Assembly: GCA_963832655.1 (NCBI GenBank)
Contig: CAWHUW010000005.1
Location: 65,014-129,013, forward strand
DNA from: an uncultured Thermoleophilia bacterium
Lineage (GTDB): Bacteria; Actinomycetota; Thermoleophilia; UBA2241
DNA length: 64,000 nt
Direction of reading: 5' to 3'
How positions within the stretch are numbered: position 1 is the first letter of the stretch; the number at the start of each line of letters is the position of its first letter. Shown here in pieces: positions 1-64,000 of this stretch. Under the pieces are notes generated by a model, which ran no database searches, was not told where the DNA came from, and worked only from the letters and a program-made list of their open reading frames with translations. The position numbers and the translations under genes are program-made.

Positions 1-79
1 TGGCGGCGCGGTGCTCGTCCCAGGGATCAAGCTCCCAGGGGTACTGGCTTTCGTTGGCGTGGATCGTGGATTCCGGCAC
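1..79 (-). CDS. 5' end of an unidentified CDS running off the left edge (MPESTIHANESQYPWELDPWDEHRAA...)
   Basis: GTG at 77-79 (minus) is preceded by an AAGGAGG-like SD (complement of 83-90). All 26 visible codons have GC-rich third positions. The CDS is truncated by the window edge, so it is absent from the ORF track. Confidence 0.35.
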   Translation of the reverse strand, partial: MPESTIHANESQYPWELDPWDEHRAA

Positions 80-256
80 GGCCCCTCCTTCGCGGCGACG
101 GCCGCCATGTGACGCACGATGCGCCCACAGATCAAGTGGGAAGCATGGGAGACTCGCTGACGCCGAAGCTCCGGTTCGGTGTCACCCGCGGGAGCGCTGG
201 TTCCGCCGGGGTGCCTCGTGGAGGGAAGATCCCCGGCGACCCGGTGCCCGCGTCGG

Positions 257-535
257 TCAAGCGTCCCGAATGAGTTCGCGGGACACCTGGAAGATGACGC
301 GCTCCGCCGGATCGGGGCACTGGAGCTCGTACACCTCAGAACGCCCGTACTCCACTGGGTCGTTGGCCTTGCCCATCATGAACAGGGAGTACTGGATGGC
401 GGACAGGGCGACCGTGCAGACGCTTGTCGTCTGATCCAGGTCGATCATCGTGCCCTCGACCACCATCCGGTCGCCGACCTTCACGAGCGGGCAGCGGCTG
501 TCCTTCGCCTCAGCGATCACCTTGTAGCGGGCCAC
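257..535 (-). CDS. small Cys-containing protein, TIGR04076-like (family call from memory)
   Basis: 92-aa ORF with a GTG start and AAGGAGG about 5 nt upstream. Motifs CPLVKVGD, CTVALS and CPDP...VIFQV resemble the TIGR04076 family. Confidence 0.55.
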   Translation of the reverse strand: MARYKVIAEAKDSRCPLVKVGDRMVVEGTMIDLDQTTSVCTVALSAIQYSLFMMGKANDPVEYGRSEVYELQCPDPAERVIFQVSRELIRDA

Positions 536-625
536 CGTACCTCCTTCGTCAACACGAGGCCTTGGGACTCAAACGATAGCAGGTCGCTTCCTGTGCAGGA
601 TGTGATCACGGCACGAAGGGGTGGT

Positions 626-1126
626 CTATCGGGTCGCGAAGTGGGCGGCCACGCCGATCGTCCATACCGAGCCGGCGAGGCACACCATACCGAACTCGAC
701 GAGGACGCCGAGGCCGGTCGCCTTGAGCGTCTCCACGCTGGAAAAGAGCGCGGCGCGGAAGTCGCGGCGCCGGACAAGCTCGCTTGCGAGCAGCCCGGCG
801 CCGAAGCCCACGAACAAGCCGACCACCGGGATCAGGAACATACCGACCACGGCGGCGGCCATGGCCACGGCCACCGACCTCTTGGGGATCTGCTGCTGCT
901 TGAGCTTGCGCCCGGTGAGGACGTAGCTGGCCGACCAGCCGACGGTGACGAACAGGGCGCCGACGGCGGCGGCCGTCCACGAGACGGCGGAGCCCAGGAC
1001 CCACCCCCATGCGACCAGGGTGACGATGGCCAGGGGACTGCCGGGGAGCACCGGGTAGACGGTGCCGATGGCGGCGACGGCCAGTAAGAGCCCGGCGAAG
1101 ACGGTGACGGCGATCTCGATGTCCAC
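626..1126 (-). CDS. DUF456-like integral membrane protein
   Basis: ORF 626-1183; the probable start is GTG 1126 (VDIEIAVTVFAGLLLAVAAIGTVYPVLPGSPL...). It has four hydrophobic helices and the YPVLPGSP motif typical of DUF456. Confidence 0.65.
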   Translation of the reverse strand: MDIEIAVTVFAGLLLAVAAIGTVYPVLPGSPLAIVTLVAWGWVLGSAVSWTAAAVGALFVTVGWSASYVLTGRKLKQQQIPKRSVAVAMAAAVVGMFLIPVVGLFVGFGAGLLASELVRRRDFRAALFSSVETLKATGLGVLVEFGMVCLAGSVWTIGVAAHFATR

Positions 1127-1208
1127 GGCGTCATCCTGACATCGCGCGGGCCGAAGTGACACTCGCGCGCGCCGATGTCGCAAGCCGCGCCGCAGGGCGG
1201 CCCTTGCC

Positions 1209-1445
1209 CTAAAGGTTCTCCGAGGCCGCCGCTTCCAGTTCCTTCGCCCCCACCCTGGTGGCGGCCCAGGGCGCGTCAGGCAGAAGCGCCGAGTCCATCA
1301 GCAGCGTCGCCTGGCCGGTGTGCCTGTCGATCCTCACGCCGAAGTTGCGGTGCCAGAAGTAGACCGTGCCGTCGCTCGCGACGCAGCTCGCCTCGAAGCC
1401 CATCGAGACCACCTCCCTGCGACTGAACGTACGGTCGTCGCTCAC
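1209..1445 (-). CDS. hypothetical protein
   Basis: ORF 1209-1496; GTG at 1445 is preceded by GAAGGGAG. No family recognised. Confidence 0.35.
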   Translation of the reverse strand: MSDDRTFSRREVVSMGFEASCVASDGTVYFWHRNFGVRIDRHTGQATLLMDSALLPDAPWAATRVGAKELEAAASENL

Positions 1446-1687
1446 GCCCACTCCCTTCTCGCCTTCTCGAATGCCGCCCGTGGGCTGCACCATCACTATC
1501 GGCCGAGCAGGCGCGCGAGTCCGTGGGACGAGTGTCTAGACCCAGTCCTGACGAGAGGGCATCAGGTGCGTCGCGGCGCCCGTCGGTGGCAGCGCCGGAA
1601 GCGCCAGGGCGCGGAGGGGGTGACGCGGCCCTGCCCCGAGATGTATACAGGCAGCGAAATCGGTCATCCGCGGCAGGGGGAGCGCAG

Positions 1688-2632
1688 GTGAGCATCGTCG
1701 AGGTCCAGGCTCTTCGCAAGCAGTACGAGCCGCCGAAGGGCGTGCTCGCCGTCGACGACGTGAGCTTCGCCATCGAGCGCGGCGAGATCTTCAGCCTGCT
1801 GGGGCCGAACGGGGCCGGCAAGAGCACGACGATCTCGATGTTGTCGTGCCTGCTCCGGCCCAGCGGCGGCGACGCCCTCGTCGACGGTCACTCGGTCGTC
1901 GCCGACGCGCAGGCGGTCAAGTCGGTCATCGGCGTCGTCCCCCAGGACATCGCCGTCTACCCCGACATGACGGCGCGCGAGAACCTCGTCTTCTGGGGCC
2001 GCATGTACGGGCTCGCGGGGGCCGAGCTGAAGGGCCGGGTCGACGAGGTGCTCGAGCTCATCAGCCTCATCGACCGGCAGAACGACCGGGTCGACAAGTT
2101 CTCCGGGGGGATGAAGCGGCGCGTCAACATCGGCGTCGCCCTTCTGCACAGGCCCAAGGTCCTCTACCTCGACGAGCCGACCGTCGGCATCGATCCGCAG
2201 AGCCGGCGCTCGATCCTCGACGGCATCCTCGCCCTGCGCGACCAGGGCATGACCGTGCTCTACACGACGCACTACATGGCCGAGGCCCAGGAGCTGAGCG
2301 ACCGCATCGGCATCGTCGACCACGGCAAGATGATCGCGCTCGGCACGCACGCCGAGCTCGTGAGGATCGTCGGCGAGGAGGCGCGCGTCGACGTCACCGT
2401 GGACAAGGCCCTGGACGGCATGGTCGAGCGTTGGGCGGCCCTGAGCGGCGTGAGCAGCGCCTCCGTGGAGGAGGACCACGCCGAACTGCTCGTCGAGGAC
2501 GCGAACGAGGTACTGCCGCGGCTCTTCGAGGAGGCGGCGGCCGGGGGCTCGCGTATCACGGCGGTGAGCGTGAGCGAGCCGAACCTCGAGCTCGTCTTCC
2601 TGCACCTCACCGGCCGCGCGCTCCGCGACTAG
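1688..2632 (+). CDS. ABC transporter ATP-binding protein (ABC-2 exporter type)
   Basis: GTG 1688 follows GGGGGAG. Walker A LLGPNGAGKSTT, signature FSGGMKRRVNIG, Walker B VLYLDEPTVGIDP. Followed by two ABC-2 permease genes. Confidence 0.9.
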   Translation: MSIVEVQALRKQYEPPKGVLAVDDVSFAIERGEIFSLLGPNGAGKSTTISMLSCLLRPSGGDALVDGHSVVADAQAVKSVIGVVPQDIAVYPDMTARENLVFWGRMYGLAGAELKGRVDEVLELISLIDRQNDRVDKFSGGMKRRVNIGVALLHRPKVLYLDEPTVGIDPQSRRSILDGILALRDQGMTVLYTTHYMAEAQELSDRIGIVDHGKMIALGTHAELVRIVGEEARVDVTVDKALDGMVERWAALSGVSSASVEEDHAELLVEDANEVLPRLFEEAAAGGSRITAVSVSEPNLELVFLHLTGRALRD

Positions 2633-2669
2633 GACCGGAGAGCCTGGGGAGGCGCGAGAGAGCTCGAAG

Positions 2670-3919
2670 ATGACGAAGATCTGGGCCATCTCGTGGAAGG
2701 ACCTGCGCAGCACGATGCGCAACGTGCCGGCGCTGGCGATGATGCTGCTCGCGCCGCTGGCGCTCGGCGGCCTGCTCGGCTTCGCCTTCGGTGGCGGCGA
2801 CACGTTCCAGATCGCCGCGACGAAGGTCGCGCTCGCCAACGCCGACGAGCGGCCGGCGGCGGCCGGCGAAGCGCCGCCGCCGCTCGCCGGCGACACGTTC
2901 GCCGGCATCCTCACCAGCAAGGACCTCGAGGACGTGCTCGACGTGGCCGAGGTCGGTAGCGCGGCGGAGGCACGACGGCGAGTCGACGACGGCGATGCGG
3001 CCGTCGCCGTGATCGTGCCGCGCGACTTCACCGCCGCGCTCTATGGCAAGCAGGGCAAGCAGACCGCGGTCGAGCTGTACGTGAACCCCACGCAGGGGCT
3101 CGGGACGCTCGATCACCGAGTCGGTCGTGACGCAGGCGCTGCTCGACTTCAACGGGGCGCGGGCGGCCGCGACGGTCGCGGCAGTGATGGCCGGCGGGAC
3201 CGGCGGCCACGACGCCGCCGCGCAGGCCGCGGCCGCCCTCTTCCTTCAGGACGGCGGCGCGAGCCAGGGTCTCGTCCTCAGCGACCGCGAACCGCTCGCC
3301 GGCGGCGGAGACGAGGGCGACAAGGTCGCCCCCGTCGGCCTGATCCTCGCCGGCATGATGGTCTTCTTCATGTTCTTCGGCGCCTCCAACGTGGCCCGCA
3401 CGATCCTCACCGAGGACGCGGCACGGGACCTTGCCGCGCATGCTCACGACGCCCACGTCCACCGGGACCATCCTCGGCGGCAAGTTCTCCTCGGTGTTCC
3501 TCACCGTCACCGTGCAGACCGTCGTACTGCTCGTCGCCGGACGCGTCCTGTTCGGCATCGACTGGGGAAGCCTGGACGCCGTCACCCTCCTCACCCTCGT
3601 CGGCGCCGCAGTGGCCAGCGGTCTCGCGCTGCTCATCATCGCCGTGGTGCGGACCCCGGGACAGGCGGGCGCCATCGGCGCCGGCGTCTACCTCGTCCTC
3701 GCCCTGCTGGGCGGCAACTTCACCGGCACCGCCTCGACCAGCGGCGTCTACGCGACCATCCAGAAGTCCACTCCCAACGGCTGGCTGCTTCAAGGCTGGG
3801 ACGTGGCAATGCACGGAGGAGACCTCGCCGACGTCGCGTCCAAGCTGGTCGTCCCGCTCGTCTTCGCGGTCGTCTTCTTCACGGTCGCGGTGCTGCGCTT
3901 CAGGCGGCGGTACGCGTGA
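2670..3919 (+). pseudogene. ABC-2 family permease, reading frame broken twice as given
   Basis: N-terminus MTKIWAISWKDLRSTMRNVPALAMMLLAPL is in the frame of 2670. The middle (...SITESVVTQALLDFNG...LILAGMMVFFMFFGASNVARTIL) is in the frame of 3127. The C-terminus (LPRMLTTPTSTGTILGGKF...FFTVAVLRFRRRYA) is in the frame of 3431-3919. Shifts lie near 3105 and 3420. Confidence 0.75.
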
Positions 3920-5124
3920 ACAGGGTCTGGACACTGGCGCGCAAGGACCTGCTGGAGACGCGGCGCGACCGGCTCTCGGCGATCTTCATCGTCATCATGC
4001 CGATCGCCTTCACGACCTTCTTCGGCCTCATGTTCGGCGGCGGCAGCGACCGCCTGCCGCTCGCGCTGCACGACGCCGACGGCGGCGCCCAGGCGAAGCA
4101 GCTCGTGGCGGCGCTGGAGAGCTCCGACGCGGTCCGCGTCGTGCGCAAGAGCGCCGCCGACTTCGAGCCCTGGATGGCCGACGGGCGGGCGGCCGCCGGC
4201 CTGCTCATCCCGCCGGGCTTCTCGCAGTCCGTGCAGGCCGGAGAGCCGGTCGAGCTGACCGTCGTGAGCGATCCGACTTCGTCGGGCGCCCAGGCCGCCG
4301 CGGCCGAGATCCGCGCGGCGGCCGGGCGCCTCGTCGCCGCCGACCGGGCGGCAGTGGTCGGCGCGGAGGCGGCGCAGGCCGCCCAGGGAGATCAGGGCGC
4401 GGACCAGGGCGGGCAGGGCACCGGCCAGACTGACGTGCCGGCGGTGGCCCAGGCCATCGCGACGCAGGCGATGGAGGAGCCGGCCGTCTCGCTCCGGACC
4501 GTGCAGGCCGGCGCGGCCGAGGGTCAGATCCCCAACGGCTTCGTCCTCAGCTCGCCCGGCATGATGGTCAACTTCATCATGTTCAGCCTTCTGACCGCCG
4601 GCATGGCGCTGATCATGGAGCGGCGCTACGGCACGCTCCGGCGGCTCATGACGACCAGGGTCCGCCGCTCCGAGCTGATCGCCGGCAAGATGGCGGGCAT
4701 GTTCGCGCTCACCTTCTTGCAGCAGGTCCTGCTGATCGCCGTCGGCCAGTTGTTCTTCGGCGTCGACTACCTCAACGACCCGGCCGCCCTGCTGCTGATG
4801 ATGATCGCTCTCTCGCTGGTGGCGTCCAGCCTCGGGCTGCTGCTCGCCTCGGTGCTCACCAGCGAGCAGGCGATGGTCGCCACCGTGGTCATCGTCTCCA
4901 TGAGCGTCTCGGCCCTGTCGGGGGCGTGGTTCCCGCTGGAGATCACAGGCCCGGGGTTCCAGTTCGTCGGCCACCTGCTGCCCACGGCGTGGATCCTCGA
5001 CGGTCTTCGCGGCATCATCGTCCAGGGATACGGCGTCGAGGACGTGCTGCCCGCGTTCGCCGTCGCCCTCGCCTGGTCGGCCGGCCTGTTCGGGCTCGCC
5101 GTCGCCCGCTTCAGGCTGTCGTAG
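3916..5124 (+). CDS. ABC-2 family permease (second membrane subunit)
   Basis: GTG 3916 overlaps the previous stop (GTGA). Begins VNRVWTLARKDLLETRRDRLSAIFIVIMPIAF. It has a large extracytoplasmic loop followed by about 5 C-terminal TM helices. Confidence 0.85.
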   Translation: MNRVWTLARKDLLETRRDRLSAIFIVIMPIAFTTFFGLMFGGGSDRLPLALHDADGGAQAKQLVAALESSDAVRVVRKSAADFEPWMADGRAAAGLLIPPGFSQSVQAGEPVELTVVSDPTSSGAQAAAAEIRAAAGRLVAADRAAVVGAEAAQAAQGDQGADQGGQGTGQTDVPAVAQAIATQAMEEPAVSLRTVQAGAAEGQIPNGFVLSSPGMMVNFIMFSLLTAGMALIMERRYGTLRRLMTTRVRRSELIAGKMAGMFALTFLQQVLLIAVGQLFFGVDYLNDPAALLLMMIALSLVASSLGLLLASVLTSEQAMVATVVIVSMSVSALSGAWFPLEITGPGFQFVGHLLPTAWILDGLRGIIVQGYGVEDVLPAFAVALAWSAGLFGLAVARFRLS

Positions 5125-5193
5125 ACGACGGGGCTGCGGCCGGCAGGCGGTCCGCTGCGGTGGGCTTGCAGTGCCGTGGGATACCATTGGTCG

Positions 5194-6513
<1,320 letters not shown>

Positions 6514-6598
6514 CTGGACGCGATAGGCTCCGGGCAGAGCGAGACCCGCCGGGGTCGCGCAGCCACCCGACGTGGGACGACCTGAGAGGGGGCCTCCA

Positions 6599-8087
6599 AT
6601 GCCTGACGGCAAGCCGAACATCCTCGTCCTGTGGGGCGACGACATCGGCACCTGGAACATCAGCCACAACAACCGCGGCATGATGGGCTACTCCACGCCC
6701 AACATCGACCGCCTGGCCCGCGAAGGCATCGGCTTCACCGACTTCTACGGCCAGCAGAGCTGCACCGCCGGCCGCGCGGCCTTCATCACCGGGCAGAACC
6801 CGTTGCGCACCGGCCTCACCAAGGTCGGCCTGCCCGGCGCCGACTTCGGGCTCAGACCCGAAGACCCGACCATCGCCGAGCTGCTCAAGCCCTGCGGCTA
6901 CGCCACGGCCCAGTTCGGCAAGAACCACATCGGCGACCTCGACGAGCACCTGCCGACGAACCACGGCTTCGACGAGTTCTTCGGCAACCTCTACCACCTC
7001 AACGCCGAGGAGGAGCCGGAGCACGAGGACTACCCCAAGGATCCCGCCTTCAAGAAGCGCTTCGGGCCGCGCGGCGTCATCCACAGCTGGGCGCAGCCCG
7101 ACGGCACGCAGAAGATCGAGGACACCGGTCCGCTGACGAAGAAGCGCATGGAGACGATCGACGACGAGGTGACCGCGCGGACCCTCGAGTACCTCGACGA
7201 GGTCACGGCAGACGGGCAAGCCGTTCTTCATCTGGTGGAACGCGACGCGCATGCACTTCCGCACCCACGTCAAGGAGGAGAACCGCGGCATCAGCGGCCA
7301 GGGCGAGTACAACGACGGCATGGTCGAGCACGACCGCCACGTCGGCATGATCCTCGACAAGCTCGACGAGCTCGGCATCGCCGACGACACGATCGTCATG
7401 TACTCGACCGACAACGGCCCGCACTACAACTCGTGGCCGGACGCCGCGATCACGCCGTTCCGCTCCGAGAAGAACAGCAACTGGGAGGGCGCCTACCGGG
7501 TGCCGGCGTTCCTGCGCTGGCCGGGCGAAGTGGCAGGCAGGCGTGACGCTCAACGGCATCGTCGCCCACCAGGACATGCTGACCACGTTCCTCGCCGTCG
7601 CCGGTGAACCGGACATCGCCGCCAAGTGCAGGGCCGGCCACGCGGCCGGCGGCAAGACGTTCAAGGTCGTCCTCGACGGCAAGGACATGAACGCCTACTT
7701 CGCCGGCGAGACGCGGGAGAGCCCGCGCGACCGGTTCTTCTACGTCAACGACGACGCCGAGCTCGTGGCGCTGCGCGTCGGCGACTGGAAGTTCGTCTTC
7801 AAGGAGCAGCGCGCGCATCAGCTCGCGCTGTGGCTGGAGCCGTTCGTCGAGTTGCGCGCGCCGAAGATCGTCAACCTCCGGCGCGACCCCTTCGAGCGCG
7901 CGCTCACCGACTCCAACACCTACTGCGACTGGATGATCGACCGCATCTACATGATCGTCCCGGCACAGGCGGCGGTGGCGAGGCGATCCAGGAGTTCAAG
8001 GAGTTCCCGCCGCGGCAGAAGCCGGCGTCGTTCAACCTGGACCGGATCCTCGAGAAGCTGCAGGAGGGCGCCGGCAGCCAGAGCTGA
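6599..8087 (+). pseudogene. arylsulfatase (Cys-type, formylglycine motif C-T-A-G-R); three frame breaks as given
   Basis: [45 protein letters not shown], then ...[25 protein letters not shown] and [15 protein letters not shown] in shifted frames. Shifts lie near 7212 (GG to GGG), 7540 and 7975. The C-terminal FKEFPPRQKPASFNLD is in a fourth segment. Confidence 0.85.
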
Positions 8088-8150
8088 GGCGGCGCCCGAT
8101 GGCGGAGAACATGGGCGCGCTGACGCCCGGCACGACTGGGTAAGGCGCTG

Positions 8151-9919
8151 ATGACCACCCCTGGACGGGTCGCCCGCGTCGTGCCGGCCGTCAAGGCGTG
8201 GGCGCGTTCGATCAAGCCGTCGCGCGCTGGCGCTCAAGGGGGACATGGTCGCCGGCGTGCCCGGCGCCGTGGGCAGCGTGCCGGACGGCATGGCGGCGTC
8301 GGTGCTCGCCGGCGTCAACCCCGTCCACGGCCTGTACGCGAGCTTCGCGGGGCCGATCGCCGGCGGCCTCACGTCGAGCACCAGGCTGATGGTCATCACG
8401 ACGACGAGCGCCGCGGCGCTCGCCGCCGGATCGGCCCTCGAAGGACTTCGACCCGGCGGAGCGCACCGAGGCGCTCTTCCTGCTGACCATCCTGGCCGGC
8501 GTGCTCATGGTCGTCGCCGGCCTGCTGCGCCTCGGTCGCTACACGCGCTTCGTCTCCCTCTCGGTCATGCTCGGCTTCCTCACCGGGGTCGCCGCCAACA
8601 TCGTCCTCAGCCAGATCAGCGACCTGACGGGGGCCGAGGGCCAGGGCGATGTCGCACTCACCCGCGCACTCGACATCCTGCTCCACCCGTCGCGGATCGA
8701 CACGGCCAGCCTCCTCGTCGGCGCCATGACGCTCGCCCTGCTCCTTCTTCTTACGCGCACGCGAATGGCGACCTACGCCTCGGTCGTCGCACTCGGCATC
8801 CCCAGCGTCCTCGCCGTCCTCGCCCTGCCGGGCGTGGCCACAGTGGCCGACCTCGGTGACATCCCGACCGGGATACCGCTGCCGAGCCTGCCGCCGCTCA
8901 GCCTCTTCTTCTCGGCCAGCGTGCTGACGGGGGCCATCGTCATCGCCGTCATCGTGCTCGTGCAGGGCGCCGGCGTGGCGGAGGCCGCGCCGAACCCGGA
9001 CGGGACGCCGTCGGATACTGACGCCGACTTCAGGGCGCAGGGTCTGCGGCAACGTGGCCGCCGGGCTCTTCCGCGGCCAGCCCGTCGGCGGTTCGGTCGG
9101 GCAGACCGCCCTCAACGCCGCCGCTGGGGCTCGTACCCGGTGGGCGTCGATCTTCTCCGGGATCTGGATGCTCGCCGTCCTTTCGCTTCTGTCCGGGCTC
9201 GTAGGCAAGGTGGCGATGCCGACGCTGGCGGCGATCCTCATCTTCGCCGCCGTCGGGTCCGTCAAGGTCGATCAGATCCGCATGATCGTGCGCACGGGCA
9301 ACAGCGCGATCATCGCCATGGTGACGACCTTCCTCGCCACCCTGTTCCTGCCGATCGCCGCGGCGGTCGGCATCGGCGTGGCGCTCTCGCTCCTGCTGCA
9401 GCTCAACAGGGAGGCTCTGGACCTGCGCGTCGTCTCGCTCGTGCCTCGCGAGGACGGGCGCTTCACGGAGGAGCGTGTGCCGGCCTCGCTGGCGGGGCAC
9501 GAGGTCCTGCTTCTCGACGTCTACGGCAGCCTCTACTACGCGGGGGCGCGCACGCTGGCCGCGCGCCTGCCCGACCCGCAGGGAGCAGAGGCGCCGGTCG
9601 TGGTGCTGCGCCTTCGTGGACGCACGACCCTCGGGGCCACCTCGTTCAAGATGCTCACCGACTACGCCGGGCCCCTCGAGGCCGCCGGCGGGCGCCTCTT
9701 CCTCAGCGGGGTCGCGCCCGCGCTCCTCGAGCAGTTCACGCGCACCGGCAGGCGAGGGCGCGGAGCGCATCCACGTCTTCCCCGCGACCGACGTCGATCG
9801 GCGAGTCCAGCGCTGAGGCGTACCGCATCGCCGCAGAGTGGCGAACGGCAAGCGTCGCGGGCGAGGACGCGCGCGCCGCCGGCCGAGAGCCGAGCGAACG
9901 CTCCTCCGAGAGGGACTGA
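8151..9919 (+). pseudogene. SulP-family anion (sulfate) permease with C-terminal STAS domain; about 5 frame breaks
   Basis: Segments LKGDMVAGVPGAVGSVPDGMAASVLAGVNPVHGLYASF, LMVVAGLLRLGRYTRFVSLSVMLGFLTGVAANI, AAGLFRGQPVGGSVGQTALN and the STAS part EVLLLDVYGSLYYAGARTL...VVVLRLRG lie in different frames. Shifts lie near 8225, 8450, 9045, 9750 and 9795. Confidence 0.8.
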
Positions 9920-9920
9920 C

Positions 9921-10950
9921 GTGGGCATGCTCTCGCGCGTGATCGACGCCGGCAGGGAACACCGGAACCCGCTGCCCGAGGTCGAGACGGGGTTGTTCGT
10001 CGGCACCGCGTCGCGCGGCGCCATGCTGACGCGCTTCTGGACGCTGCTCCTGCTCGCCAGCGTGGCCGCCGCCGCCGGCGTGGTCGACGACTCGACGCCC
10101 CTGATCATCGGCGCGATGATCGTCTCGCCCCTGTCCACCCCGGTCTACGGCATCGCCCTGGGCACCGTCGTCGGCTCCCGCCGTGACCTCCGCGACGCCC
10201 TGCTCCTGCTCGCGGCCGGTATCGCTGCCAGCATCGCCATCGGCCTGCTCGTCAGCCTGCTGACCTTCGAGCGTGTCCCGGTCGAGGCCAACCCGCAGAT
10301 CGTCGGCCGCACGGCGCCGAAGGTCCTCGACCTGGTGGTCGCTATCGCCATGGGTGTGGTCGGCGCCTTCGCCCTCGTGCGCCGCGACGTCGCCAACATC
10401 GTCGCCGGGGTCGCGATCGCCATCTCGCTGGTGCCGGTGCTCGAGGTGGTCGGCATCACCCTCGGTGAGGGACGCCTCGACCTCGCCTGGGGCGCCCTCC
10501 TGCTCTTTCTCACCAACGTCGCGGCGATCATCGTCGCCGGCGTGGTCGTGTTCACGGCGGCCGGCTACCAGCACGAGGCTCGCCGTCCACGGCGCCGGCC
10601 GCCGGGCCAAGGCGTTCATCGCCGTGCTGATCGTGGTGCTCGTCGTCCCGCTGACCGTCACCTCGGTGCGCACCTATCGCTACCAGCGCTGGATGGAGGC
10701 GACCGACGTCGCGACCCGGCACTGGGCTGCCGACTCCGGCTGGCGCCTGATCGACGTGCGCCAGGAAGGTGACGAGATCGTCGCCACCGTCATCGGCCCG
10801 GGTGAGGCGCCTTCCCTCGAGGCCCTGCAGGGCACGAGTACGGCGCTCGGTGCCGAACTCGGTGACCGTGCAGGATCGTCAAGGGGAGCGGTGCAGACGG
10901 ATGAGCTCCAGGATCGGCGCCGAGAAGGGGGAGAGCATGGACCGCCTTGA
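9921..10950 (+). pseudogene. DUF389 (TIGR00341-like) membrane protein; frame broken, 3' end uncertain
   Basis: GTG 9921 lies 1 nt after the SulP stop. Contains STPLIIGAMIVSPLSTPVYGIALG and VAGVAIAISLVPVLEVVGITLG. The frame changes near 10575 and again near 10860. Confidence 0.65.
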
Positions 10951-11631
10951 GCGACAGAGCAGTCCGGGCCATCCAAGGTCGAGCGCCGGGCAACGACTCC
11001 GGTGGCCGGCGCGATCGCCGGCATCCTCTTCGCCGTGCTGTTCGGCGATCAGCGTCGTCATCATTTCGACCGACGATGACCGACGTCGCCGACGAGTACG
11101 GGTGCCTGGCTGGAGGCGGGACGCCGACAGGTTCAAGTTCGCCCTCAGCCTGCTACCCTTCGCGGGGCTGTTCTTCCTCTGGTTCATCGCCGTGACTCGC
11201 GAGCGCCTGGGCCGGTTCGAGGACCAGTTCTTCGCGACCGTCTTCCTCGGCAGCGGTCTGCTGTTCCTCGCCCTGATGTTCGCCGCCGCCGCCTCGGCGG
11301 GAGCCATCGTCGCCACCTACGCCAGGGACCCGTCCGGCTTCGCCGACAGCACGCACCTACCTCTTACGCGCGGCAGACGGTCGCCCAGATCTTCGGCGTC
11401 TACGCGCTGCGCATGGCGGCCGTCTTCCTCATCTCGCAGGCCACGCTCTGGCTGCGCACCGGGGTGATGCCGCGGTGGATGGCTTTCCTCACCTTTCCCG
11501 TGGCGCTCGTCCTGCTCTTCATCGTGACCGAGGTCACCGTTGGATCATGCTCGTCTTCCCGGCGTGGGTGCTTCCTCGTCAGCGTGTACATCCTCGTCGT
11601 GAATCTCCGCAGGCGAGGAGAGGCGGCATGA
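10937..11631 (+). pseudogene. hypothetical multi-pass membrane protein; several frame breaks
   Basis: ATG 10937 follows GAAGGGGGA. Hydrophobic segments (AGAIAGILFAVLFG, FALSLLPFAGLFFLWFIAVTRERLGRFEDQFFATVFLGSGLLFLALMF, AAVFLISQATLWLRTGVMPRWMAFLTFPVALVLLF) are spread over three frames. Confidence 0.4.
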
Positions 11632-11732
11632 CCCGTCTGCATGGCTGACGCCCAGGCAGGCGGAGCTCGATCACCTGGTCGGATCCGGGTGCTGCGCGTG
11701 AGGCCGACCGGCGGCGCGTCAGCCGAGCCCGC

Positions 11733-12875
11733 TCAGACGAGGACCTTCGCGACGTAGGGCGACGCGTATGCCCTGATCGTCGCCGCGTAACTCAGTGAGA
11801 AGCTCAGCACGTCGCCGACCTTCGGCGCGACCGACGCGTCGGTCGCGTCCAGGACGGTGTGGTCGCTGCTGCCTCCGATCACGGCGATGCCCGGCTCCAC
11901 CGGCGTCAGTCCGAGCGGGTCCACGTCCTGCTGGCCCAGGGCGACGATCACGCGGAGCCCCCTGCCCGTCCGCGTCCTCCGCGGCTTGCTGAAGAGGACC
12001 TGCTCGGCCAACGGCCCGACAGGCTCGAAGTCCTTCCACTTGGCCTCGATCACCGTCGCGCTGACCTCGATCGCGTCCTGATGGAGCCCGTCGATCGGGG
12101 CGCGGCTGATCTCGTCCCGCCCGCCGAGGATCGACTCGCCGACGCGCAGGTCGTGGATGCCGGCGGGCAGGCCGCCGGCGAGGGCGAGGTTGAGGGCGCT
12201 CGAGTTGGCGCCGCTGACGACGAGCGGGTAGCCGAGCACGGCGGCGGCCTCGTCGCGCATCGCGATCAGGGCCGCCATCTTCTCGGGCGTCGGCAGCGCG
12301 CCGCCGAGGCAGACGAAGTTGGAGCCGAGGCCGTGCACGCGCACGCCCTCCATGCGGCTCACGGCGCGCACGACGTCGGGAAGCTCCTCGGGCAGGATGC
12401 CCTCGCGCACGTCGCCCATCTCGACCATGAGCAGCACGCCGTGCTCGCGCCCGCGGCGGCGTGCCGCCGCCGCCAGCGCGGCGATGGTCACGACCTCGGT
12501 GTTGAGCGACACGTCCGCGAGATCGACCGCATCGCCGGCCTGGTCGGGCGCCGGCGCGCGGATGAGCCAGAGCGGCACGCCGAGCTCCGCGCCGCGCAGC
12601 GTCTCGAGGTCCTCGAGACGCGAGTCGCCGAGCGCGCAGGCGCCCCCGGCAAGCATCGCCCGGGCGAGGTCCACGCTGCCGCAGAAGGCCTTCGTCACGC
12701 CCACCACGCCGACGGGGTCGAGCCGCGCGACGAGGCTCGCGGTGTTCTCGCGGATCTTCGCGAGGTCGATGGCCATCGAGACGGTGGACTTCACGACGCC
12801 TCTCTCGAGTCGATCTGGCTTGCCGGGCGGGTCAAAGAGGGGCGGCTCCCCCTCGCGGAGGAGCCGCCCCGTCAC
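11733..12875 (-). CDS. alanine/ornithine racemase-family PLP-dependent enzyme (YhfX/Orr-like)
   Basis: Intact 380-aa ORF. PLP-lysine context VVGVTKAFCG, a TIM-barrel N-terminal half and a beta C-terminal half. The true start may be ATG 12776 (MAIDLAKIRENT). Confidence 0.8.
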   Translation of the reverse strand: MTGRLLREGEPPLFDPPGKPDRLERGVVKSTVSMAIDLAKIRENTASLVARLDPVGVVGVTKAFCGSVDLARAMLAGGACALGDSRLEDLETLRGAELGVPLWLIRAPAPDQAGDAVDLADVSLNTEVVTIAALAAAARRRGREHGVLLMVEMGDVREGILPEELPDVVRAVSRMEGVRVHGLGSNFVCLGGALPTPEKMAALIAMRDEAAAVLGYPLVVSGANSSALNLALAGGLPAGIHDLRVGESILGGRDEISRAPIDGLHQDAIEVSATVIEAKWKDFEPVGPLAEQVLFSKPRRTRTGRGLRVIVALGQQDVDPLGLTPVEPGIAVIGGSSDHTVLDATDASVAPKVGDVLSFSLSYAATIRAYASPYVAKVLV

Positions 12876-12894
12876 ACTGCCGTCGGGACCTGGA

Positions 12895-14499
12895 TCAGGC
12901 CGGCGGGATCTGCTGGAAGATCTGGTTGGGGTCGATGCCCTCCTTGCGGTTCTGGCTGTACATGTAGGCGACGAGGATGAAGCCGATGGTGATCACCGCG
13001 GCCATGCCGATCTGCGCGTAGGCCGTGGCGAGCTCGAGGCCCACGTACAGGATCATGTACCAGCCGATGGCGTGCACGATCGCGCCGATGATCGCCATCG
13101 CCGGTACGCCGAACCACCGCGACTGGAAGGTGGTCTTCTCGAAGAGCTCCGGCCGCGTGAACGGCAGGAACAGGCCGGCGAGACCGACGGTCCAGATGAA
13201 GAACATGCCGGTGAAGTCGAGGATCGCGAGCATGACACCGGCGGCGGTGCCGCCGAGTGCGTCGCCCAGGCCGATGAAGCAGCCGATGATGCTGATGACG
13301 CCGATGAAGTGCGTCGCCGTAGTCGGCACACCCCGCTTGCTCACGCTGCACAGGCTGAGCGGAAGCTGGCGGTCGAACGACATCGCGAAGATGCCGCGCA
13401 CGCCGCCCATCCAGATGATGACCGACGTGTTCAGGAACCAGCACATGAAGCCGACGCCGAGGACGACCGCGAGCCAGGACGAGCCGCCGCAGATCGCCGC
13501 GTAGAACGGGATCGACGGGATCGGCGGCGTGACGCCTCCCATGGCCGTCTGCAGCGCCGCGAACGACTCCTCACTCGTGTTGTACAGGTAGCTGTAGTCG
13601 CGGACGAAGTCCGAGCCGAAGCTCACGCCGGGCAGCCACGCGTTGAGCATGTACATCACCGTGACGGCGAAGAACCCGATGCCCATGCCGCGCATGAAGC
13701 TCGTGCGAGGCGTCTTCACCTCACTGCCCACGAACGAGATCGACTCGAGCGCCGTGTAGGCCCAGAAGACGGCCATGAGCATGCCGCTGATGCCGTCCCA
13801 CGTGCTGAGGAGGGCATCCTGCACGCCCTGCGCATCGGCGGCGGCAATGATCGCGTCGTAGCTGCCGGCGCCGTACACCGAATCCCACTCCGCCACGCCG
13901 TCCTTGACGGCCATGAGGACGAGCGCCAACGCGGTCACGACCAGCGGCACGTACACGACGATGCGGATGAACCACTTGAGGCGGTCGATGCCCTGCAGCT
14001 CGAAGACCCAGATGATGAGCGTCGCCGCGAGGGCGAGGTAGAGCCGCGGGTAGTTGCCTGTCAGCCACTCCCCGGCGTCGGTCAGCGACTGGGAGCCGCC
14101 GATCTGCCCTGCCACCTGCAGGACCGAGGCCAGGATGTTGAACATGATGTAGTTCAGGAAGCCGACCGAGAAGCCCACGCTGACGATCCAGAGCCAGTTG
14201 GGCAGGAAGCCCAGCAGGGGATGCGTGGCGCGGGAGATGACGACGTACATCGCGCCGCTGCGCGGGAACGAGCTCGCGTAGACGGCGATGAGAAAGACGG
14301 GCAGGAACCACAAGAGGCCGCCGAGGAGGAACGCGAGGACCATGTTGCCGCCGGGGTAGAGACCCGGCTGCTTGACGGCGTAGTAGGTCATGCCCGAGGC
14401 GGCCGGTCCGGCGATGGTGATGAGCAGGACGTCGAACCAGCTCATCTCGCGGACAAGGCCTGACGCCTTTCGTGCAAAGACGACAGTCTCTTCTGCCAT
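12895..14499 (-). CDS. APC-superfamily amino-acid permease
   Basis: ATG 14499 (MAEETVVFARKASGLVREMSWFDVLL) follows AAAGGAGGCAGC. About 12 TM helices. The gene ends 19 nt before the racemase ORF. Confidence 0.85.
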   Translation of the reverse strand: MAEETVVFARKASGLVREMSWFDVLLITIAGPAASGMTYYAVKQPGLYPGGNMVLAFLLGGLLWFLPVFLIAVYASSFPRSGAMYVVISRATHPLLGFLPNWLWIVSVGFSVGFLNYIMFNILASVLQVAGQIGGSQSLTDAGEWLTGNYPRLYLALAATLIIWVFELQGIDRLKWFIRIVVYVPLVVTALALVLMAVKDGVAEWDSVYGAGSYDAIIAAADAQGVQDALLSTWDGISGMLMAVFWAYTALESISFVGSEVKTPRTSFMRGMGIGFFAVTVMYMLNAWLPGVSFGSDFVRDYSYLYNTSEESFAALQTAMGGVTPPIPSIPFYAAICGGSSWLAVVLGVGFMCWFLNTSVIIWMGGVRGIFAMSFDRQLPLSLCSVSKRGVPTTATHFIGVISIIGCFIGLGDALGGTAAGVMLAILDFTGMFFIWTVGLAGLFLPFTRPELFEKTTFQSRWFGVPAMAIIGAIVHAIGWYMILYVGLELATAYAQIGMAAVITIGFILVAYMYSQNRKEGIDPNQIFQQIPPA

Positions 14500-14820
14500 G
14501 CTGCCTCCTTTGATCCAGGTTCGTTTGACGTTGGGACGCGAGCCTCGACGTCCCTGGACTCCCACGACGGCAGCCGCGCGTGCGCGGCCTGGAGCTGTGA
14601 CCTCTGGCCGGCATCCCCCCTTTGACTGGATCTGGACCGTGCATCTGCGTCCGTGCACGTGTCAGTTGGGCTATGCATACAGCCAGGCGGGGGACGCGGT
14701 CAAGGACTTGCCCGGCGGCGCAGGTCCGGCCGGTCTTCGATACCATCTCACCACTGGCCACGACGAACGAGCGGCGCACGCCCGTCACGGCGGGCGCTGT
14801 CGCGATCGGGAGGGACGCGG

Positions 14821-15751
14821 ATGCGCATCGTGGTGCACGGGCAGCAGGCGTTCGGCAAGGCGGTGCTCGAGGCGCTGGTCGAGCGCGGCGAGGACGTGAT
14901 CGCCGTGTACGCCGCGCCAGACCAGCCGGGCGACAGGCCAGACCCGCTCAAGGCGGCGGCGCTCGCCGCCGGACTCCCCGTCATGCAGCCGGCTTCCTAC
15001 CGGGAGCCGGCGGTCCGGGACGAGTTCCGCAGCCCTCGCACCCGACCTGCAGGTCATGGCCTTCGTCACACTGGTCGTCCCCAAGGAGTTCCTCGACGTC
15101 CCGAGCGAGGGCACGATCCAGTACCACCCCTCGCTGCTGCCCCGGCACCGGGGGCGCAGTTCCATCAACTGGCCGATCATCCAGGGCGAGACCGAGACCG
15201 GGCTGTCGATCTTCTGGCCGGACGACGGGCTCGACACCGGCGACGTGCTGCTGCAGGAGACGACCCCGATCGGGCCCGATGACACACTCGGCTCGGTCTA
15301 CTTCGACAGGCTCTTCCCCATGGGCGTCGCGGCGCTGCTCGAGGCGGTCGACCTCGTCAAGGCCGGGAAGGCGCCTCGCATGAAGCAGGACGATGCTTTG
15401 GCGACCTACGAGGGCCCCTGCGAGCGCGACAACGCGCGCATCGACTGGGGCAAGCCGTGGCGCCAGATCCACGACCTTGTCCGCGGCTGCGACCCGGCGC
15501 CGGGGGCCTGGACCGCCTTCGGCGGCCAGGCCCTCCAGGTCTTCGGGACGCAGCCGCTCCCGGCGCGCGAGCTCAGCGGGCTCGGCGGCCGGCCGGGCGA
15601 GGTGGTCGCGGTCGACGAGGACTGCGTTGACGTCGCGTGCGCCGACGGCCGCGTCCGGATACAGCATGTGAGGCCGGCCGGCGGGGCGAAGATGCCGGCC
15701 GGCGAGTGGGCGGCGGCGAGCGGCGTCCGGATCGGCGCCGGGTTGCACTGA
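14821..15751 (+). CDS. formyltransferase (methionyl-tRNA formyltransferase-like, N- and C-terminal domains); one frameshift near 15030
   Basis: MRIVVHGQQAFGKAVLEAL..., then in another frame HPSLLPRHRGRSSINWPIIQGETETGLSIFW and the C-terminal RGCDPAPGAW domain. Confidence 0.8.
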
Positions 15752-15771
15752 CGACAGAGGGAGGCTGGGCG

Positions 15772-16495
15772 ATGACCACCGAGGTGAAGATCCTGGGCTG
15801 CGCGTGGAGCCCGCGGCACAGCAACACGGAGATCCAGGTGCAGGAGGCGCTGGCGGCTGCGGCCCAGATGCCTGGCGTGACCACCGAGTACTACAGCATC
15901 GCCGGCAAGAAGATGCTGCCCTGCCGCTCGACCTACAAGTGCCAGGACGATCCGGACCGCGACGTGCTGTGCCACTGCTACAAGCCGACGGCCGACGCCT
16001 TCCGCGAGGTCGCCGAGCTGGTCTTCGACGCCGACGGCATCATCTTCGGCTGCCCCGTGTACTGGATGTCGGTGACCTCGGAGCTGAAGGCCTTCATGGA
16101 CCGCTCGATGGCGGCCGAGATGCTGGGGCGACCGTGGCGCAACAAGGCGGCCGGCTTCCTGACCGTCGCCTGGGACCGCCAGGGCGGGCACGAGCACTGT
16201 ATCCAGACGATGGCCTCCTGGGCGCAGATGCACGACATGGTCGTCGTCGGGGTAGGGCCAGAGCGCCCCGACGAGAGCATCGGCGGCTACACCGGCGCCA
16301 TGGCGCTGTCGGGGTTCCCGCTCCCCGTAGGAGACGCCCGACGCCATCCTGCAGGACGAGATCGGCCTGCACGCGACGCGCTGCGTCGGCTGGCGCGTCG
16401 TGGAGATGGCGAAGGTCCTCAAGGCCGGCCTGGGCGCGCTGGACCAGGGTGAACTCAAGTGGCCGGCGTACGGACTTGAAGAGGGCGCGGCCTGA
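15772..16495 (+). CDS. iron-sulfur flavoprotein (Isf)-like / NADPH-dependent FMN reductase family; one frameshift near 16325
   Basis: ATG 15772 follows GAGGGAGG. Compact Cys cluster LPCRSTYKCQDDPDRDVLCHC. Flavodoxin-like IIFGCPVYWMSVTSELKAFMDR. The C-terminal DAILQDEIGLHATRCVGWRVVEMAKVL is in a shifted frame ending at TGA 16493-16495. Confidence 0.7.
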
Positions 16496-16640
16496 TCCGT
16501 CGGGCGGGCGCACGGGCGTGAGCCGGGCGGATGGAGCAGACCCGGCGCGACCGCGAGGGCCGGCGCGACCGTCGCCTCGGCTCCCTCAGCGCCGGCGGGA
16601 TACACTTTCCCACCGACCGATGTGACGGCGAGGAGGACAG

Positions 16641-18240
16641 GTGACGGCGGACGCGGCAGACAAGCGCGACTGGACCCCGAGAGTGAGCTCGGCCATGCTC
16701 GCGCGCCTCACGGCGCGCGCGGCCGTGGCTGAGCCCTGCGACGCGGCTCCAGTGGAGGCGCCGTTCACCGGCGAGACGCTCGGCGAGGTGCGGCTCGGAC
16801 GCGCCGCCGACGTCGAGCCGCGCCGTCGCGACCGCTCGCGCGTCGCAGGCGGCCTGGGCCCGACGGCCCGTCGACGAGCGCAGCGCGATCCTCCTGCGCT
16901 TCCACGACCTTCTCATCGAGCGCGCTCACGAGGCCCTCGACGTCGTCCAGCTCGAGACGGGCAAGGCGCGCCGCGACGCGCTCGAGGAGGTCCTCGACGT
17001 CGCCATCCAGGTGCGGTACTACGCGCACACGGCGGCGGCGTACCTGCGCCCCCGCCGCCGCAAAGGCACCCTGCCGGTCGCGACCCGAGCCTGGGAGCTC
17101 CATCATCCGCGCGGCGTCGTCGGCATCATCACCCCGTGGAACTACCCGCTCACCCTGACCGCCGGCGACGCCATCCCGGCGCTGCTCGCCGGCAACGGCG
17201 TCGTCCTCAAGCCCGACGTGCAGACGCCGTTCAGCAGCCTTTGGGCTGCCGACCTTCTCGCCGAGGCGGGCCTGCCGGACGGCCTCCTCCAGGTCGTCAC
17301 CGGGCGCGGGGCGCCGCTCGGCGTGCCGATCATCGAGGCCGTCGACTACCTGCTGTTCACCGGCTCGACGGCCGCCGGCCGCATCGTGGCGACGGAGGCC
17401 GCCGAGCGGCTCACGCCCTGCGGGCTCGAGCTCGGCGGCAAGAACCCGCTGCTCGTGCTGGCGGACGCCGACCTCGGCAAGGCCGTGCGCGGCGCGGCGC
17501 GTGCCGTCAGCTCGAACACCGGCCAGTCCTGCATCAGTGTCGAGCGGCTGTACGTCCACGCCGACGTCTACGACGCCTTCGTGCCGGCCCTCGCCGAGGC
17601 GCTGCGTGAGGTCCGCCTCGGCGCTGAGCTCGACTTCGCCCCCGACATGGGCTCGCTCAAGAGCGCGAAGCAGCTCGCCGCTGTCTCAGCCCATGTCGAC
17701 GACGCCGTGGCGAAGGGGGCCGAGGTGCTGGCGGGCGGTCGCGCCCGCCCGGACCTCGGCCCGTACTTCTACGAACCGACCCTGCTCGCCGGCGTCACCG
17801 AGGAGATGGCGCTGTGCCGCGACGAGACCTTCGGTCCTGTCGCGGCCGTCTACCGCTGCGCCTCGGTCGACGAGATGGTCCAACGCGCCAACGACAGCGC
17901 CTTCGGCCTCAACGCCAGCATCTGGACACGCGACGTCGCCGCCGGCCGCGCGATCGCCGCTCGCCTCCAGGTCGGCGGCGTCAACATCAACGAGGGCTAC
18001 GCCGCGACATGGTCGTCGGCGAGCCCGATGGGCGGCGTCAAGGACTCCGGCTCCGGCCGCCGCCACGGCGCCCCGGGCATCCTGCAGTACACCCAGACGC
18101 AGACGGTGGCGGCGCAGCGGCTCATCCCGGTCGGCACGCCGCCGTTCCTGCGCCACGACCAGTACGCGCGAGCGATGCTGCTGGGGCTGCGGGCGCTGCG
18201 CCGCGTGCCCTGGTTCGACCGGCTCGGGCGGGGGAGCTGA
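16641..18240 (+). CDS. NAD(P)-dependent aldehyde dehydrogenase (succinate-semialdehyde dehydrogenase-like); one frameshift near 16815
   Basis: ITPWNYPL, ELGGKNPLLV, catalytic Cys in NTGQSCISVERLYV, EPTLLAGV and ETFGPV. The N-terminal 58 codons are in a different frame. Confidence 0.9.
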
Positions 18241-18297
18241 GCCAGGCCCGAGGCGAGGACGCCGCCTCTCCACGTCGAGGCGCGGCCTCGGTCCCCG

Positions 18298-19551
18298 CTA
18301 CTTGACGCTGAAGGAGACCCACCTCGACTGCGCCGCGGTGTGCCAGGCCGTCTCGGCGACCATGGTCCTGGCGCGGTACGTGCCGCGGCGGCCTGGCGTG
18401 TAGCGCCAGGAGCAGGAGGCGCCGAAGTCCGTCGTCTCGCGCTGTACCGCGCTGACCAGCCGCCATGAGCCCGCCGAGCGGCGCTGCACGACAAGCGTCA
18501 CCTTGCTGCCATCTAGTGGAGGCCAGAGCCCCCCGGTCGCCCGAACAGAGCGACCAAGCGCGAAAGTCGTCCGGCTCACCTTCAGCGTGACGCTCGCCGT
18601 GATCGGGACGAGGACGGTGAAGCTGGTGACGCTCGTGCCGGCGCCGTCTGGGCCGGTCACGGTGACCGGCCCGCTCGCGGCGCCGGTCGGGACCGCGGCC
18701 GTGATCTCCGCGTCCGAGATGACGGCGAACGACGCCGCGACGCCGCCGAAGGTGACCGAGGTGGCGCCGGCGAAGCCGGCGCCGGTCACGCTCACGACCG
18801 TCCCGGGGAAGCCCCTGAGGGGCAGGAAGGCCGCGACACTCGGCGCCGGGGTGACGGGCTCCCACCGGACGACGAAGTCCGTGGCGCTCGTCGCCGCTCC
18901 GCCGACCGTGGTGACCGCGATCGGGCCTGTCGTCGCACCCGCCGGCACCCATACCGTGATCTCCGCCGCTGAGTCCGCGGTGAACCGCGACGCCGCGACA
19001 CCGCGGAACGTGACGGACAGGACGCGGACGAAGCCGGCGCCGTTCACCGTCACCGTGGCGCCCGGCGCGCCGGAGGCCGGAGAGAAGCCCGCCACGGACA
19101 CGGCCGGCGGCACGAAGGTGTGATGCGGACTGCCGCCGGCGTGCGTGGCGGACGGGCTCACGGGATGGCACGACGTGCAGGTCGCCGGCCTGTCGGAGTG
19201 CGCAGCGTGCGTGACTGTCGTCCCATCGGCCAGGTGGCAGGTTGCGATGCATGCGCCGTCGCTGCGCGCCCCGCTCATGTCCTGTCCCGGCGTGTGGCAG
19301 GTCCAGCACGTGAGCGACGCGTCGGCGACGTCGTAGTCGCCGTGACAGGTGAGGCACTTCGAGTTCGTCGGCGGCCAGTTGGTGTGGTCGTCCTGGTGGC
19401 ACCATCCGCATGCGTCGGCATCGCCCACGATGTCGCCGTGCACGTACGAGTCGTACGCGCCGGCGGGGGGCGCAGCGACGCCGCCGGCGCCGACGAGGAG
19501 CAGAACGGCCACGGCCGCGACGCCCAGCAGTCTGAGCCGGGACAGCCTCAT
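18298..19551 (-). CDS. secreted multihaem cytochrome c (4 CxxCH + 1 Cx3CH) fused to two IPT/TIG domains and a C-terminal beta-sandwich domain
   Basis: ATG 19549-19551 overlaps the livF stop (ATGA). Signal peptide MRLSRLRLLGVAAVAVLLLVGAGG. Haem motifs CGWCH, CLTCH, CWTCH, CIATCH and CTSCH. Two tandem repeats of the type GFSPASGAPGATVTVNGAGF...VTFRGVAA / GFPGTVVSVTGAGF...VTFGGVAA. Confidence 0.75.
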   Translation of the reverse strand: MRLSRLRLLGVAAVAVLLLVGAGGVAAPPAGAYDSYVHGDIVGDADACGWCHQDDHTNWPPTNSKCLTCHGDYDVADASLTCWTCHTPGQDMSGARSDGACIATCHLADGTTVTHAAHSDRPATCTSCHPVSPSATHAGGSPHHTFVPPAVSVAGFSPASGAPGATVTVNGAGFVRVLSVTFRGVAASRFTADSAAEITVWVPAGATTGPIAVTTVGGAATSATDFVVRWEPVTPAPSVAAFLPLRGFPGTVVSVTGAGFAGATSVTFGGVAASFAVISDAEITAAVPTGAASGPVTVTGPDGAGTSVTSFTVLVPITASVTLKVSRTTFALGRSVRATGGLWPPLDGSKVTLVVQRRSAGSWRLVSAVQRETTDFGASCSWRYTPGRRGTYRARTMVAETAWHTAAQSRWVSFSVK

Positions 19552-20301
19552 TCCCCGCCCAGGTACGCGGCCCGCACGTGCGGGTCCGTGAGCAGGGCGG
19601 CGGCTTCGTCCGAGAGCGTCACCCTGCCGGTCTCGAGGACGTAGCCGCGGTCCGAGACCTCGAGCGCCGCGTTGGCGTTCTGCTCCACGAGGAGGATGGT
19701 CGTCCCCTGGGCGTTGATCTCGCGGATGATGTCGAAGATCCTCTCGACGAGCATGGGGGCGAGCCCCATGGACGGCTCGTCCAGCATGAGCAGCTTGGGG
19801 CCGGCCATGAGCGCTCGCCCCATCGCGAGCATCTGTTGCTCGCCGCCCGAAAGGGTGCCGCCGGGCTGCGACTCGCGCTCCTTGAGCACCGGGAAGAGGT
19901 CGAACACGCGGGTGAAGTCGGCGGAGAGGTCTTGGCGCGTGCGCGCGAAGGCGCCCATCTCGAGGTTCTCCTTGACCGTCATGCGCGGGAAGATCTTGCG
20001 CCCCTCGGGCGCCTGCGACAGGCCCAGGGTGACGATCTCGTACGCCGGCACGCCCGTGATGTCCTTGCCGGCGTACGCGATCCGCCCCGAGCGCGGGCGC
20101 TGCAGGCCCGAGATGGCGGCGAGCGTCGTGCTCTTGCCGGCGCCGTTGGCGCCGATCAGCGTGACGACCTCGCCGGCGCGGATCTGCAGAGAGACGCCCT
20201 TGAGCGCCTCGATGTTGCCGTAGAAGACGTGGATGTCCTCGACGTCGAGGAGGACCTCGCCGGCCGCGCGCCTGCGGCGGCGCCGCGTCCTGCGCCAGCA
20301 T
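19548..20301 (-). CDS. livF: branched-chain amino acid ABC transporter ATP-binding protein LivF; one frameshift near 20255
   Basis: ATG 20301 follows GGAGGAGG. TLIGANGAGKST, LSGGEQQMLAMGRAL and LLMLDEPSMGLAP. Length 754 nt is not a multiple of 3. Confidence 0.85.
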
Positions 20302-20315
20302 GACCTCCTCCGCCG

Positions 20316-21107
20316 TCACGCGCTCTTCCCCAGGTACGCCTCGATGACCCGCGGGTCGCGACGCACTTCGTCCGGCGACCCTTCGGCGATCTTCTCGCCG
20401 TGGTCGAGCACCACGATGCGGTCGGAGATGCCCATGACCACCTTCATGTCGTGCTCGATGAGAATGATCGTCATGCCCTCGTCGCGGATGCGCCGGATCA
20501 GTCCCATGAGGGCGGCGGTCTCCTGCGGGTTCATGCCCGCCGCCGGCTCGTCGAGGAAGAGCAGCGTCGGTTCGGTGGCCAGGGCGCGGGCGATCTCGAG
20601 CCGCCGCTGCGAGCCGTAGGGCAGGTTCTTGGCGAGCTCGCCGGCGTGCCCGCCGAGGCCCACGTACTCGAGCAGCTCGAGCGACTTGTCGTGCGCGTCC
20701 TGCTCTTCACGCTTGGCGCGCGGCGTGCGCAGCACGACGCTCAGCACGCCGCTGCTCGTGCGGCAGTGCCGCGCCACCATCACGTTCTCGAGCGCCGTCA
20801 TCTCGTTGAAGAGGCGGATGCTCTGGAAGGTGCGCGCGACACCGAGCTTCGTCACCTTCGACGGCAGCATCCCGGCGATGTCGTGACCGAGAAAGCGGAT
20901 CGCCCCGGAGGTCGGCGGATACACGCCGGTGATGGCGTTGAACAGCGTCGTCTTGCCGGCGCCGTTGGGCCCGATCAGCCCGACGATCTCGTTCTCGTCG
21001 GCGTGGAAGTCGACTTTGTTCACGGCGAGCAGACCGCCGAAGGCCTTGACGGCCTGGACGGTCTCGACGATGCGGCGCCGCTCGGCGGTCGCGTCAGCCA
21101 CGGGCAT
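20316..21107 (-). CDS. livG: branched-chain amino acid ABC transporter ATP-binding protein LivG
   Basis: MPVADATAERRRIVETVQAVKAFGG, GLIGPNGAGKTT, LPYGSQRRLEIARAL and LLFLDEPAAGMNP. Confidence 0.9.
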   Translation of the reverse strand: MPVADATAERRRIVETVQAVKAFGGLLAVNKVDFHADENEIVGLIGPNGAGKTTLFNAITGVYPPTSGAIRFLGHDIAGMLPSKVTKLGVARTFQSIRLFNEMTALENVMVARHCRTSSGVLSVVLRTPRAKREEQDAHDKSLELLEYVGLGGHAGELAKNLPYGSQRRLEIARALATEPTLLFLDEPAAGMNPQETAALMGLIRRIRDEGMTIILIEHDMKVVMGISDRIVVLDHGEKIAEGSPDEVRRDPRVIEAYLGKSA

Positions 21108-22239
21108 CGGACCACTCCTCACGCTCGTGCTCGCCCTCGCTCCGGCTTCCCGGCCGCATCTCGAGCGCCACGCGCACAGAGCCCAGGAGCCCTTGCGGGC
21201 GGAAGACCATGAGCAACACCAGCACGAGCCCCATGGCGATGCCGCGCGTCTCGGGGTGCGTCTGCACGAAAGAGAAGTCGCGCAGCCACTCCTGCAGCGA
21301 GACCCAGATGATGGCACCCAGTACCGGGCCCCAGATGTTGCCCATGCCGCCGAGCACGACCAGGCTCAGGATGAGGAACGACTCCATGAGCATGAAGCTG
21401 CTCGGCGAGATGAAGTTGATGTAGTGGCCGAAGAAGACGCCCATGACGCCGGCGAAGAAGGCGCCCGACGCGTACGAGAGCAGCTTGTAGCGCGAGGTGT
21501 GGATGCCCATCGCCTCGGCGGCGACCTCGTCCTCGCGGATCGCGGTCCAGGCCCGCCCGATGCGCGAGCGCACGATGCGCGAGATCGCCCATAACGAGAC
21601 GACGGCGATCGCCAGCGCCACGAAGTAGAGGCTGATCTGCTCCTGGAACTTGAAGCCGAAGAGCTCCGGTTTGGGGATGCCGGGAATGCCGGAGGGGCCA
21701 CGCGTGAGGCCGACCCAGTTGCTCGCCACGATGCGGATGATCTCACCGAAGGCCAGGGTCATGATCGCCAGGTAGTCTCCGCGCACGCGCAGCGTCGGGT
21801 AGCCGATGAGCACGCCGGCCAACGACGCCAACAGGCCGCCGACCAGCAGGTTGACCCACATCAGCCACCAGTAGTCGTCGACGTCGACCCCGTACTTCGT
21901 CTTCAGGACCTGGTAGAAGATGATCGCCGTGTAGTAGGCGCCGATCGCGTAGAAGGCCACGTAGCCGAGGTCGAGAAGACCCGTGAAGCCGACGACGATA
22001 TTGAGGCCGGAGGCGAGCACGACGTAGACCACGACCACCGTGAGCAGGGTGATCCAGCGGTTGGAGCCGAGCAGGAACGGCAGGACGACGGCGACGGCGA
22101 GCAGCACGCCGAGCACGATCGTCTGCGTGCGCGACGAGCCGTCGCCGACGAACGCGGACGCGATGGGGTTCAGCTTCGTCTTCCAGCGGCCGTCGCCGCC
22201 CTGACCGCCTCCCGCCTTCTGAGGCGCCGGGGTCGCCAT
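21094..22239 (-). CDS. livM: branched-chain amino acid ABC transporter permease LivM
   Basis: ATG 22239 lies 1 nt after the livH stop. GLNIVVGFTGLLDLGYVAFYAIGAY and REDEVAAEAMGI. Confidence 0.9.
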   Translation of the reverse strand: MATPAPQKAGGGQGGDGRWKTKLNPIASAFVGDGSSRTQTIVLGVLLAVAVVLPFLLGSNRWITLLTVVVVYVVLASGLNIVVGFTGLLDLGYVAFYAIGAYYTAIIFYQVLKTKYGVDVDDYWWLMWVNLLVGGLLASLAGVLIGYPTLRVRGDYLAIMTLAFGEIIRIVASNWVGLTRGPSGIPGIPKPELFGFKFQEQISLYFVALAIAVVSLWAISRIVRSRIGRAWTAIREDEVAAEAMGIHTSRYKLLSYASGAFFAGVMGVFFGHYINFISPSSFMLMESFLILSLVVLGGMGNIWGPVLGAIIWVSLQEWLRDFSFVQTHPETRGIAMGLVLVLLMVFRPQGLLGSVRVALEMRPGSRSEGEHEREEWSDARG

Positions 22240-22240
22240 C

Positions 22241-23179
22241 TCAGGCCTTCTGCGAGATCGTCGAGCCGAGCAGGCCTGACGGCCTGAACGACAGGATGAG
22301 GATGAGGATGACGAAGGCGAACGCGTCGCGGTACTGCGAACCCATCGGCAGATAGGCCGAGCCGAGCGCCTCGATGACGCCGAGCAGCAGGCCGCCGAGG
22401 AAGGCGCCGGGGATGTTGCCGATGCCGCCGAGCACGGCGGCGATGAACGCCTTGAGGCCGGGGACGAACCCCATCGTCGGCCACGCGGCGTGGTAGACGC
22501 CGCCGTACAGGCCACCGGCCAGGGCGCCCAGCGCCGAGCCGATGAGGAAGGTCAGGGCGATGACCTTGTTCACGTTCACGCCCATGAGCGCGGCGGTGCG
22601 CTTGTCCTGGGCCGAGGCGCGCATCGCGCGCCCCATGCGTGTCCGTCCCACATACAGGTTCAGGAGAAGCATGACGACGACCGTCACGACGACGACGAAG
22701 ACCTGCAGGTAGGTGATCTGCACTCCGCCGACCTCGAACGCCTTCTGCGCGCCCTCAGCGTCGGTGAACAGCGGGATGTCCGGGAAGGCGACCTGCTGCG
22801 AACCGAAGATCGCCTGAGCGACGTTCTGCAGGAGGATCGAGACGCCGATCGCCGAGATGAGCGCCGCCAGGCGAGGAGCGTTGCGCAACGGGCGGTACGC
22901 GAGACGCTCGATGATCACGCCCATGAGGCCGACCGCGGCCATGGCGATCATGATGGCGAGAAAGAAGTTGAGCTCCGGCATGGCGATGGTGCTGCCGAAG
23001 ATCGTCATCTCCGGGACCATCATCATGATGGTGATGAAGGCGCCGAACATGAAGAGCTCGCCGAAGGCGAAGTTGATGAGCTCGATGATGCCGTAGACCA
23101 TCGTGTAGGCCACGGCGATGAGCGCGTAGAGGCAGCCGATCATGAGGCCGTTGACGAGTTGCTGGGCCAGTTCGCTCAT
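22241..23179 (-). CDS. livH: branched-chain amino acid ABC transporter permease LivH
   Basis: MSELAQQLVNGLMIGCLYALIAVAYTMVYGIIELINFAFGE; RAMRASAQDKRTAALMGVN. Confidence 0.9.
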   Translation of the reverse strand: MSELAQQLVNGLMIGCLYALIAVAYTMVYGIIELINFAFGELFMFGAFITIMMMVPEMTIFGSTIAMPELNFFLAIMIAMAAVGLMGVIIERLAYRPLRNAPRLAALISAIGVSILLQNVAQAIFGSQQVAFPDIPLFTDAEGAQKAFEVGGVQITYLQVFVVVVTVVVMLLLNLYVGRTRMGRAMRASAQDKRTAALMGVNVNKVIALTFLIGSALGALAGGLYGGVYHAAWPTMGFVPGLKAFIAAVLGGIGNIPGAFLGGLLLGVIEALGSAYLPMGSQYRDAFAFVILILILSFRPSGLLGSTISQKA

Positions 23180-23273
23180 GCGGTCCTTCGCTTGCCTCGC
23201 GTCGCTCGGGTGGTCGGTCGGGGAGGGGCGACGCCTGCTACGCCGCGCGCCCCTCCCCGCGTGATGCTCTAGC

Positions 23274-24446
23274 TTATTCGGCCGCCGGCTGCACCGGCGC
23301 GGTGGCCAGCGCGCCGTCCTGCACGATGACGATGCTAAGTGGCTTGATGACGTCGCCGTTCTCGTCGAAGGTGATCGGGCCGGAGATGCCCTCGTAGGTG
23401 CCGATCTCGGCAAGCGCGTCGTTGATTGCCGTGCGGTCGTTCGAGCCGGCCTTCTCGGCCGCGGCCGCGGCGAGCATGGTCACGTCGTACGCGTTGGCCG
23501 CGAACCAGTCGGGGTTGGCGCCCTCGAACTTGGCCTTGTACGCCTCGACGAACGCCTGCACCGCCGGATCGTCCTTGGTGTAGTCGAAGAAGGTCGAGAC
23601 GAGCATGCCCTCGACCGCCGCCTTGCCGAGCTTGGGCAGCTCGTCGGAGGCGTACCCGTCGGAGCCGAGAAGCTGGACGTCCATGCCGAGCTCGCTGGCC
23701 TGCTGGGCGATCTTCGAGCCCTCCGGGTAGTAGCCCGAGAGGAAGATCAGCTCGGGGCCGGCGCCCTTGACCTTGGTGAGCTGGGCTTTGAAGTCGGTGT
23801 CGCCGGCGGCGTACTGCTCCTTGGCGACGACCGAGCCGCCGGCCGCCTTGATGCCGGCGTCGTAGGCATCGGCGAGGCCGCGCCCATAGTCGGAGTTGTC
23901 GTAGATGATGGCCACGTTCTTCATGCCGAGATCGTTCACGCTGTAGTTGGCGAGACCCGCGCCCTGGACGGCGTCGGTCATGCAGATGCGCCAGACGAAA
24001 GCGCCCAGGGAGGTGATGTCCGGCTGGGTGGCCGACGGCGTGATCATGGGCAGGCCGGCGGCCTCGTACTTGGCGCCGGCCGCGATGGTCGCGCCGGAGA
24101 ACATGTGGCCGTTCACAAGGACGAGTTCGCTGTCGTCGATGAACTTCTGGGCCACGAGCACGGCCTCTTTCGGGTCGCCCAGGTCGTCGCCCAGTTCCAT
24201 GGACGCGTCGGCGCCGTTGACGCCGCCGTCGGCGTTGAGCTCTTCGATGGCGATCTCGACGCCGGCCTTGTGCGAGGCGCCGTAGGTGGCGTACTGGCCG
24301 GTCATGGGGCCGGCGACGCCGATCTTGAACGGCGCGGCGGCTTCGTCGCCGCCGTCGTCGCCGCCGCAACCGGCCACGACAAACACGGCCACGGCCGCGA
24401 GGACGAGAACGGAGAACAGGATGAGTTTCGCGCGCGTGTCCTTCAA
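23274..24446 (-). CDS. branched-chain amino acid ABC transporter substrate-binding lipoprotein (LivK/LivJ family)
   Basis: TTG start follows AAGGGAGG. Lipobox LAAVAVFVVAGCGG. Type-1 periplasmic binding fold (IGVAGPMTGQYATYG...). Confidence 0.9.
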   Translation of the reverse strand: MKDTRAKLILFSVLVLAAVAVFVVAGCGGDDGGDEAAAPFKIGVAGPMTGQYATYGASHKAGVEIAIEELNADGGVNGADASMELGDDLGDPKEAVLVAQKFIDDSELVLVNGHMFSGATIAAGAKYEAAGLPMITPSATQPDITSLGAFVWRICMTDAVQGAGLANYSVNDLGMKNVAIIYDNSDYGRGLADAYDAGIKAAGGSVVAKEQYAAGDTDFKAQLTKVKGAGPELIFLSGYYPEGSKIAQQASELGMDVQLLGSDGYASDELPKLGKAAVEGMLVSTFFDYTKDDPAVQAFVEAYKAKFEGANPDWFAANAYDVTMLAAAAAEKAGSNDRTAINDALAEIGTYEGISGPITFDENGDVIKPLSIVIVQDGALATAPVQPAAE

Positions 24447-24536
24447 GTTGCCTCCCTTTGGGGACTGCAGTGACGACGCGGGACCACGCCGCCGGAACGG
24501 TAGGCTCCGGAGGCCGGTCCCGCTCGATTGCCGGGG

Positions 24537-24566
24537 AGTCTAGAGGCGCACTGAGGGCTCCGTCAA
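24537..24566 (-). promoter_or_regulatory. candidate sigma-70-type promoter of the liv operon (-35 TTGACG, 18-nt spacer, -10 TAGACT)
   Basis: The minus strand reads TTGACG-GAGCCCTCAGTGCGCCTC-TAGACT about 90 nt upstream of the livK TTG start. Pattern match only. Confidence 0.35.
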
Positions 24567-24754
24567 ATCCCGCGCCTCGTGGAGAGCCGCCCCGCCACGA
24601 TCTGAGGCACGCGGGCGCCGGACGGATACAATCGGGAGCACGGACGGGACTGACCGTGGATGACCTCCTGCGGCCCGGCGCGTCAGAACGGCGCCGGCCG
24701 CGTCCTGGCCTCAGCCCAGGTCCTCGCCCGATGCCCGAAGAGAAGGAGCCCGCG

Positions 24755-25967
24755 ATGCCCGACGAGCCGCAGAACCCCGTCACCGCCCCCGCCCGCGACC
24801 TCTCGCCCGCGACGCTCGCCGTCTGGGCGGGCGAGGGTGAGTCGCTTGTCCAGGGCGCGACCCAGGTCGCCGATCGTGTACAGCGCCGCCTACGGCTACC
24901 CCGACGTCGACGAGTGGCTCGACGTCGCCTTGGGCCGCAAGCCGGGTCACATCTACAGCCGCAACACGAACCCGACCGTGTGCGCCTTCGAGGAGAAGCT
25001 CCGGATCCTCGAAGGGGCCGACGCGGCGACGAGCTTCGCCACGGGCATGGCGGCGGTCAGCAACACGCTCTTCGCCCTGCTCTCACCCGGCGACCGCGTC
25101 GTCTCGGTCAAGGACACTTACGGCGGCACCAACGTCGTCTTCACCGACTTCCTTCCGCGCTTCGGCATCGAGGTGGAGCTCTGTGACACGACCGACCACG
25201 AGCAGATCGAGGCCACAGTCGCGGGCGGCTGCACGTTGCTCTACCTCGAGACGCCGACGAACCCGACGCTCAAGGTGGTCGACATCGCCCGCCTCGCCGC
25301 CGCCGGGCGCGCCGCGGGAGCGACAGTGGTCGTGGACAACACGTTCGCGACGCCGCTCAACCAGAGCCCGCTCCAGCTCGGAGCCGGCCTCGTCCTGCAC
25401 AGCGCCACCAAGTACCTCGGCGGGCACGCCGACGTGCTCGGCGGCGCGATCTGCGGGTCGTCGGAGCTCGTCAAGAAGGTCTACCACTACCGCGAGATCA
25501 CCGGCGCCACGCTCGATCCCATGGCGGCCTACCTGCTCATCCGCAGCATGAAGACGCTGGCGCTGCGGGTCGGCCGGCAGAACGAGAGCGCCCTGCGCAT
25601 CGCGCAGTGGCTCGAGGCGCAGCCGGCCGTCGTCGTCGTCAACTACCCCGGACTCGCCTCCCACCCGGGACACGAGATCGCGGCGCGGCAGATGCGCGGC
25701 TTCGGCGGCATGCTCAGCTTCGGCCTCGAAGGAGGCTTCGAGGCCGTCAAGCGCGTCCTGCCGCGCCTCAAGCTCGCCCACCGCGCCGCCAACCTCGGCG
25801 CCGTCGAGACCGTCGCCGGGCCGCCGGCGACGACGAGCCACGTCGAGTGCACGCCCGAGGAGCGCGCGGCGATGGGCATCCCGGAAGGGCTGATCCGCTA
25901 CTCCGTCGGCATCGAGGACGCCGGCGACCTCATCGCCGACCTCGAGCAGGCGCTGACGGCCGCTTAG
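24755..25967 (+). CDS. Cys/Met-metabolism PLP-dependent enzyme (cystathionine gamma-synthase/lyase family); one frameshift near 24865
   Basis: ATG 24755 follows GAAGGAG. SRNTNPT, DNTFATP and PLP-lysine HSATKYLGGHAD. The N-terminal 37 codons are in a different frame. Confidence 0.85.
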
Positions 25968-26005
25968 GGCTGCCGCGCCCGCTGATCAGGTGGCCGGCGG
26001 CTCGT

Positions 26006-27829
26006 TCAGCCGCCGGCTGCAGACGACCGCGCAGGCCGGCTGTCGCCCCGACCCTGCGCGAGTATTGTCAACCGCACCCGGGACGGGTGAGCGGCGTCGT
26101 GCAGCACCGTCTGGTCCGCGACGACGGGCTCCGTCTCACGGCCGAAGATGCCTCCCCCATTGAGGTTGCGGTCCCAGCGGTCGAAGGAGCTGCTCGAGAT
26201 CTCGAGCCGCAGGCGGTGTCCGGACGGCACGCGATAGGCCACGGAGCCGAGGTCGATCGCGTACTCGTACACCCGCCCCGGCTCGATGAGCGTCGGCGCC
26301 CGCTCTGAGTCGCGGTAGCGGGCGCGCACGATGCCCTCGCGGATGAGCTGGGCGAAGCCGTCGGGGAAGACGTCCACGAGGGCGGCCGTGAAGTCGGTGT
26401 CTCGCGCCGAGCTGGCGGCGAAGAGCGTGACGGCGACCGGCCCGGCGAGGTCGAAGCCGGACGCCGACTCCTCACCGGTGTAGACGAGCACGTCCGGCCG
26501 ATCCTCAAGTGGGCGTCGGTCGCCCATGACCCCGGCCATCTCCCAGACGTTGCGGTCCAGCCAGTGCGCGGCCGGGTCGGCGGGATCGTAGCGATACTGG
26601 TCCGCGGCCGGCTCGCCGGACGGCGACGAGCTCAGGCGGCCGTCAGAAGGGGCCGCGGCAGCGCCACCGTCGCTGCGCAGGAAGAGTTCGCGGCTCGTCG
26701 CCTCCGGCGGCGGCCACGATCCGGCACCGCGCCACTCGTCGGCGCCCGTCAGGTAGTAGCGCACCCGTGGCTCGTCACCGACCCCGTTGTCCTCGCCCTT
26801 CAGGTAGTGATCCATGAAGCGGCGCACGCGATCGTGGGTGAACCCCAGCCCCGGCACCGGCGTTCTGCCGGCGACACCCGAGAACTCGGGACTGAGTTCG
26901 TGGTCGCCGGCGCCGAGCGCGAGGTGCTGCCGGCGTCGGGTCTCCGGGTCGCGGCTTCGCTCGCTCACCAGAGACCAGCCGTCGATAGCGCCGTTGGTGT
27001 GGACGTCGTACCAGCCGCTCCAGTGCAGCATCGGCACGGTCACGTCCTCGTAGCGGATGTGCTCCACCGCCGCGTCCCAGAACTCGTCACGCGAGGGATG
27101 CGCGATGAGGTTCTGGTACCAGGGACTGCGCCTGCCGGCCGCCGCGTCGGTCGACTCCAGCGGCAGGTGCCACGCATCGCAGCGGTAGTGGTTCAGATAC
27201 CGCTGGTGGTTCATCTCGAAGTGCCAGACGGCGGCGGTGGCGAAGCTCAGCGCGCCGCCGTCGTGTACGTTCGTGTAGCGGTCAGGGTGAACGTCGCCGG
27301 GCGCCAGGCATCGCAGGTTGGGATGGCCGAGAGACGCCACGGCCCACTGCGTGCTGCCGTAGTAGGACTCGCCGGTCATGCCGATGTCGCCGTTGCACCA
27401 GGGCTGCGCGGCGACCCATTCAAGCGTGTCCCAGCCATCGGCGCCCTCGTCGACGTAGGGCTCGAAGACGCCCTCGGACCTGAACCGGCCGCGCACGTCC
27501 TGCACGACACAGGCGTAGCCCTTGCGCGCCCAGAAGCGTCCGTGGGCGGGCATGTAGCAGTACGCCTCGTCCTTGCCGTACGGCAAGCGGATGAGGACGG
27601 TCGGGAACGAGGGCGGGCGATCGGGCAGATCGTCGCCGGGAAGATACACGTTCGCGAACAGGCGCACGCCGTCGCGCATCGGCGCCGGCAGGTCCCGCAG
27701 CTCCCTCACCCGCCGGCACAGGTCGGGCGTGCCGGTGGGCAGCTCCTGCCTGCCCAGGCGCAACGTGCGCTTGAGCCGCTGGCGCAGGCGCTCCCACGCC
27801 CAGCGGGCTTCGGCCTCGAGGCGGTCCAC
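26006..27829 (-). CDS. CocE/NonD-family hydrolase (X-Pro dipeptidyl-peptidase S15 family)
   Basis: Intact 607-aa ORF. VLIRLPYGKD, YACVVQDVRGRFRSEG and the nucleophile elbow GMTGESYYG. The start lies 7 nt after the stop of the upstream SBP gene. Confidence 0.85.
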   Translation of the reverse strand: MDRLEAEARWAWERLRQRLKRTLRLGRQELPTGTPDLCRRVRELRDLPAPMRDGVRLFANVYLPGDDLPDRPPSFPTVLIRLPYGKDEAYCYMPAHGRFWARKGYACVVQDVRGRFRSEGVFEPYVDEGADGWDTLEWVAAQPWCNGDIGMTGESYYGSTQWAVASLGHPNLRCLAPGDVHPDRYTNVHDGGALSFATAAVWHFEMNHQRYLNHYRCDAWHLPLESTDAAAGRRSPWYQNLIAHPSRDEFWDAAVEHIRYEDVTVPMLHWSGWYDVHTNGAIDGWSLVSERSRDPETRRRQHLALGAGDHELSPEFSGVAGRTPVPGLGFTHDRVRRFMDHYLKGEDNGVGDEPRVRYYLTGADEWRGAGSWPPPEATSRELFLRSDGGAAAAPSDGRLSSSPSGEPAADQYRYDPADPAAHWLDRNVWEMAGVMGDRRPLEDRPDVLVYTGEESASGFDLAGPVAVTLFAASSARDTDFTAALVDVFPDGFAQLIREGIVRARYRDSERAPTLIEPGRVYEYAIDLGSVAYRVPSGHRLRLEISSSSFDRWDRNLNGGGIFGRETEPVVADQTVLHDAAHPSRVRLTILAQGRGDSRPARSSAAGG

Positions 27830-27836
27830 GACGGCG

Positions 27837-29768
27837 CTAGGCGATCGTCTCCGGCCGGCGCCGTCTCCTCACGACGACCACCACTATGGCGATGACGACG
27901 GCCGCGGCGACGACGATGGCCGCGATCCACAGCGTCGACGAGCCCTCATCGGCCGCCGCGGTGGCGGCCGGCTGCACCTTGATGTAGCTCTCGAGGACGT
28001 ACTGACAGCCGATGGCGGGGCCAGTCTCGGCCGGCGAGCGCACCCAGCCCTCCCAGTCCTGCGTGTTCCACGCCGTGAGCACGCCCGGCTCGGCGAAGAA
28101 GATCTCGGGGCTCTCGCGGTAGACCAGCTCCTGCATGTCGTGGATGATGGCTTGCCGCTCGGTGGGGTCGATCGCGCGCTGCTGCTGGAGGTAGAGGTCG
28201 TCGTACTCCGCATTGGACCAGTTGCAGTCGCTCCAGTTCTCGATCTGCCCCGTGGTGAACGCGGCGAGCAGGAAGTCCGGATCGATGTCGCCGCTCCAGC
28301 CCCAGAGGAACATGTCGAAGTCCGGCGCGAAGGCGTCGCCCTCGTAGTTCCACATGCGGTCGATGAGGACGCCCTCGTCCAGGACCTCGTACTTGATGTC
28401 CAGGCCGATGTCCTCGAACCAGCCGGTCATGAACTTGCCGGCCGACTGGCGCTCCGGCGACCGCTTGAGCACCCAGAAGCGGAGGGAGATAGGCTCGCCC
28501 TCGTACTCGCGGATCCCGTCGCCGTCGGCGTCCGTGTAGCCGGCGGCCTCGAGTTCCGCCTTGGCCTTCTCGAGATCGAAGGTGTAGCGCACGTCGTCCG
28601 GCGGGGTCCAGTGCCAGTCGGGGTCCTTGTAGTAGTCCGTGACGATCACCGTCTCGGCCGGCACCGCGTAGCCGGAGTACGCGACCTCGACGATCTTCTC
28701 CTTGTCGATCGCGTAGTTGAGCGCCCGCCTGAAGGCCGGGTCGAGCAGCACCGGGTTCCCCTTCGTCTTGGGGTACACCTTCGGGTCTGCGCAGTTGAAG
28801 CCGAGGTCGTGGACCAGCCGGAAGGGGTCACTCGTGGAGGTGGCGAAGCGAGCGTCGCTCTCGACGTTGATGAACGTGGCCGGCAGCAGCTCCGTGGCGG
28901 CATCGAGCGTGCCCGAGAGCAGGTCCTGCGCCATCGTGTCTGCGTTCTGGTAGGTCTGGAAGATCAGTTCGTCGACCTGCGGGGTGCCCCCCCAGTAGTC
29001 CTTGTTGGCCTCCAGCCGCACGAAGTCGCTCTTCTTGCGCTCGACGATCTGAAAGGGTCCCGTCCCGACGATGGGCGGCGGGTTCTGGAAGGCCTCCTCG
29101 GCGTCCGCCGGATCGATCTTCGACCACACGTGCTCGGGCAGGATCGGGATGACGAGCGAGAGCATGTTCGCTTTGGGCTGCGAGCAGACGAACTTCACGG
29201 TGTGGTCGTCGATCGCGGTCACGGTCTCGATCGAGGTGGTGAACCCCAGGAACATGCCCAGCTCGTTGTCCATGATGTAGTTGAACGTGAACGCCACGTC
29301 ATCGGCCGTGAACGCCTCTCCGTCGTGCCAGGTGACGCCCTGGCGCAGGTTGAAGGTCCACTCCTTGCCGTCGTCGGACGTCGTCCAGCTCTCGGCCAGC
29401 CCTGGCCGCGTCTCGAGCGTGGCGGCGTCCCAGCTCGTGAGGTAGTCGTAGTTGAGGCCGAACAGCTCGTACGACGACGTCTCGATGCCGACGAACGGGT
29501 TCAGGCTGTCGGGGTCGGTCGTCCATCCCACGCGGAGGATCAACTTGTCCTCGGCGGCGCTCGGGCTCGCCCCGTCGTCGCCGAGCGCCGACGTCACGCC
29601 GAGCGCCCCGAAGATGACCAACAGACTCGGCCGCCAGCAGAGCGCCACGTCGTCCCAGATGACCTGCGGAATGACGGCGCCTCGCGGAGCCGCGCGACTT
29701 GCGTCCCATGAATCCCCCCTGTTGCCGTGGCGGCGTGTCCGCGGGGACACGTCAGACGTGACTGTCAA
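27837..29768 (-). CDS. family-5 (peptide/nickel-type) solute-binding protein with C-terminal transmembrane anchor
   Basis: LRVGWTTDPDSLNPFVG, WHDGEAFTADDVAFTFNY. N-terminal signal-like LLVIFGALGVTSALG. C-terminal WIAAIVVAAAVVIAIVVVVVRRRRR. No ABC permease or ATPase gene is adjacent. Confidence 0.85.
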   Translation of the reverse strand: MTVTSDVSPRTRRHGNRGDSWDASRAAPRGAVIPQVIWDDVALCWRPSLLVIFGALGVTSALGDDGASPSAAEDKLILRVGWTTDPDSLNPFVGIETSSYELFGLNYDYLTSWDAATLETRPGLAESWTTSDDGKEWTFNLRQGVTWHDGEAFTADDVAFTFNYIMDNELGMFLGFTTSIETVTAIDDHTVKFVCSQPKANMLSLVIPILPEHVWSKIDPADAEEAFQNPPPIVGTGPFQIVERKKSDFVRLEANKDYWGGTPQVDELIFQTYQNADTMAQDLLSGTLDAATELLPATFINVESDARFATSTSDPFRLVHDLGFNCADPKVYPKTKGNPVLLDPAFRRALNYAIDKEKIVEVAYSGYAVPAETVIVTDYYKDPDWHWTPPDDVRYTFDLEKAKAELEAAGYTDADGDGIREYEGEPISLRFWVLKRSPERQSAGKFMTGWFEDIGLDIKYEVLDEGVLIDRMWNYEGDAFAPDFDMFLWGWSGDIDPDFLLAAFTTGQIENWSDCNWSNAEYDDLYLQQQRAIDPTERQAIIHDMQELVYRESPEIFFAEPGVLTAWNTQDWEGWVRSPAETGPAIGCQYVLESYIKVQPAATAAADEGSSTLWIAAIVVAAAVVIAIVVVVVRRRRRPETIA

Positions 29769-29887
29769 CTATGTGATTGTCTACCGTCTTGTCAAGGCCG
29801 ACATCACCGCCGAGGAGTTCGAGGAGACGGCGAAGCGGGCGCTCGCGCCGGTCTGATCCAGGCCCGCGAGGCTTCGCGCCGAGCAGC

Positions 29888-29927
29888 GAAAAGGTAAGGG
29901 GCGGGGCGCCGTACGGCGCCCCGCCCC
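29888..29927 (-). terminator. intrinsic terminator-like hairpin after the DUF1269-like gene
   Basis: GGGGCGGGGCGCC-GTAC-GGCGCCCCGCCCC (29898-29927), followed on the minus strand by TTACCTTTTC. Confidence 0.5.
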
Positions 29928-29949
29928 GCGACCCCGGCTGAGGACAGCC

Positions 29950-30462
29950 TCAGGCCTCCTGCTTCTTGGTCTCCTCGAGAGCGTCCTTGAGTTCCTTGGC
30001 GGTCTGCTTGTCGGCCTCTTTGACCGCCTTCTTCTCGGCCTTGGCCAGCTGCTTCTCGACCGCCTCCACCCAGATCTCCTCGAAGACGGCGACGACGCCC
30101 GACGTTCCGGGCGGGATCACGTCTTCGAGGTCCTTCTCGAGGCCCTTCTCCTGGTGGTGGTCGCGGAGCTTGCCGACGACACCGCCGATCAAGCCGCCGA
30201 CGACCATGGCGCCGAGAAGCGGCGGGGCGAACAGGCCGAGGACGAGGCCGCCGGTGACACCGACCGTGGCGCCCTTGAAGACGTCGTGGTCGCCGGTGTC
30301 CTTGACGTGCATGGTGCCGTCGGCGTCGCGAGCCACCAGGATGGCGCCGTCGATCATGATAAGGCCCTCGCGCTGAGCCTTCTTGAGGGCGTCGTAGTCG
30401 ATCTTCGCCGCGGTGGGGTCGCTGTACCCGGCGATGTAGAGGTCGAGCGGTGCGTCCGTCAT
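29950..30462 (-). CDS. DUF1269-like membrane protein (Gly-zipper TM segment, Lys/Glu-rich tail)
   Basis: ATG 30462 follows GGAGGAAT (MTDAPLDLYIAGYSDPTAAKIDYDALKKAQREG...). Only the last 171 codons of the 1120-aa ORF 29950-33312 look coding. Confidence 0.7.
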   Translation of the reverse strand: MTDAPLDLYIAGYSDPTAAKIDYDALKKAQREGLIMIDGAILVARDADGTMHVKDTGDHDVFKGATVGVTGGLVLGLFAPPLLGAMVVGGLIGGVVGKLRDHHQEKGLEKDLEDVIPPGTSGVVAVFEEIWVEAVEKQLAKAEKKAVKEADKQTAKELKDALEETKKQEA

Positions 30463-30669
30463 GATTCCTCCCGGAGATGATACGAGCGTGCGGTGAGCTT
30501 CCCGCCTGAGGCTTGTATCCGGATTCCTCGCACGGGAAACGACTCGCGCACGGCGGTCCTTCCGCGGTCTCTTCCCTGGACCGCCACGCTGGTGTACCTT
30601 GTGGGATAGTCCGGCATACGACCGGCTGAAACCACACAAGTCGACCGACGACGAAGGGGAGTCGCGCGT

Positions 30670-31500
30670 ATGCACACGATCATCGACCGCCAGGAGCTCA
30701 CCAAGGGAGATATGATCTCGATCACCGTCGAGGCGCCGGCCATCGCCCGCAAGATCCACCCCGGGCAGTTCATCGTCCTGCGCGTCAACGAGACCGGCGA
30801 GCGCACGCCCCTCACCGTCGCCTACAAGGACGAGGTCCACGGCACCATCACCATCATCTTCCAGGTGCTCGGCAAGACCACGGCCATGCTCTCCTCCCTC
30901 AAGATCGGCGACGCCATCAAGGACCTGGTCGGCCCGCTGGGCTGCGACGAGCGCTTCAAGAAGGTCGGCACGGTCGTCGGCATCGGCGGGGGTTCGGGCA
31001 TCGCCGTGCTGCATCACATCCTGCAGGGCTCCAAGGAGGCCGGGAACTCGCTGATCGGCATCGTCGGCGCGCGTGAGAAGGCGCTTTTGATCCTCGAGAA
31101 CGAGATGGACGACCTCTGCGAACGGCTGCTGATCACCACCGACGACGGCAGCTACGGCATTCACGGACTGGTCACCGACGCCCTCGCCCAGCTGGTCGAG
31201 GAACAGGTGCATATCGACGAGGTGATCGCCGTCGGTCCCCTGATCATGATGCGTGCCGTCTGCGAGATGACCCGGTTGTACCAGATCCCCACCCTCGTGA
31301 GCCTCAACCCGATCATGGTCGACGGCACCGGCATGTGCGGCGGCTGTCGGGTGACGGTCGGGGGCGAGACAAGGTTCGCCTGCGTCGATGGCCCGCACTT
31401 CGACGGTCATAAGGTCGACTTCGACGAGCTGATGCGGCGCAACATGATGTACTCGCGCGACGAACGCACGTCGCTGCTGACCTCGATCAAGGCGCGATAG
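30670..31500 (+). CDS. NfnA/SudB-like ferredoxin-NADP+ reductase subunit alpha (PyrK-like FAD/NAD-binding, 2Fe-2S)
   Basis: RVNETGERTPLTVA, GIGGGSGIAVLHHI and the C-terminal CGGCRVTVGGETRFACVDGP. Confidence 0.85.
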   Translation: MHTIIDRQELTKGDMISITVEAPAIARKIHPGQFIVLRVNETGERTPLTVAYKDEVHGTITIIFQVLGKTTAMLSSLKIGDAIKDLVGPLGCDERFKKVGTVVGIGGGSGIAVLHHILQGSKEAGNSLIGIVGAREKALLILENEMDDLCERLLITTDDGSYGIHGLVTDALAQLVEEQVHIDEVIAVGPLIMMRAVCEMTRLYQIPTLVSLNPIMVDGTGMCGGCRVTVGGETRFACVDGPHFDGHKVDFDELMRRNMMYSRDERTSLLTSIKAR

Positions 31501-31509
31501 GGGGCCGGG

Positions 31510-33348
31510 ATGATGCAGTCCAAAGAGCTGCTCGCCAGCATCCTCGATGAGACCGATGTGCCGGCCTTCTGTCCCCAGTGCCATGAGGCGCTCAACCGCT
31601 ACGAGCTCAAGCCGCGCAAGGTGTGGATGCGCCTGCACGTGCGGGCCGCGGGCAAGAACGGCGAGCTGCTGCTCGCCCCGGGCTGGGACGTCGTCGACGG
31701 CCGCGTCGCCGTGCAGTTCGAGCGCCGCACCGACCTCGAGCTCGAAGAGGGCCAGGTGGTCGACGACCTTCTCTGCCCGCACTGCGGCGGCTCGCTGATC
31801 GAAAAGGACGCCCATTGCGAGGAGTGCGCCTCGCCGGTCGCCGTGGTGGTCGCCTCCATGCAATCCAAGCTCGTCGACTTCACCATCTGCAGCAAGGTGG
31901 GCTGCAGCGGGCACGGCATCTCTCCCACCGACGAAGCCCGCATCAAGCCCAAGGTCGGGCGCCAGAAGAAGCCCGAACAGGACGCGCTGCTGCGCACCCG
32001 CAACTTCCAGGAGGTCTCGTACGGGTTCGACCGCGAACTCGCTGTCATGGAAGCCGGCCGCTGCATCCAATGCAAGAAGCCGGCGTGTGTGGCCGGGTGC
32101 CCGGTGGGCGTCGACATCCCCGGGTTCATCGGCCTCATCAAGGAGAGCAGGTTCGTCGAGGCGGCGCGGATGATCAAGGAGAAGAACGCCCTGCCGGCGA
32201 TCTGCGGCCGCGTCTGTCCCCAGGACGACCAATGCGAGAAGATCTGCGTGCTGGGAAAGAAAGAGCAGCCCGTGGCGATCGGCAACCTCGAACGCTTCGC
32301 GGCCGACTTCGAGCGTGAGACCGACGCGGTGACGATCCCCCGCAGGGCCGCCTCGACCGGCAAGCGCGTCGCCGTGGTCGGCGCCGGTCCGGCCGGCCTC
32401 ACCCTGGCCGCCGATATGGTCGCCAAGGGCCACTCGGTGACGGTGTTCGAGTCGCTGCACGAGCCCGGTGGTGTGCTGGTCTACGGCATCCCCGAGTTCC
32501 GTTTGCCCAAGGCCATCGTCAGGGCCGAGATCGACTACCTGCGGCGGCTGGGCGTCAAGATCGAGGTCAACTCGATCGTCGGGCGTCTCTACACGGTCGA
32601 TGAGCTCTTCGAGACCGGCTACGACGCCGTCTTCGTGGGTACCGGCGCCGGTCTGCCGGTCTTCATGAAGCTGCCCGGCGAGAACCTCTGCAACATCCTC
32701 TCGGCCAACGAGTACCTCACGCGGGTCAATCTCATGAAGGCGTACGCGTTCCCCGAGTACGACACGCCGGCGCCACACGGGCGCCAGGTCGCGGTGCTGG
32801 GCGGCGGAAACGTCGCCATGGACTGCGCACGCACCGCAGTGCGCATGGGCAGCCGCGAGGTCTCGATCGTCTACCGCCGTACGCGCGACGAGATGCCGGC
32901 ACGTACCGAGGAGATCGAGCACGCCGAGCAGGAGGGCGTCCGCTTCCGTTACCTGACCAACCCGATCCGCTACATCGGCGACGACCAGAGCTGGGTGCGG
33001 CAGATGGAGTGCATCCAGATGCAGCTCGGCGAACCCGACGACTCGGGCCGACGCAAGCCCATCCCCAAGGCGGGGTCCAACTTCCTCATGGACGTCGACA
33101 TGGTCGTGGTGGCCGTCGGCGCCGGACCAAACCCGGTGCTCTTCTCCGGCGCGCCCAAGCTCGAGCGCAACGACTGGGGCTACATCGACGCGCGGACCGA
33201 GGCTGGCCGCACCAGCATGAAGGGCGTTTGGGCCGGCGGCGACATCGTCACCGGCTCGGCGACGGTGATCCTCGCCATGGGCGCCGCCCGCCAGGCGGCC
33301 GACGACATGCACGAGTACCTCACGAACGGCGGCGGCGCCTGGGCGTAG
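31510..33348 (+). CDS. NfnB/GltD-like NADPH-dependent oxidoreductase beta subunit with about 150-aa Cys-rich N-terminal extension
   Basis: The core from about residue 155 contains RNFQEVSYGF, RCIQCKKPACVAGCPVGVDIP, ICGRVCPQDDQCEKIC, VAVVGAGPAGL, VAVLGGGNVAMDCART and GVWAGGDIV. The extension carries CPQC, CPHC, CEEC and two further Cys. Confidence 0.85.
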   Translation: MMQSKELLASILDETDVPAFCPQCHEALNRYELKPRKVWMRLHVRAAGKNGELLLAPGWDVVDGRVAVQFERRTDLELEEGQVVDDLLCPHCGGSLIEKDAHCEECASPVAVVVASMQSKLVDFTICSKVGCSGHGISPTDEARIKPKVGRQKKPEQDALLRTRNFQEVSYGFDRELAVMEAGRCIQCKKPACVAGCPVGVDIPGFIGLIKESRFVEAARMIKEKNALPAICGRVCPQDDQCEKICVLGKKEQPVAIGNLERFAADFERETDAVTIPRRAASTGKRVAVVGAGPAGLTLAADMVAKGHSVTVFESLHEPGGVLVYGIPEFRLPKAIVRAEIDYLRRLGVKIEVNSIVGRLYTVDELFETGYDAVFVGTGAGLPVFMKLPGENLCNILSANEYLTRVNLMKAYAFPEYDTPAPHGRQVAVLGGGNVAMDCARTAVRMGSREVSIVYRRTRDEMPARTEEIEHAEQEGVRFRYLTNPIRYIGDDQSWVRQMECIQMQLGEPDDSGRRKPIPKAGSNFLMDVDMVVVAVGAGPNPVLFSGAPKLERNDWGYIDARTEAGRTSMKGVWAGGDIVTGSATVILAMGAARQAADDMHEYLTNGGGAWA

Positions 33349-33420
33349 CCCGTCGCGGCGTTCGCTCGCTCAGGCCGACCGGGAACTCGCGGCCCCTCGA
33401 GGGCTGCGGTCCACGCGCGT

Positions 33421-34719
33421 CTATCCCTTGCGGCGATAGACGCGGCGCAGCTCGTCGATGCGGTGCTTCGAGAGGAAGACGCAGTCTCCCTTGGCGGCAT
33501 GGCCGGTCGTCACGTCGTGAGCCATCACTCTGCACGACGGCGCACCGCAAAGCCCGCAGTCGAGCCCGGGGAGAAGGCTCTCGATCTGGTCAGCCTCCTT
33601 CAGGCGTCGCACTCGCTCGCGCAGGTCGCCGACCATGACGGTGGTGCGGGGCTCGGGCACGCGCGAGAGCGAGAAGTCCTCGTTGGCGTACCGCCGCGCG
33701 ACCTCGGCCTCGGTGTGCGGATCCGTGTGGGGAAGCTCCGACGCGAGACTCTGCAGCTTCGCCTGCGACAGATACACGTTGTCCACAGTGAGGTTGCCGT
33801 TGCCACAGCCCGCCCAGCACGCGCTGCACTCGAGGAAGTCGATGTTCTTGAGCCTTCCCTGCTCCACGTCGTCGAAGACCCGGATCACGTTGGGCAGACC
33901 CGTGACGGACAGGTAGCGGTGCTGGCTGGGGAGGTCGGCGAGCGGGCGCGGCGTGGACCAGCTCACCATCGAGGCCGAGCGCACGGGATCCAGCTCCGTG
34001 CGCGCCTCGCCCTGCTTCACCGCGTCGCGCGCGGCGGCCAGCACCGAGTTGTAGATCTGCGGTATGCCGATCGCGCCGTCAAGCGTGCTGCGCCCGCCCT
34101 CGGCGGGCTGTTCGATGGAGACGGTCTTGGCCTGGCAGGTCGCCACGTAGATGGCGGCGATCTGTTCCTCGGGGAGTCCGAGCTCACGCGAGTAGTGCCG
34201 CTTCACCTCGCGCCCCGCGATCTCGCGCGGCGGCTTCATGCGGATGAGCTGCTCGAGCAGCTTCGGGTAGGAGACCTGCAGAAGGCGGACGACCACCGGG
34301 CAGGTGATGGCGATGACCGGACGAGGGCCGGTCCACTTGTCGACGTAGTCGACGATCGCGAGCGTCGTCAGCCTCAGGTCGACGCCGAAGTCCCAGACCG
34401 CGTCGAAGCCGACCGCGAGCAGACCGTGCACGATGTGCTCCGGGTGGACCTCCGGCGGGAACTGCCCGAAGAGCACCGGCGACGGCACGGCCACCTTGAA
34501 CGGGAAGTCGGCGAAGTCGGCGAGCGTGCGTGAGGTCGGCCGGATGGCCCCCGACGCGCACACCGTGAGGCACGCACCGCAGTCGATGCAGAGCTCGTTG
34601 ATCGCCCGCGCCTTGCCCTCGCGCACCCTGATCGCATCCGTCGGGCAGGCCCTCATGCAGGTCATGCAGCCCGTGCAGTCGTCCTCGCAGATGACGAAGC
34701 CGTGGGCGTACTCAACCAA
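33421..34719 (-). CDS. [FeFe]-hydrogenase-like protein, putative sensory type (2x[4Fe-4S] N-terminus, H-domain, C-terminal 4-Cys motif)
   Basis: CTGCMTCMRACP and CIDCGACLTVCA. H-cluster-like motifs AITCPVV (compare TSCCP), ATCQAKTVSIE (compare MPCxxKxxE) and ECSACWAGCGNG (compare ExMxCxxGCxxG). C-terminal CGLCGAPSCRV...DCVF. Confidence 0.8.
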   Translation of the reverse strand: MVEYAHGFVICEDDCTGCMTCMRACPTDAIRVREGKARAINELCIDCGACLTVCASGAIRPTSRTLADFADFPFKVAVPSPVLFGQFPPEVHPEHIVHGLLAVGFDAVWDFGVDLRLTTLAIVDYVDKWTGPRPVIAITCPVVVRLLQVSYPKLLEQLIRMKPPREIAGREVKRHYSRELGLPEEQIAAIYVATCQAKTVSIEQPAEGGRSTLDGAIGIPQIYNSVLAAARDAVKQGEARTELDPVRSASMVSWSTPRPLADLPSQHRYLSVTGLPNVIRVFDDVEQGRLKNIDFLECSACWAGCGNGNLTVDNVYLSQAKLQSLASELPHTDPHTEAEVARRYANEDFSLSRVPEPRTTVMVGDLRERVRRLKEADQIESLLPGLDCGLCGAPSCRVMAHDVTTGHAAKGDCVFLSKHRIDELRRVYRRKG

Positions 34720-35149
34720 GGCCGTCGAGCCTTATCCTCGAGGTGACCGTGGTCCCGACCCCTACCTCGGAGCGGAGGTCGAAGGTGTCGGAGTTCCTCC
34801 TGATGTTCGGCAGTCCCATGCCGAAGCCGAACCCCATCTCGCGCATCTCGTCGGTGGCGGTCGACCAGCCCTCCTCCAGGGCCTGGTCGAGATCGGCGAT
34901 CCCCGGGCCGAGGTCGGCGATCTCGATGCCGATGTCCTCGTCGGTGAGCACGAAGGTCAGCGTTCCCTCGTTGGCGTACATCACGACGTTCATCTCGGCC
35001 TCGAAGCAGACGACGACGACGCGGCGGATGATCTGCGAGTCGATGCCCAGCTCCTTCAGCATCGCCTTGATCTCGGTGGAGATCTCGCCGGCCTTGTCGA
35101 AGTCGTGGCTGTGCAGGGTGAACGAGCGCGAGAGCAGCTCCTCCGTCAC
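34712..35149 (-). CDS. HATPase_c-type anti-sigma-factor-like Ser/Thr kinase (RsbW/SpoIIAB-like)
   Basis: 145 aa; EAEMNVVMYA, IADLGPGIADLD and GFGMGLPNIRR (N, G1 and G2 box-like). Overlaps the hydrogenase-like gene start by 8 nt. Confidence 0.75.
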   Translation of the reverse strand: MTEELLSRSFTLHSHDFDKAGEISTEIKAMLKELGIDSQIIRRVVVVCFEAEMNVVMYANEGTLTFVLTDEDIGIEIADLGPGIADLDQALEEGWSTATDEMREMGFGFGMGLPNIRRNSDTFDLRSEVGVGTTVTSRIRLDGLG

Positions 35150-35515
35150 CTACATCACTCCCTCCAGGCCCGCTTCGTAGAGGATGCCGCAGCTGTCGAA
35201 CATGCCCAGTGCCGTCGCCAGGACGGGGATGCCGTTCTGGACGGCGAGGTCGAGGACCTTCTGCTCGGGGCGCTTGTCGCGCACGTACACCAGGGCGGCC
35301 ACGTCGGCCACGACCGCGGTCCGCACCGACTGGATGTTTGTCAGCCCCGTGAGCATCAGGGCGTGAGGGCGATGAAAGGCGAGGATCTCGCTCATGCCGT
35401 CGGAGGCCACGACGGTGTCGACCTCGATGGCGCGGTCGACCGTCATGAGCGTCTCGCAGCTCAGGAGCTCGGCGATCTCGCTGAGCCTCATCGCCGTGCG
35501 CCCTCGCGCCGTCAC
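35150..35515 (-). CDS. DRTGG domain protein
   Basis: MRLSEIAELLSCE..., ALMLTGLTN and RDKRPEQKVLDLAVQNGIPVLAT. GTGA overlap with the upstream gene; an alternative ATG lies at 35491. Confidence 0.7.
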   Translation of the reverse strand: MTARGRTAMRLSEIAELLSCETLMTVDRAIEVDTVVASDGMSEILAFHRPHALMLTGLTNIQSVRTAVVADVAALVYVRDKRPEQKVLDLAVQNGIPVLATALGMFDSCGILYEAGLEGVM

Positions 35516-35841
35516 CGCAGGCCGAGATCGGCGAGCTTGAGGGCGAACTTCCAGGTGTCGTCGGCCGTCGTGAACAGCGCCAGGCCCACCCGGTCGGCCA
35601 GCTGGATCACGTCGTCGTCCGGCTTCTTGCCATGCGCGAACACGACCATCCCCGCGTCGACCAGGTTCGCGGCGGCGATGAAGTTCTTGTGCGTCTGCAG
35701 CGTCACGAGCATGCTGCCTGCCGTGGCGCCGGTGATGACGTCCGACGCCATGTCGGAAACGTAGACGCCCCCCACCTCCGCGTCGTCGTGGGTGTTGAGC
35801 GGCTCGAGTCCCGTCTTCTCAACGATCTCGGACATCTTCAC
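35512..35841 (-). CDS. DRTGG domain protein
   Basis: MKMSEIVEKTGLEPL..., SMLVTLQTH and HGKKPDDDVIQLADRVGLALFTT. Confidence 0.7.
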   Translation of the reverse strand: MKMSEIVEKTGLEPLNTHDDAEVGGVYVSDMASDVITGATAGSMLVTLQTHKNFIAAANLVDAGMVVFAHGKKPDDDVIQLADRVGLALFTTADDTWKFALKLADLGLR

Positions 35842-35887
35842 TTGGCGTCCCCTTCCCTTTCGCGCGCGGCTTGGCCGGCGGGTGGTC

Positions 35888-36410
35888 CTAGAGTTCGATG
35901 AGGCCGCTGTCGGCGATCACGATGCCCGGACAGCAGTCGACATCGCCGCACATCTTGCAGGGCAGCACGAGGATCTTCTTGGGCCCTTCGCGGAGACGCT
36001 GATTGAAGTACTCGTTCAGCGCCGCGATACCCTCGTCGCTGACGCAGTCGGGGTTCGTCTCGTGGGTCGAGTCGGAGCACAGGGCGACGTAGATCGACGT
36101 GTTCCGGCCCATCTCATGGGCCATGCGGCCGATCTCGCAATCGGGGTTCTCGCAAGTACAGAGCATGAGACCTTCGACGTCGCCGAGGTCGACCGTCTCG
36201 CCGCAGATGTCGCAGCGCATGTTGAACGAGACGGCCTGGGAGCTGACCATGTACTGCCAGTGGTGAGGCCCTTCCTGGTACTCCTCGACCGGAGGGGCGA
36301 CCTCGGTCGAGAAGTACGTTCCCCTGGCTCCACAGTGGTGGCACCCCTCGACGACCAGGTACCCGCTGCGGATATCGATCAGGGACCAACGGTGAGCGCA
36401 CGAGCTCATC
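35888..36410 (-). CDS. cysteine-rich hypothetical protein (14 Cys in 173 aa), first gene of the sensory module
   Basis: ATG 36410 follows CTGGAGGACCG. Motifs CHHCG, CDICG, CTCENPDC and CKMCGDVDCC. No family recognised. GC is visibly lower than in flanking genes. Confidence 0.65.
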
Positions 36411-36435
36411 GGTCCTCCAGTCTCTGAGGCGAAGC

Positions 36436-38679
36436 TCAGATCGTGCCGGTCAGGCCGGATTCCCGCTCGAATGCTACCACAGGCGGGCGCAAGCTCCAGG
36501 GGGTATCCCCGGCAACGCGGACCCGGGGCGGCGGGGCGCTCGCGAGCGCCCCGCCGCCGCGTCCCCTCAGGTCTTGCGGCGCTTCGGCTTCGCCTTGTCG
36601 GGCTTGAAGGACGCCCAGCTCCGTGCGCCGGCGCGGCTTGCGCGACACGTCGACGCGGCCGCGACCGAAGGCGTCCACGTGGCCCCAGCGGCCGGGGATG
36701 TCGAGCAGCTCGAGACGGCCGATGCCCTGGGGCAGGACCGGGTCGACGATGAGATGCTCGCCGCTCGGCTCGAGCCCGAGCATGGTCCTCAGAAGAAGCA
36801 GAGGGGTGCCGGTCGACCAGGCCTGCGGGCTGCACGCCGTCGGGTATTGCACGGGGTACTTCGTGAGCTCGCGCGCGTAGCCGCCGAACGCCTCCGGCAG
36901 GCGGCCGTCGAAGCACTGCGCCGCGTCGAGGATGCCGGCGGCGATGCGCGCCGCCTCCTCCTTGAAGCCGTACCTCCGCAGGCCCCAGGCGATGAACGAG
37001 CAGTCGAACGGCCAGACCGTGCCGACGTGGTAGCCGATCGGGTTGTAGCGCCCCTGGCCCTCGGCGAGCGTCCGCACGCCCCACCCGCTGTACATGGCCG
37101 GCGACATGAGGTGCCGGGACACCGCCTTCGCCTTGGACTTGTCGACGATACCGCTCCACAGCAGGTGGCCGATGTTCGAGGCCAGGGCGTCGACCTGGCT
37201 CCCGTCGACGTCCAGGGCGAGCGCGTAGTACTGGCCGTCGTCGACCCAGAAGTCGCGGTTGAAGCGCCGTTTGAGCGCCGCGGCCTCCTTCTCGAGCCGG
37301 TCGGCGTAGGCCGGGTCGCGCCAGACCTCGCGCGCCAGCCGCGCTCCGCGCACCTTGGCGTCGTAGGCGTACCCCTGCAGCTCGCAGGTCGCGCGCGGAA
37401 AGCCCGGCAGGCGCCCGTCGCGGTACGAGATCGAATCCCACGAGTCTTTCCAGCACTGGTTCTCGAGCCCGGAGGTCTCGTTGCGGCGCTGGTAGGCGAC
37501 GTACCCGTTGCCCTGCAGGTCGGCGTACTCGTCGATCCAGGCGAGCGCCGCCCGCGCCACCCCTTCGAGGTTACGCACCAGCTTCGTGTCGCCGGTCCAG
37601 CGCTCGTACTCGTCGAGCAGCACGACGTAGAGCGGCGTGGCGTCGACCGACCCGTAGTAGGGCGAGTGCGGTCGTTCCTCGAACGCGGTCATCTCGCCGA
37701 AGCGCAGCTCGTGCAGGATCCTGCCCGGGTCCTCGTCGCGAAAGTCGTCGCGGCGCGAGCCCTGCCACAGACCGAGAGCGACGAGCGTCGTGCGCGCGAG
37801 GTCAGGCGCGAAGGGCAGCGCCTGCAGACTGGTGAAGACGCTGTCACGACCGAACATGGTCATGAACCACGGCAGCCCCGCGGCCGGCAGATAGTGGCCC
37901 GGCAGCGAGACCGGCGAGAAGCGCAGGGCCGCGAGGTCGACGAGGCTGCGCTGGTACGTCCGCTTGAGCGCGTCCCAGTCGCAGTCGAGCTGGGGCGCCT
38001 CCTCAAGCCAGGTCTCGAGGCTGAGTTCCATGTTCGGCCGCGCCCGCTTCGCCTGGCGGCCGTACTTCGGTCGCTCGACGCTCGTGCCCCGGACGCCCCG
38101 CCCGATGGCCACGTCGAGGTCGGTCGTCCACCTCCCGTGCGGTTCGAGGTGGACGGCGAACGCGAGGCCGTGCTCGTCGACCGAGCAGGCCGCCGACGCC
38201 GAGATCCAGGTCTCGCGCGCGTAGGTCTCGCGGCGGTAGCCCAGGACCAGCTTGCCGTCCTCGACGCGCGCGGAGTACTCGCCCTTCTTCTCGAGCGCGT
38301 CCTTGACCTCGAACAGGTCGGCGAAGTCGCAGGCCGCCTCGAGGCGCACCTCCAGGTCCACGGCCTTGTCGTCGTGGTTCATCACCGTCAGTTCCTCGTG
38401 GAAGCCGCCGCCCACGGCGCGCTCGCGGATCACCGAGAGCTTGGCGTCGATGTACACGGTGCCGGTCCCCGGGACGAGGAAGAACCGGGTCTCGAAGTAC
38501 TGCAGGTCGTCCACCGACAACGGGTTGAGGCGCTGGCCGTTCACGGTCAGCACCCATTTGGAGAGGAACCGCGTGTCGAACGAGAAGAGGCCGGTCGGGT
38601 CGGTCGGCGACGCCTCGATGTCGCCGCGGTCGTCGCTGACGACGAAGGTGTTGCCGTCGAGGATCTTGACCTCGCTCAT
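36436..38679 (-). CDS. amylo-alpha-1,6-glucosidase / glycogen debranching enzyme family protein
   Basis: 747-aa ORF; ATG overlaps the SCP2 stop (ATGA) and follows GAGGAGG. N-terminal GDE domain MSEVKILDGNTFVVSDDRGD; GLPWFMTMFGRDS; (alpha/alpha)6 barrel part. The last ~45 codons (36436-36566) look non-coding, so the true stop is probably 36567. Confidence 0.85.
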   Translation of the reverse strand: MSEVKILDGNTFVVSDDRGDIEASPTDPTGLFSFDTRFLSKWVLTVNGQRLNPLSVDDLQYFETRFFLVPGTGTVYIDAKLSVIRERAVGGGFHEELTVMNHDDKAVDLEVRLEAACDFADLFEVKDALEKKGEYSARVEDGKLVLGYRRETYARETWISASAACSVDEHGLAFAVHLEPHGRWTTDLDVAIGRGVRGTSVERPKYGRQAKRARPNMELSLETWLEEAPQLDCDWDALKRTYQRSLVDLAALRFSPVSLPGHYLPAAGLPWFMTMFGRDSVFTSLQALPFAPDLARTTLVALGLWQGSRRDDFRDEDPGRILHELRFGEMTAFEERPHSPYYGSVDATPLYVVLLDEYERWTGDTKLVRNLEGVARAALAWIDEYADLQGNGYVAYQRRNETSGLENQCWKDSWDSISYRDGRLPGFPRATCELQGYAYDAKVRGARLAREVWRDPAYADRLEKEAAALKRRFNRDFWVDDGQYYALALDVDGSQVDALASNIGHLLWSGIVDKSKAKAVSRHLMSPAMYSGWGVRTLAEGQGRYNPIGYHVGTVWPFDCSFIAWGLRRYGFKEEAARIAAGILDAAQCFDGRLPEAFGGYARELTKYPVQYPTACSPQAWSTGTPLLLLRTMLGLEPSGEHLIVDPVLPQGIGRLELLDIPGRWGHVDAFGRGRVDVSRKPRRRTELGVLQARQGEAEAPQDLRGRGGGALASAPPPRVRVAGDTPWSLRPPVVAFERESGLTGTI
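36527..36558 (-). terminator. perfect 32-nt GC palindrome (possible terminator/attenuator) between the debranching-enzyme gene and the sensory module
   Basis: GGCGGCGGGGCGCTCG/CGAGCGCCCCGCCGCC gives 16-nt perfect arms. It lies just downstream of an alternative in-frame stop (TGA, complement of 36567-36569) that a 1-nt correction near 36610 would expose. Confidence 0.4.
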
Positions 38680-39062
38680 GACTGCCTCCTCGCGTAGCCG
38701 GCCGCGGGCACATCGGCACCCTTCTCCTCGCCGGGCGAGAATCGCTGGAGGGCGACCAGCAGGAGCATCCTGCCTTCGACCTCGAGGGCTCCCCGCAGGA
38801 TCGCCGCCATCATGTTCGCCTCGCCGCTCAGCACGGCGGTGAAGATCGCGGCGTCGCCGCGCAGGACGGCGTCCGGATCGCCTCCTTTGCGGGCGATGGT
38901 CACCGTGCCTTTCGCGATGGTGAGGTACCAGTGGTCGGTCCGCCCGGCGTCCTCGACGTCCAGGCGGACGACGCCGCTGATGGCAGCCGGCAGGCGCCGC
39001 TCGCGCGACTGCGCCGCGATCGCCTCCAGGAGGTCCTTCATCCGTGCCGCCATGGTGCTCAT
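38676..39062 (-). CDS. SCP2 sterol-carrier-like domain protein
   Basis: AAISGVVRLDVEDAGRTDHWYLTIAKGTV...GEANMMAAILRGALEVEG. The probable start is ATG 39053 (AAGGAG 9 nt upstream). Confidence 0.75.
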   Translation of the reverse strand: MSTMAARMKDLLEAIAAQSRERRLPAAISGVVRLDVEDAGRTDHWYLTIAKGTVTIARKGGDPDAVLRGDAAIFTAVLSGEANMMAAILRGALEVEGRMLLLVALQRFSPGEEKGADVPAAGYARRQS

Positions 39063-39068
39063 CTCCTT

Positions 39069-39836
39069 CTAGAGGCCCTTGTTCCAGTGGGACATGCCGC
39101 CGTCGACGTAGTAGGTGCTGCCGGTGACGTACGCCGCCTCATCCGAGGCGAGGAAGACGGCGACGGAGGCGACCTCATCGGGCTCGCCGAGGCGGCCCAG
39201 CGGGATCACGCCCTGCAGCTCGTGCAGCAGCTCGCCGTCGCCCAGGGTGCGCTTGTTGATCGGCGTGGCGATCGCGCCGGGGGCGATGTCGTTGACGGTG
39301 ATGCCGTGCGGCGCGAGCTCCTGGCAGACGGTGCGCGTGAACATGCGCATGCCGCCCTTGGACGCCGTGTACGTGCTGAACTGAAGAAAGGCGACGTCCT
39401 CGTGGATCGACGAGACGTTGATGATGCGGCCTCCGGCGCCGGCATCGATCATGAGCTTGGCGGCCGCTTGGGCGGCGAAGAACGCGCCCTTGAGATTGAC
39501 GCCGAGAACGAGGTCGAAGTGCTCCTCGCTCACGTCGACGAACGGCTCGCGGACCTCGACGCCGGCGTTGTTGACGAGGATGTCGAGGCGGCCGAGCGAG
39601 GCGTGCGCGTCGCGCACCAGGCGCTCGGCCTCGTCCGCCTCACCGACGTTCGCGCCCAGCGCGACCGACTTCCTGCCCAGCTTCTCGATCTCGGCCACCA
39701 CGGCGCGCGCGGTGTCGCCGCCGTGGTGGTAGTGCACGGCCACGTCGGCGCCCTCGCGGGCGAAGCGCAGCGCGATGGCCTCTCCGATGCCGCTGGAGCT
39801 GCCGGTCACGAGCGCCGCCTTGCCTTGGAGTCTCAT
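39069..39836 (-). CDS. SDR-family oxidoreductase (glucose 1-dehydrogenase-like)
   Basis: ALVTGSSSGIGEAIA, NNAG and catalytic YTASKGG. Confidence 0.9.
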   Translation of the reverse strand: MRLQGKAALVTGSSSGIGEAIALRFAREGADVAVHYHHGGDTARAVVAEIEKLGRKSVALGANVGEADEAERLVRDAHASLGRLDILVNNAGVEVREPFVDVSEEHFDLVLGVNLKGAFFAAQAAAKLMIDAGAGGRIINVSSIHEDVAFLQFSTYTASKGGMRMFTRTVCQELAPHGITVNDIAPGAIATPINKRTLGDGELLHELQGVIPLGRLGEPDEVASVAVFLASDEAAYVTGSTYYVDGGMSHWNKGL

Positions 39837-39844
39837 CGGTCATC

Positions 39845-40738
39845 TCACCTTTCTTCGCTCATCCCGCGAACGGCGTGCGTCGGGAGGCCGGCGACCCCCA
39901 CGTCCAGGCGCAGCAGGGCGCCGGCGAGGGGCTGCGCCGCGGCGTCCGCCGCGCCGAGTCCCTCTCGTCGGGTCGTCACGTACAGGTCGCGCAGCTCAGG
40001 TCCCCCGAAGCAGCAGCTCGTGACCCGGGCCACGGGCAGGTCCACGACCGCCGACGATCTCGCCGTCGGGCGAGTAGCGGTCGCAGGCCCCAGCCGCCGT
40101 GCAAGGCGACCCAGACGCCAGCCCTCGGCGTCGACCGTGAGGCCGTCGGGGACGGCGCCCTCGACCTCGACGGCGGCCAGCGGCCGCCGGTCCTCGAGGG
40201 CGCCCGTCTCCGGGTCGAAGTCGAAGACGTCGACGCGGCGCGTCGGACTATCGATGAAGTAGAAGTCCTGCCCCGACGGGCTCCATCCCAAGCCGTTCGA
40301 GATCGTCGTCCCCGTGAGCACGGTCGTCACGCTCAGATTCGCGTCCACCCGGTACAGCGCGCCCAGCGGGGAACGCTCGTCGAGCGCCATGGTGCCGACC
40401 CACAGCCGCCCCGCCGCGTCGCAGGCGCCGTCGTTGGTGCGCGTTCCGGCCTGTTCGGATTCGATGGGCGCGACGAGAGGTGACTGCTCGCCGTCGAGGA
40501 GATGCAGGCCGTCGGGCAGCCCGATCACGACGCCGCCCCGCCGGCGCGGCAGGGCGAGACTGACGACATCCGCGACCTGCTGCGCCGCGTTTGTCCGCGT
40601 CGAAGGATCGTAGCGGTGGACGAGCTTCGCTGGGATGTCGACCCAGAGCAAGGTCTGGGTCGCGGCATCCCAGCGTGGGCCCTCACCGAGTCCCGCCCGG
40701 GCACCGACGGCGACCTCGAAGTCAGTGAAACGCGGCAC
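39845..40738 (-). CDS. SMP-30/gluconolactonase/LRE-family protein; three compensating frame shifts within 40045-40125
   Basis: GEGPRWD, NDGACDAAGRLWVGT and SNGLGWSP. The expected DAEGxVWVALHGGWG..RYSPDGEIVGVVDLP is spread over three frames, while the listed ORF reads GWRLGRLARRLGPATATRPTARSSA. Confidence 0.8.
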   Translation of the reverse strand: MPRFTDFEVAVGARAGLGEGPRWDAATQTLLWVDIPAKLVHRYDPSTRTNAAQQVADVVSLALPRRRGGVVIGLPDGLHLLDGEQSPLVAPIESEQAGTRTNDGACDAAGRLWVGTMALDERSPLGALYRVDANLSVTTVLTGTTISNGLGWSPSGQDFYFIDSPTRRVDVFDFDPETGALEDRRPLAAVEVEGAVPDGLTVDAEGWRLGRLARRLGPATATRPTARSSAVVDLPVARVTSCCFGGPELRDLYVTTRREGLGAADAAAQPLAGALLRLDVGVAGLPTHAVRGMSEER

Positions 40739-40741
40739 GTG

Positions 40742-41035
40742 TCACGCTTCGGCCGACGAACCGGGGATGCGGTCGCGGTTGCCCCAGGCGCCCCCGGTCC
40801 AGAAGGCGACGTCGGCGAAGATCCCGAGCGCGATCCAGACCCAGTCGAAGCCGTTGATCCCCGCGGGCTTCACGAGCACGTAGCTCATCGTCGTCCAGGG
40901 CACGAAGACGATGCCGAACGCGGGCCACAGCCAGCTGCTGAAGGCGAGGTCCCAGCGCTCCGGCTGGATCGCCCACCAGATGATGCCGGCGGCGCGAGGC
41001 CCGAGCAGGAACAGCGAGGTGAAGAAGCAGCACAT
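40742..41035 (-). CDS. small (97 aa) Trp-rich membrane protein, unknown family
   Basis: ATG follows GGAGGGACC. Three hydrophobic segments. Lies immediately downstream of the CoADR-rhodanese gene. Confidence 0.6.
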   Translation of the reverse strand: MCCFFTSLFLLGPRAAGIIWWAIQPERWDLAFSSWLWPAFGIVFVPWTTMSYVLVKPAGINGFDWVWIALGIFADVAFWTGGAWGNRDRIPGSSAEA

Positions 41036-41065
41036 GGTCCCTCCATTACAGTTGTTTGGACTCGT

Positions 41066-42781
41066 TCAGACCGTCGCGAAGATCTCGTGCGACAGCATGC
41101 CGCCGGCGACGGTCCGCGCAGTGAAACCGTTCTGCAGCAGGATCCGCGTCGCGTAGTAGGCCCGCTGGCCCGACCGGCAGATTACGAGGATCTCACGATC
41201 GCGGGGCAGCTCATGCAGGCGCCCGCGGAGCTCATCCACCGGGATGTTGACCACCCCCGGCAGTTGCTCGAGCGCAAGCTCCTCAGGATGGCGCACGTCG
41301 AGGAGGAAGCCGTCTTTCGTGGCGTCCCAATGGATGAGCGGCATGTCGCCCCGCAGGACGTCGGCGCCCACCATCCCGGCGAAGTTGGCGGGCGACTTCG
41401 CCATGCCGAACTGGGGCGCGTAGCAGAGCTCGCACTCCTCCAGATCGTAGACGGTGCCACCCATCTGGATGGCCATGGCCAAGGCGTCGATCCGCTTGTC
41501 CACGCCCTCCCTCCCCACGGCCTGCGCCCCGAGGAGCCGCCCGTCGGATCTGCGGAAGATGACCTTGATGGCGAGCAAAGTAGCGCCGGGGTAGTACCCT
41601 GCGTGGGAGTTCGGGTAGAGGTAGATCTTCTCGAAGTCGTCGTCGCCCAGGCGCCTGAGGGTCTTCTCGTTCACGCCGGTCCAGGCGACTGCGCCCCCGA
41701 AGGCTCCGAGGATCGCCGTGCCCTGGGTGCCGCGGAACCGCGAGTCCCGCCCGGAGATCACGTCGGCCACGATGCGACCTTGCCGGTTCGCCGGCCCGGC
41801 CAGCGCGACGAGACAGTCTTCGCCGGTCATGCAGTCCGTCTTCTCGACAGCGTCGCCGACGGCGAAGATGTCCGGGTCGCTCGTGCGCATCTGGTCGTCG
41901 ACGCGGATGCCGCCGAGCTTGCCGACCTCGATGCCGGCCATCTCGGCGAGCGCGGTCTCGGGCTTCACGCCGATACCGAGGATCACGATGTCCGCCGGAT
42001 ACGCCTCGCCGGATGCGGTGAGGACCTCGAGGGATCCGTCCGCCGCCTTCCGGAACCCGGACGCCGCACTGTTCAGCAGGATCCGCACGCCGTTCTTGCT
42101 GAGATGGCGCTCCACGTAGCGCGCCATCTCGATGTCGAGCGGCCCCATGATCTGCTCGCCGCGTTGCAGCAGCGTGACCTCGAAGCCGAGCCCGACCAGG
42201 TTCTCGGCCGTCTCGATGCCGATGAAGCCCCCGCCGACGACGACCGCGCGCAAGCCCCTGGTGCGTGTCTGGAACCCGGTGTAGGAGTCCATGCCTCCCG
42301 ACCTGCCGCGACGCTCGTCGATCCAGGCACGGATCTGGGCGGCGTCCGGTACCGTCCTCACCCCGAAGATCCCGGGAAGGTCGATCCCCGGCAGCGGCGG
42401 GCGGATGGGAGCCGCCCCGGGTGAGAGGACGAGCCTGTCGTAGTGCTCGGTGGTCACCTCACCCGTCAAGCGGTCCGTGAGCTGCACAGTCTTCTCGCGC
42501 GCCGCGATCCCGACCACCTCGCAGTCAGTGCGGGCATCGACGGCGAACATGTCGCGAAAGGTATCCGTGGTCGCGACCAGCAGAGTCGACTGCTGCTCGA
42601 TCACGCCGCCGATGAAGTACGGGAGGCCGCAGTTCGCGTACGAGACGTACGGACCGCGTTCGACCATGAGGATCTCGGCGTTCTCGTCGAGGCGGCGCAG
42701 GCGCGCGGCGCACGAGGCGCCGCCGGCCACGCCGCCCACGATGATCACCTTCGTGCCTGCGGGTTTGTCTGTGGGTCCCAT
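41066..42781 (-). CDS. CoA-disulfide reductase / NADH-dependent persulfide reductase fused to a C-terminal rhodanese domain
   Basis: VIIVGGVAGGASCAARLRR, redox Cys in SYANCGLPYFIGG, second Rossmann VVVGGGFIGIE. Rhodanese active-site loop VICRSGQRA near the C-terminus. Confidence 0.9.
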   Translation of the reverse strand: MGPTDKPAGTKVIIVGGVAGGASCAARLRRLDENAEILMVERGPYVSYANCGLPYFIGGVIEQQSTLLVATTDTFRDMFAVDARTDCEVVGIAAREKTVQLTDRLTGEVTTEHYDRLVLSPGAAPIRPPLPGIDLPGIFGVRTVPDAAQIRAWIDERRGRSGGMDSYTGFQTRTRGLRAVVVGGGFIGIETAENLVGLGFEVTLLQRGEQIMGPLDIEMARYVERHLSKNGVRILLNSAASGFRKAADGSLEVLTASGEAYPADIVILGIGVKPETALAEMAGIEVGKLGGIRVDDQMRTSDPDIFAVGDAVEKTDCMTGEDCLVALAGPANRQGRIVADVISGRDSRFRGTQGTAILGAFGGAVAWTGVNEKTLRRLGDDDFEKIYLYPNSHAGYYPGATLLAIKVIFRRSDGRLLGAQAVGREGVDKRIDALAMAIQMGGTVYDLEECELCYAPQFGMAKSPANFAGMVGADVLRGDMPLIHWDATKDGFLLDVRHPEELALEQLPGVVNIPVDELRGRLHELPRDREILVICRSGQRAYYATRILLQNGFTARTVAGGMLSHEIFATV

Positions 42782-42809
42782 CGTCACGTCCTTTCTCGAT
42801 GACCTGCTG

Positions 42810-43211
42810 CTACGCAACGTCACGCCCCTCGTCCATCGGAGCTCCAGTCACGAGCTCGACCGCGGGCAGCAGATCGGTCACGATCGCCCGCTTGAGGACG
42901 AAGGCGTCGGCGCCGGCTTCGATCGCTGCCCGGCGCACGCTCTGCTCGTCGTGCACGCTGAGGACGATCACCTTGAGCTCGGGGCAGCGCTGCCGGACCG
43001 CTCGCAACCAGTCCAGACCGCTGTTCTGAGCCAGAGACAGATCCACGACCGCCACGTCAGGCTGCAGCCGGCTCGCGCTCTCGAGCAGCGACGCCTCGTC
43101 GGCGACCATGACGACCGCTCCGAACGCCGTCTCGAGCAAGCCGCGCACGCCTTCTGTGAGGCCCTGATGGCGGTCCGCCAGCAGCACGCAACTGAGATGC
43201 TTCTCGGGCAT
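42810..43211 (-). CDS. stand-alone response-regulator receiver domain protein (no output domain)
   Basis: MPEKHLSCVLLADRHQG..., phospho-acceptor context DVAVVDLSL, VIVLSVH and AFVLKRA. The acidic pair is degenerate (DR instead of DD). Confidence 0.8.
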   Translation of the reverse strand: MPEKHLSCVLLADRHQGLTEGVRGLLETAFGAVVMVADEASLLESASRLQPDVAVVDLSLAQNSGLDWLRAVRQRCPELKVIVLSVHDEQSVRRAAIEAGADAFVLKRAIVTDLLPAVELVTGAPMDEGRDVA

Positions 43212-43271
43212 GGGGCAGTCTCTCTCCGCTACCGTGCTCGCCACCATGCCGGTCGGCATACGGCGTCGAGT

Positions 43272-43343
43272 GGAGACTAGTGCGGATCCGGAGCGCTGTG
43301 ACCTCGGGAAACTACCGGGCCTGTCGCTGGGAAACTACGAGGG
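43272..43343 (-). promoter_or_regulatory. conserved promoter-like element, copy A (drives receiver / CoADR-rhodanese unit)
   Basis: The minus strand reads CCCTCGTAGTTTCCCAGCGACAGGCCCGGTAGTTTCCCGAGGTCACAGCGCTCCGGATCCGCACTAGTCTCC. TAGTCT lies about 62 nt upstream of ATG 43211. Confidence 0.6.
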
Positions 43344-43383
43344 TGCCGGACGCTGCTGGGGCCAATGCCCACGTACGGACCGA

Positions 43384-45393
43384 ATGGTAGACTCCGGCAA
43401 CGTGGCCACGATCGATGAGACGTCGCGCTCTGCCGAGCCCCTGGGGAGCCGTCTCGAGTTCGAGACGCTGATCTCCGACCTCTCCGCGAGGTTCATCAAC
43501 CTGCCGGGCGGCGAGGTGGACGGCGCGATCAAGGACGCGCTGCGCAGCGTCTGCGAGTTCCTCGCCATCGACTATGCCGTGCTCTGGCAATGGTCGGCCG
43601 CGGCGCAGGACGCCATCACGCCCACTCACGCCTTCCCCGCCGAGGAAGGCTCGCGACCTCCCGGGCCGCTTCGTCAGGAGCAGTACCCCTGGACGGTACG
43701 GCAGATGCAGGCCGGCCACATGGTCGTGCTTGCCGCGCTGGAGGACCTGCCGGCTGAGGCCGCCGTCGACCTGGAGCACGCCCGCCTCGGCGGTATCAAG
43801 TCGACGTTGTGCCTGCCGCTGCGGGTGGGAGGCGAGTCGACCGTTGGCGCCCTGGCCCTCAATGCCCTGCGGACGGAGCGCGACTGGCCGGACGCGCTGG
43901 TGAGGCGACTGCAACTGGTCGCGCAGGTCTTCGCCAATGCATTGGCTCGAAAGCGGGCAGACGATGCCTTGCGCGAGAGCGAGGAGCGCCTGGCCCTGGC
44001 GGCGGACTCCGCCGAGGCGGGGCTCTGGACCCTGGAGTACGGCACGGGCGTCTTCTGGGCCACTGAGAGGGCTCGGGCGATCTTCGGGTATACGCCGGAC
44101 GAGGTCGTCACGATGGAGCGTTTCCAGGCTTCGGTGCATCCCGACGACTGGGAGCTCGTTCGGGGAGCCATCGAGCGGTCCGCGCGTGCGGGCGAACCCG
44201 TCAACGTGGACTACCGGATCCTGACGGAAGGGGGCGGCGAGCGTTGGATCGTGTCTCGCGGGCGACCCCACTTCACGTCGCTTTGGGAGCCGGATCGCCT
44301 GACGGGCCTCTCCATCGACATGACCGGGCGCAAACGCGGCGAAGAGGCGCTTCACATCAGCGAGGCTCGCCTGGCGGCGGGCGCTGACCTCGCAGGCCTC
44401 GCGTTCTACGAGGTGGACTTCGGCGAACGCGTCGCCATCGTCGACGACCGGTTTCGCGACATCTGCGGCATTCCCCAGGAACAGGAGAAGGGCCTTCAGC
44501 CAGTGGAGTTCTGGATTGAGCACTTGCACCCTGACGATCGCCGACGCGTGTTGCACCAGCGCGAGGAGCTGCACGAAGGGAGGCTGGAGCGGCTCTCCAT
44601 CGAGTATCGATACCTGCATCCGGCCCATGGGGAGAAGTGGCTTGATCACGAGTCCCGCGTCACCGCGCGCGACGCCACCGGACGCGTGGTCAAGACATTC
44701 GGCGTCCTCCGCGACATCACCGAGCGAAAGCGAGTCGAGGAAGAGCTGCGCGACCTGAGCCGGCGCCTGATCGGAGCCCACGAGGAAGAGCGCGCGCTGC
44801 TCGCGCGCGAGTTGCACGACGACGTGAGCCAGCGGCTCGCCGTGCTGGCGATCGACGTCGGCCGCGCCGAGCTGGCCGCCCCGGACAGGGCGCAGGCAGA
44901 GGCCATGACGGCGGTCCGTGAGGGACTCACGCGCCTCAGCGAAGACGTCCACTCCCTGGCGTACCAGCTGCACCCGTCGGTCCTGGAGGAGCTGGGCCTG
45001 GACGAGGCGCTTCGGGCGGAATGCGAACGGCGGGGTCGTCAGGGCGCGCTCGACATCTCGGTCGACCTCGGCCCGCTGCCCGCCGTCGTAGGCAAGGGCG
45101 AAGCGCTGTGCCTGTTTCGGGTGGCCCAGGAGGCGCTCAACAACGTGGCCCGCCACGCGGGTGCGCGCGCCGCGAGCGTCACGCTACGGGAGATGGACGA
45201 CGGGTTGCTCCTCGCCGTCCGTGACGACGGCGTCGGCTTCGATCCTGAGAATCCGCGAAAGGGGATGCGCCTCGGCCTCGTGGGTATGCGCGAGCGCGTG
45301 CGACTGGTGCGCGGCACGCTCGACGTCGAGAGCGCGCCCGGCCGGGGCACGACGATCGTCGCCTGGGTACCCGCGGAAGCGGAGTCGCGATGA
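43384..45393 (+). CDS. cytosolic sensor histidine kinase, GAF-PAS-PAS-HisKA_3-HATPase_c
   Basis: No TM segment. GAF (LAIDYAVLWQW...LCLPLRVGGESTVGALAL) and two PAS/PAC repeats (...VHPDDWELV...; ...LHPDDRRRV...). H-box EEERALLARELHDDVSQ. NNVARHA, DDGVGFD and GLVGMRERV. Confidence 0.9.
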   Translation: MVDSGNVATIDETSRSAEPLGSRLEFETLISDLSARFINLPGGEVDGAIKDALRSVCEFLAIDYAVLWQWSAAAQDAITPTHAFPAEEGSRPPGPLRQEQYPWTVRQMQAGHMVVLAALEDLPAEAAVDLEHARLGGIKSTLCLPLRVGGESTVGALALNALRTERDWPDALVRRLQLVAQVFANALARKRADDALRESEERLALAADSAEAGLWTLEYGTGVFWATERARAIFGYTPDEVVTMERFQASVHPDDWELVRGAIERSARAGEPVNVDYRILTEGGGERWIVSRGRPHFTSLWEPDRLTGLSIDMTGRKRGEEALHISEARLAAGADLAGLAFYEVDFGERVAIVDDRFRDICGIPQEQEKGLQPVEFWIEHLHPDDRRRVLHQREELHEGRLERLSIEYRYLHPAHGEKWLDHESRVTARDATGRVVKTFGVLRDITERKRVEEELRDLSRRLIGAHEEERALLARELHDDVSQRLAVLAIDVGRAELAAPDRAQAEAMTAVREGLTRLSEDVHSLAYQLHPSVLEELGLDEALRAECERRGRQGALDISVDLGPLPAVVGKGEALCLFRVAQEALNNVARHAGARAASVTLREMDDGLLLAVRDDGVGFDPENPRKGMRLGLVGMRERVRLVRGTLDVESAPGRGTTIVAWVPAEAESR

Positions 45394-46040
45394 GCTCTCC
45401 GCGTCGTCCGCGCGTGCTCCTCGCCGACGACCATCTGCTGGTCGCCGAGGCGCTCAAGAGCCTGCTCACCCCCGAGTTCGATCTGGTGGGCGTGGTGGAA
45501 GACGGGCTCGCTTTGGTCGAGGCGGCCGGGAGGCTGCGCCCGGACGTGATCGTCGCCGACGTCACCATGCCCCACCTCAACGGCATCGACGCCCTGGCGC
45601 GGTTGAGGCAGGGCGGCGATCGAGTTCCCGTGGTGTTCCTCACCATGCACCGGGACGTGACCTTCGCGCGGCGCGCGCTCGAAGCCGGGGCCTCGGGCTT
45701 CGTGCTCAAGCACTCGGCGTCGGTCGAGTTGATCGCCGCCCTCCACGCCGCACTCGAAGGCAAGACCTACCTCACGCCGCAGCTCGCGGGGGAGGTCCTG
45801 GAGGCCATGAAGCAGGGGCCGGGGCAGGCGGCCGATCCAGTCGCATCCCTCACGCCGCGGCAACGAGAAGTCTTGCAGCTTCTGGCGGAGGGGCGCTCGG
45901 CCAAGCAGATCGCCTCGAGCCTCTCGATCTCGACCCGGACGGTGGAGTTCCACAAGTACCAGATGATGGAGACGCTGGGCCTTCACACCAACGCCGACCT
46001 GATCCACTTCGCGATCAAGAACGGCCTCGTCGAGTTCTGA
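45390..46040 (+). CDS. NarL/LuxR-family response regulator
   Basis: ATGA overlap with the kinase. VLLADDHLLV, VIVADVTMPHLNG. HTH LTPRQREVLQLLAEGRSAKQIASSLSISTRTVEFHK. Confidence 0.9.
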   Translation: MSSPRRPRVLLADDHLLVAEALKSLLTPEFDLVGVVEDGLALVEAAGRLRPDVIVADVTMPHLNGIDALARLRQGGDRVPVVFLTMHRDVTFARRALEAGASGFVLKHSASVELIAALHAALEGKTYLTPQLAGEVLEAMKQGPGQAADPVASLTPRQREVLQLLAEGRSAKQIASSLSISTRTVEFHKYQMMETLGLHTNADLIHFAIKNGLVEF

Positions 46041-46054
46041 ACCCCCGCCCCGGA

Positions 46055-46125
46055 CCTCGTAGTCTCCCGCGAACACGCCCGTAGTTTCCCGAGGTCACAG
46101 CCCCTCGGATCCCGGCTAGTCTCCC
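46055..46125 (+). promoter_or_regulatory. conserved promoter-like element, copy B
   Basis: CCTCGTAGTCTCCCGCGAACACGCCCGTAGTTTCCCGAGGTCACAGCCCCTCGGATCCCGGCTAGTCTCCC. Starts 15 nt after the regulator stop. Confidence 0.6.
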
Positions 46126-46211
46126 GCGTGGAGGCCAGTATCGGGAGGCAAGACCATAACGATTCACGAGGAATCCACCCCCCATTCGGCCACGCGCGGC
46201 CAGAGGAGAAG

Positions 46212-46724
46212 GTGCTCGAGCGAGTCTGGGAGTGGCGCATCTGCGACCGCTGCGGCGAGACCATCATGCTTGGCGAGGAGAGACTCCGACCGCGACGTGG
46301 TCTGGGCCGGCAGCCCCGGCATTGTCCAAGCCATCGACGTCCCGCGGATCATTGGCGCAGCTCGCGACGCCGACGTCGCGGTCGAGATCGTAGTCCCCCT
46401 CGGCGAGACGGTGCAACAGCACACCCCGGTGGCTGTCATCCACGGGACCGCCGACCCGTCGCTGGACGCCGTGGTGGTGAAGGCGCCCCGGAGTGCGGCG
46501 TGCGCGCGGTCGCGGTCCACAGGCGCCGCCTGCACTATACCGTCAATGGGTGCATGTCGGAGGTGACCGAGGTGGTCGCGGAGGGAAAGAAGGTGCGAAC
46601 GCTGGCCATCGAGTCGGAAGGCGCCGACCGAGTGGTCGCCGCCGTGCGGGAACTCGGGCTCGCCGACCGCGCAAACACCAGCTACCCGCGATTGCTCAAG
46701 GCCGCCGTCGGCATGGAAGGCTGA
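46212..46724 (+). pseudogene. mosaic of gene remnants: CxxC N-terminus / DUF2254-like fragment / CYTH-like C-terminal fragment
   Basis: GTG 46212 follows AGAGGAGAAG (VLERVWEWRICDRCGETIMLGEE). Frame +1 reads DVVWAGSPGIVQAIDVPRIIGAARDADVAVEIVVPLGETVQQHTPVAVIHG. The original frame again reads HRRRLHYTVNGCMSEVTEVVAEGKKVRTLAIESEGADRVVAAVRELGL. Family assignments are from memory. Confidence 0.4.
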
Positions 46725-46734
46725 GGCGGCCCAC

Positions 46735-47646
46735 ATGCCCATCTATGCGGTCATCGACGTCGGCACCAACTCGGTCAAGTCCCACATCGGGGAGCGGCGC
46801 GCGGACGGCTCGTGGGTCACGATCGTCGACCGCGCCGAGGTCACGCGCCTCGGCGAGGGCATCGCGGAGACGGGCGACATCGCGCCGGCGGCGATCGCGC
46901 GGACGGCGGAGGCGATCGCCGGCATGGCCGACGAGGCGCGGCGGCACCACGCTGCGGCCCTGGTCGCCGTCGGGACCATGGGGCTTCGCAGCGCGGGCAA
47001 CAGCGACAGCTTCATCGCCCGCGTGCGGGAGCGGTGCGGCGTCACCATCGAGGTGATCCCTGGGAAGGAAGAGGGACGGCTCGCCTATCTGGCGGCGAAG
47101 GCCGGAATCGGCCCCGCCGAGGGACGCCTGGTCGTGTTCGACACCGGCGGCGGCAGCACCCAGTTCACCTTCGGCCGCGGCGACGAGGTGGACGAGCAGT
47201 TCAGCCTGAACATCGGCGCCGCGCGCCTCACCGCGCAGTTCAGGCTGAGCGGCCCCATCGCCCGCGAACGGCTGGACGAGGCGCTGGCCGCCATCTCCAG
47301 CGAGTTCGGGCGCCTCGACGCCGTCCCGTCCCCGGACGCGCTCGTCGGCATAGGCGGCGCCGTCACCAGCATGACCGCGGTGATGCTCGGTCTGTCACCC
47401 TACGATCCGGATGTCGTGCAAGGCACCGTGCTCAGTCGCGCCGAGGTCGACAGCCAGATCGAGCTCTACCGGACGCGCGACGTCGAGGCGCGCCGGCAGA
47501 TCGTCGGCCTGCAGCTCAAGCGCGCCGACGTCATCCTCGCCGGCGCGTGCGTGGTGCGCACCGTCATGGACAAGCTGGGAAGGGACGCCCTGACCGTGAG
47601 CGACCGGGGGCTGCGGCATGGCGTGCTGCTCGAACGCTTCGGCTGA
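46735..47646 (+). CDS. Ppx/GppA-family phosphatase (exopolyphosphatase-like)
   Basis: AVIDVGTNSVKSHI, VFDTGGGSTQF and GIGGAVTS; ASKHA-fold motifs. Intact 303 aa. Confidence 0.9.
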   Translation: MPIYAVIDVGTNSVKSHIGERRADGSWVTIVDRAEVTRLGEGIAETGDIAPAAIARTAEAIAGMADEARRHHAAALVAVGTMGLRSAGNSDSFIARVRERCGVTIEVIPGKEEGRLAYLAAKAGIGPAEGRLVVFDTGGGSTQFTFGRGDEVDEQFSLNIGAARLTAQFRLSGPIARERLDEALAAISSEFGRLDAVPSPDALVGIGGAVTSMTAVMLGLSPYDPDVVQGTVLSRAEVDSQIELYRTRDVEARRQIVGLQLKRADVILAGACVVRTVMDKLGRDALTVSDRGLRHGVLLERFG

Positions 47647-47811
47647 GTCGGTGGGCCGTCGCGTACCGTGCCCTTGTGCGCACGGTGGTCACCGGACATC
47701 ATGCGCACACGGTAACCCTTTGGAAACGAAGATGGCCTCGCGGCGTCACGGTCCGCGCGAGGCTCCAGCGGGGCGCTACAGGATAGCGTGCCGGGCGAAA
47801 GGAGAGAGGCG

Positions 47812-48594
47812 ATGACCCCCAAGGCGGCCCAAGGCGGGCTCGACACCGAGCAGTTCGCGACGTTGCTGGAGCTCGTCAAGGGCTCGAAGAGCGTCGAGAT
47901 GAAGTTGACGATCCCCCAGGAGAGCACCCGCGCGGCGATCGAGGCACTAGGCCTCGATCCGCTCGACGGGCAGATCCGGCTGGTGACCTTCTTCGACACC
48001 CCCGACCTCGCCCTCAATCAGGCCGGCGTCGTGGTGCGCGCCCGCCGCATCCAGGGCAAGGGCGCCGACTCCGTGGTCAAGCTGCGCCCGGTCGTGCCCG
48101 ACGAGCTCCCCGCCAAGCTGCGCCGCCTGCCCACCTTCGGCATCGAGGTCGACGCCATGCCCGGCGGCTTCGTGTGCTCGGCGTCCTTCAAGGGCGTCGC
48201 CGACCCCGGCAAGGCGAAGCTGGTCAGCCTCGGACAGGCCCCCGTGCGCAAGGCGTTCAACAAGGAGCAGCGCGCCTTCTACAAGGCCCACGCCCCCGAA
48301 GGCCTCGAGCTCGACGACCTCGCGGCCCTCGGCCCGATCTTCGTGGTCAAGGTGCCGTTCACGCCCAAGGAGCTCGCCCACAAGCTCGTCGCCGAGCTGT
48401 GGCTCTACCCCGACGGCAGCCGCATCTTCGAGCTCTCCACGAAGTGCGCCCCGCCCGACCTGATGCAGGTCTTCACCGAGGTGCGCCATTTCCTGATCCA
48501 GCGGAGCATCGACCGCCAGGGCGAGCAGCAGACGAAGACGAAACGCGCCCTTGAGTACTTCGCCAAGGGCCTCAAGACTGCCAAGGCCTCGTAG
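47812..48594 (+). CDS. uncharacterised protein, CYTH-like (triphosphate tunnel) fold suspected
   Basis: ATG 47812 follows AAAGGAGAGAGG. SVEMKLTIP..., VVVRARRIQGKGADSVVKLRP. The TAG stop lies inside element C. Confidence 0.6.
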   Translation: MTPKAAQGGLDTEQFATLLELVKGSKSVEMKLTIPQESTRAAIEALGLDPLDGQIRLVTFFDTPDLALNQAGVVVRARRIQGKGADSVVKLRPVVPDELPAKLRRLPTFGIEVDAMPGGFVCSASFKGVADPGKAKLVSLGQAPVRKAFNKEQRAFYKAHAPEGLELDDLAALGPIFVVKVPFTPKELAHKLVAELWLYPDGSRIFELSTKCAPPDLMQVFTEVRHFLIQRSIDRQGEQQTKTKRALEYFAKGLKTAKAS

Positions 48595-48634
48595 TTTCCC
48601 GAGGTCACAGCCGCCGGCGTCCGCACTAGTCTGC
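48587..48634 (+). promoter_or_regulatory. conserved promoter-like element, copy C (drives rhodanese / DszB-like unit)
   Basis: CCTCGTAGTTTCCCGAGGTCACAGCCGCCGGCGTCCGCACTAGTCTGC. TAGTCT lies about 100 nt upstream of ATG 48731. The upstream box is only weakly present. Confidence 0.6.
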
Positions 48635-48730
48635 GGTGTGCGCCCTGTCGCCACGGCGCCGCGTCAGCCACGCCCCTTGCCGGAAAGACCATCGGTATGG
48701 CGTGGAAACCAGGCAGCAGGAGGGCCGACC

Positions 48731-49261
48731 ATGGCACCCCCCGAGGGATCAGGCTCGCCGCCGAAGCACGAGGTGCCCGAGAAGAAGCAGACGTCTCTGG
48801 GGCTCTACGTGACGGCGCGGGAGGCCTACGAGATGTGGAAGGCAGCGCCCGAGAAGGTCCACGTCATCGACGTCCGCACCCCCGAGGAGTACGTCTTCGT
48901 CGGCCACGCGGAGATGGCGCGCAACATCCCGCTCGTCTTCATGCGCTACCAGTGGGACGCGGAGAAGGACGAGCCTGTCGTCGAGCCCAACGCCGAGTTC
49001 GTCGCCAGGGTGCAGGCGCGCCACAGGCCGACCGACACGCTCCTCCTCATCTGTCGCTCCGGGGGCCGCAGCGCCTGGGCGGTCAACTTCCTCGCCAAGG
49101 CCGGCTTCACCAACGCCTACAACGTGATCGACGGCACCGAGGGCGACAAGGTCGACGACCCCGGCAGCGCCTATCACGGCAAGCGCGTGAGGAACGGCTG
49201 GAAGAACTCAGGATCGCCGTGGACCTACGACTGCGATCCAGACCTGCTTTGGACCGCCTAG
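48731..49261 (+). CDS. rhodanese-like sulfurtransferase domain protein
   Basis: ATG follows GCAGGAGGG. VIDVRTPEEY, active-site loop LICRSGGRS and C-terminal NGWKNSGSPW. Confidence 0.85.
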   Translation: MAPPEGSGSPPKHEVPEKKQTSLGLYVTAREAYEMWKAAPEKVHVIDVRTPEEYVFVGHAEMARNIPLVFMRYQWDAEKDEPVVEPNAEFVARVQARHRPTDTLLLICRSGGRSAWAVNFLAKAGFTNAYNVIDGTEGDKVDDPGSAYHGKRVRNGWKNSGSPWTYDCDPDLLWTA

Positions 49262-49296
49262 CCAGTCGCGAAGACCCCCCACGAAAGGACTCAGAT

Positions 49297-50463
49297 ATGG
49301 CTGAGACAGAGAGAGTGAGCACCACCGTTCCGCTGAACTGGAAAGAGGTGTGGTTCACCAACTGCCCCATGGTGTCGGCGAACAACGTCGATCAGGAGCT
49401 CGGCTGGTGCCGCGAGGAGTTCAAGAAGATCGGCGTCGAGTACGCCTACTTCCGCCACGCGCCCGAGAACAACTGGTACCCGCACTACATCCACAACCTC
49501 GATAACCTGGTCCGCTTCGGCGGCCTGTATCCCCCGATCCACGTGCACGCCGACCTCCGGCGGACCGTACTGCTGGGAGCCACGTGGGTGTACGAGGGCG
49601 GCTGCATGGCCGTGCGCGCCCGCGACAAGATCTTCCGGATGAAGGATCTCAAGGGCAAGAAGATCGGCATCTCCAAGAGCCTGAACACCATCAAGAACGA
49701 CTGGTGGCGCATCCAGGAGCACATGGGCATCGAGAACATGCTGATGCTCAACGACATGACCATGGACGACATCGAGCTCGTCGAGTTCCCCTACCCGGAC
49801 GACTGGTACGACAAGCCCGAGATGCTGGTCCCACCGATGAACAACCCGTCCGAACTCTGGATGCGCCGCGACCACAAGCACGACCTGGCCTTCCGGCCGC
49901 TGGAGAACGCACTGCTCGGCGGCAAGGTCGACGCCATCTACACGCAGAGCAAGGTCTTCCAGCATCTGCAGGAGGCTACGGGCAAGATCAAGATGATCGA
50001 GGACCTGTCCAAGTACCCGGACTGGTCCATACAGGTCGCCAACACTCCCGCTGTCATCACCTGCACAGACGTGATGGCCAAGGAGCACCCTGAGCTCGTC
50101 ATCGCCTACATGAAGGCCATGATCAAGGTCGGGCGCTGGGCAAACGAGAACAAGCACGCCGCAGGAGCGATCCTCAACCGGCAGACGTTCTATCTGGACG
50201 CCGAGGACACGTACCAGGGCATCAAGGACGTCGACATGGTGCCGAGCCTGTGTGCGCAGAACCTTGAGTGCGTCAAGATCGGCAAGGACTTCATGGTCAG
50301 CCACGGCTACATCAAGAACGACTTCGATGTGGACGAGTGGGCCGCGCCTGAGTTCCTGGAGAAGGCGGCCGAGGAAGTGCTCAAGGAGGAGTGGGCGAGA
50401 AGGAGCTGGAGCAAGCTTCCTCAGGGTGGCGGGCTCGAGGTCGAGGGCACGCGGCTCGGCTAG
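49297..50463 (+). CDS. DszB-like (2'-hydroxybiphenyl-2-sulfinate desulfinase family) / NMT1-THI5-type periplasmic-binding-fold protein
   Basis: FTNCPMVSANN, VRFGGLYPPI and the C-terminal DEWAAPEFLEKAAEE. These recall DszB YSNCPVPNA (Cys27), RFGGEIPPL (Arg70) and DQWAAPEFLNNSL, from memory. No signal peptide. GC is visibly lower (one hand-counted 60-nt line gave 35/60). Confidence 0.7.
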   Translation: MAETERVSTTVPLNWKEVWFTNCPMVSANNVDQELGWCREEFKKIGVEYAYFRHAPENNWYPHYIHNLDNLVRFGGLYPPIHVHADLRRTVLLGATWVYEGGCMAVRARDKIFRMKDLKGKKIGISKSLNTIKNDWWRIQEHMGIENMLMLNDMTMDDIELVEFPYPDDWYDKPEMLVPPMNNPSELWMRRDHKHDLAFRPLENALLGGKVDAIYTQSKVFQHLQEATGKIKMIEDLSKYPDWSIQVANTPAVITCTDVMAKEHPELVIAYMKAMIKVGRWANENKHAAGAILNRQTFYLDAEDTYQGIKDVDMVPSLCAQNLECVKIGKDFMVSHGYIKNDFDVDEWAAPEFLEKAAEEVLKEEWARRSWSKLPQGGGLEVEGTRLG

Positions 50464-50588
50464 CCGAGCCGACGTTGGGTAGAATGCCGTGACCCCTTGG
50501 TTACCGACCGCCCCGATGTGTGGGGCGATGTGCGATCGGGGCGCAGGGGCTCTCAAGGCGTGACGACACAACGAGAATGGAGACGCCG

Positions 50589-51055
50589 ATGAACGACGCT
50601 GCCATGGACGAACTGGGGCCGATCGACTACCTGGTGGTCGAGTTCCCCGCCGGTAAGGCCGCCTTCTCGGGAGAGATGGGGGGAAACTGAAGGCGCTGGT
50701 CGAGGCTGGCACCATCCGGGTGCTCGACATGCTGATCATCACCAAGGAGGCCGACGGCTCGGTCGACGCCTTCGAGGTCCACGACTTCGAGGGCGACGAC
50801 GTCGGCGCGCTGCGCGAGTTCGGCGCCGAGCTGGCGCAGCTGCTCTCCGAGGAGGACGTCGGCCACATCGCCGCGGCGCTCGAGCCCGGCACCGTCGCCG
50901 CGGCGCTGGTCTGGGAGAACACCTGGGCGGCGCCGTTCGCCTCGTCGATCCGCCGCTCGGGCGGCCAGCTCGTGGGCAGCGGCCGTATCCCCATGCAGGC
51001 GATCCTCGCCGCCGTCGAGGCGGACGAGGACGCGGCACAGACGGAAGGAGCCTGA
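50589..51055 (+). CDS. DUF6325-family protein; 1-nt deletion in a G-run (50672-50677)
   Basis: MNDAAMDELGPIDYLVVEFPAGKAAFSGEMGG, then in the shifted frame LKALVEAGTIRVLDMLIITKEADGSVDAFEV...ALVWENTWAAPFASSIRRSGGQLV. Confidence 0.65.
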
Positions 51056-51056
51056 G

Positions 51057-51251
51057 ATGCCTCTTGGACCAGGACGTAGAGGACCTGGCGTGATCGGCCG
51101 GCCGGTCGCACGCACCGCTGCCGTGGTCGCCGTGGCTACGCCCGGTCGCGGCGCGCCCGGGCCGGGTATGAGGCCGGGACGTGGCGTCGGCGCGCCGGGG
51201 ATAGGCATCAGGCCGGGCCCGGGACCGGGAGGACTCGGCCCCGGACGCTGA
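51057..51251 (+). CDS. Gly/Pro/Arg-rich 64-aa ORF (doubtful)
   Basis: Starts 1 nt after the DUF6325 stop. Only GVIGRPVARTAAVVAVAT looks protein-like; the rest is low complexity. Confidence 0.3.
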   Translation: MPLGPGRRGPGVIGRPVARTAAVVAVATPGRGAPGPGMRPGRGVGAPGIGIRPGPGPGGLGPGR

Positions 51252-51300
51252 CGGAAGGTGCGGCAGGGGTGAGGGCGACGCCCTCACCCCTGCCGTCTCC

Positions 51301-51768
51301 ATGCCTGAGCCGCCCGCCCCTGCTCGGGCCAGGCGCCTTCGTCATCGCACGCTTCCTGCTGGCGAGGAACGACCTGCCAACGCCATCGCCGCCGACCTTG
51401 ACGTGCCCAGCGCGGACGTTCTGGCGCGCATGGCCGAGGAGCTGAGCGGCAGCGACGTCCGCCTCATGCTGACGCGCGTGATCACGCCCGTGCTCGAGAT
51501 GATGGAGCGCGCCGGTGTCCTGGAGAAGATCGGTCCGCAGGGAGTCTTCGTCCGTCCGCCCGAAGCGATCCTGGACTACCTCTCGTCCCAGTACGATGCC
51601 GCCGGTGTCCAGGAGCTGCTTCGGAGCGCGGTCATCAGGGTGCGCGTGCTGCTGCAGGCGCACGTGTCGAACGTCCCGGTCGAGCGACAGGTCGCGCTCG
51701 CCGAGATCCTGAAAGGTCTGGACGAGGCGATCGAGCGCAGCGGCACCTCCGGCCCGGGAGCCTCGTAG
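51301..51768 (+). CDS. STAS-domain-like protein (possibly a truncated SulP C-terminus)
   Basis: DVPSADVLARMAEELSGSDVRLMLTRVITPVLEMMERAGVLEKIG resembles the end of a STAS domain. The Arg/Pro-rich first ~30 codons are doubtful. The TAG stop lies inside element D. Confidence 0.45.
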   Translation: MPEPPAPARARRLRHRTLPAGEERPANAIAADLDVPSADVLARMAEELSGSDVRLMLTRVITPVLEMMERAGVLEKIGPQGVFVRPPEAILDYLSSQYDAAGVQELLRSAVIRVRVLLQAHVSNVPVERQVALAEILKGLDEAIERSGTSGPGAS

Positions 51769-51832
51769 ATCCTCAGCCACGAGCCCCGTAGTTTCCCGAG
51801 GTCACGGCTCTCCGGATGCGGGCTAGTCTCCA
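51762..51832 (+). promoter_or_regulatory. conserved promoter-like element, copy D (drives HdeD-like gene)
   Basis: CCTCGTAGATCCTCAGCCACGAGCCCCGTAGTTTCCCGAGGTCACGGCTCTCCGGATGCGGGCTAGTCTCC. TAGTCT lies about 60 nt upstream of ATG 51891. Confidence 0.6.
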
Positions 51833-51890
51833 CCCGAGGCCGCCGGCGATCGCCGGCGCCTGTCACGGACTGAGACGGAGGTATCGGGAT

Positions 51891-52271
51891 ATGAACAAGG
51901 GACTCGGCTGGATCATGTTCGCGTGGGTCATGCTGCTCACGGCTGGGATCATGAACATCATCGACGGTGTCGTCGCCCTCGGCCAGACGAAGTTCTGGAC
52001 GGACTACGGCGCCGTGTACGTGTACGGCGACCTGCGCACCTGGGGCTGGATCGTCCTCATCTGGGGCATCGTCCTCTGTTTCGCCGCCGCCAGCGTCTGG
52101 CGCGGCGGCGGCTTCGGCCGCTGGCTCGGCATCTTCGCCGCGGCCATCAACCTCTTCCTGCAGATGTTCTTCCTGCCGGCCTATCCGTTCTGGGCGCTCA
52201 CGATCATGGCGCTCGACGTCCTCGTGATCTACGGGCTCACCGTGTACGGCGGGTCCGCTCAGGAGGACTGA
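51891..52271 (+). CDS. HdeD/DUF308-like small membrane protein
   Basis: ATG follows GGAGGTATCGGG. Four TM segments (GWIMFAWVMLLTAGIMNIIDGVVAL...). Confidence 0.7.
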   Translation: MNKGLGWIMFAWVMLLTAGIMNIIDGVVALGQTKFWTDYGAVYVYGDLRTWGWIVLIWGIVLCFAAASVWRGGGFGRWLGIFAAAINLFLQMFFLPAYPFWALTIMALDVLVIYGLTVYGGSAQED

Positions 52272-52363
52272 GCTCGTCCGGCTCGACCAGAGACTGGGTG
52301 CGGGACGTCAAGACCGCCGAGAAGCGACCTCAAAGCGCCGCGACCTCGAGGCGGGCGGAATGA

Positions 52364-52400
52364 CCGGCGGGGGAGGGGCACGCAGTCCCTCCCCCGCCGG
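52364..52400. terminator. 14-bp GC hairpin between convergent genes (bidirectional terminator candidate)
   Basis: CCGGCGGGGGAGGG-GCACGCAGT-CCCTCCCCCGCCGG; no U-tract. Confidence 0.4.
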
Positions 52401-52419
52401 TCCGATGATCCCAGCGGAA

Positions 52420-53076
52420 TCAGTCGCTTCGATGCAGCCAGCGTCGCAGCGTCTGCACCGGGAGGAGCAGGAAGACGCCGATCAGGACGTACAGGGCTAC
52501 GGCGAGATAGGGCGAGAAGAGGCCGCACACGATCGCCACGGCGTAGAGAACGAGGCTCGGGGCGAGCTGGTAGCGGATCCTGCTCTCCTCGGTGCGTTCC
52601 TCCGCGGCGTCATCGCCGAAGAGGCCCTCGCGCTCGGCGTAGCGCCCCAGCCCGAGCAGCACCAGGCTGATCAGGAAGAGCGCGACGCCGAAGAAGGCGA
52701 CCGCGACCTGCTCTCCCCCCTGTTTGTCGTCGACGGTGCTCAGGTACTCCGACATGACGCTCGTCGGGAAGGGCAGGAAGCCGACGAGCAGCAGGAGCAG
52801 CAGGTTCAGCCGCTGGAACCCGGAATCGACGTGGTCGAGGGCCTCGGTGAGGGCGCTGTGCTCAATCCAGGCGATGCCGATGGTCATGAAGGCGATGAAG
52901 TAGGCGAGGTAGGTCGGGCGCTCGCGGAGGAGCTCTTCGAGAAGACGGTCGCCGGAGACCTGTGGTACCGCGATCTCGAGGACCAGCAGCGTGATCGCGA
53001 TCGCGAAGACCCCGTCACTGAACGCCTCGAGCCGGCCTTTCGCTCTGTCTCCGGAACGTGTGACTACCCGTTTCAT
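52420..53076 (-). CDS. TMEM175-family potassium channel (DUF1211)
   Basis: RLEAFSDGVFAIAITLLVLEI signature, repeated as GFQRLNLLLLLLVGFLPF. Confidence 0.85.
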   Translation of the reverse strand: MKRVVTRSGDRAKGRLEAFSDGVFAIAITLLVLEIAVPQVSGDRLLEELLRERPTYLAYFIAFMTIGIAWIEHSALTEALDHVDSGFQRLNLLLLLLVGFLPFPTSVMSEYLSTVDDKQGGEQVAVAFFGVALFLISLVLLGLGRYAEREGLFGDDAAEERTEESRIRYQLAPSLVLYAVAIVCGLFSPYLAVALYVLIGVFLLLPVQTLRRWLHRSD

Positions 53077-53188
53077 GCGCAGAGCCTCCTGTGGCTTCTG
53101 GCGAGGCGCTCCGATGCCCCGATCCGAGGCCCCTCAGAACTCCCGCGGCGTCGGCATGCCCGCTATGGTAACCGCCTGGTGAAGAACA

Positions 53189-54739
53189 TCAATCCGGCAC
53201 GTCGCCGGACTGACCCGGGTGCCCGCGCGACCCGCCGTGTTCGCCGGACCATCCGCGACGGCGCTGCCATCCCGCGAGGGCGTGCGCCTGCAGCAGCGTC
53301 GCCTGCGCCAACCCCCGGTACTGGGCGTAGAGCTCGTCGTACGTCTCGCGCAGCGCGACGCAGGGCTCGACGGTCGCGCCGGGGGCGGGCCAAGCGTCGG
53401 CGAGCGTCGCCGCGCCCGCGGCGACGGCCGCGAAGAAGGCCGCGCCGAGGCCCGCCCCTGACCCGCCGTGGCGGACCTCCTGAACGAGCCCGGTGACGTC
53501 CGAGACGATCTGCGGCCACAACGGGTCCGACGTCCCGCCTCCGCTGCTTCGCAGACGCGAGATCGTCGCGCCGGCCTCGCCCATCGTCTCGAGGTCCTGG
53601 CGCACGGCGAACGCCGTGGCCTCAAGCAGAGCGCGGAAGAGGTGGCCCCGCCCGTGCGCCGCAGTGAGCCCGAGAAGCGCGCCGCGCAGGTCGGGGTCGA
53701 ACAGCGGCGCGCGCTCGCCGGCGAAGTAGGGCAGGGCGAGGAGGCCGCCGGCGCCGGGCCCGGCGCCGGCGGCCTCCTCGTACAGCTCGTCGAACGACGC
53801 CCCGCCGGTGAGCTCGCGCAGCCACGCCATGAGCGCCCCTGCCGAGCCCACCCCGGCGGCGACGTTCAGCGCGCCGGGCGCGAACCCGACGGTGCCCCAC
53901 AGACGCCGGTCGAGGCGCGCCGGCGTATGGACCTCGGTCACGAACATGCTGGTGCCGTACACGAGCAGACCCTCGCCGGGCCCGCGCAGGCCCGAGGCGG
54001 CGACCTCGGCCCACGAGTCGATCGTGCCGCCGGCCACGGGGATGCCCTCGGGCAGCCCCGTCGCGGCGGCCGCCTCGCGGCTCAGCCGCCCGCTGGTCTC
54101 GTGCGGCCAGACCAGGCGCGGCAGCGCCAGTCCTGAGGCGACGACGTCGCTCCACTCCCCGATCCACTCGTTCCGCGACACATCGTAGAGGGGCGCCCAG
54201 TGGCTGGCGCTGTGATGGTCGAGGACGTACTCGCCGGTCAGGCGGAAGACGAGGTACGAGCCCGCGCCGAAGACGCGCCGCGCGGCGGCCCACACCTCGG
54301 GCTCGCGCTCGGCAAGCCAGCGGAGCTTCGGCCCCACCGACTGGCTCGAGAGGATCGAGCCGCAGCGCGCGAGGATCTCGTCCGCCCCGAGCTCGACGGT
54401 CAGGCGCTCGATCTGCTCTCGCGCCCGCGTGTCGATGCCGTAGAGGATCGCGGGGCGCAGAGGGAGCCCGTCGCCGTCGGCCGGGAGGAGACACGGTCCG
54501 AGGCCGCAGATCCCCACAGCGGTCACGCGCGCCGCGCGCCCGTCCGCCAGCCGGCGGCAGGCCTCGGCGACGCTGTCCCACCAGTCGCGCTCGGCGTCCT
54601 GCTCGGCCCAACCGGGTCGCGGCCGCGAGATGGTGTGCGGCAGTTCGACGACGGCCTCGGTCCTGCCGCTGGCGTCCACGAGCACCCCCTTGGTGCTCGA
54701 GGACCCGACATCGAGGCCGAGGAACAGCGCGTCGGTCAC
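53189..54739 (-). CDS. FGGY-family carbohydrate kinase (xylulokinase-like)
   Basis: LGLDVGSSSTKGVLVD, YGTSMF and SSGGGTSDPLWPQIVSDV. The C-terminal ~35 residues look atypical. Confidence 0.9.
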   Translation of the reverse strand: MTDALFLGLDVGSSSTKGVLVDASGRTEAVVELPHTISRPRPGWAEQDAERDWWDSVAEACRRLADGRAARVTAVGICGLGPCLLPADGDGLPLRPAILYGIDTRAREQIERLTVELGADEILARCGSILSSQSVGPKLRWLAEREPEVWAAARRVFGAGSYLVFRLTGEYVLDHHSASHWAPLYDVSRNEWIGEWSDVVASGLALPRLVWPHETSGRLSREAAAATGLPEGIPVAGGTIDSWAEVAASGLRGPGEGLLVYGTSMFVTEVHTPARLDRRLWGTVGFAPGALNVAAGVGSAGALMAWLRELTGGASFDELYEEAAGAGPGAGGLLALPYFAGERAPLFDPDLRGALLGLTAAHGRGHLFRALLEATAFAVRQDLETMGEAGATISRLRSSGGGTSDPLWPQIVSDVTGLVQEVRHGGSGAGLGAAFFAAVAAGAATLADAWPAPGATVEPCVALRETYDELYAQYRGLAQATLLQAHALAGWQRRRGWSGEHGGSRGHPGQSGDVPD

Positions 54740-55410
54740 CCCTCACCGCCAGCTTCGTCGACGCCCGCCGACGCCGCCCGCCGGCGGCGCACGCGGTGCA
54801 CGACGTAGATGACCAGTGCCGGGATCGCCGACGCGGCAACGATGACGGCGAGCGCGACGGCGAGGTAGTCCTGGACCCATGCGTAGCTACCGAACCAGTA
54901 GCCCGCGCCGAGGAAGATGGTCACCCAGAGCCCCGAGGCGATGGCGGCGAAGAACATGAGCCGGTGGATCTCCATCCCGGCGACGCCGGCGGTGAACGGC
55001 GCCAGCGTCCGCACCACCGGCAGGAAGCGCGCGAACACGATCGCCATGCCGCCGTGCCGCTCGTAGAACTCGGTCGCCTGCGCCACGTGCTCGGGCTTCA
55101 GATAGCGCCGCGGCTTGGCCAGAAGGTGCCGCCCGACGTAGCGTCCGATGAGGTAGTTGCAGACGTCGCCGAGAAAGGCCGCCGCGAACAGGACCGGCGC
55201 GAGAATGAGGATGTTGAGGATCCCCGACCCGGCGAGCGTGCCGCTCGTCAGGAGCAGCGACTCGCCGGGCAGCCACGGCATGACCACCAGGCCGGTCTCG
55301 GCGAAGATCACGGCGGCGATCGCCGCGTAGACCCACGGACCGAGCTTATCGACGAGCTCGGCCAGGTAGACGTCCATGTTGAGGACGTAGTTGACGAAGC
55401 GGTCGATCAT
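54736..55410 (-). CDS. DedA-family membrane protein
   Basis: PGESLLLTSG and VFARFLPVVRTLAPFTAGVAGM. Overlaps the FGGY kinase start by 4 nt. Confidence 0.9.
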   Translation of the reverse strand: MIDRFVNYVLNMDVYLAELVDKLGPWVYAAIAAVIFAETGLVVMPWLPGESLLLTSGTLAGSGILNILILAPVLFAAAFLGDVCNYLIGRYVGRHLLAKPRRYLKPEHVAQATEFYERHGGMAIVFARFLPVVRTLAPFTAGVAGMEIHRLMFFAAIASGLWVTIFLGAGYWFGSYAWVQDYLAVALAVIVAASAIPALVIYVVHRVRRRRAASAGVDEAGGEG

Positions 55411-55466
55411 GTCCCCGGCCTACCCCGCCGACGCGCGCGCCGCCCGGACGTCCCGGGCGCGCGGCA

Positions 55467-56664
55467 TCACGTCGCCTGCGGCTGCTCCGCGGCGCCGACC
55501 GGCGGCTGCCCCTGCGCCTCGTCCGCCCGCTTCGCCAGCACGCCGCGCGCCGTGAACACCGTGCGGTAGCGGTCGAACAGCACCGTGATCACCGTGAACA
55601 GGAAGACGAAGAACAGCCTCGTGCCCAGCGGCCCCCGCTGCTCGATGACGCCCAGCACGCGCTCGAAGAGGAGCAGGATGCCCACGATGCCGTAGTTGAC
55701 GACGAACATCACGATCAGCTCGGCCATCACCGAGCTCCACTCCCGGCCGCGGCGCGCAAGCCACTGGCTGACGAACGCGTTCACGACGACGAAGAGGGCG
55801 ACGAAGGCCAGGACGGCGATGCTCTTCACGTCGTCGCTGACCAGGTACTGCGCGAAGATCACGCTGATCAGGCCGGTGAGCACGATCTTCTCAAGCAGCG
55901 CGCGGTCGAACATCCCCTCCGCGGCCCGCGCCGTGCGGTAGAGCTCTGAACCCTGGCACTCGGGCGGCAGCGGCTCGGCCTTGAGGCGGATGCCGTGGTC
56001 GCCGGCCGGCGCCTTGCGCGTCACGATCCAGTAGATGAGGGCCAGCAGCGCCACGACGGCGACGATGGCGAACACCAGCACCTCGGGGCGCGTTGCTGAT
56101 CGCCTCGCTCCACGAGGCGTCGGCGCTCACGCCGAAGAGCTCCGTCTTGATGGCGTCGGTCATGTCCTTCTGGGCGATGTGGATCCAGTACTCCTGCGGC
56201 AGCTTGATGAAGATCCAGATCGCGGCGATGGAGAGGATCACCGTCCACTTGCCCATGCGCATCGTGTTCCAGCGCATGCGCACCGCCTCGACGAAGTCCC
56301 AGAAGTACTCGAACGTGTTCGGGAAGATGAAGAGGATCGCGCGCACCTGCGAGAGCTCGAAGATGACGACGCCGACGAGCCGGTAGTAGTACAGGAAGAA
56401 GCTGCCCTTGAAGGCGATCGGGTTCACCCAGTTGCGCATCGTCGCCATGTACATGATCGCCAGGTAGTAGATGTCGAGCGACTTGTCGTACGACTGGTAG
56501 CCCTCGAGCGGGATGGCGGGGAACTGCTGGAAGATGCTCTGGTCGATCGAGTCGACGAGCATGCAGGCAACGGCGGCCGGCAGCGGCCAGTAGGGGATGG
56601 CGAACGGCAGCAACAGGCGCGTGCCGACGACGAGGATGACCACCGTCCACTCTGTAGCGCCCAT
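55467..56664 (-). CDS. polytopic membrane protein, unknown family; 1-nt insertion in a homopolymer (56085-56088)
   Basis: ORFs 55891-56664 and 55467-56081 join as ...SWSEAISNAP/EVLVFAIVAVVALLAL when CCCC is read as CCC. Confidence 0.6.
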
Positions 56665-56860
56665 CTCGTCCCCCCAGTCGTGAGGCGGTCCGCCGCCTCG
56701 GCGGCACGGTTCGCCGGCGGCGATCGCTCACGCCGAGGGCGGTCCGCGCCGGTTTCATGGCACGTGTTGCGCGCCAGTATACTCGCGACCCGGCCGCGGA
56801 CCAGCGGGTCAGGTCGCGAGCCGGGCGACGCGCGCCTCCGGTCACCCGGGCGACACGACG

Positions 56861-57934
56861 TCAGTCTCCAGCGATCTCCCCCCGCAAGGTCGCCGCGATC
56901 GCCTCCGGCGTCTCGAAGATCAGCTCCCCGCCGAGCTGCTTCTGCAGGAAGTAGTCGTCGGTGCGGTAGTCGGGCTTGAAGGCCGAGCGGGCGATGACGC
57001 GCAGGACGACCGGATGGGCCACCTCGTCCGCGCTCTCGAGCGGGCCGCCATAGAGCGTGAAGTTGAAGGCGGACAGGCTTTCGCGCTCGTACCAGGCGAG
57101 GACCTTGGAGAGGCCGTCGGCGAGCGCCGCCACCTGCTCGGCGCCCAGCGCCGAGACCCTGGCGGCGCCCGGCACGACGGCCATGACCTCGCGGTTGCCG
57201 AGCGGCGCGAACGGCACCAGCCAGGTGCAGCCGGCGCGCTCGGCGACGAAGCGCTCGCCGAGCGCGCGCTCCTCGTCGACCAGCGTTCGCCAGTACGAGG
57301 CGCCGTGCTCGCGCCGAAACGCCGCCGAGCGCTCCCACGTCAGGCGCACCAGCCACGGCACCGCAGGGCCCCCGAACACCTGGAAGTGCGCGTGCACCAG
57401 GCTGGCGCCGGCGGGCAGCATGTGGTTGCAGCACAGCTCGAGGTGCTCGAGGCCGGGGTAAGCGCGTTCGGCGCGGCCGGCGAAGTCGACCGCCGCGCCG
57501 AGTCCCTCTTCCAGAAGGTCGGGCGTGAACTCCGACGGACGGATGAAGTGCCGCTCGGGATAGGTCACCACCGCGTGCAGCGCGGCGAGCGGGAACAGGT
57601 TCGGGAAGACGAGGGCGCGTCCGCGCCGCAGCCGCCCGCCTTCTACCACGTCCTCGGGGTACCGCGGCGTCGTGTCCATCACCTTCTCGGGGCAGAAGAA
57701 GCAGCCCTCGCGCGAACGCCGTGCGAGGTCCTCGGCGTGCCCCCAGTCCGTCTTGCCGAAGAACATCTCCTCCTTGGTCGCGAGTTCGGAGGATGAGGTC
57801 GCCGTCGCCCCGGTGAGCGGGTCGCGGCGCACCTCGATGGTCTGCTCCGCGAACTCCATCCCGGCCAATGGGCTGAAGAAGCCCGCCTTCTCCACGCTGC
57901 GCTCGAACCGGATGAGACCCATGTGACCCTCCAC
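56861..57934 (-). CDS. galactose-1-phosphate uridylyltransferase (GalT/HIT-superfamily) like nucleotidyltransferase
   Basis: Zinc knuckle GCFFCPEK and HxHxQ motif LVHAHFQV. 357 aa, intact. Confidence 0.8.
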   Translation of the reverse strand: MEGHMGLIRFERSVEKAGFFSPLAGMEFAEQTIEVRRDPLTGATATSSSELATKEEMFFGKTDWGHAEDLARRSREGCFFCPEKVMDTTPRYPEDVVEGGRLRRGRALVFPNLFPLAALHAVVTYPERHFIRPSEFTPDLLEEGLGAAVDFAGRAERAYPGLEHLELCCNHMLPAGASLVHAHFQVFGGPAVPWLVRLTWERSAAFRREHGASYWRTLVDEERALGERFVAERAGCTWLVPFAPLGNREVMAVVPGAARVSALGAEQVAALADGLSKVLAWYERESLSAFNFTLYGGPLESADEVAHPVVLRVIARSAFKPDYRTDDYFLQKQLGGELIFETPEAIAATLRGEIAGD

Positions 57935-58262
57935 GACGCGGTGTGTTCCGCGCCGATGCTATGGCCGTCGCGCGCCCCGGGCAACGTTGCGGGGCGCGAC
58001 CACGTTCGCCGGCGCTTCCCCTGGATCGCCGCTGGGGTCGCCCTCGATGAAGCAGATTGTGTGCGTCGTCGCCCACAACTGTTGTGTCGTCCCGCGGATT
58101 TGCGTTAGTATCTCGCTTCACAAAACCCCCCCGGGTATGCGGCCTGGCGAGCGCCGAGCCGCTGTTGTGCTCCCGGGGATGTCGTGTTGGGGGATCGACG
58201 CGAGGAGGAATGTGCGCGACATCGACTGGACCGTGTCCAACAAGACCTCTCACGGAGGGAGC

Positions 58263-60826
58263 ATGGGGAAGAAGACAATCCTGTTCATGATCGTGGCACT
58301 CGCGGCCTTTGCCGTCGTGCCGGCGACCGCATCCGCGGACCTCGTCAACGAGTACGGGATGCACTTCGTCGGCAAGACCAAGTGCGTCGAATGCCACAGC
58401 GCGGCGGCGGACGCCACCGTGCACGGGCGCATGGCGCGCACCGGGATCAACCCGACGCCGCCCGCCGAGTGGACCATGTTCAGGTCCGCCGGCGACGCCC
58501 CCCAGGTGCCCGGCACCGCGCCCGCCGTCTGGGCGGCCGGCGGCGAGTACCCCTACGACATGCCCTGGATCACCCTGGGCGACGACACGTCGGGCCTCGC
58601 CACGGAGTACCTCTTCTGGAGGGGCAGCACCGATCCGACCGTCATGCCCTGGAACCTCGTCGAGGGCCTCGTCTACGAGCATGACGAGTGGATGGTCGGC
58701 GAGAGCCCGAGCGGCCTGTACGACGTGACGTACGCGTGCCAGCGCTGTCACCAGCTCGGCAGCACCAACAAGGCCACCAAGGGCGAGATCGTGCCGAACC
58801 CGGAGGCGACCATCGCGCCGACGGCGACAACCGCCGTCCAGTGGGCCCGTGACGCGAGCAAGTCGGTCGCCGACTTCATGAGCGACCCGACCGTGTCTCA
58901 GGCCGGCATGAGCATCCAGTGCGAGTCGTGCCACGGCACCGGTGCCCCGCGTCCGCCGGCCACCACGGCGCCCGCCGACAAGCACTGGAACTCGGGCACG
59001 CAGCTCTCGAACCGCATGCCCGACACCACCTGGCGTCAGCTCGCGACCTCGCAGGTCTGCGGCCAGTGCCACGGTAGCTACACCGCCGTGACCGGCACGG
59101 ACGGCAAGACCACGCTCGGCGTCTACGGCTACACGCCGAACCTGCCGTTCCGCACGTTCGGCGACATCAACGGCCTGTCGGGCGGCGCGTCGTACACCTA
59201 CATCCCGACCGAGGCCGAGTTCATGGCTGCCCCGACGAAGTTCTTCATGTTCCCCAACGGGAGCAACGCCAAGGGCAACCACTACTACTACAACGAGTGG
59301 TCGGCCTCTGCGCACTCGTATCGCGGTGCCTACTACACGGCTACGCCGCCAACGACGAACCCCGACGCCATGACCTACCAGGCCGCCGGCAACGGGCACT
59401 TCAACGCCACCGCGCAGTCGTCCATCGACAGCAAATGCTACAGGTGCCACACCGGCGAGGGCTATCTCGAGAGCAAGGGCGTCATCGACAAGTACCTCGC
59501 CTACAACGAGACGTTCACAGCCACCAAGGACAACACCGGCTTCCTCGGCCAGGAGTGCTCGACCTGCCACGGCGGGCATCCGGCCTCTCTGGACGAGGCC
59601 GACGTGGTGCGTGCGCCCGACAAGGCGGGTCAGCGCAGCGCAACCGGCCTCACCGTGGACAACCAGAGCATCTGCGAGGACTGTCACAACTGGCAGTACG
59701 AGGTGCAGGGCACGAGCCGGTCTACAAGCCGATCGACACGCTCGCTTCGCGCGGCGGCCCGAGTCATCCGCAGCGTGAAACGCTCCGCGGCAAGGTCATG
59801 CTGGACGTCCCCGTCGCCGGCGACTTCATGCCCGGCGTCAAGTGCGAGGACTGCCACATGCCCAAGACCAACAAGGGCGCCAACCGCTACTCGCACGGCA
59901 TGGGCATCATGGAGCCGGGCGACGCCCAGACGTGGATGACGGCAGCCGGCGCAAGCTACATGGGCGAGGACTCGTGCTCGACCTGCCACCCGGCGCAGAC
60001 GCGCATGGAGCTGCAGGACAGCCTCGAGGGCTGGCAGGGTGACGCGACGGCGGCGGCCGACGCAGCCGGAGTCGCGATCACCGCGGCCAAGACCCGCAGC
60101 GAGTTCTCCATGACCGACGCGAGCAACCCCGGTTACATCCTGGTCGGGCGTGCCACGTGGAACTACAAGTCGTGGCAGAGCGATCTCTCGGGCGGCGTCC
60201 ACAACCCCGAGTACGTCGTCGAGGGACTCGAGAAGGCCACGCAGCTGGCGAAGTCGGTCGGCGGTTCGTTCGCCGCCGTCCAGGCGCCGGCTTCCGTCCT
60301 TCCGGGTGGCAACGCGATCGTGTCGGGCAAGCTCGTCAACGGCGACGGCTCTCCGGCCGCCGACGCGACCGTCCAGATCAGCAGCGGCGGGAGCGTCATG
60401 ACGTCCGCGAACGGCGGCTTCGCCTTCCTCGTCAACCCGACCGTGGCCACGACCTACAGCGTGACCTGGGTCCGTTCGGGCGATACTCGCACGAACCTCA
60501 CCAGCCCGAGCGTGACGGTCGCCATGGCCAAGTACGCGTCGACGACGACGATCGCCAGGTCGGCGTCGTCAGTGACCGTCGGCAAGGCGGTGAAGATCTC
60601 CGGCAAGGTCACGTCATCGGTGGCCGTGACCGGCAAGGTCAAGATCTACTTCCGCAAGGGAACGAGCGGGAGCTGGAAGTACTACTCGGTCACCCTGAGC
60701 TCGGGCAGCTACAGCAAGTCGATCACGCTCAGCTCCAAGGGCACCTGGTACTTCAAGTCCGAGTACCTCGGGACCAGCACCATCGCGACGTCCAAGGCAG
60801 CCGAGATCAGCGTGAACGCCAAGTAG
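58263..60826 (+). CDS. secreted nine-haem cytochrome c with C-terminal Ig-like/beta-sandwich domains; one frameshift near 59712
   Basis: ATG follows GGAGGGAGC. Signal peptide MGKKTILFMIVALAAFAVVPATASA. Haem motifs CVECH, CQRCH, CESCH, CGQCH, CYRCH, CSTCH, CEDCH, CEDCHMPK and CSTCH. The C-terminal ~230 aa are Ser/Thr/Val-rich beta repeats. Confidence 0.85.
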
Positions 60827-60866
60827 TCCACGCGCCAGACGCGGCCGGCGACGGCCGTGACGAAAA

Positions 60867-60910
60867 GGGGCCGCAGCGGCGATACGCCGCTGCGGCCCCT
60901 TTCTTTCTCT
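60867..60910 (+). terminator. rho-independent terminator of the cytochrome gene
   Basis: GGGGCCGCAGCGGCG-ATA-CGCCGCTGCGGCCCC followed by TTTCTTTCTCTT. Confidence 0.7.
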
Positions 60911-61038
60911 TCACGTCCTCGCTCGCGCATGCGACGCATCGCTACGGACGGTCGCCACGCGCACTCATCGGCGGAGCGCGCGGTACACTACGATCTCGCG
61001 CGAGCACGAGCGCGTCGTGAGGAGGTGGGGGGCAGCGC

Positions 61039-62781
61039 ATGAACGCGTACGGGATGACGAATGGACGGACGGCAAGGGCGAGCGGCGTCAGCCTGCCGCG
61101 ATGGTGCCGCCACCTCTGCCTCCTGCTCCTCTCGCGGCGCTGCTGTGCGGCGACGCGTCTGCCGGGCTGCGACGGACGCCGCGATCGCCGCCAGACCCGC
61201 GACAGCGCAGCGTGACGCGGTGGCACGAGTGAGGGGCACGGAGCGGACGACGCGACCCGGTCGCTATCAGTATGCCAGCGAAGGCACCGCGTGGACGTTG
61301 AGTAGCGCGACCGGCTGGACGAGCGGCTACGTCGCCGGCGAGCTGTGGCTCATCTACAGATGAGCGGCGGACCGCTGGTGGCGCAGAACGCGCCGCAGTC
61401 GCGCAGGCGCGCGATCGGCGCCGCTCGACATCTCGCCGGCGCTCATGGACCTCGGCGTGCGCTACTACCGAGCTACGTGCGGGGCTCGCGCTGACGGGCG
61501 ACCCGCGTTGAAGGAGGTGGCCCTTCGGGCGGCGGCCGCCCTGGCGGCGCGCTACAGCCCCTGACGTCGGCGTGGTGCGCTCGCGCCGCACGCCGGACGG
61601 CTTCTTCGTGAACGTTGACTCGTTGATGGACCTGCACTTGTTGTGGTGGGGTGCCGCCAACGGCGGGTCGCGGGCATGGCGCGAGATCGCGCGCAGCCAC
61701 GCCCTGACCGTCGCGCGAGATCTCGTGCGTACCGACGGCAGCACGTGCCACGTGGTGCTGTACGACGAGTTGAGCGGCGAGGTGCTGGAACGGCGCCGGG
61801 GGCAGGGCTACTCGGCCGACTCGATGTGGGCGCGCGGGCAGGCCTGGGCGATCGACGGCTTCGCCGATGCCTACCGCGAGACACGCGACCCTCGCTGCTC
61901 GCGGCCGTCGCGCCGGGTAGCGGACCGCTACCTGCTGGATCTGCCGGAAGACTGGGTGCCGTTCTGGGACTTCGATGCGCCGGGCGTCCCGGCCGAGCCA
62001 CGCGACTCGTCGGCGGCGGCTGTGGCCGCGTCGGGGCTGATCGACCTCGCGCTGCTCGAGCCGAACGCGTGAGGGCGGACCACTACGCGGCGGCGGCCCG
62101 CGCCACGCTCGGCGGCCTGGCCTGGGACACATACGCGTCGTTCGGTGAGACGCCGTCCGTGCTCGCCCGTGGGACGCTGGACTTCTGGTCGGGCGACGAT
62201 CGACTCGAGGGCTGGTCTACGGCGACTACTTCTACCTCGAGGCCATGCTGCGTCTGCGTCGGCTTGCCGCCCACGACGCGGAGTCCGAGGTGACGCGCTC
62301 CGGGCGAGCGCCGGCGACGCCGGCCGCGCCGTGGACGGCGACCTCGGCACCGAGCTGGACGACGGACGGGCCGTCAGCGGCTCGACCTGGACCTCGGGAG
62401 CACGCGGACGCTGTGAGCGGCGGTGAGCGTGGCCATGCGCACGAGGGTCCAGACGTGGCGGCAAGCCTGAAGGTCATGACATCGGACGACCGCGAAGGCT
62501 GGGCTCCCGGCCGGCGTCCATGACCAGCGGCGAGGCGGCCGGCTTCGAGACCTACGACTTCTCGCCTCGACAGGCTCGCTGGGTGCGCGTGGAGTGCTTC
62601 GGGACGACCTCGTGCCGGGCGCAGGGTGAACGAGATCGAGGTCTACGAGGCCGACGACACGGCCGCCGCGCCGGTCATCTCGCGATGGCGGAGAGGACGG
62701 GCGCATGACCGGCCGCCGCGCGCTCGCTCGGTTGGGCCGCGCCCGAGCGCTCGTCCGGCGCGCACGACGCCCGACGCCTGA
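61039..62781 (+). pseudogene. decayed glycoside hydrolase family 88 (unsaturated glucuronyl hydrolase)-like gene fused to an F5/8 type C (discoidin) domain
   Basis: Fragments lie in all three frames with internal stops. GH88-like: WTSGYVAGELWLIY, VDSLMDLHLLWWGA, DGSTCHVVLYD, WARGQAWAIDGF, VPFWDFDAPG...RDSSAAAVAASGL and GLVYGDYFYLEAMLRL. Discoidin-like: AVDGDLGT, ARWVRVECFGT and VNEIEVYEADD. Boundaries are approximate. Confidence 0.55.
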
Positions 62782-62808
62782 CGACGCCGGCCCGTCGTCA
62801 GGTAGACT
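62779..62808 (+). promoter_or_regulatory. candidate rubrerythrin promoter with embedded perfect 8-nt inverted repeat
   Basis: TGACGACG-CCGGCC-CGTCGTCA (62779-62800) is followed by TAGACT (62803-62808), then AAGGAG and ATG 62843. Confidence 0.3.
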
Positions 62809-62842
62809 CTCGGCACAGCACATCCGCACACAAGGAGCCGAC

Positions 62843-63417
62843 ATGCCGAGCATCAAGGGCACCCAGACCGAGCAGAACCTGCTCAAGGCGTTCGCCGGCG
62901 AGAGCCAGGCGCGCAACCGCTACACCTACGCCGCCAAGGCCGCCCGGAAGGAGGGCTTCGAGCAGATCGCGGCGATCTTCGAAGAGACCGCCCTCAACGA
63001 GCAGCAGCACGCGAAGAAGTACTTCAGCTTCCTCGAGGGCGGCGGCGTCGAGATCACGGCGATGTACCCGGCCGGCAAGACGGGCACGACCGCCGAGAAC
63101 CTGCTCGCCGCCGCCGAGGGCGAGAAGGAGGAGTGGACCGAGCTCTACCCGGCTTCGCCGACGTCGCCGAGAAGGAGGGCTTCAAGGACGTCGCCAACGC
63201 CTTCCGCCAGATCGCCAAGGCCGAGTCGTGGCACGAGAGCCGGTACCGCAAGGTGCTCGCGAACGTCGAGAAGGGCGAGGTCTTTGCCAAGCCGGAGAAG
63301 GTGAGATGGGTCTGCCGCAAGTGCGGTTTCGTGCACGAGGGGCCGAAGGCACTGGCGAAGTGCCCGGCGTGCGACCACCCGCAGTCCTACCAGGAGGTCT
63401 ACGCCGAGAACTTCTGA
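62843..63417 (+). CDS. rbr: rubrerythrin; one frameshift near 63140
   Basis: Di-iron ExxH helices (ESQARNRY, EQQHAKKY, AESWHESRY) and a C-terminal rubredoxin-like CRKCG...CPACD. Confidence 0.9.
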
Positions 63418-63435
63418 GAGGGCGTGAAGTGCGAC

Positions 63436-63470
63436 GGGGGCGGGAGAGGCCATCGGCCTCTCCCGCCCCC
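63436..63470. terminator. 16-bp hairpin between convergent rbr and typA (bidirectional terminator candidate)
   Basis: GGGGGCGGGAGAGGCC-ATC-GGCCTCTCCCGCCCCC. Confidence 0.55.
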
Positions 63471-63489
63471 TTCGCACGCCCGGCGCCCA

Positions 63490-64000
63490 TCAGCCGGCCG
63501 CGCCGGCTCTCTTCTCGGCCTTCTTGCGCTCCTCGGCGCTGAGGATGTGCTTGCGCACGCGCACGGTCTTGGGCGTCACCTCGACGAGCTCGTCGTCGGC
63601 GATCCACTCCAGGGCGCTCTCGAGCGTGAGCGGGCGCGGCACCTTGAGGCCGGCGTCGATCTCCTTGGTGCGACGGGCGGTAGTTGCCGAGCTGCTTGCG
63701 CTTGGTGGGGTTGCAGAGCATGTCGTCGCCGCGCGAGTTCTCGCCGACGATCATGCCTTCGTAGACGCGGTCCATGGGGCTGATGAACAGGGTCGCGCGC
63801 TGCTGCAGGTTCTCGAGCGAGTAGCCGGCGGCCTCGCCGGCCGCCTGGCTGACGAGCGAGCCGCGGTCGCGGCCGGGGAGCTCGCCGCGCCAGGGGCCGT
63901 AGCCGGTGAAGCGCGAGCTCATCACGCCCAGGCCGCGCGTCTCGGTGAGGAAGTCGGAGCGGTAGCCGATGAGGCCGCGCGTCGAGATCGTGAACTCGAG
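63490..64000 (-). CDS. typA: 3' portion of translational GTPase TypA/BipA (continues beyond right edge); one frameshift near 63690
   Basis: ...TRGLGVMSSRFTGYGPWRGELPGRDRGSLVS...VYEGMIVGENSRGDDMLCNPTKRKQL, then in a shifted frame ...LESALEWIADDELVEVTPKTVRVRKHILSAEERKKAEKRAGAAG ending at TGA (complement of 63490-63492). Confidence 0.85.

Follow-up and report, generated by a model that had tools for sequence, protein, structure and literature searches.

The locus

The window, by which we mean the whole stretch of 64,000 nucleotides that was analysed, carries on its forward strand (58263-60826) a gene whose product is a nonahaem cytochrome c of 854 residues, once a break in the reading frame has been corrected. 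Two overlapping open reading frames, 57987..59939 (frame 0, with an ATG at 58263) and 59297..60826 (frame 2), merge into this single protein. The features of the locus are collected in Table 1.

Table 1. Features of the nonahaem cytochrome gene and of its probable partner (positions are those of the window)
Feature	Position	Strand	Remarks
Shine-Dalgarno-like GGAGGG	58254..58259	+	3 nt upstream of the ATG; read from the sequence
Sec-type signal peptide, MGKKTILFMIVALAAFAVVPATASA/DL	58263..58337	+	pattern kept in the family consensus
First frame segment (aa 1 to about 485)	58263..59716	+	signal peptide, beta-sheet domain, haems 1-7
Motifs of haems 1-7	58383-58397, 58737-58751, 58920-58934, 59058-59072, 59436-59450, 59556-59570, 59673-59687	+	
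Frameshift site	59712..59722	+	window ACGAGCCGGTC, one base missing; relatives ACGACGCCGGTC, ACGAGTCCGGTC, ACGAGCCCTGTC or ACGAGCCCG
Second frame segment (aa about 486 to 854, and stop)	59717..60826	+	distal-pocket motif SHPQRE, haems 8-9, C-terminal domains
Motif of haem 8 (CEDCHMPK)	59843-59857	+	within the second frame segment
Motif of haem 9	59975-59989	+	within the second frame segment
Three-helix bundle	~60002-60253	+	limits transferred from the AF2 model of P0002
Beta-sandwich 1	~60266-60514	+	limits transferred from the AF2 model of P0002
Beta-sandwich 2	~60530-60823	+	limits transferred from the AF2 model of P0002
Intrinsic terminator	60864..60912	+	18-bp GC-rich hairpin (stem 60864-60902) and T-tract
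Gene X, secreted 417-aa cytochrome, probable partner	18298..19551	-	39 kb from the nonahaem gene

The strong terminator predicted downstream of the gene is confirmed by its folding energy (-56.9 kcal/mol, z = -8.2, for the 18-bp stem followed by the T-tract). The promoter proposed in the initial annotation, TTGTGT-N18-TAGTAT, is unsupported: its letters are present, yet a scan for the sigma-70 consensus gives 0 sites upstream of the gene. The gene had also been described as standing alone, which holds locally, since the genes on either side have unrelated housekeeping or metabolic functions and no respiratory or cytochrome-maturation gene adjoins it; it does not hold for the window as a whole, which contains the likely partner cytochrome on the opposite strand, nor for the relatives, in which partners are conserved. 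No cytochrome c maturation or quinol-oxidising genes were found among the open reading frames of the window that were scanned, and an Rfam scan of the whole window returned 0 matches.

The break in the reading frame

The frame is broken by a 1-nt deletion at 59716/59717 which is specific to the window and lies 5 nt away from the position (~59712) initially given for it. A short-read contig (X24) shows 0 mismatches to the window over 59716-59857, that is 142 nt downstream of the break, and has an extra C that restores the frame, at a depth of 2 and possibly from a sister strain. An RNA contig is in frame owing to an extra T after 59716, a homologue that is 87% identical is in frame across the site, and so are L001 and the loose end of X1. 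The initial annotation was right to regard the frameshift as correctable. At least ten further single-base breaks occur in the window, including those in the genes for an arylsulfatase, SulP, fmt (~15032), a GH88-like protein and typA/bipA (~63665); at the bipA break, the related contigs and the window are one base apart. Considering these other breaks together with the in-frame contigs and homologue, an assembly indel is the likeliest cause: the frame breaks of the window are best read as assembly errors, not as biology, and judging from these comparisons the nonahaem gene itself is most likely intact. That the gene is also split in several relatives from "MFD" MAGs speaks for an artefact too. 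Programmed -1 frameshifting was rejected because the site has no slippery heptamer and the loop is encoded in a single frame in every relative.

Alternatively, the frameshift could be real in this strain, in which case the gene would be a pseudogene, inactivated recently, from which at most a secreted fragment with seven haems and 75 out-of-frame residues at its end could be made. The sequence of the window does contain the frameshift, and no run examined holds contigs identical to it across the break (the only run with local words has the in-frame version); moreover, the break opens a strain-variable loop where the assembled contigs of relatives end. These observations have to be set against the extra base in a contig that is otherwise free of mismatches downstream, the in-frame relatives and RNA contig, and the occurrence of similar breaks even in housekeeping genes such as fmt and typA/bipA. 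Downstream of the break, GC3 is still high and all residues conserved throughout the family are retained, which also argues against a pseudogene. We consider a recent pseudogene to be quite improbable.

Anatomy of the protein

The nine haem-binding motifs counted in the initial annotation are all found, as CxxCH at residues 41, 159, 220, 266, 392, 432, 471, 528 and 572. Together these motifs account for every one of its 18 cysteines, and a motif scan detects no CxxCK, CX3-4CH, CX15CH or CX17CH. The nine CxxCH are invariant in 55/55 aligned homologues, hence they are not there by chance. The signal peptide is equally clear (MGKK, a hydrophobic core, then ATASA/DL) and is the only hydrophobic segment of the protein. 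The CEDCHMPK context that had been pointed out is that of haem 8; it belongs to the part of the protein that matches Pfam Cytochrom_C552 (PF02335; residues 525-668, 42.8 bits for a cut-off of 24.1), a match restricted to positions 244-378 of the profile.

AlphaFold2 models were made on homologues, not on the window protein: P0002, which is 68% identical to it (pLDDT 87.5), and P0089. The P0002 model has strands between residues 58-164 (haems 1-2), three long helices (575-603, 617-635 and 643-658) and then two beta-sandwich domains, in agreement with the helical segment and beta-rich tail noticed earlier. The tail has the high Ser, Thr and Val content that had been described; on the other hand it is about 190 residues long (666-854) instead of about 230, and is made up of two distinct domains, not of sequence repeats. 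When the full model was submitted to Foldseek only the tail was matched, to Ig-like folds, and the model of the haem domain gave no match with E < 1, whether to 6I5B or to any other cytochrome.

Apart from those of the motifs, nine histidines are conserved: H54, H340, H351, H439, H545 and H647 in 55/55 sequences, H241 and H502 in 53/55, and H379 in 49/55. Each of them aligns to a histidine of the cytochrome OcwA, discussed below. The conserved methionines M523, M547 and M550 are further candidate ligands, M547 being aligned to M397 of OcwA. Invariant residues are also found near haem 5 (R505 and E506, beside H502) and near haem 2 (Y342 and Y343, beside H340).

A homologue of OcwA

OcwA (TherJR_2595) from Thermincola potens JR, whose structure is known (PDB 6I5B), is a nonahaem cell-surface terminal reductase which reduces nitrite and hydroxylamine in vitro (PMC6703420). 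A single-sequence phmmer search matches our protein to 6I5B with E = 5.6e-11, and the profile of the family matches the same entry with E = 4.8e-42 over residues 14-145 and 149-493 of the chain. In a MAFFT alignment with OcwA (P0207), the nine CxxCH are in register, with 33% identity over 460 aligned positions. Both proteins have CxxCHMPKT at haem 8 and a signal peptide, the latter being cleaved in OcwA (PMC6703420), and the beta-sheet domain and C-terminal three-helix bundle predicted by the P0002 model have their counterparts in OcwA, where the beta-sheet domain likewise separates haems 1 and 2. On the basis of these comparisons, the nonahaem protein is a homologue of OcwA, in clade 3 (OcwA/OmhA/MccA/c554) of the NrfA-related multihaem superfamily, and as far as its haem core is concerned it largely falls within a family that is already characterised.

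The two proteins are not equivalent, however. OcwA is a protein of about 555 residues (854 in the window) without the two C-terminal beta-sandwich domains, and compared to it the window protein has insertions, for example about 37 residues before haem 3 and the 13-residue loop that holds the frameshift. OcwA comes from a clostridial thermophile, the window protein from a high-GC actinobacterium, most likely a member of the class Thermoleophilia living in wetland or sediment.

Further differences are in the pockets of the two haems that are five-coordinate in OcwA. The non-bonding distal histidines of haems 2 and 5 are kept (H340 corresponds to H282, in 55/55 sequences, and H502 to H381, in 53/55). 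On the contrary, the second histidine of each pocket of OcwA (H281 and H380) is missing, and N339 and S501 are found there, so that the His-His pairs of OcwA become N-H and S-H. The column of N339 is variable (N/K/S/G, with His in 2/55 sequences); in that of S501, 50/55 sequences have Ser and 2/55 have His. Tyr342 and Tyr343, invariant in the clade, are aligned to Gln and Tyr of OcwA, and the invariant Arg505 to a Lys. The absence of the second pocket histidines means that the chemistry of the pockets may differ from that of OcwA. The alignment also gives nine conserved histidines outside the motifs, which is one more than the eight needed by the coordination scheme of OcwA, so one of the two "open" haems (2 or 5) could be six-coordinate in the window protein.

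Other multihaem families

The initial annotation suggested a comparison with NrfA, ONR, OTR and MccA. The protein is not an enzyme of any of these types: it has neither CxxCK nor CX15CH, and profile matches to the corresponding PDB entries (NrfA 1.8e-10, MccA 4e-5, ONR 0.012) are far weaker than the match to OcwA. No NCBIfam family reached its cut-off for this protein; in particular, identity with NrfA was rejected on account of the scores obtained with NF008339 (15.5 bits versus 595) and TIGR03152 (9.3 versus 692.5), the lack of CxxCK and the presence of nine haems. The likeness to NrfA (1FS7, 6V0A) concerns the C-terminal module (haems 5-9), in which CxxCHMP, the position of the distal histidine and the helical bundle are homologous, whereas NrfA has five haems, one with CxxCK, and the window protein has nine haems, an additional c554-like N-terminal module and beta domains. 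MccA was likewise set aside, given that the CX15CH/CX17CH motif of its haem 8 is missing and that there are nine haems instead of eight. The profile matches to MccA (4RKM) and to the four-haem cytochrome c554 (1FT5; E = 0.029) are both weak. The beta-sheet domain is common to MccA and OcwA (PMC6703420).

OmhA from Carboxydothermus ferrireducens, an S-layer-associated protein with 11 haems (PDB 6QVM, as cited in PMC9250108), also belongs to the clade of OcwA. It is a Gram-positive surface protein with both five-coordinate haems, and it has an N-terminal two-haem extension that the window protein lacks; the likeness is by description only, the OmhA entry being absent from the matches of the PDB sequence search. 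Last, the Pfam model PF22113 (MtrC/OmcA/UndA) matches above its cut-off (42.6 bits, residues 157-274), only over a stretch rich in haem motifs. Membership of the decahaem MtrC/OmcA family was discarded, since there are nine haems and not ten and no split beta-barrel domains, and the model shows an OcwA-like layout. The fold and the haem arrangement of OcwA are unrelated to those of MtrC (PMC6703420). MtrC, OmcA and UndA are nevertheless proposed to have an analogous role, that of surface terminal reductases.

Relatives, partner cytochromes and expression

The window protein is a member of a large uncharacterised clade (about 40 clusters at 50% identity) from Thermoleophilia and Coriobacteriia. 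Members of this clade lack the second pocket histidines of OcwA and have an added, conserved beta-sandwich domain and variable surface modules; the C-terminal modules of the relatives include CWB2 cell-wall-binding repeats, FN3 and Big_3_5 domains, among others. In the window protein itself, domain and motif scans revealed no sortase motif, transmembrane anchor, SLH domain or CWB2 repeat, which makes its retention in the envelope a conjecture.

The product of gene X, the probable partner, contains four CxxCH and one CX3CH, two IPT/TIG domains and a C-terminal Ig-like domain, and its ATG overlaps the stop codon of livF (ATGA). In 12 loci of Thermoleophilia a homologue of gene X immediately follows the nonahaem gene, and in the relatives from Coriobacteriia the neighbour is a membrane-anchored cytochrome with 20-24 haems. 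A six-frame scan for CxxCH showed that there is no second nonahaem paralogue upstream of gene X.

Contigs from sediment metatranscriptomes cover the nonahaem gene, with some pieces at least 98% identical: near-identical sequences are transcribed in sediments.

Proposed function

The explanation that we favour, with a probability of about 0.6 when taken as a whole, is that a mis-assembled but intact gene encodes an exported electron-transfer cytochrome of the OcwA type. The product would be a Sec-exported nonahaem c-type cytochrome of about 93.4 kDa, of which the apoprotein makes up about 87.9 kDa. After export and haem attachment, its nine haems would be arranged in a branched chain like that of OcwA, with a c554-like module (haems 1-4) and an NrfA-like one (haems 5-9). 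Judging from the alignment, most haems would be bis-His coordinated and haem 9 probably His/Met, while haems 2 and 5 are predicted to be solvent-exposed and five-coordinate, each under a non-bonding histidine (H340 in xHYYY and H502 in SHPQRE, respectively). Electrons would arrive from upstream cytochromes of the envelope, presumably such as the pentahaem TIG protein X, and exit to extracellular or soluble acceptors, which may be Fe(III) minerals, humics or flavins; nitrite or hydroxylamine could be used opportunistically as well. The conserved beta-sandwich and the additional Ig-like domain may hold the protein in the cell envelope or act as spacers there. A location at the cell surface is suggested indirectly by the signal peptide and, in relatives, by the CWB2 or Ig modules and the poly-haem partners. 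One paper describes Thermoleophilia as Gram-negative; if they had an outer membrane, the nonahaem protein would be periplasmic. The general idea, put forward from the start, that the protein could be a redox enzyme displayed at the surface, or an electron conduit, agrees with this picture, because OcwA, the closest characterised protein, is described as both (PMC6703420).

It may be instead that the protein is a dedicated extracytoplasmic reductase or detoxifier of soluble substrates (nitrite, hydroxylamine, NO or sulfite), with catalysis at haem 5 and/or haem 2, rather than the terminal component of EET. The C-terminal module is indeed NrfA-like, as seen from the Cytochrom_C552 match and from the similarity to NrfA structures, and the sets H502/R505/E506 and H340/Y342/Y343 resemble the His/Arg/Tyr sets of catalytic sites. 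In vitro, OcwA reduces nitrite and hydroxylamine, and nitrite or NO reductase activity is found in all members of the superfamily. On the contrary, neither the CxxCK and CX15CH motifs nor the cysteines of a Cu site are present, the scores are far under the cut-offs of the NrfA families, and no nrfH, nrfBCD or mcc accessory genes are nearby. The fusion of the relatives to cell-wall or Ig modules and their pairing with poly-haem "wires" fit long-range transfer better, and we regard a dedicated soluble-substrate reductase as unlikely. The flow of electrons could also be the opposite, the cytochrome taking them up from Fe(II), reduced humics, a cathode or a syntrophic partner, since multihaem chains are reversible in principle. 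A member of the family (L024) and an adjacent 24-haem gene occur in Coriobacteriaceae sp. EMTCatB1, which dominates an electromethanogenic biocathode and up-regulates multihaem cytochromes under closed circuit (PMC7943316); L024 is at most a candidate for one of these. Considering that a reductase role is described for the one homologue that has been characterised, and that no feature of the window bears on direction, electron uptake seems very improbable to us.

Significance

To our knowledge, OcwA is among the very few structurally characterised terminal reductases of EET in bacteria that have no outer membrane, and we know of it from thermophilic Firmicutes only. The nine-haem core of OcwA is now found in actinobacteria as well, in a high-GC lineage of mesophiles that occurs commonly in wetlands and soils. 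This core is already known; what is new is the conserved differences in both putative pockets and the added domains of surface type.

We tentatively suggest, as a possibility that we still find somewhat doubtful, that these proteins are a large, hitherto uncharacterised actinobacterial branch related to OcwA, with its own conserved beta-sandwich, pockets altered to xHYYY and SHPQRE, and envelope modules that can be exchanged, which together with the partner cytochromes would form a distinct EET conduit. If this is true, Thermoleophilia would be overlooked iron-, humic- or electrode-respiring organisms of soils and wetlands. Were the protein functional, it would provide natural pocket variants with which the role of the distal His-His pairs of OcwA could be probed, and cytochrome-based extracellular respiration would extend to Thermoleophilia and Coriobacteriia.

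Gene and protein anatomy

The nonahaem gene is spread over two overlapping open reading frames (see the table), which encode a protein of 854 amino acids when they are joined near 59716. The anatomy that the initial annotation had given to the product, a secreted nine-haem cytochrome with an Ig-like tail, is correct: there are exactly nine CxxCH motifs (at amino acids 41, 159, 220, 266, 392, 432, 471, 528 and 572), the 18 cysteines all lie within them, and the only hydrophobic segment is the N-terminal signal peptide. Scanning the 854 residues revealed no CxxCK, CX3-4CH or CX15/17CH motif, and no sortase motif. The terminator proposed downstream of the gene is real; as for the proposed promoter, its hexamers exist in the sequence but do not pass a sigma-70 consensus scan.

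Sediment and freshwater metatranscriptome contigs map on the gene (58316-60860), with a word depth up to >100x for relatives that are 88-95% identical and a few pieces that are >=98% identical; the flanking stretches (57900-58210, and past 60915) have none. This pattern fits transcription as a monocistronic unit, although the evidence is weak because it is based on assembled contigs.

Coordinates of features in the window
Feature	Position	Strand	Description
Arylsulfatase	~6500-8200	+	three single-base frame breaks
SulP transporter	~8200-10772	+	at least two single-base frame breaks
fmt	break at ~15032		Formyl_trans_N match begins at profile position 75; tblastn match divided between frames +1 and +2
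Pentahaem-TIG homologue	18298-19551	-	secreted, 417 aa; four CxxCH and a conserved CX3CH (CIATCH)
Liv-type ABC transporter	19548-24539		
NfnAB/SudAB-like pair	30610-34731		DHODB_Fe-S_bind, then Fer4_20 with Pyr_redox_2; adjoined by a [FeFe]-hydrogenase-like protein (Fe_hyd_lg_C)
Divergent upstream neighbour	56861-57934	-	357 aa, high GC3; nothing matches in Pfam, with E up to 0.01
ORF 1	57987-59939	+	frame 0; ATG at 58263, preceded by GGAGGG; ORF listing and direct translation
ORF 2	59297-60826	+	frame 2; overlaps ORF 1; ORF listing and direct translation
Terminator	60864-60902		position is that of the 18-bp stem; plus a T-tract; -56.9 kcal/mol, z = -8.2
GH88-like hydrolase	61061-62400	+	at least three single-base frame breaks
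typA/bipA	break at ~63665	-	the two frames joined give a complete BipA_C match

The frame break

The homologue P0001 (locus L001, 87% identical) is colinear with the window to ...CAGGGAACGAGCCCG and in frame thereafter. Short-read contigs of related soil and wetland strains are interrupted at the frameshift point; one of them, X1, goes on as GAGCC|CTGTCTACAAACCG, which is in frame and encodes TSPVYKP. The local 31-mers occur in one public run only, from freshwater sediment, whose 151-nt contig X24 has 0 mismatches with the window over 59716-59857; before 59716 it reads GGGCACGAC, with one extra C that restores ...QGTTPVYKPIDT... A sediment RNA contig, X27, also crosses the site and has one extra base after 59716. 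Taken with the sequences of the relatives, X24 and X27 imply that the window is without one base that is present in every independent sequence, and the frame break is very probably an artefact. Programmed frameshifting was considered and is supported by neither a slippery sequence nor conservation.

Single-base frame breaks are abundant across the window in otherwise conserved genes, roughly one per 6 kb, a density that suggests an assembly prone to indels and probably built from long reads; in the case of typA/bipA, related contigs read across the break with a one-base difference from the window (63670-63673). We favor assembly error over gene decay since essential genes are also broken. The nonahaem gene is also split over frames in several related "MFD...bin" MAGs (L011, L015, L027 and L028, around 10000-12400), so that breaks in this gene recur across these assemblies.

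The frameshift opens a loop (59717-59760), a 13-residue insertion relative to OcwA, which is strongly strain-variable: the short-read contigs of relatives stop or diverge there, and reads cover 59736-59759 in 0 of 4 runs.

Relation to OcwA

In Pfam, the window protein gives only generic multihaem matches and Cytochrom_C552 (aa 525-668), and every NCBIfam model scores far below its cut-off (NrfA, 15.5 vs 595 bits). Among PDB sequences, the best match by far is 6I5B (single-sequence E 5.6e-11), the entry of OcwA, a nine-haem terminal reductase on the cell surface of Thermincola potens (PMC6703420). A profile built from 55 family sequences matches 6I5B with E 4.8e-42 (chain residues 14-145 and 149-493), then NrfA (1.8e-10), MccA (4e-5), ONR (0.012) and c554 (0.029), so the NrfA/octahaem framing of the initial annotation was too generous. 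The OcwA construct, which begins EKPAD, was recovered by an exhaustive search of representatives; it aligns with the family with all nine haem motifs in register and 33% identity over 460 positions. Judging from sequence, the haem core is of the OcwA lineage, and the novelty first attributed to it was overestimated.

The AlphaFold2 model of the homologue P0002, 68% identical to the window protein (pLDDT 87.5, pTM 0.79), predicts a beta-sheet domain between haems 1 and 2, three helices, and a tail of two beta-sandwich domains (663-745 and 755-857, P0002 numbering) for which the Foldseek matches are Ig-like folds, among them intimin D0-D1 and the MG domains of complement. OcwA has a beta-sheet domain at residues 75-156 and a C-terminal three-helix bundle (PMC6703420). 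With a model of the haem domain only, Foldseek returned zero matches, not even 6I5B (a technical limit of the comparison at fold level); the assignment therefore rests on sequence and profile evidence.

The features that define OcwA further include bis-His ligation of haems 1, 3, 4, 6, 7 and 8, His/Met ligation of haem 9, and five-coordination of haems 2 and 5, which each lie beneath a His-His pair, 281/282 and 380/381 (PMC6703420). Among the window protein and 54 aligned relatives (n=55), H340, in the column of OcwA H282, is invariant, as are Y342, Y343, R505 and E506, and H502, in the column of H381, is kept in 53. The conserved H54, H241, H351, H379, H439, H545 and H647 each align to an OcwA histidine, and M547 to OcwA M397. 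The second pocket histidines are reported as a family-wide feature, H380 being kept in all the proteins compared and H281 in all OcwA sequences; in contrast, the window protein has neither, and in it and its relatives the column of H281 is N/K/S/G (N339 in the window protein) and that of H380 is Ser in 50 of 55 (S501). Since the C-terminal architecture also differs from that of OcwA, the window protein is a variant of this lineage rather than a plain member.

Family, tails and partner genes

A word-indexed search returned >165 homologues, and an exhaustive search gave clusters at 50% identity, about 40 of them full-length or nearly so; nearly all homologues have nine CxxCH motifs. By named source or GTDB locus, they come from Thermoleophilia MAGs, Coriobacteriia MAGs and Coriobacteriaceae sp. 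EMTCatB1. The window has 69% GC, and neighbouring genes are 75-88% identical (amino acids) to Thermoleophilia loci, so that its host is probably a member of the Thermoleophilia. All members share the haem core and the first beta-sandwich; beyond, the C-terminus either has no further part (about 745 aa) or carries an Ig domain of the Big_3_5 type (about 855 aa, the form of the window protein), CWB2 repeats that bind the cell wall (about 1030 aa, in Coriobacteriia), or FN3 and other modules.

In 12 Thermoleophilia loci, the gene directly 3' of the nonahaem gene encodes a secreted protein of 340-380 aa, which contains four CxxCH, one CX3CH and IPT/TIG domains and whose end is Ig-like. In nine loci of Coriobacteriia (L013, L016, L018, L019, L022, L024, L025, L026 and L031; for example L024, 13350-15098), the nonahaem gene is followed by that of a protein of 520-580 aa that is anchored in the membrane at its N-terminus and has 20-24 CxxCH arranged in repeats of a trihaem-like unit, a candidate haem "wire" spanning the cell wall. 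No adjacent cytochrome is found in the long-form loci L002, L010 and L014, nor in the window, where the nonahaem gene is immediately flanked by genes of unrelated kinds (a DedA/VTT protein, an FGGY kinase, a TMEM175-like channel, the broken GH88-like gene and typA). The pentahaem-TIG homologue of the window, which has two IPT/TIG domains and an Ig-like C-terminal part, shares 44-53% identity with the partners that relatives encode. It starts at an ATG that overlaps the stop codon of livF (ATGA), and thus looks co-transcribed with the Liv-type transporter; in relatives, its homologue lies directly 3' of the nonahaem gene, convergent with the same transporter. Among the ORFs scanned in the window, none is a cytochrome-maturation gene. 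The NfnAB/SudAB-like pair and its [FeFe]-hydrogenase-like neighbour suggest that the host is anaerobic or facultative.

Proposed function

The best-supported reading is that the window protein is an OcwA-type extracytoplasmic terminal oxidoreductase. A soluble reductase dedicated to N- or S-oxyanions is unlikely. A real pseudogene, to which the frame break could point were it genuine, is more doubtful still, and electron uptake, considered because EMTCatB1, an organism of a biocathode (PMC7943316), has a member of the family, is the most improbable of these alternatives. An OcwA homologue has already been reported from Anaerosoma, which belongs to the Coriobacteriia (PMC9686372), and EET-type multihaem proteins in Thermoleophilia MAGs (bioRxiv 10.1101/2022.03.26.485925); in the literature searched, we found no characterisation of the clade of the window protein.

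The analysis shows the homology, conserved ligands and architecture of the protein, partner genes in relatives, and transcription of near-identical sequences. For this OcwA-type oxidoreductase, we infer haem coordination, location, electron partners and substrate along the following lines. The protein would be exported by Sec and would acquire covalently attached haems; the nine haems would be arranged in a branched chain, two termini of which would be five-coordinate and exposed to solvent. Electrons would enter from envelope cytochromes, the pentahaem-TIG protein being a candidate donor, and exit to insoluble or soluble acceptors, while the beta-sandwich tail may serve to retain or space the protein in the envelope.
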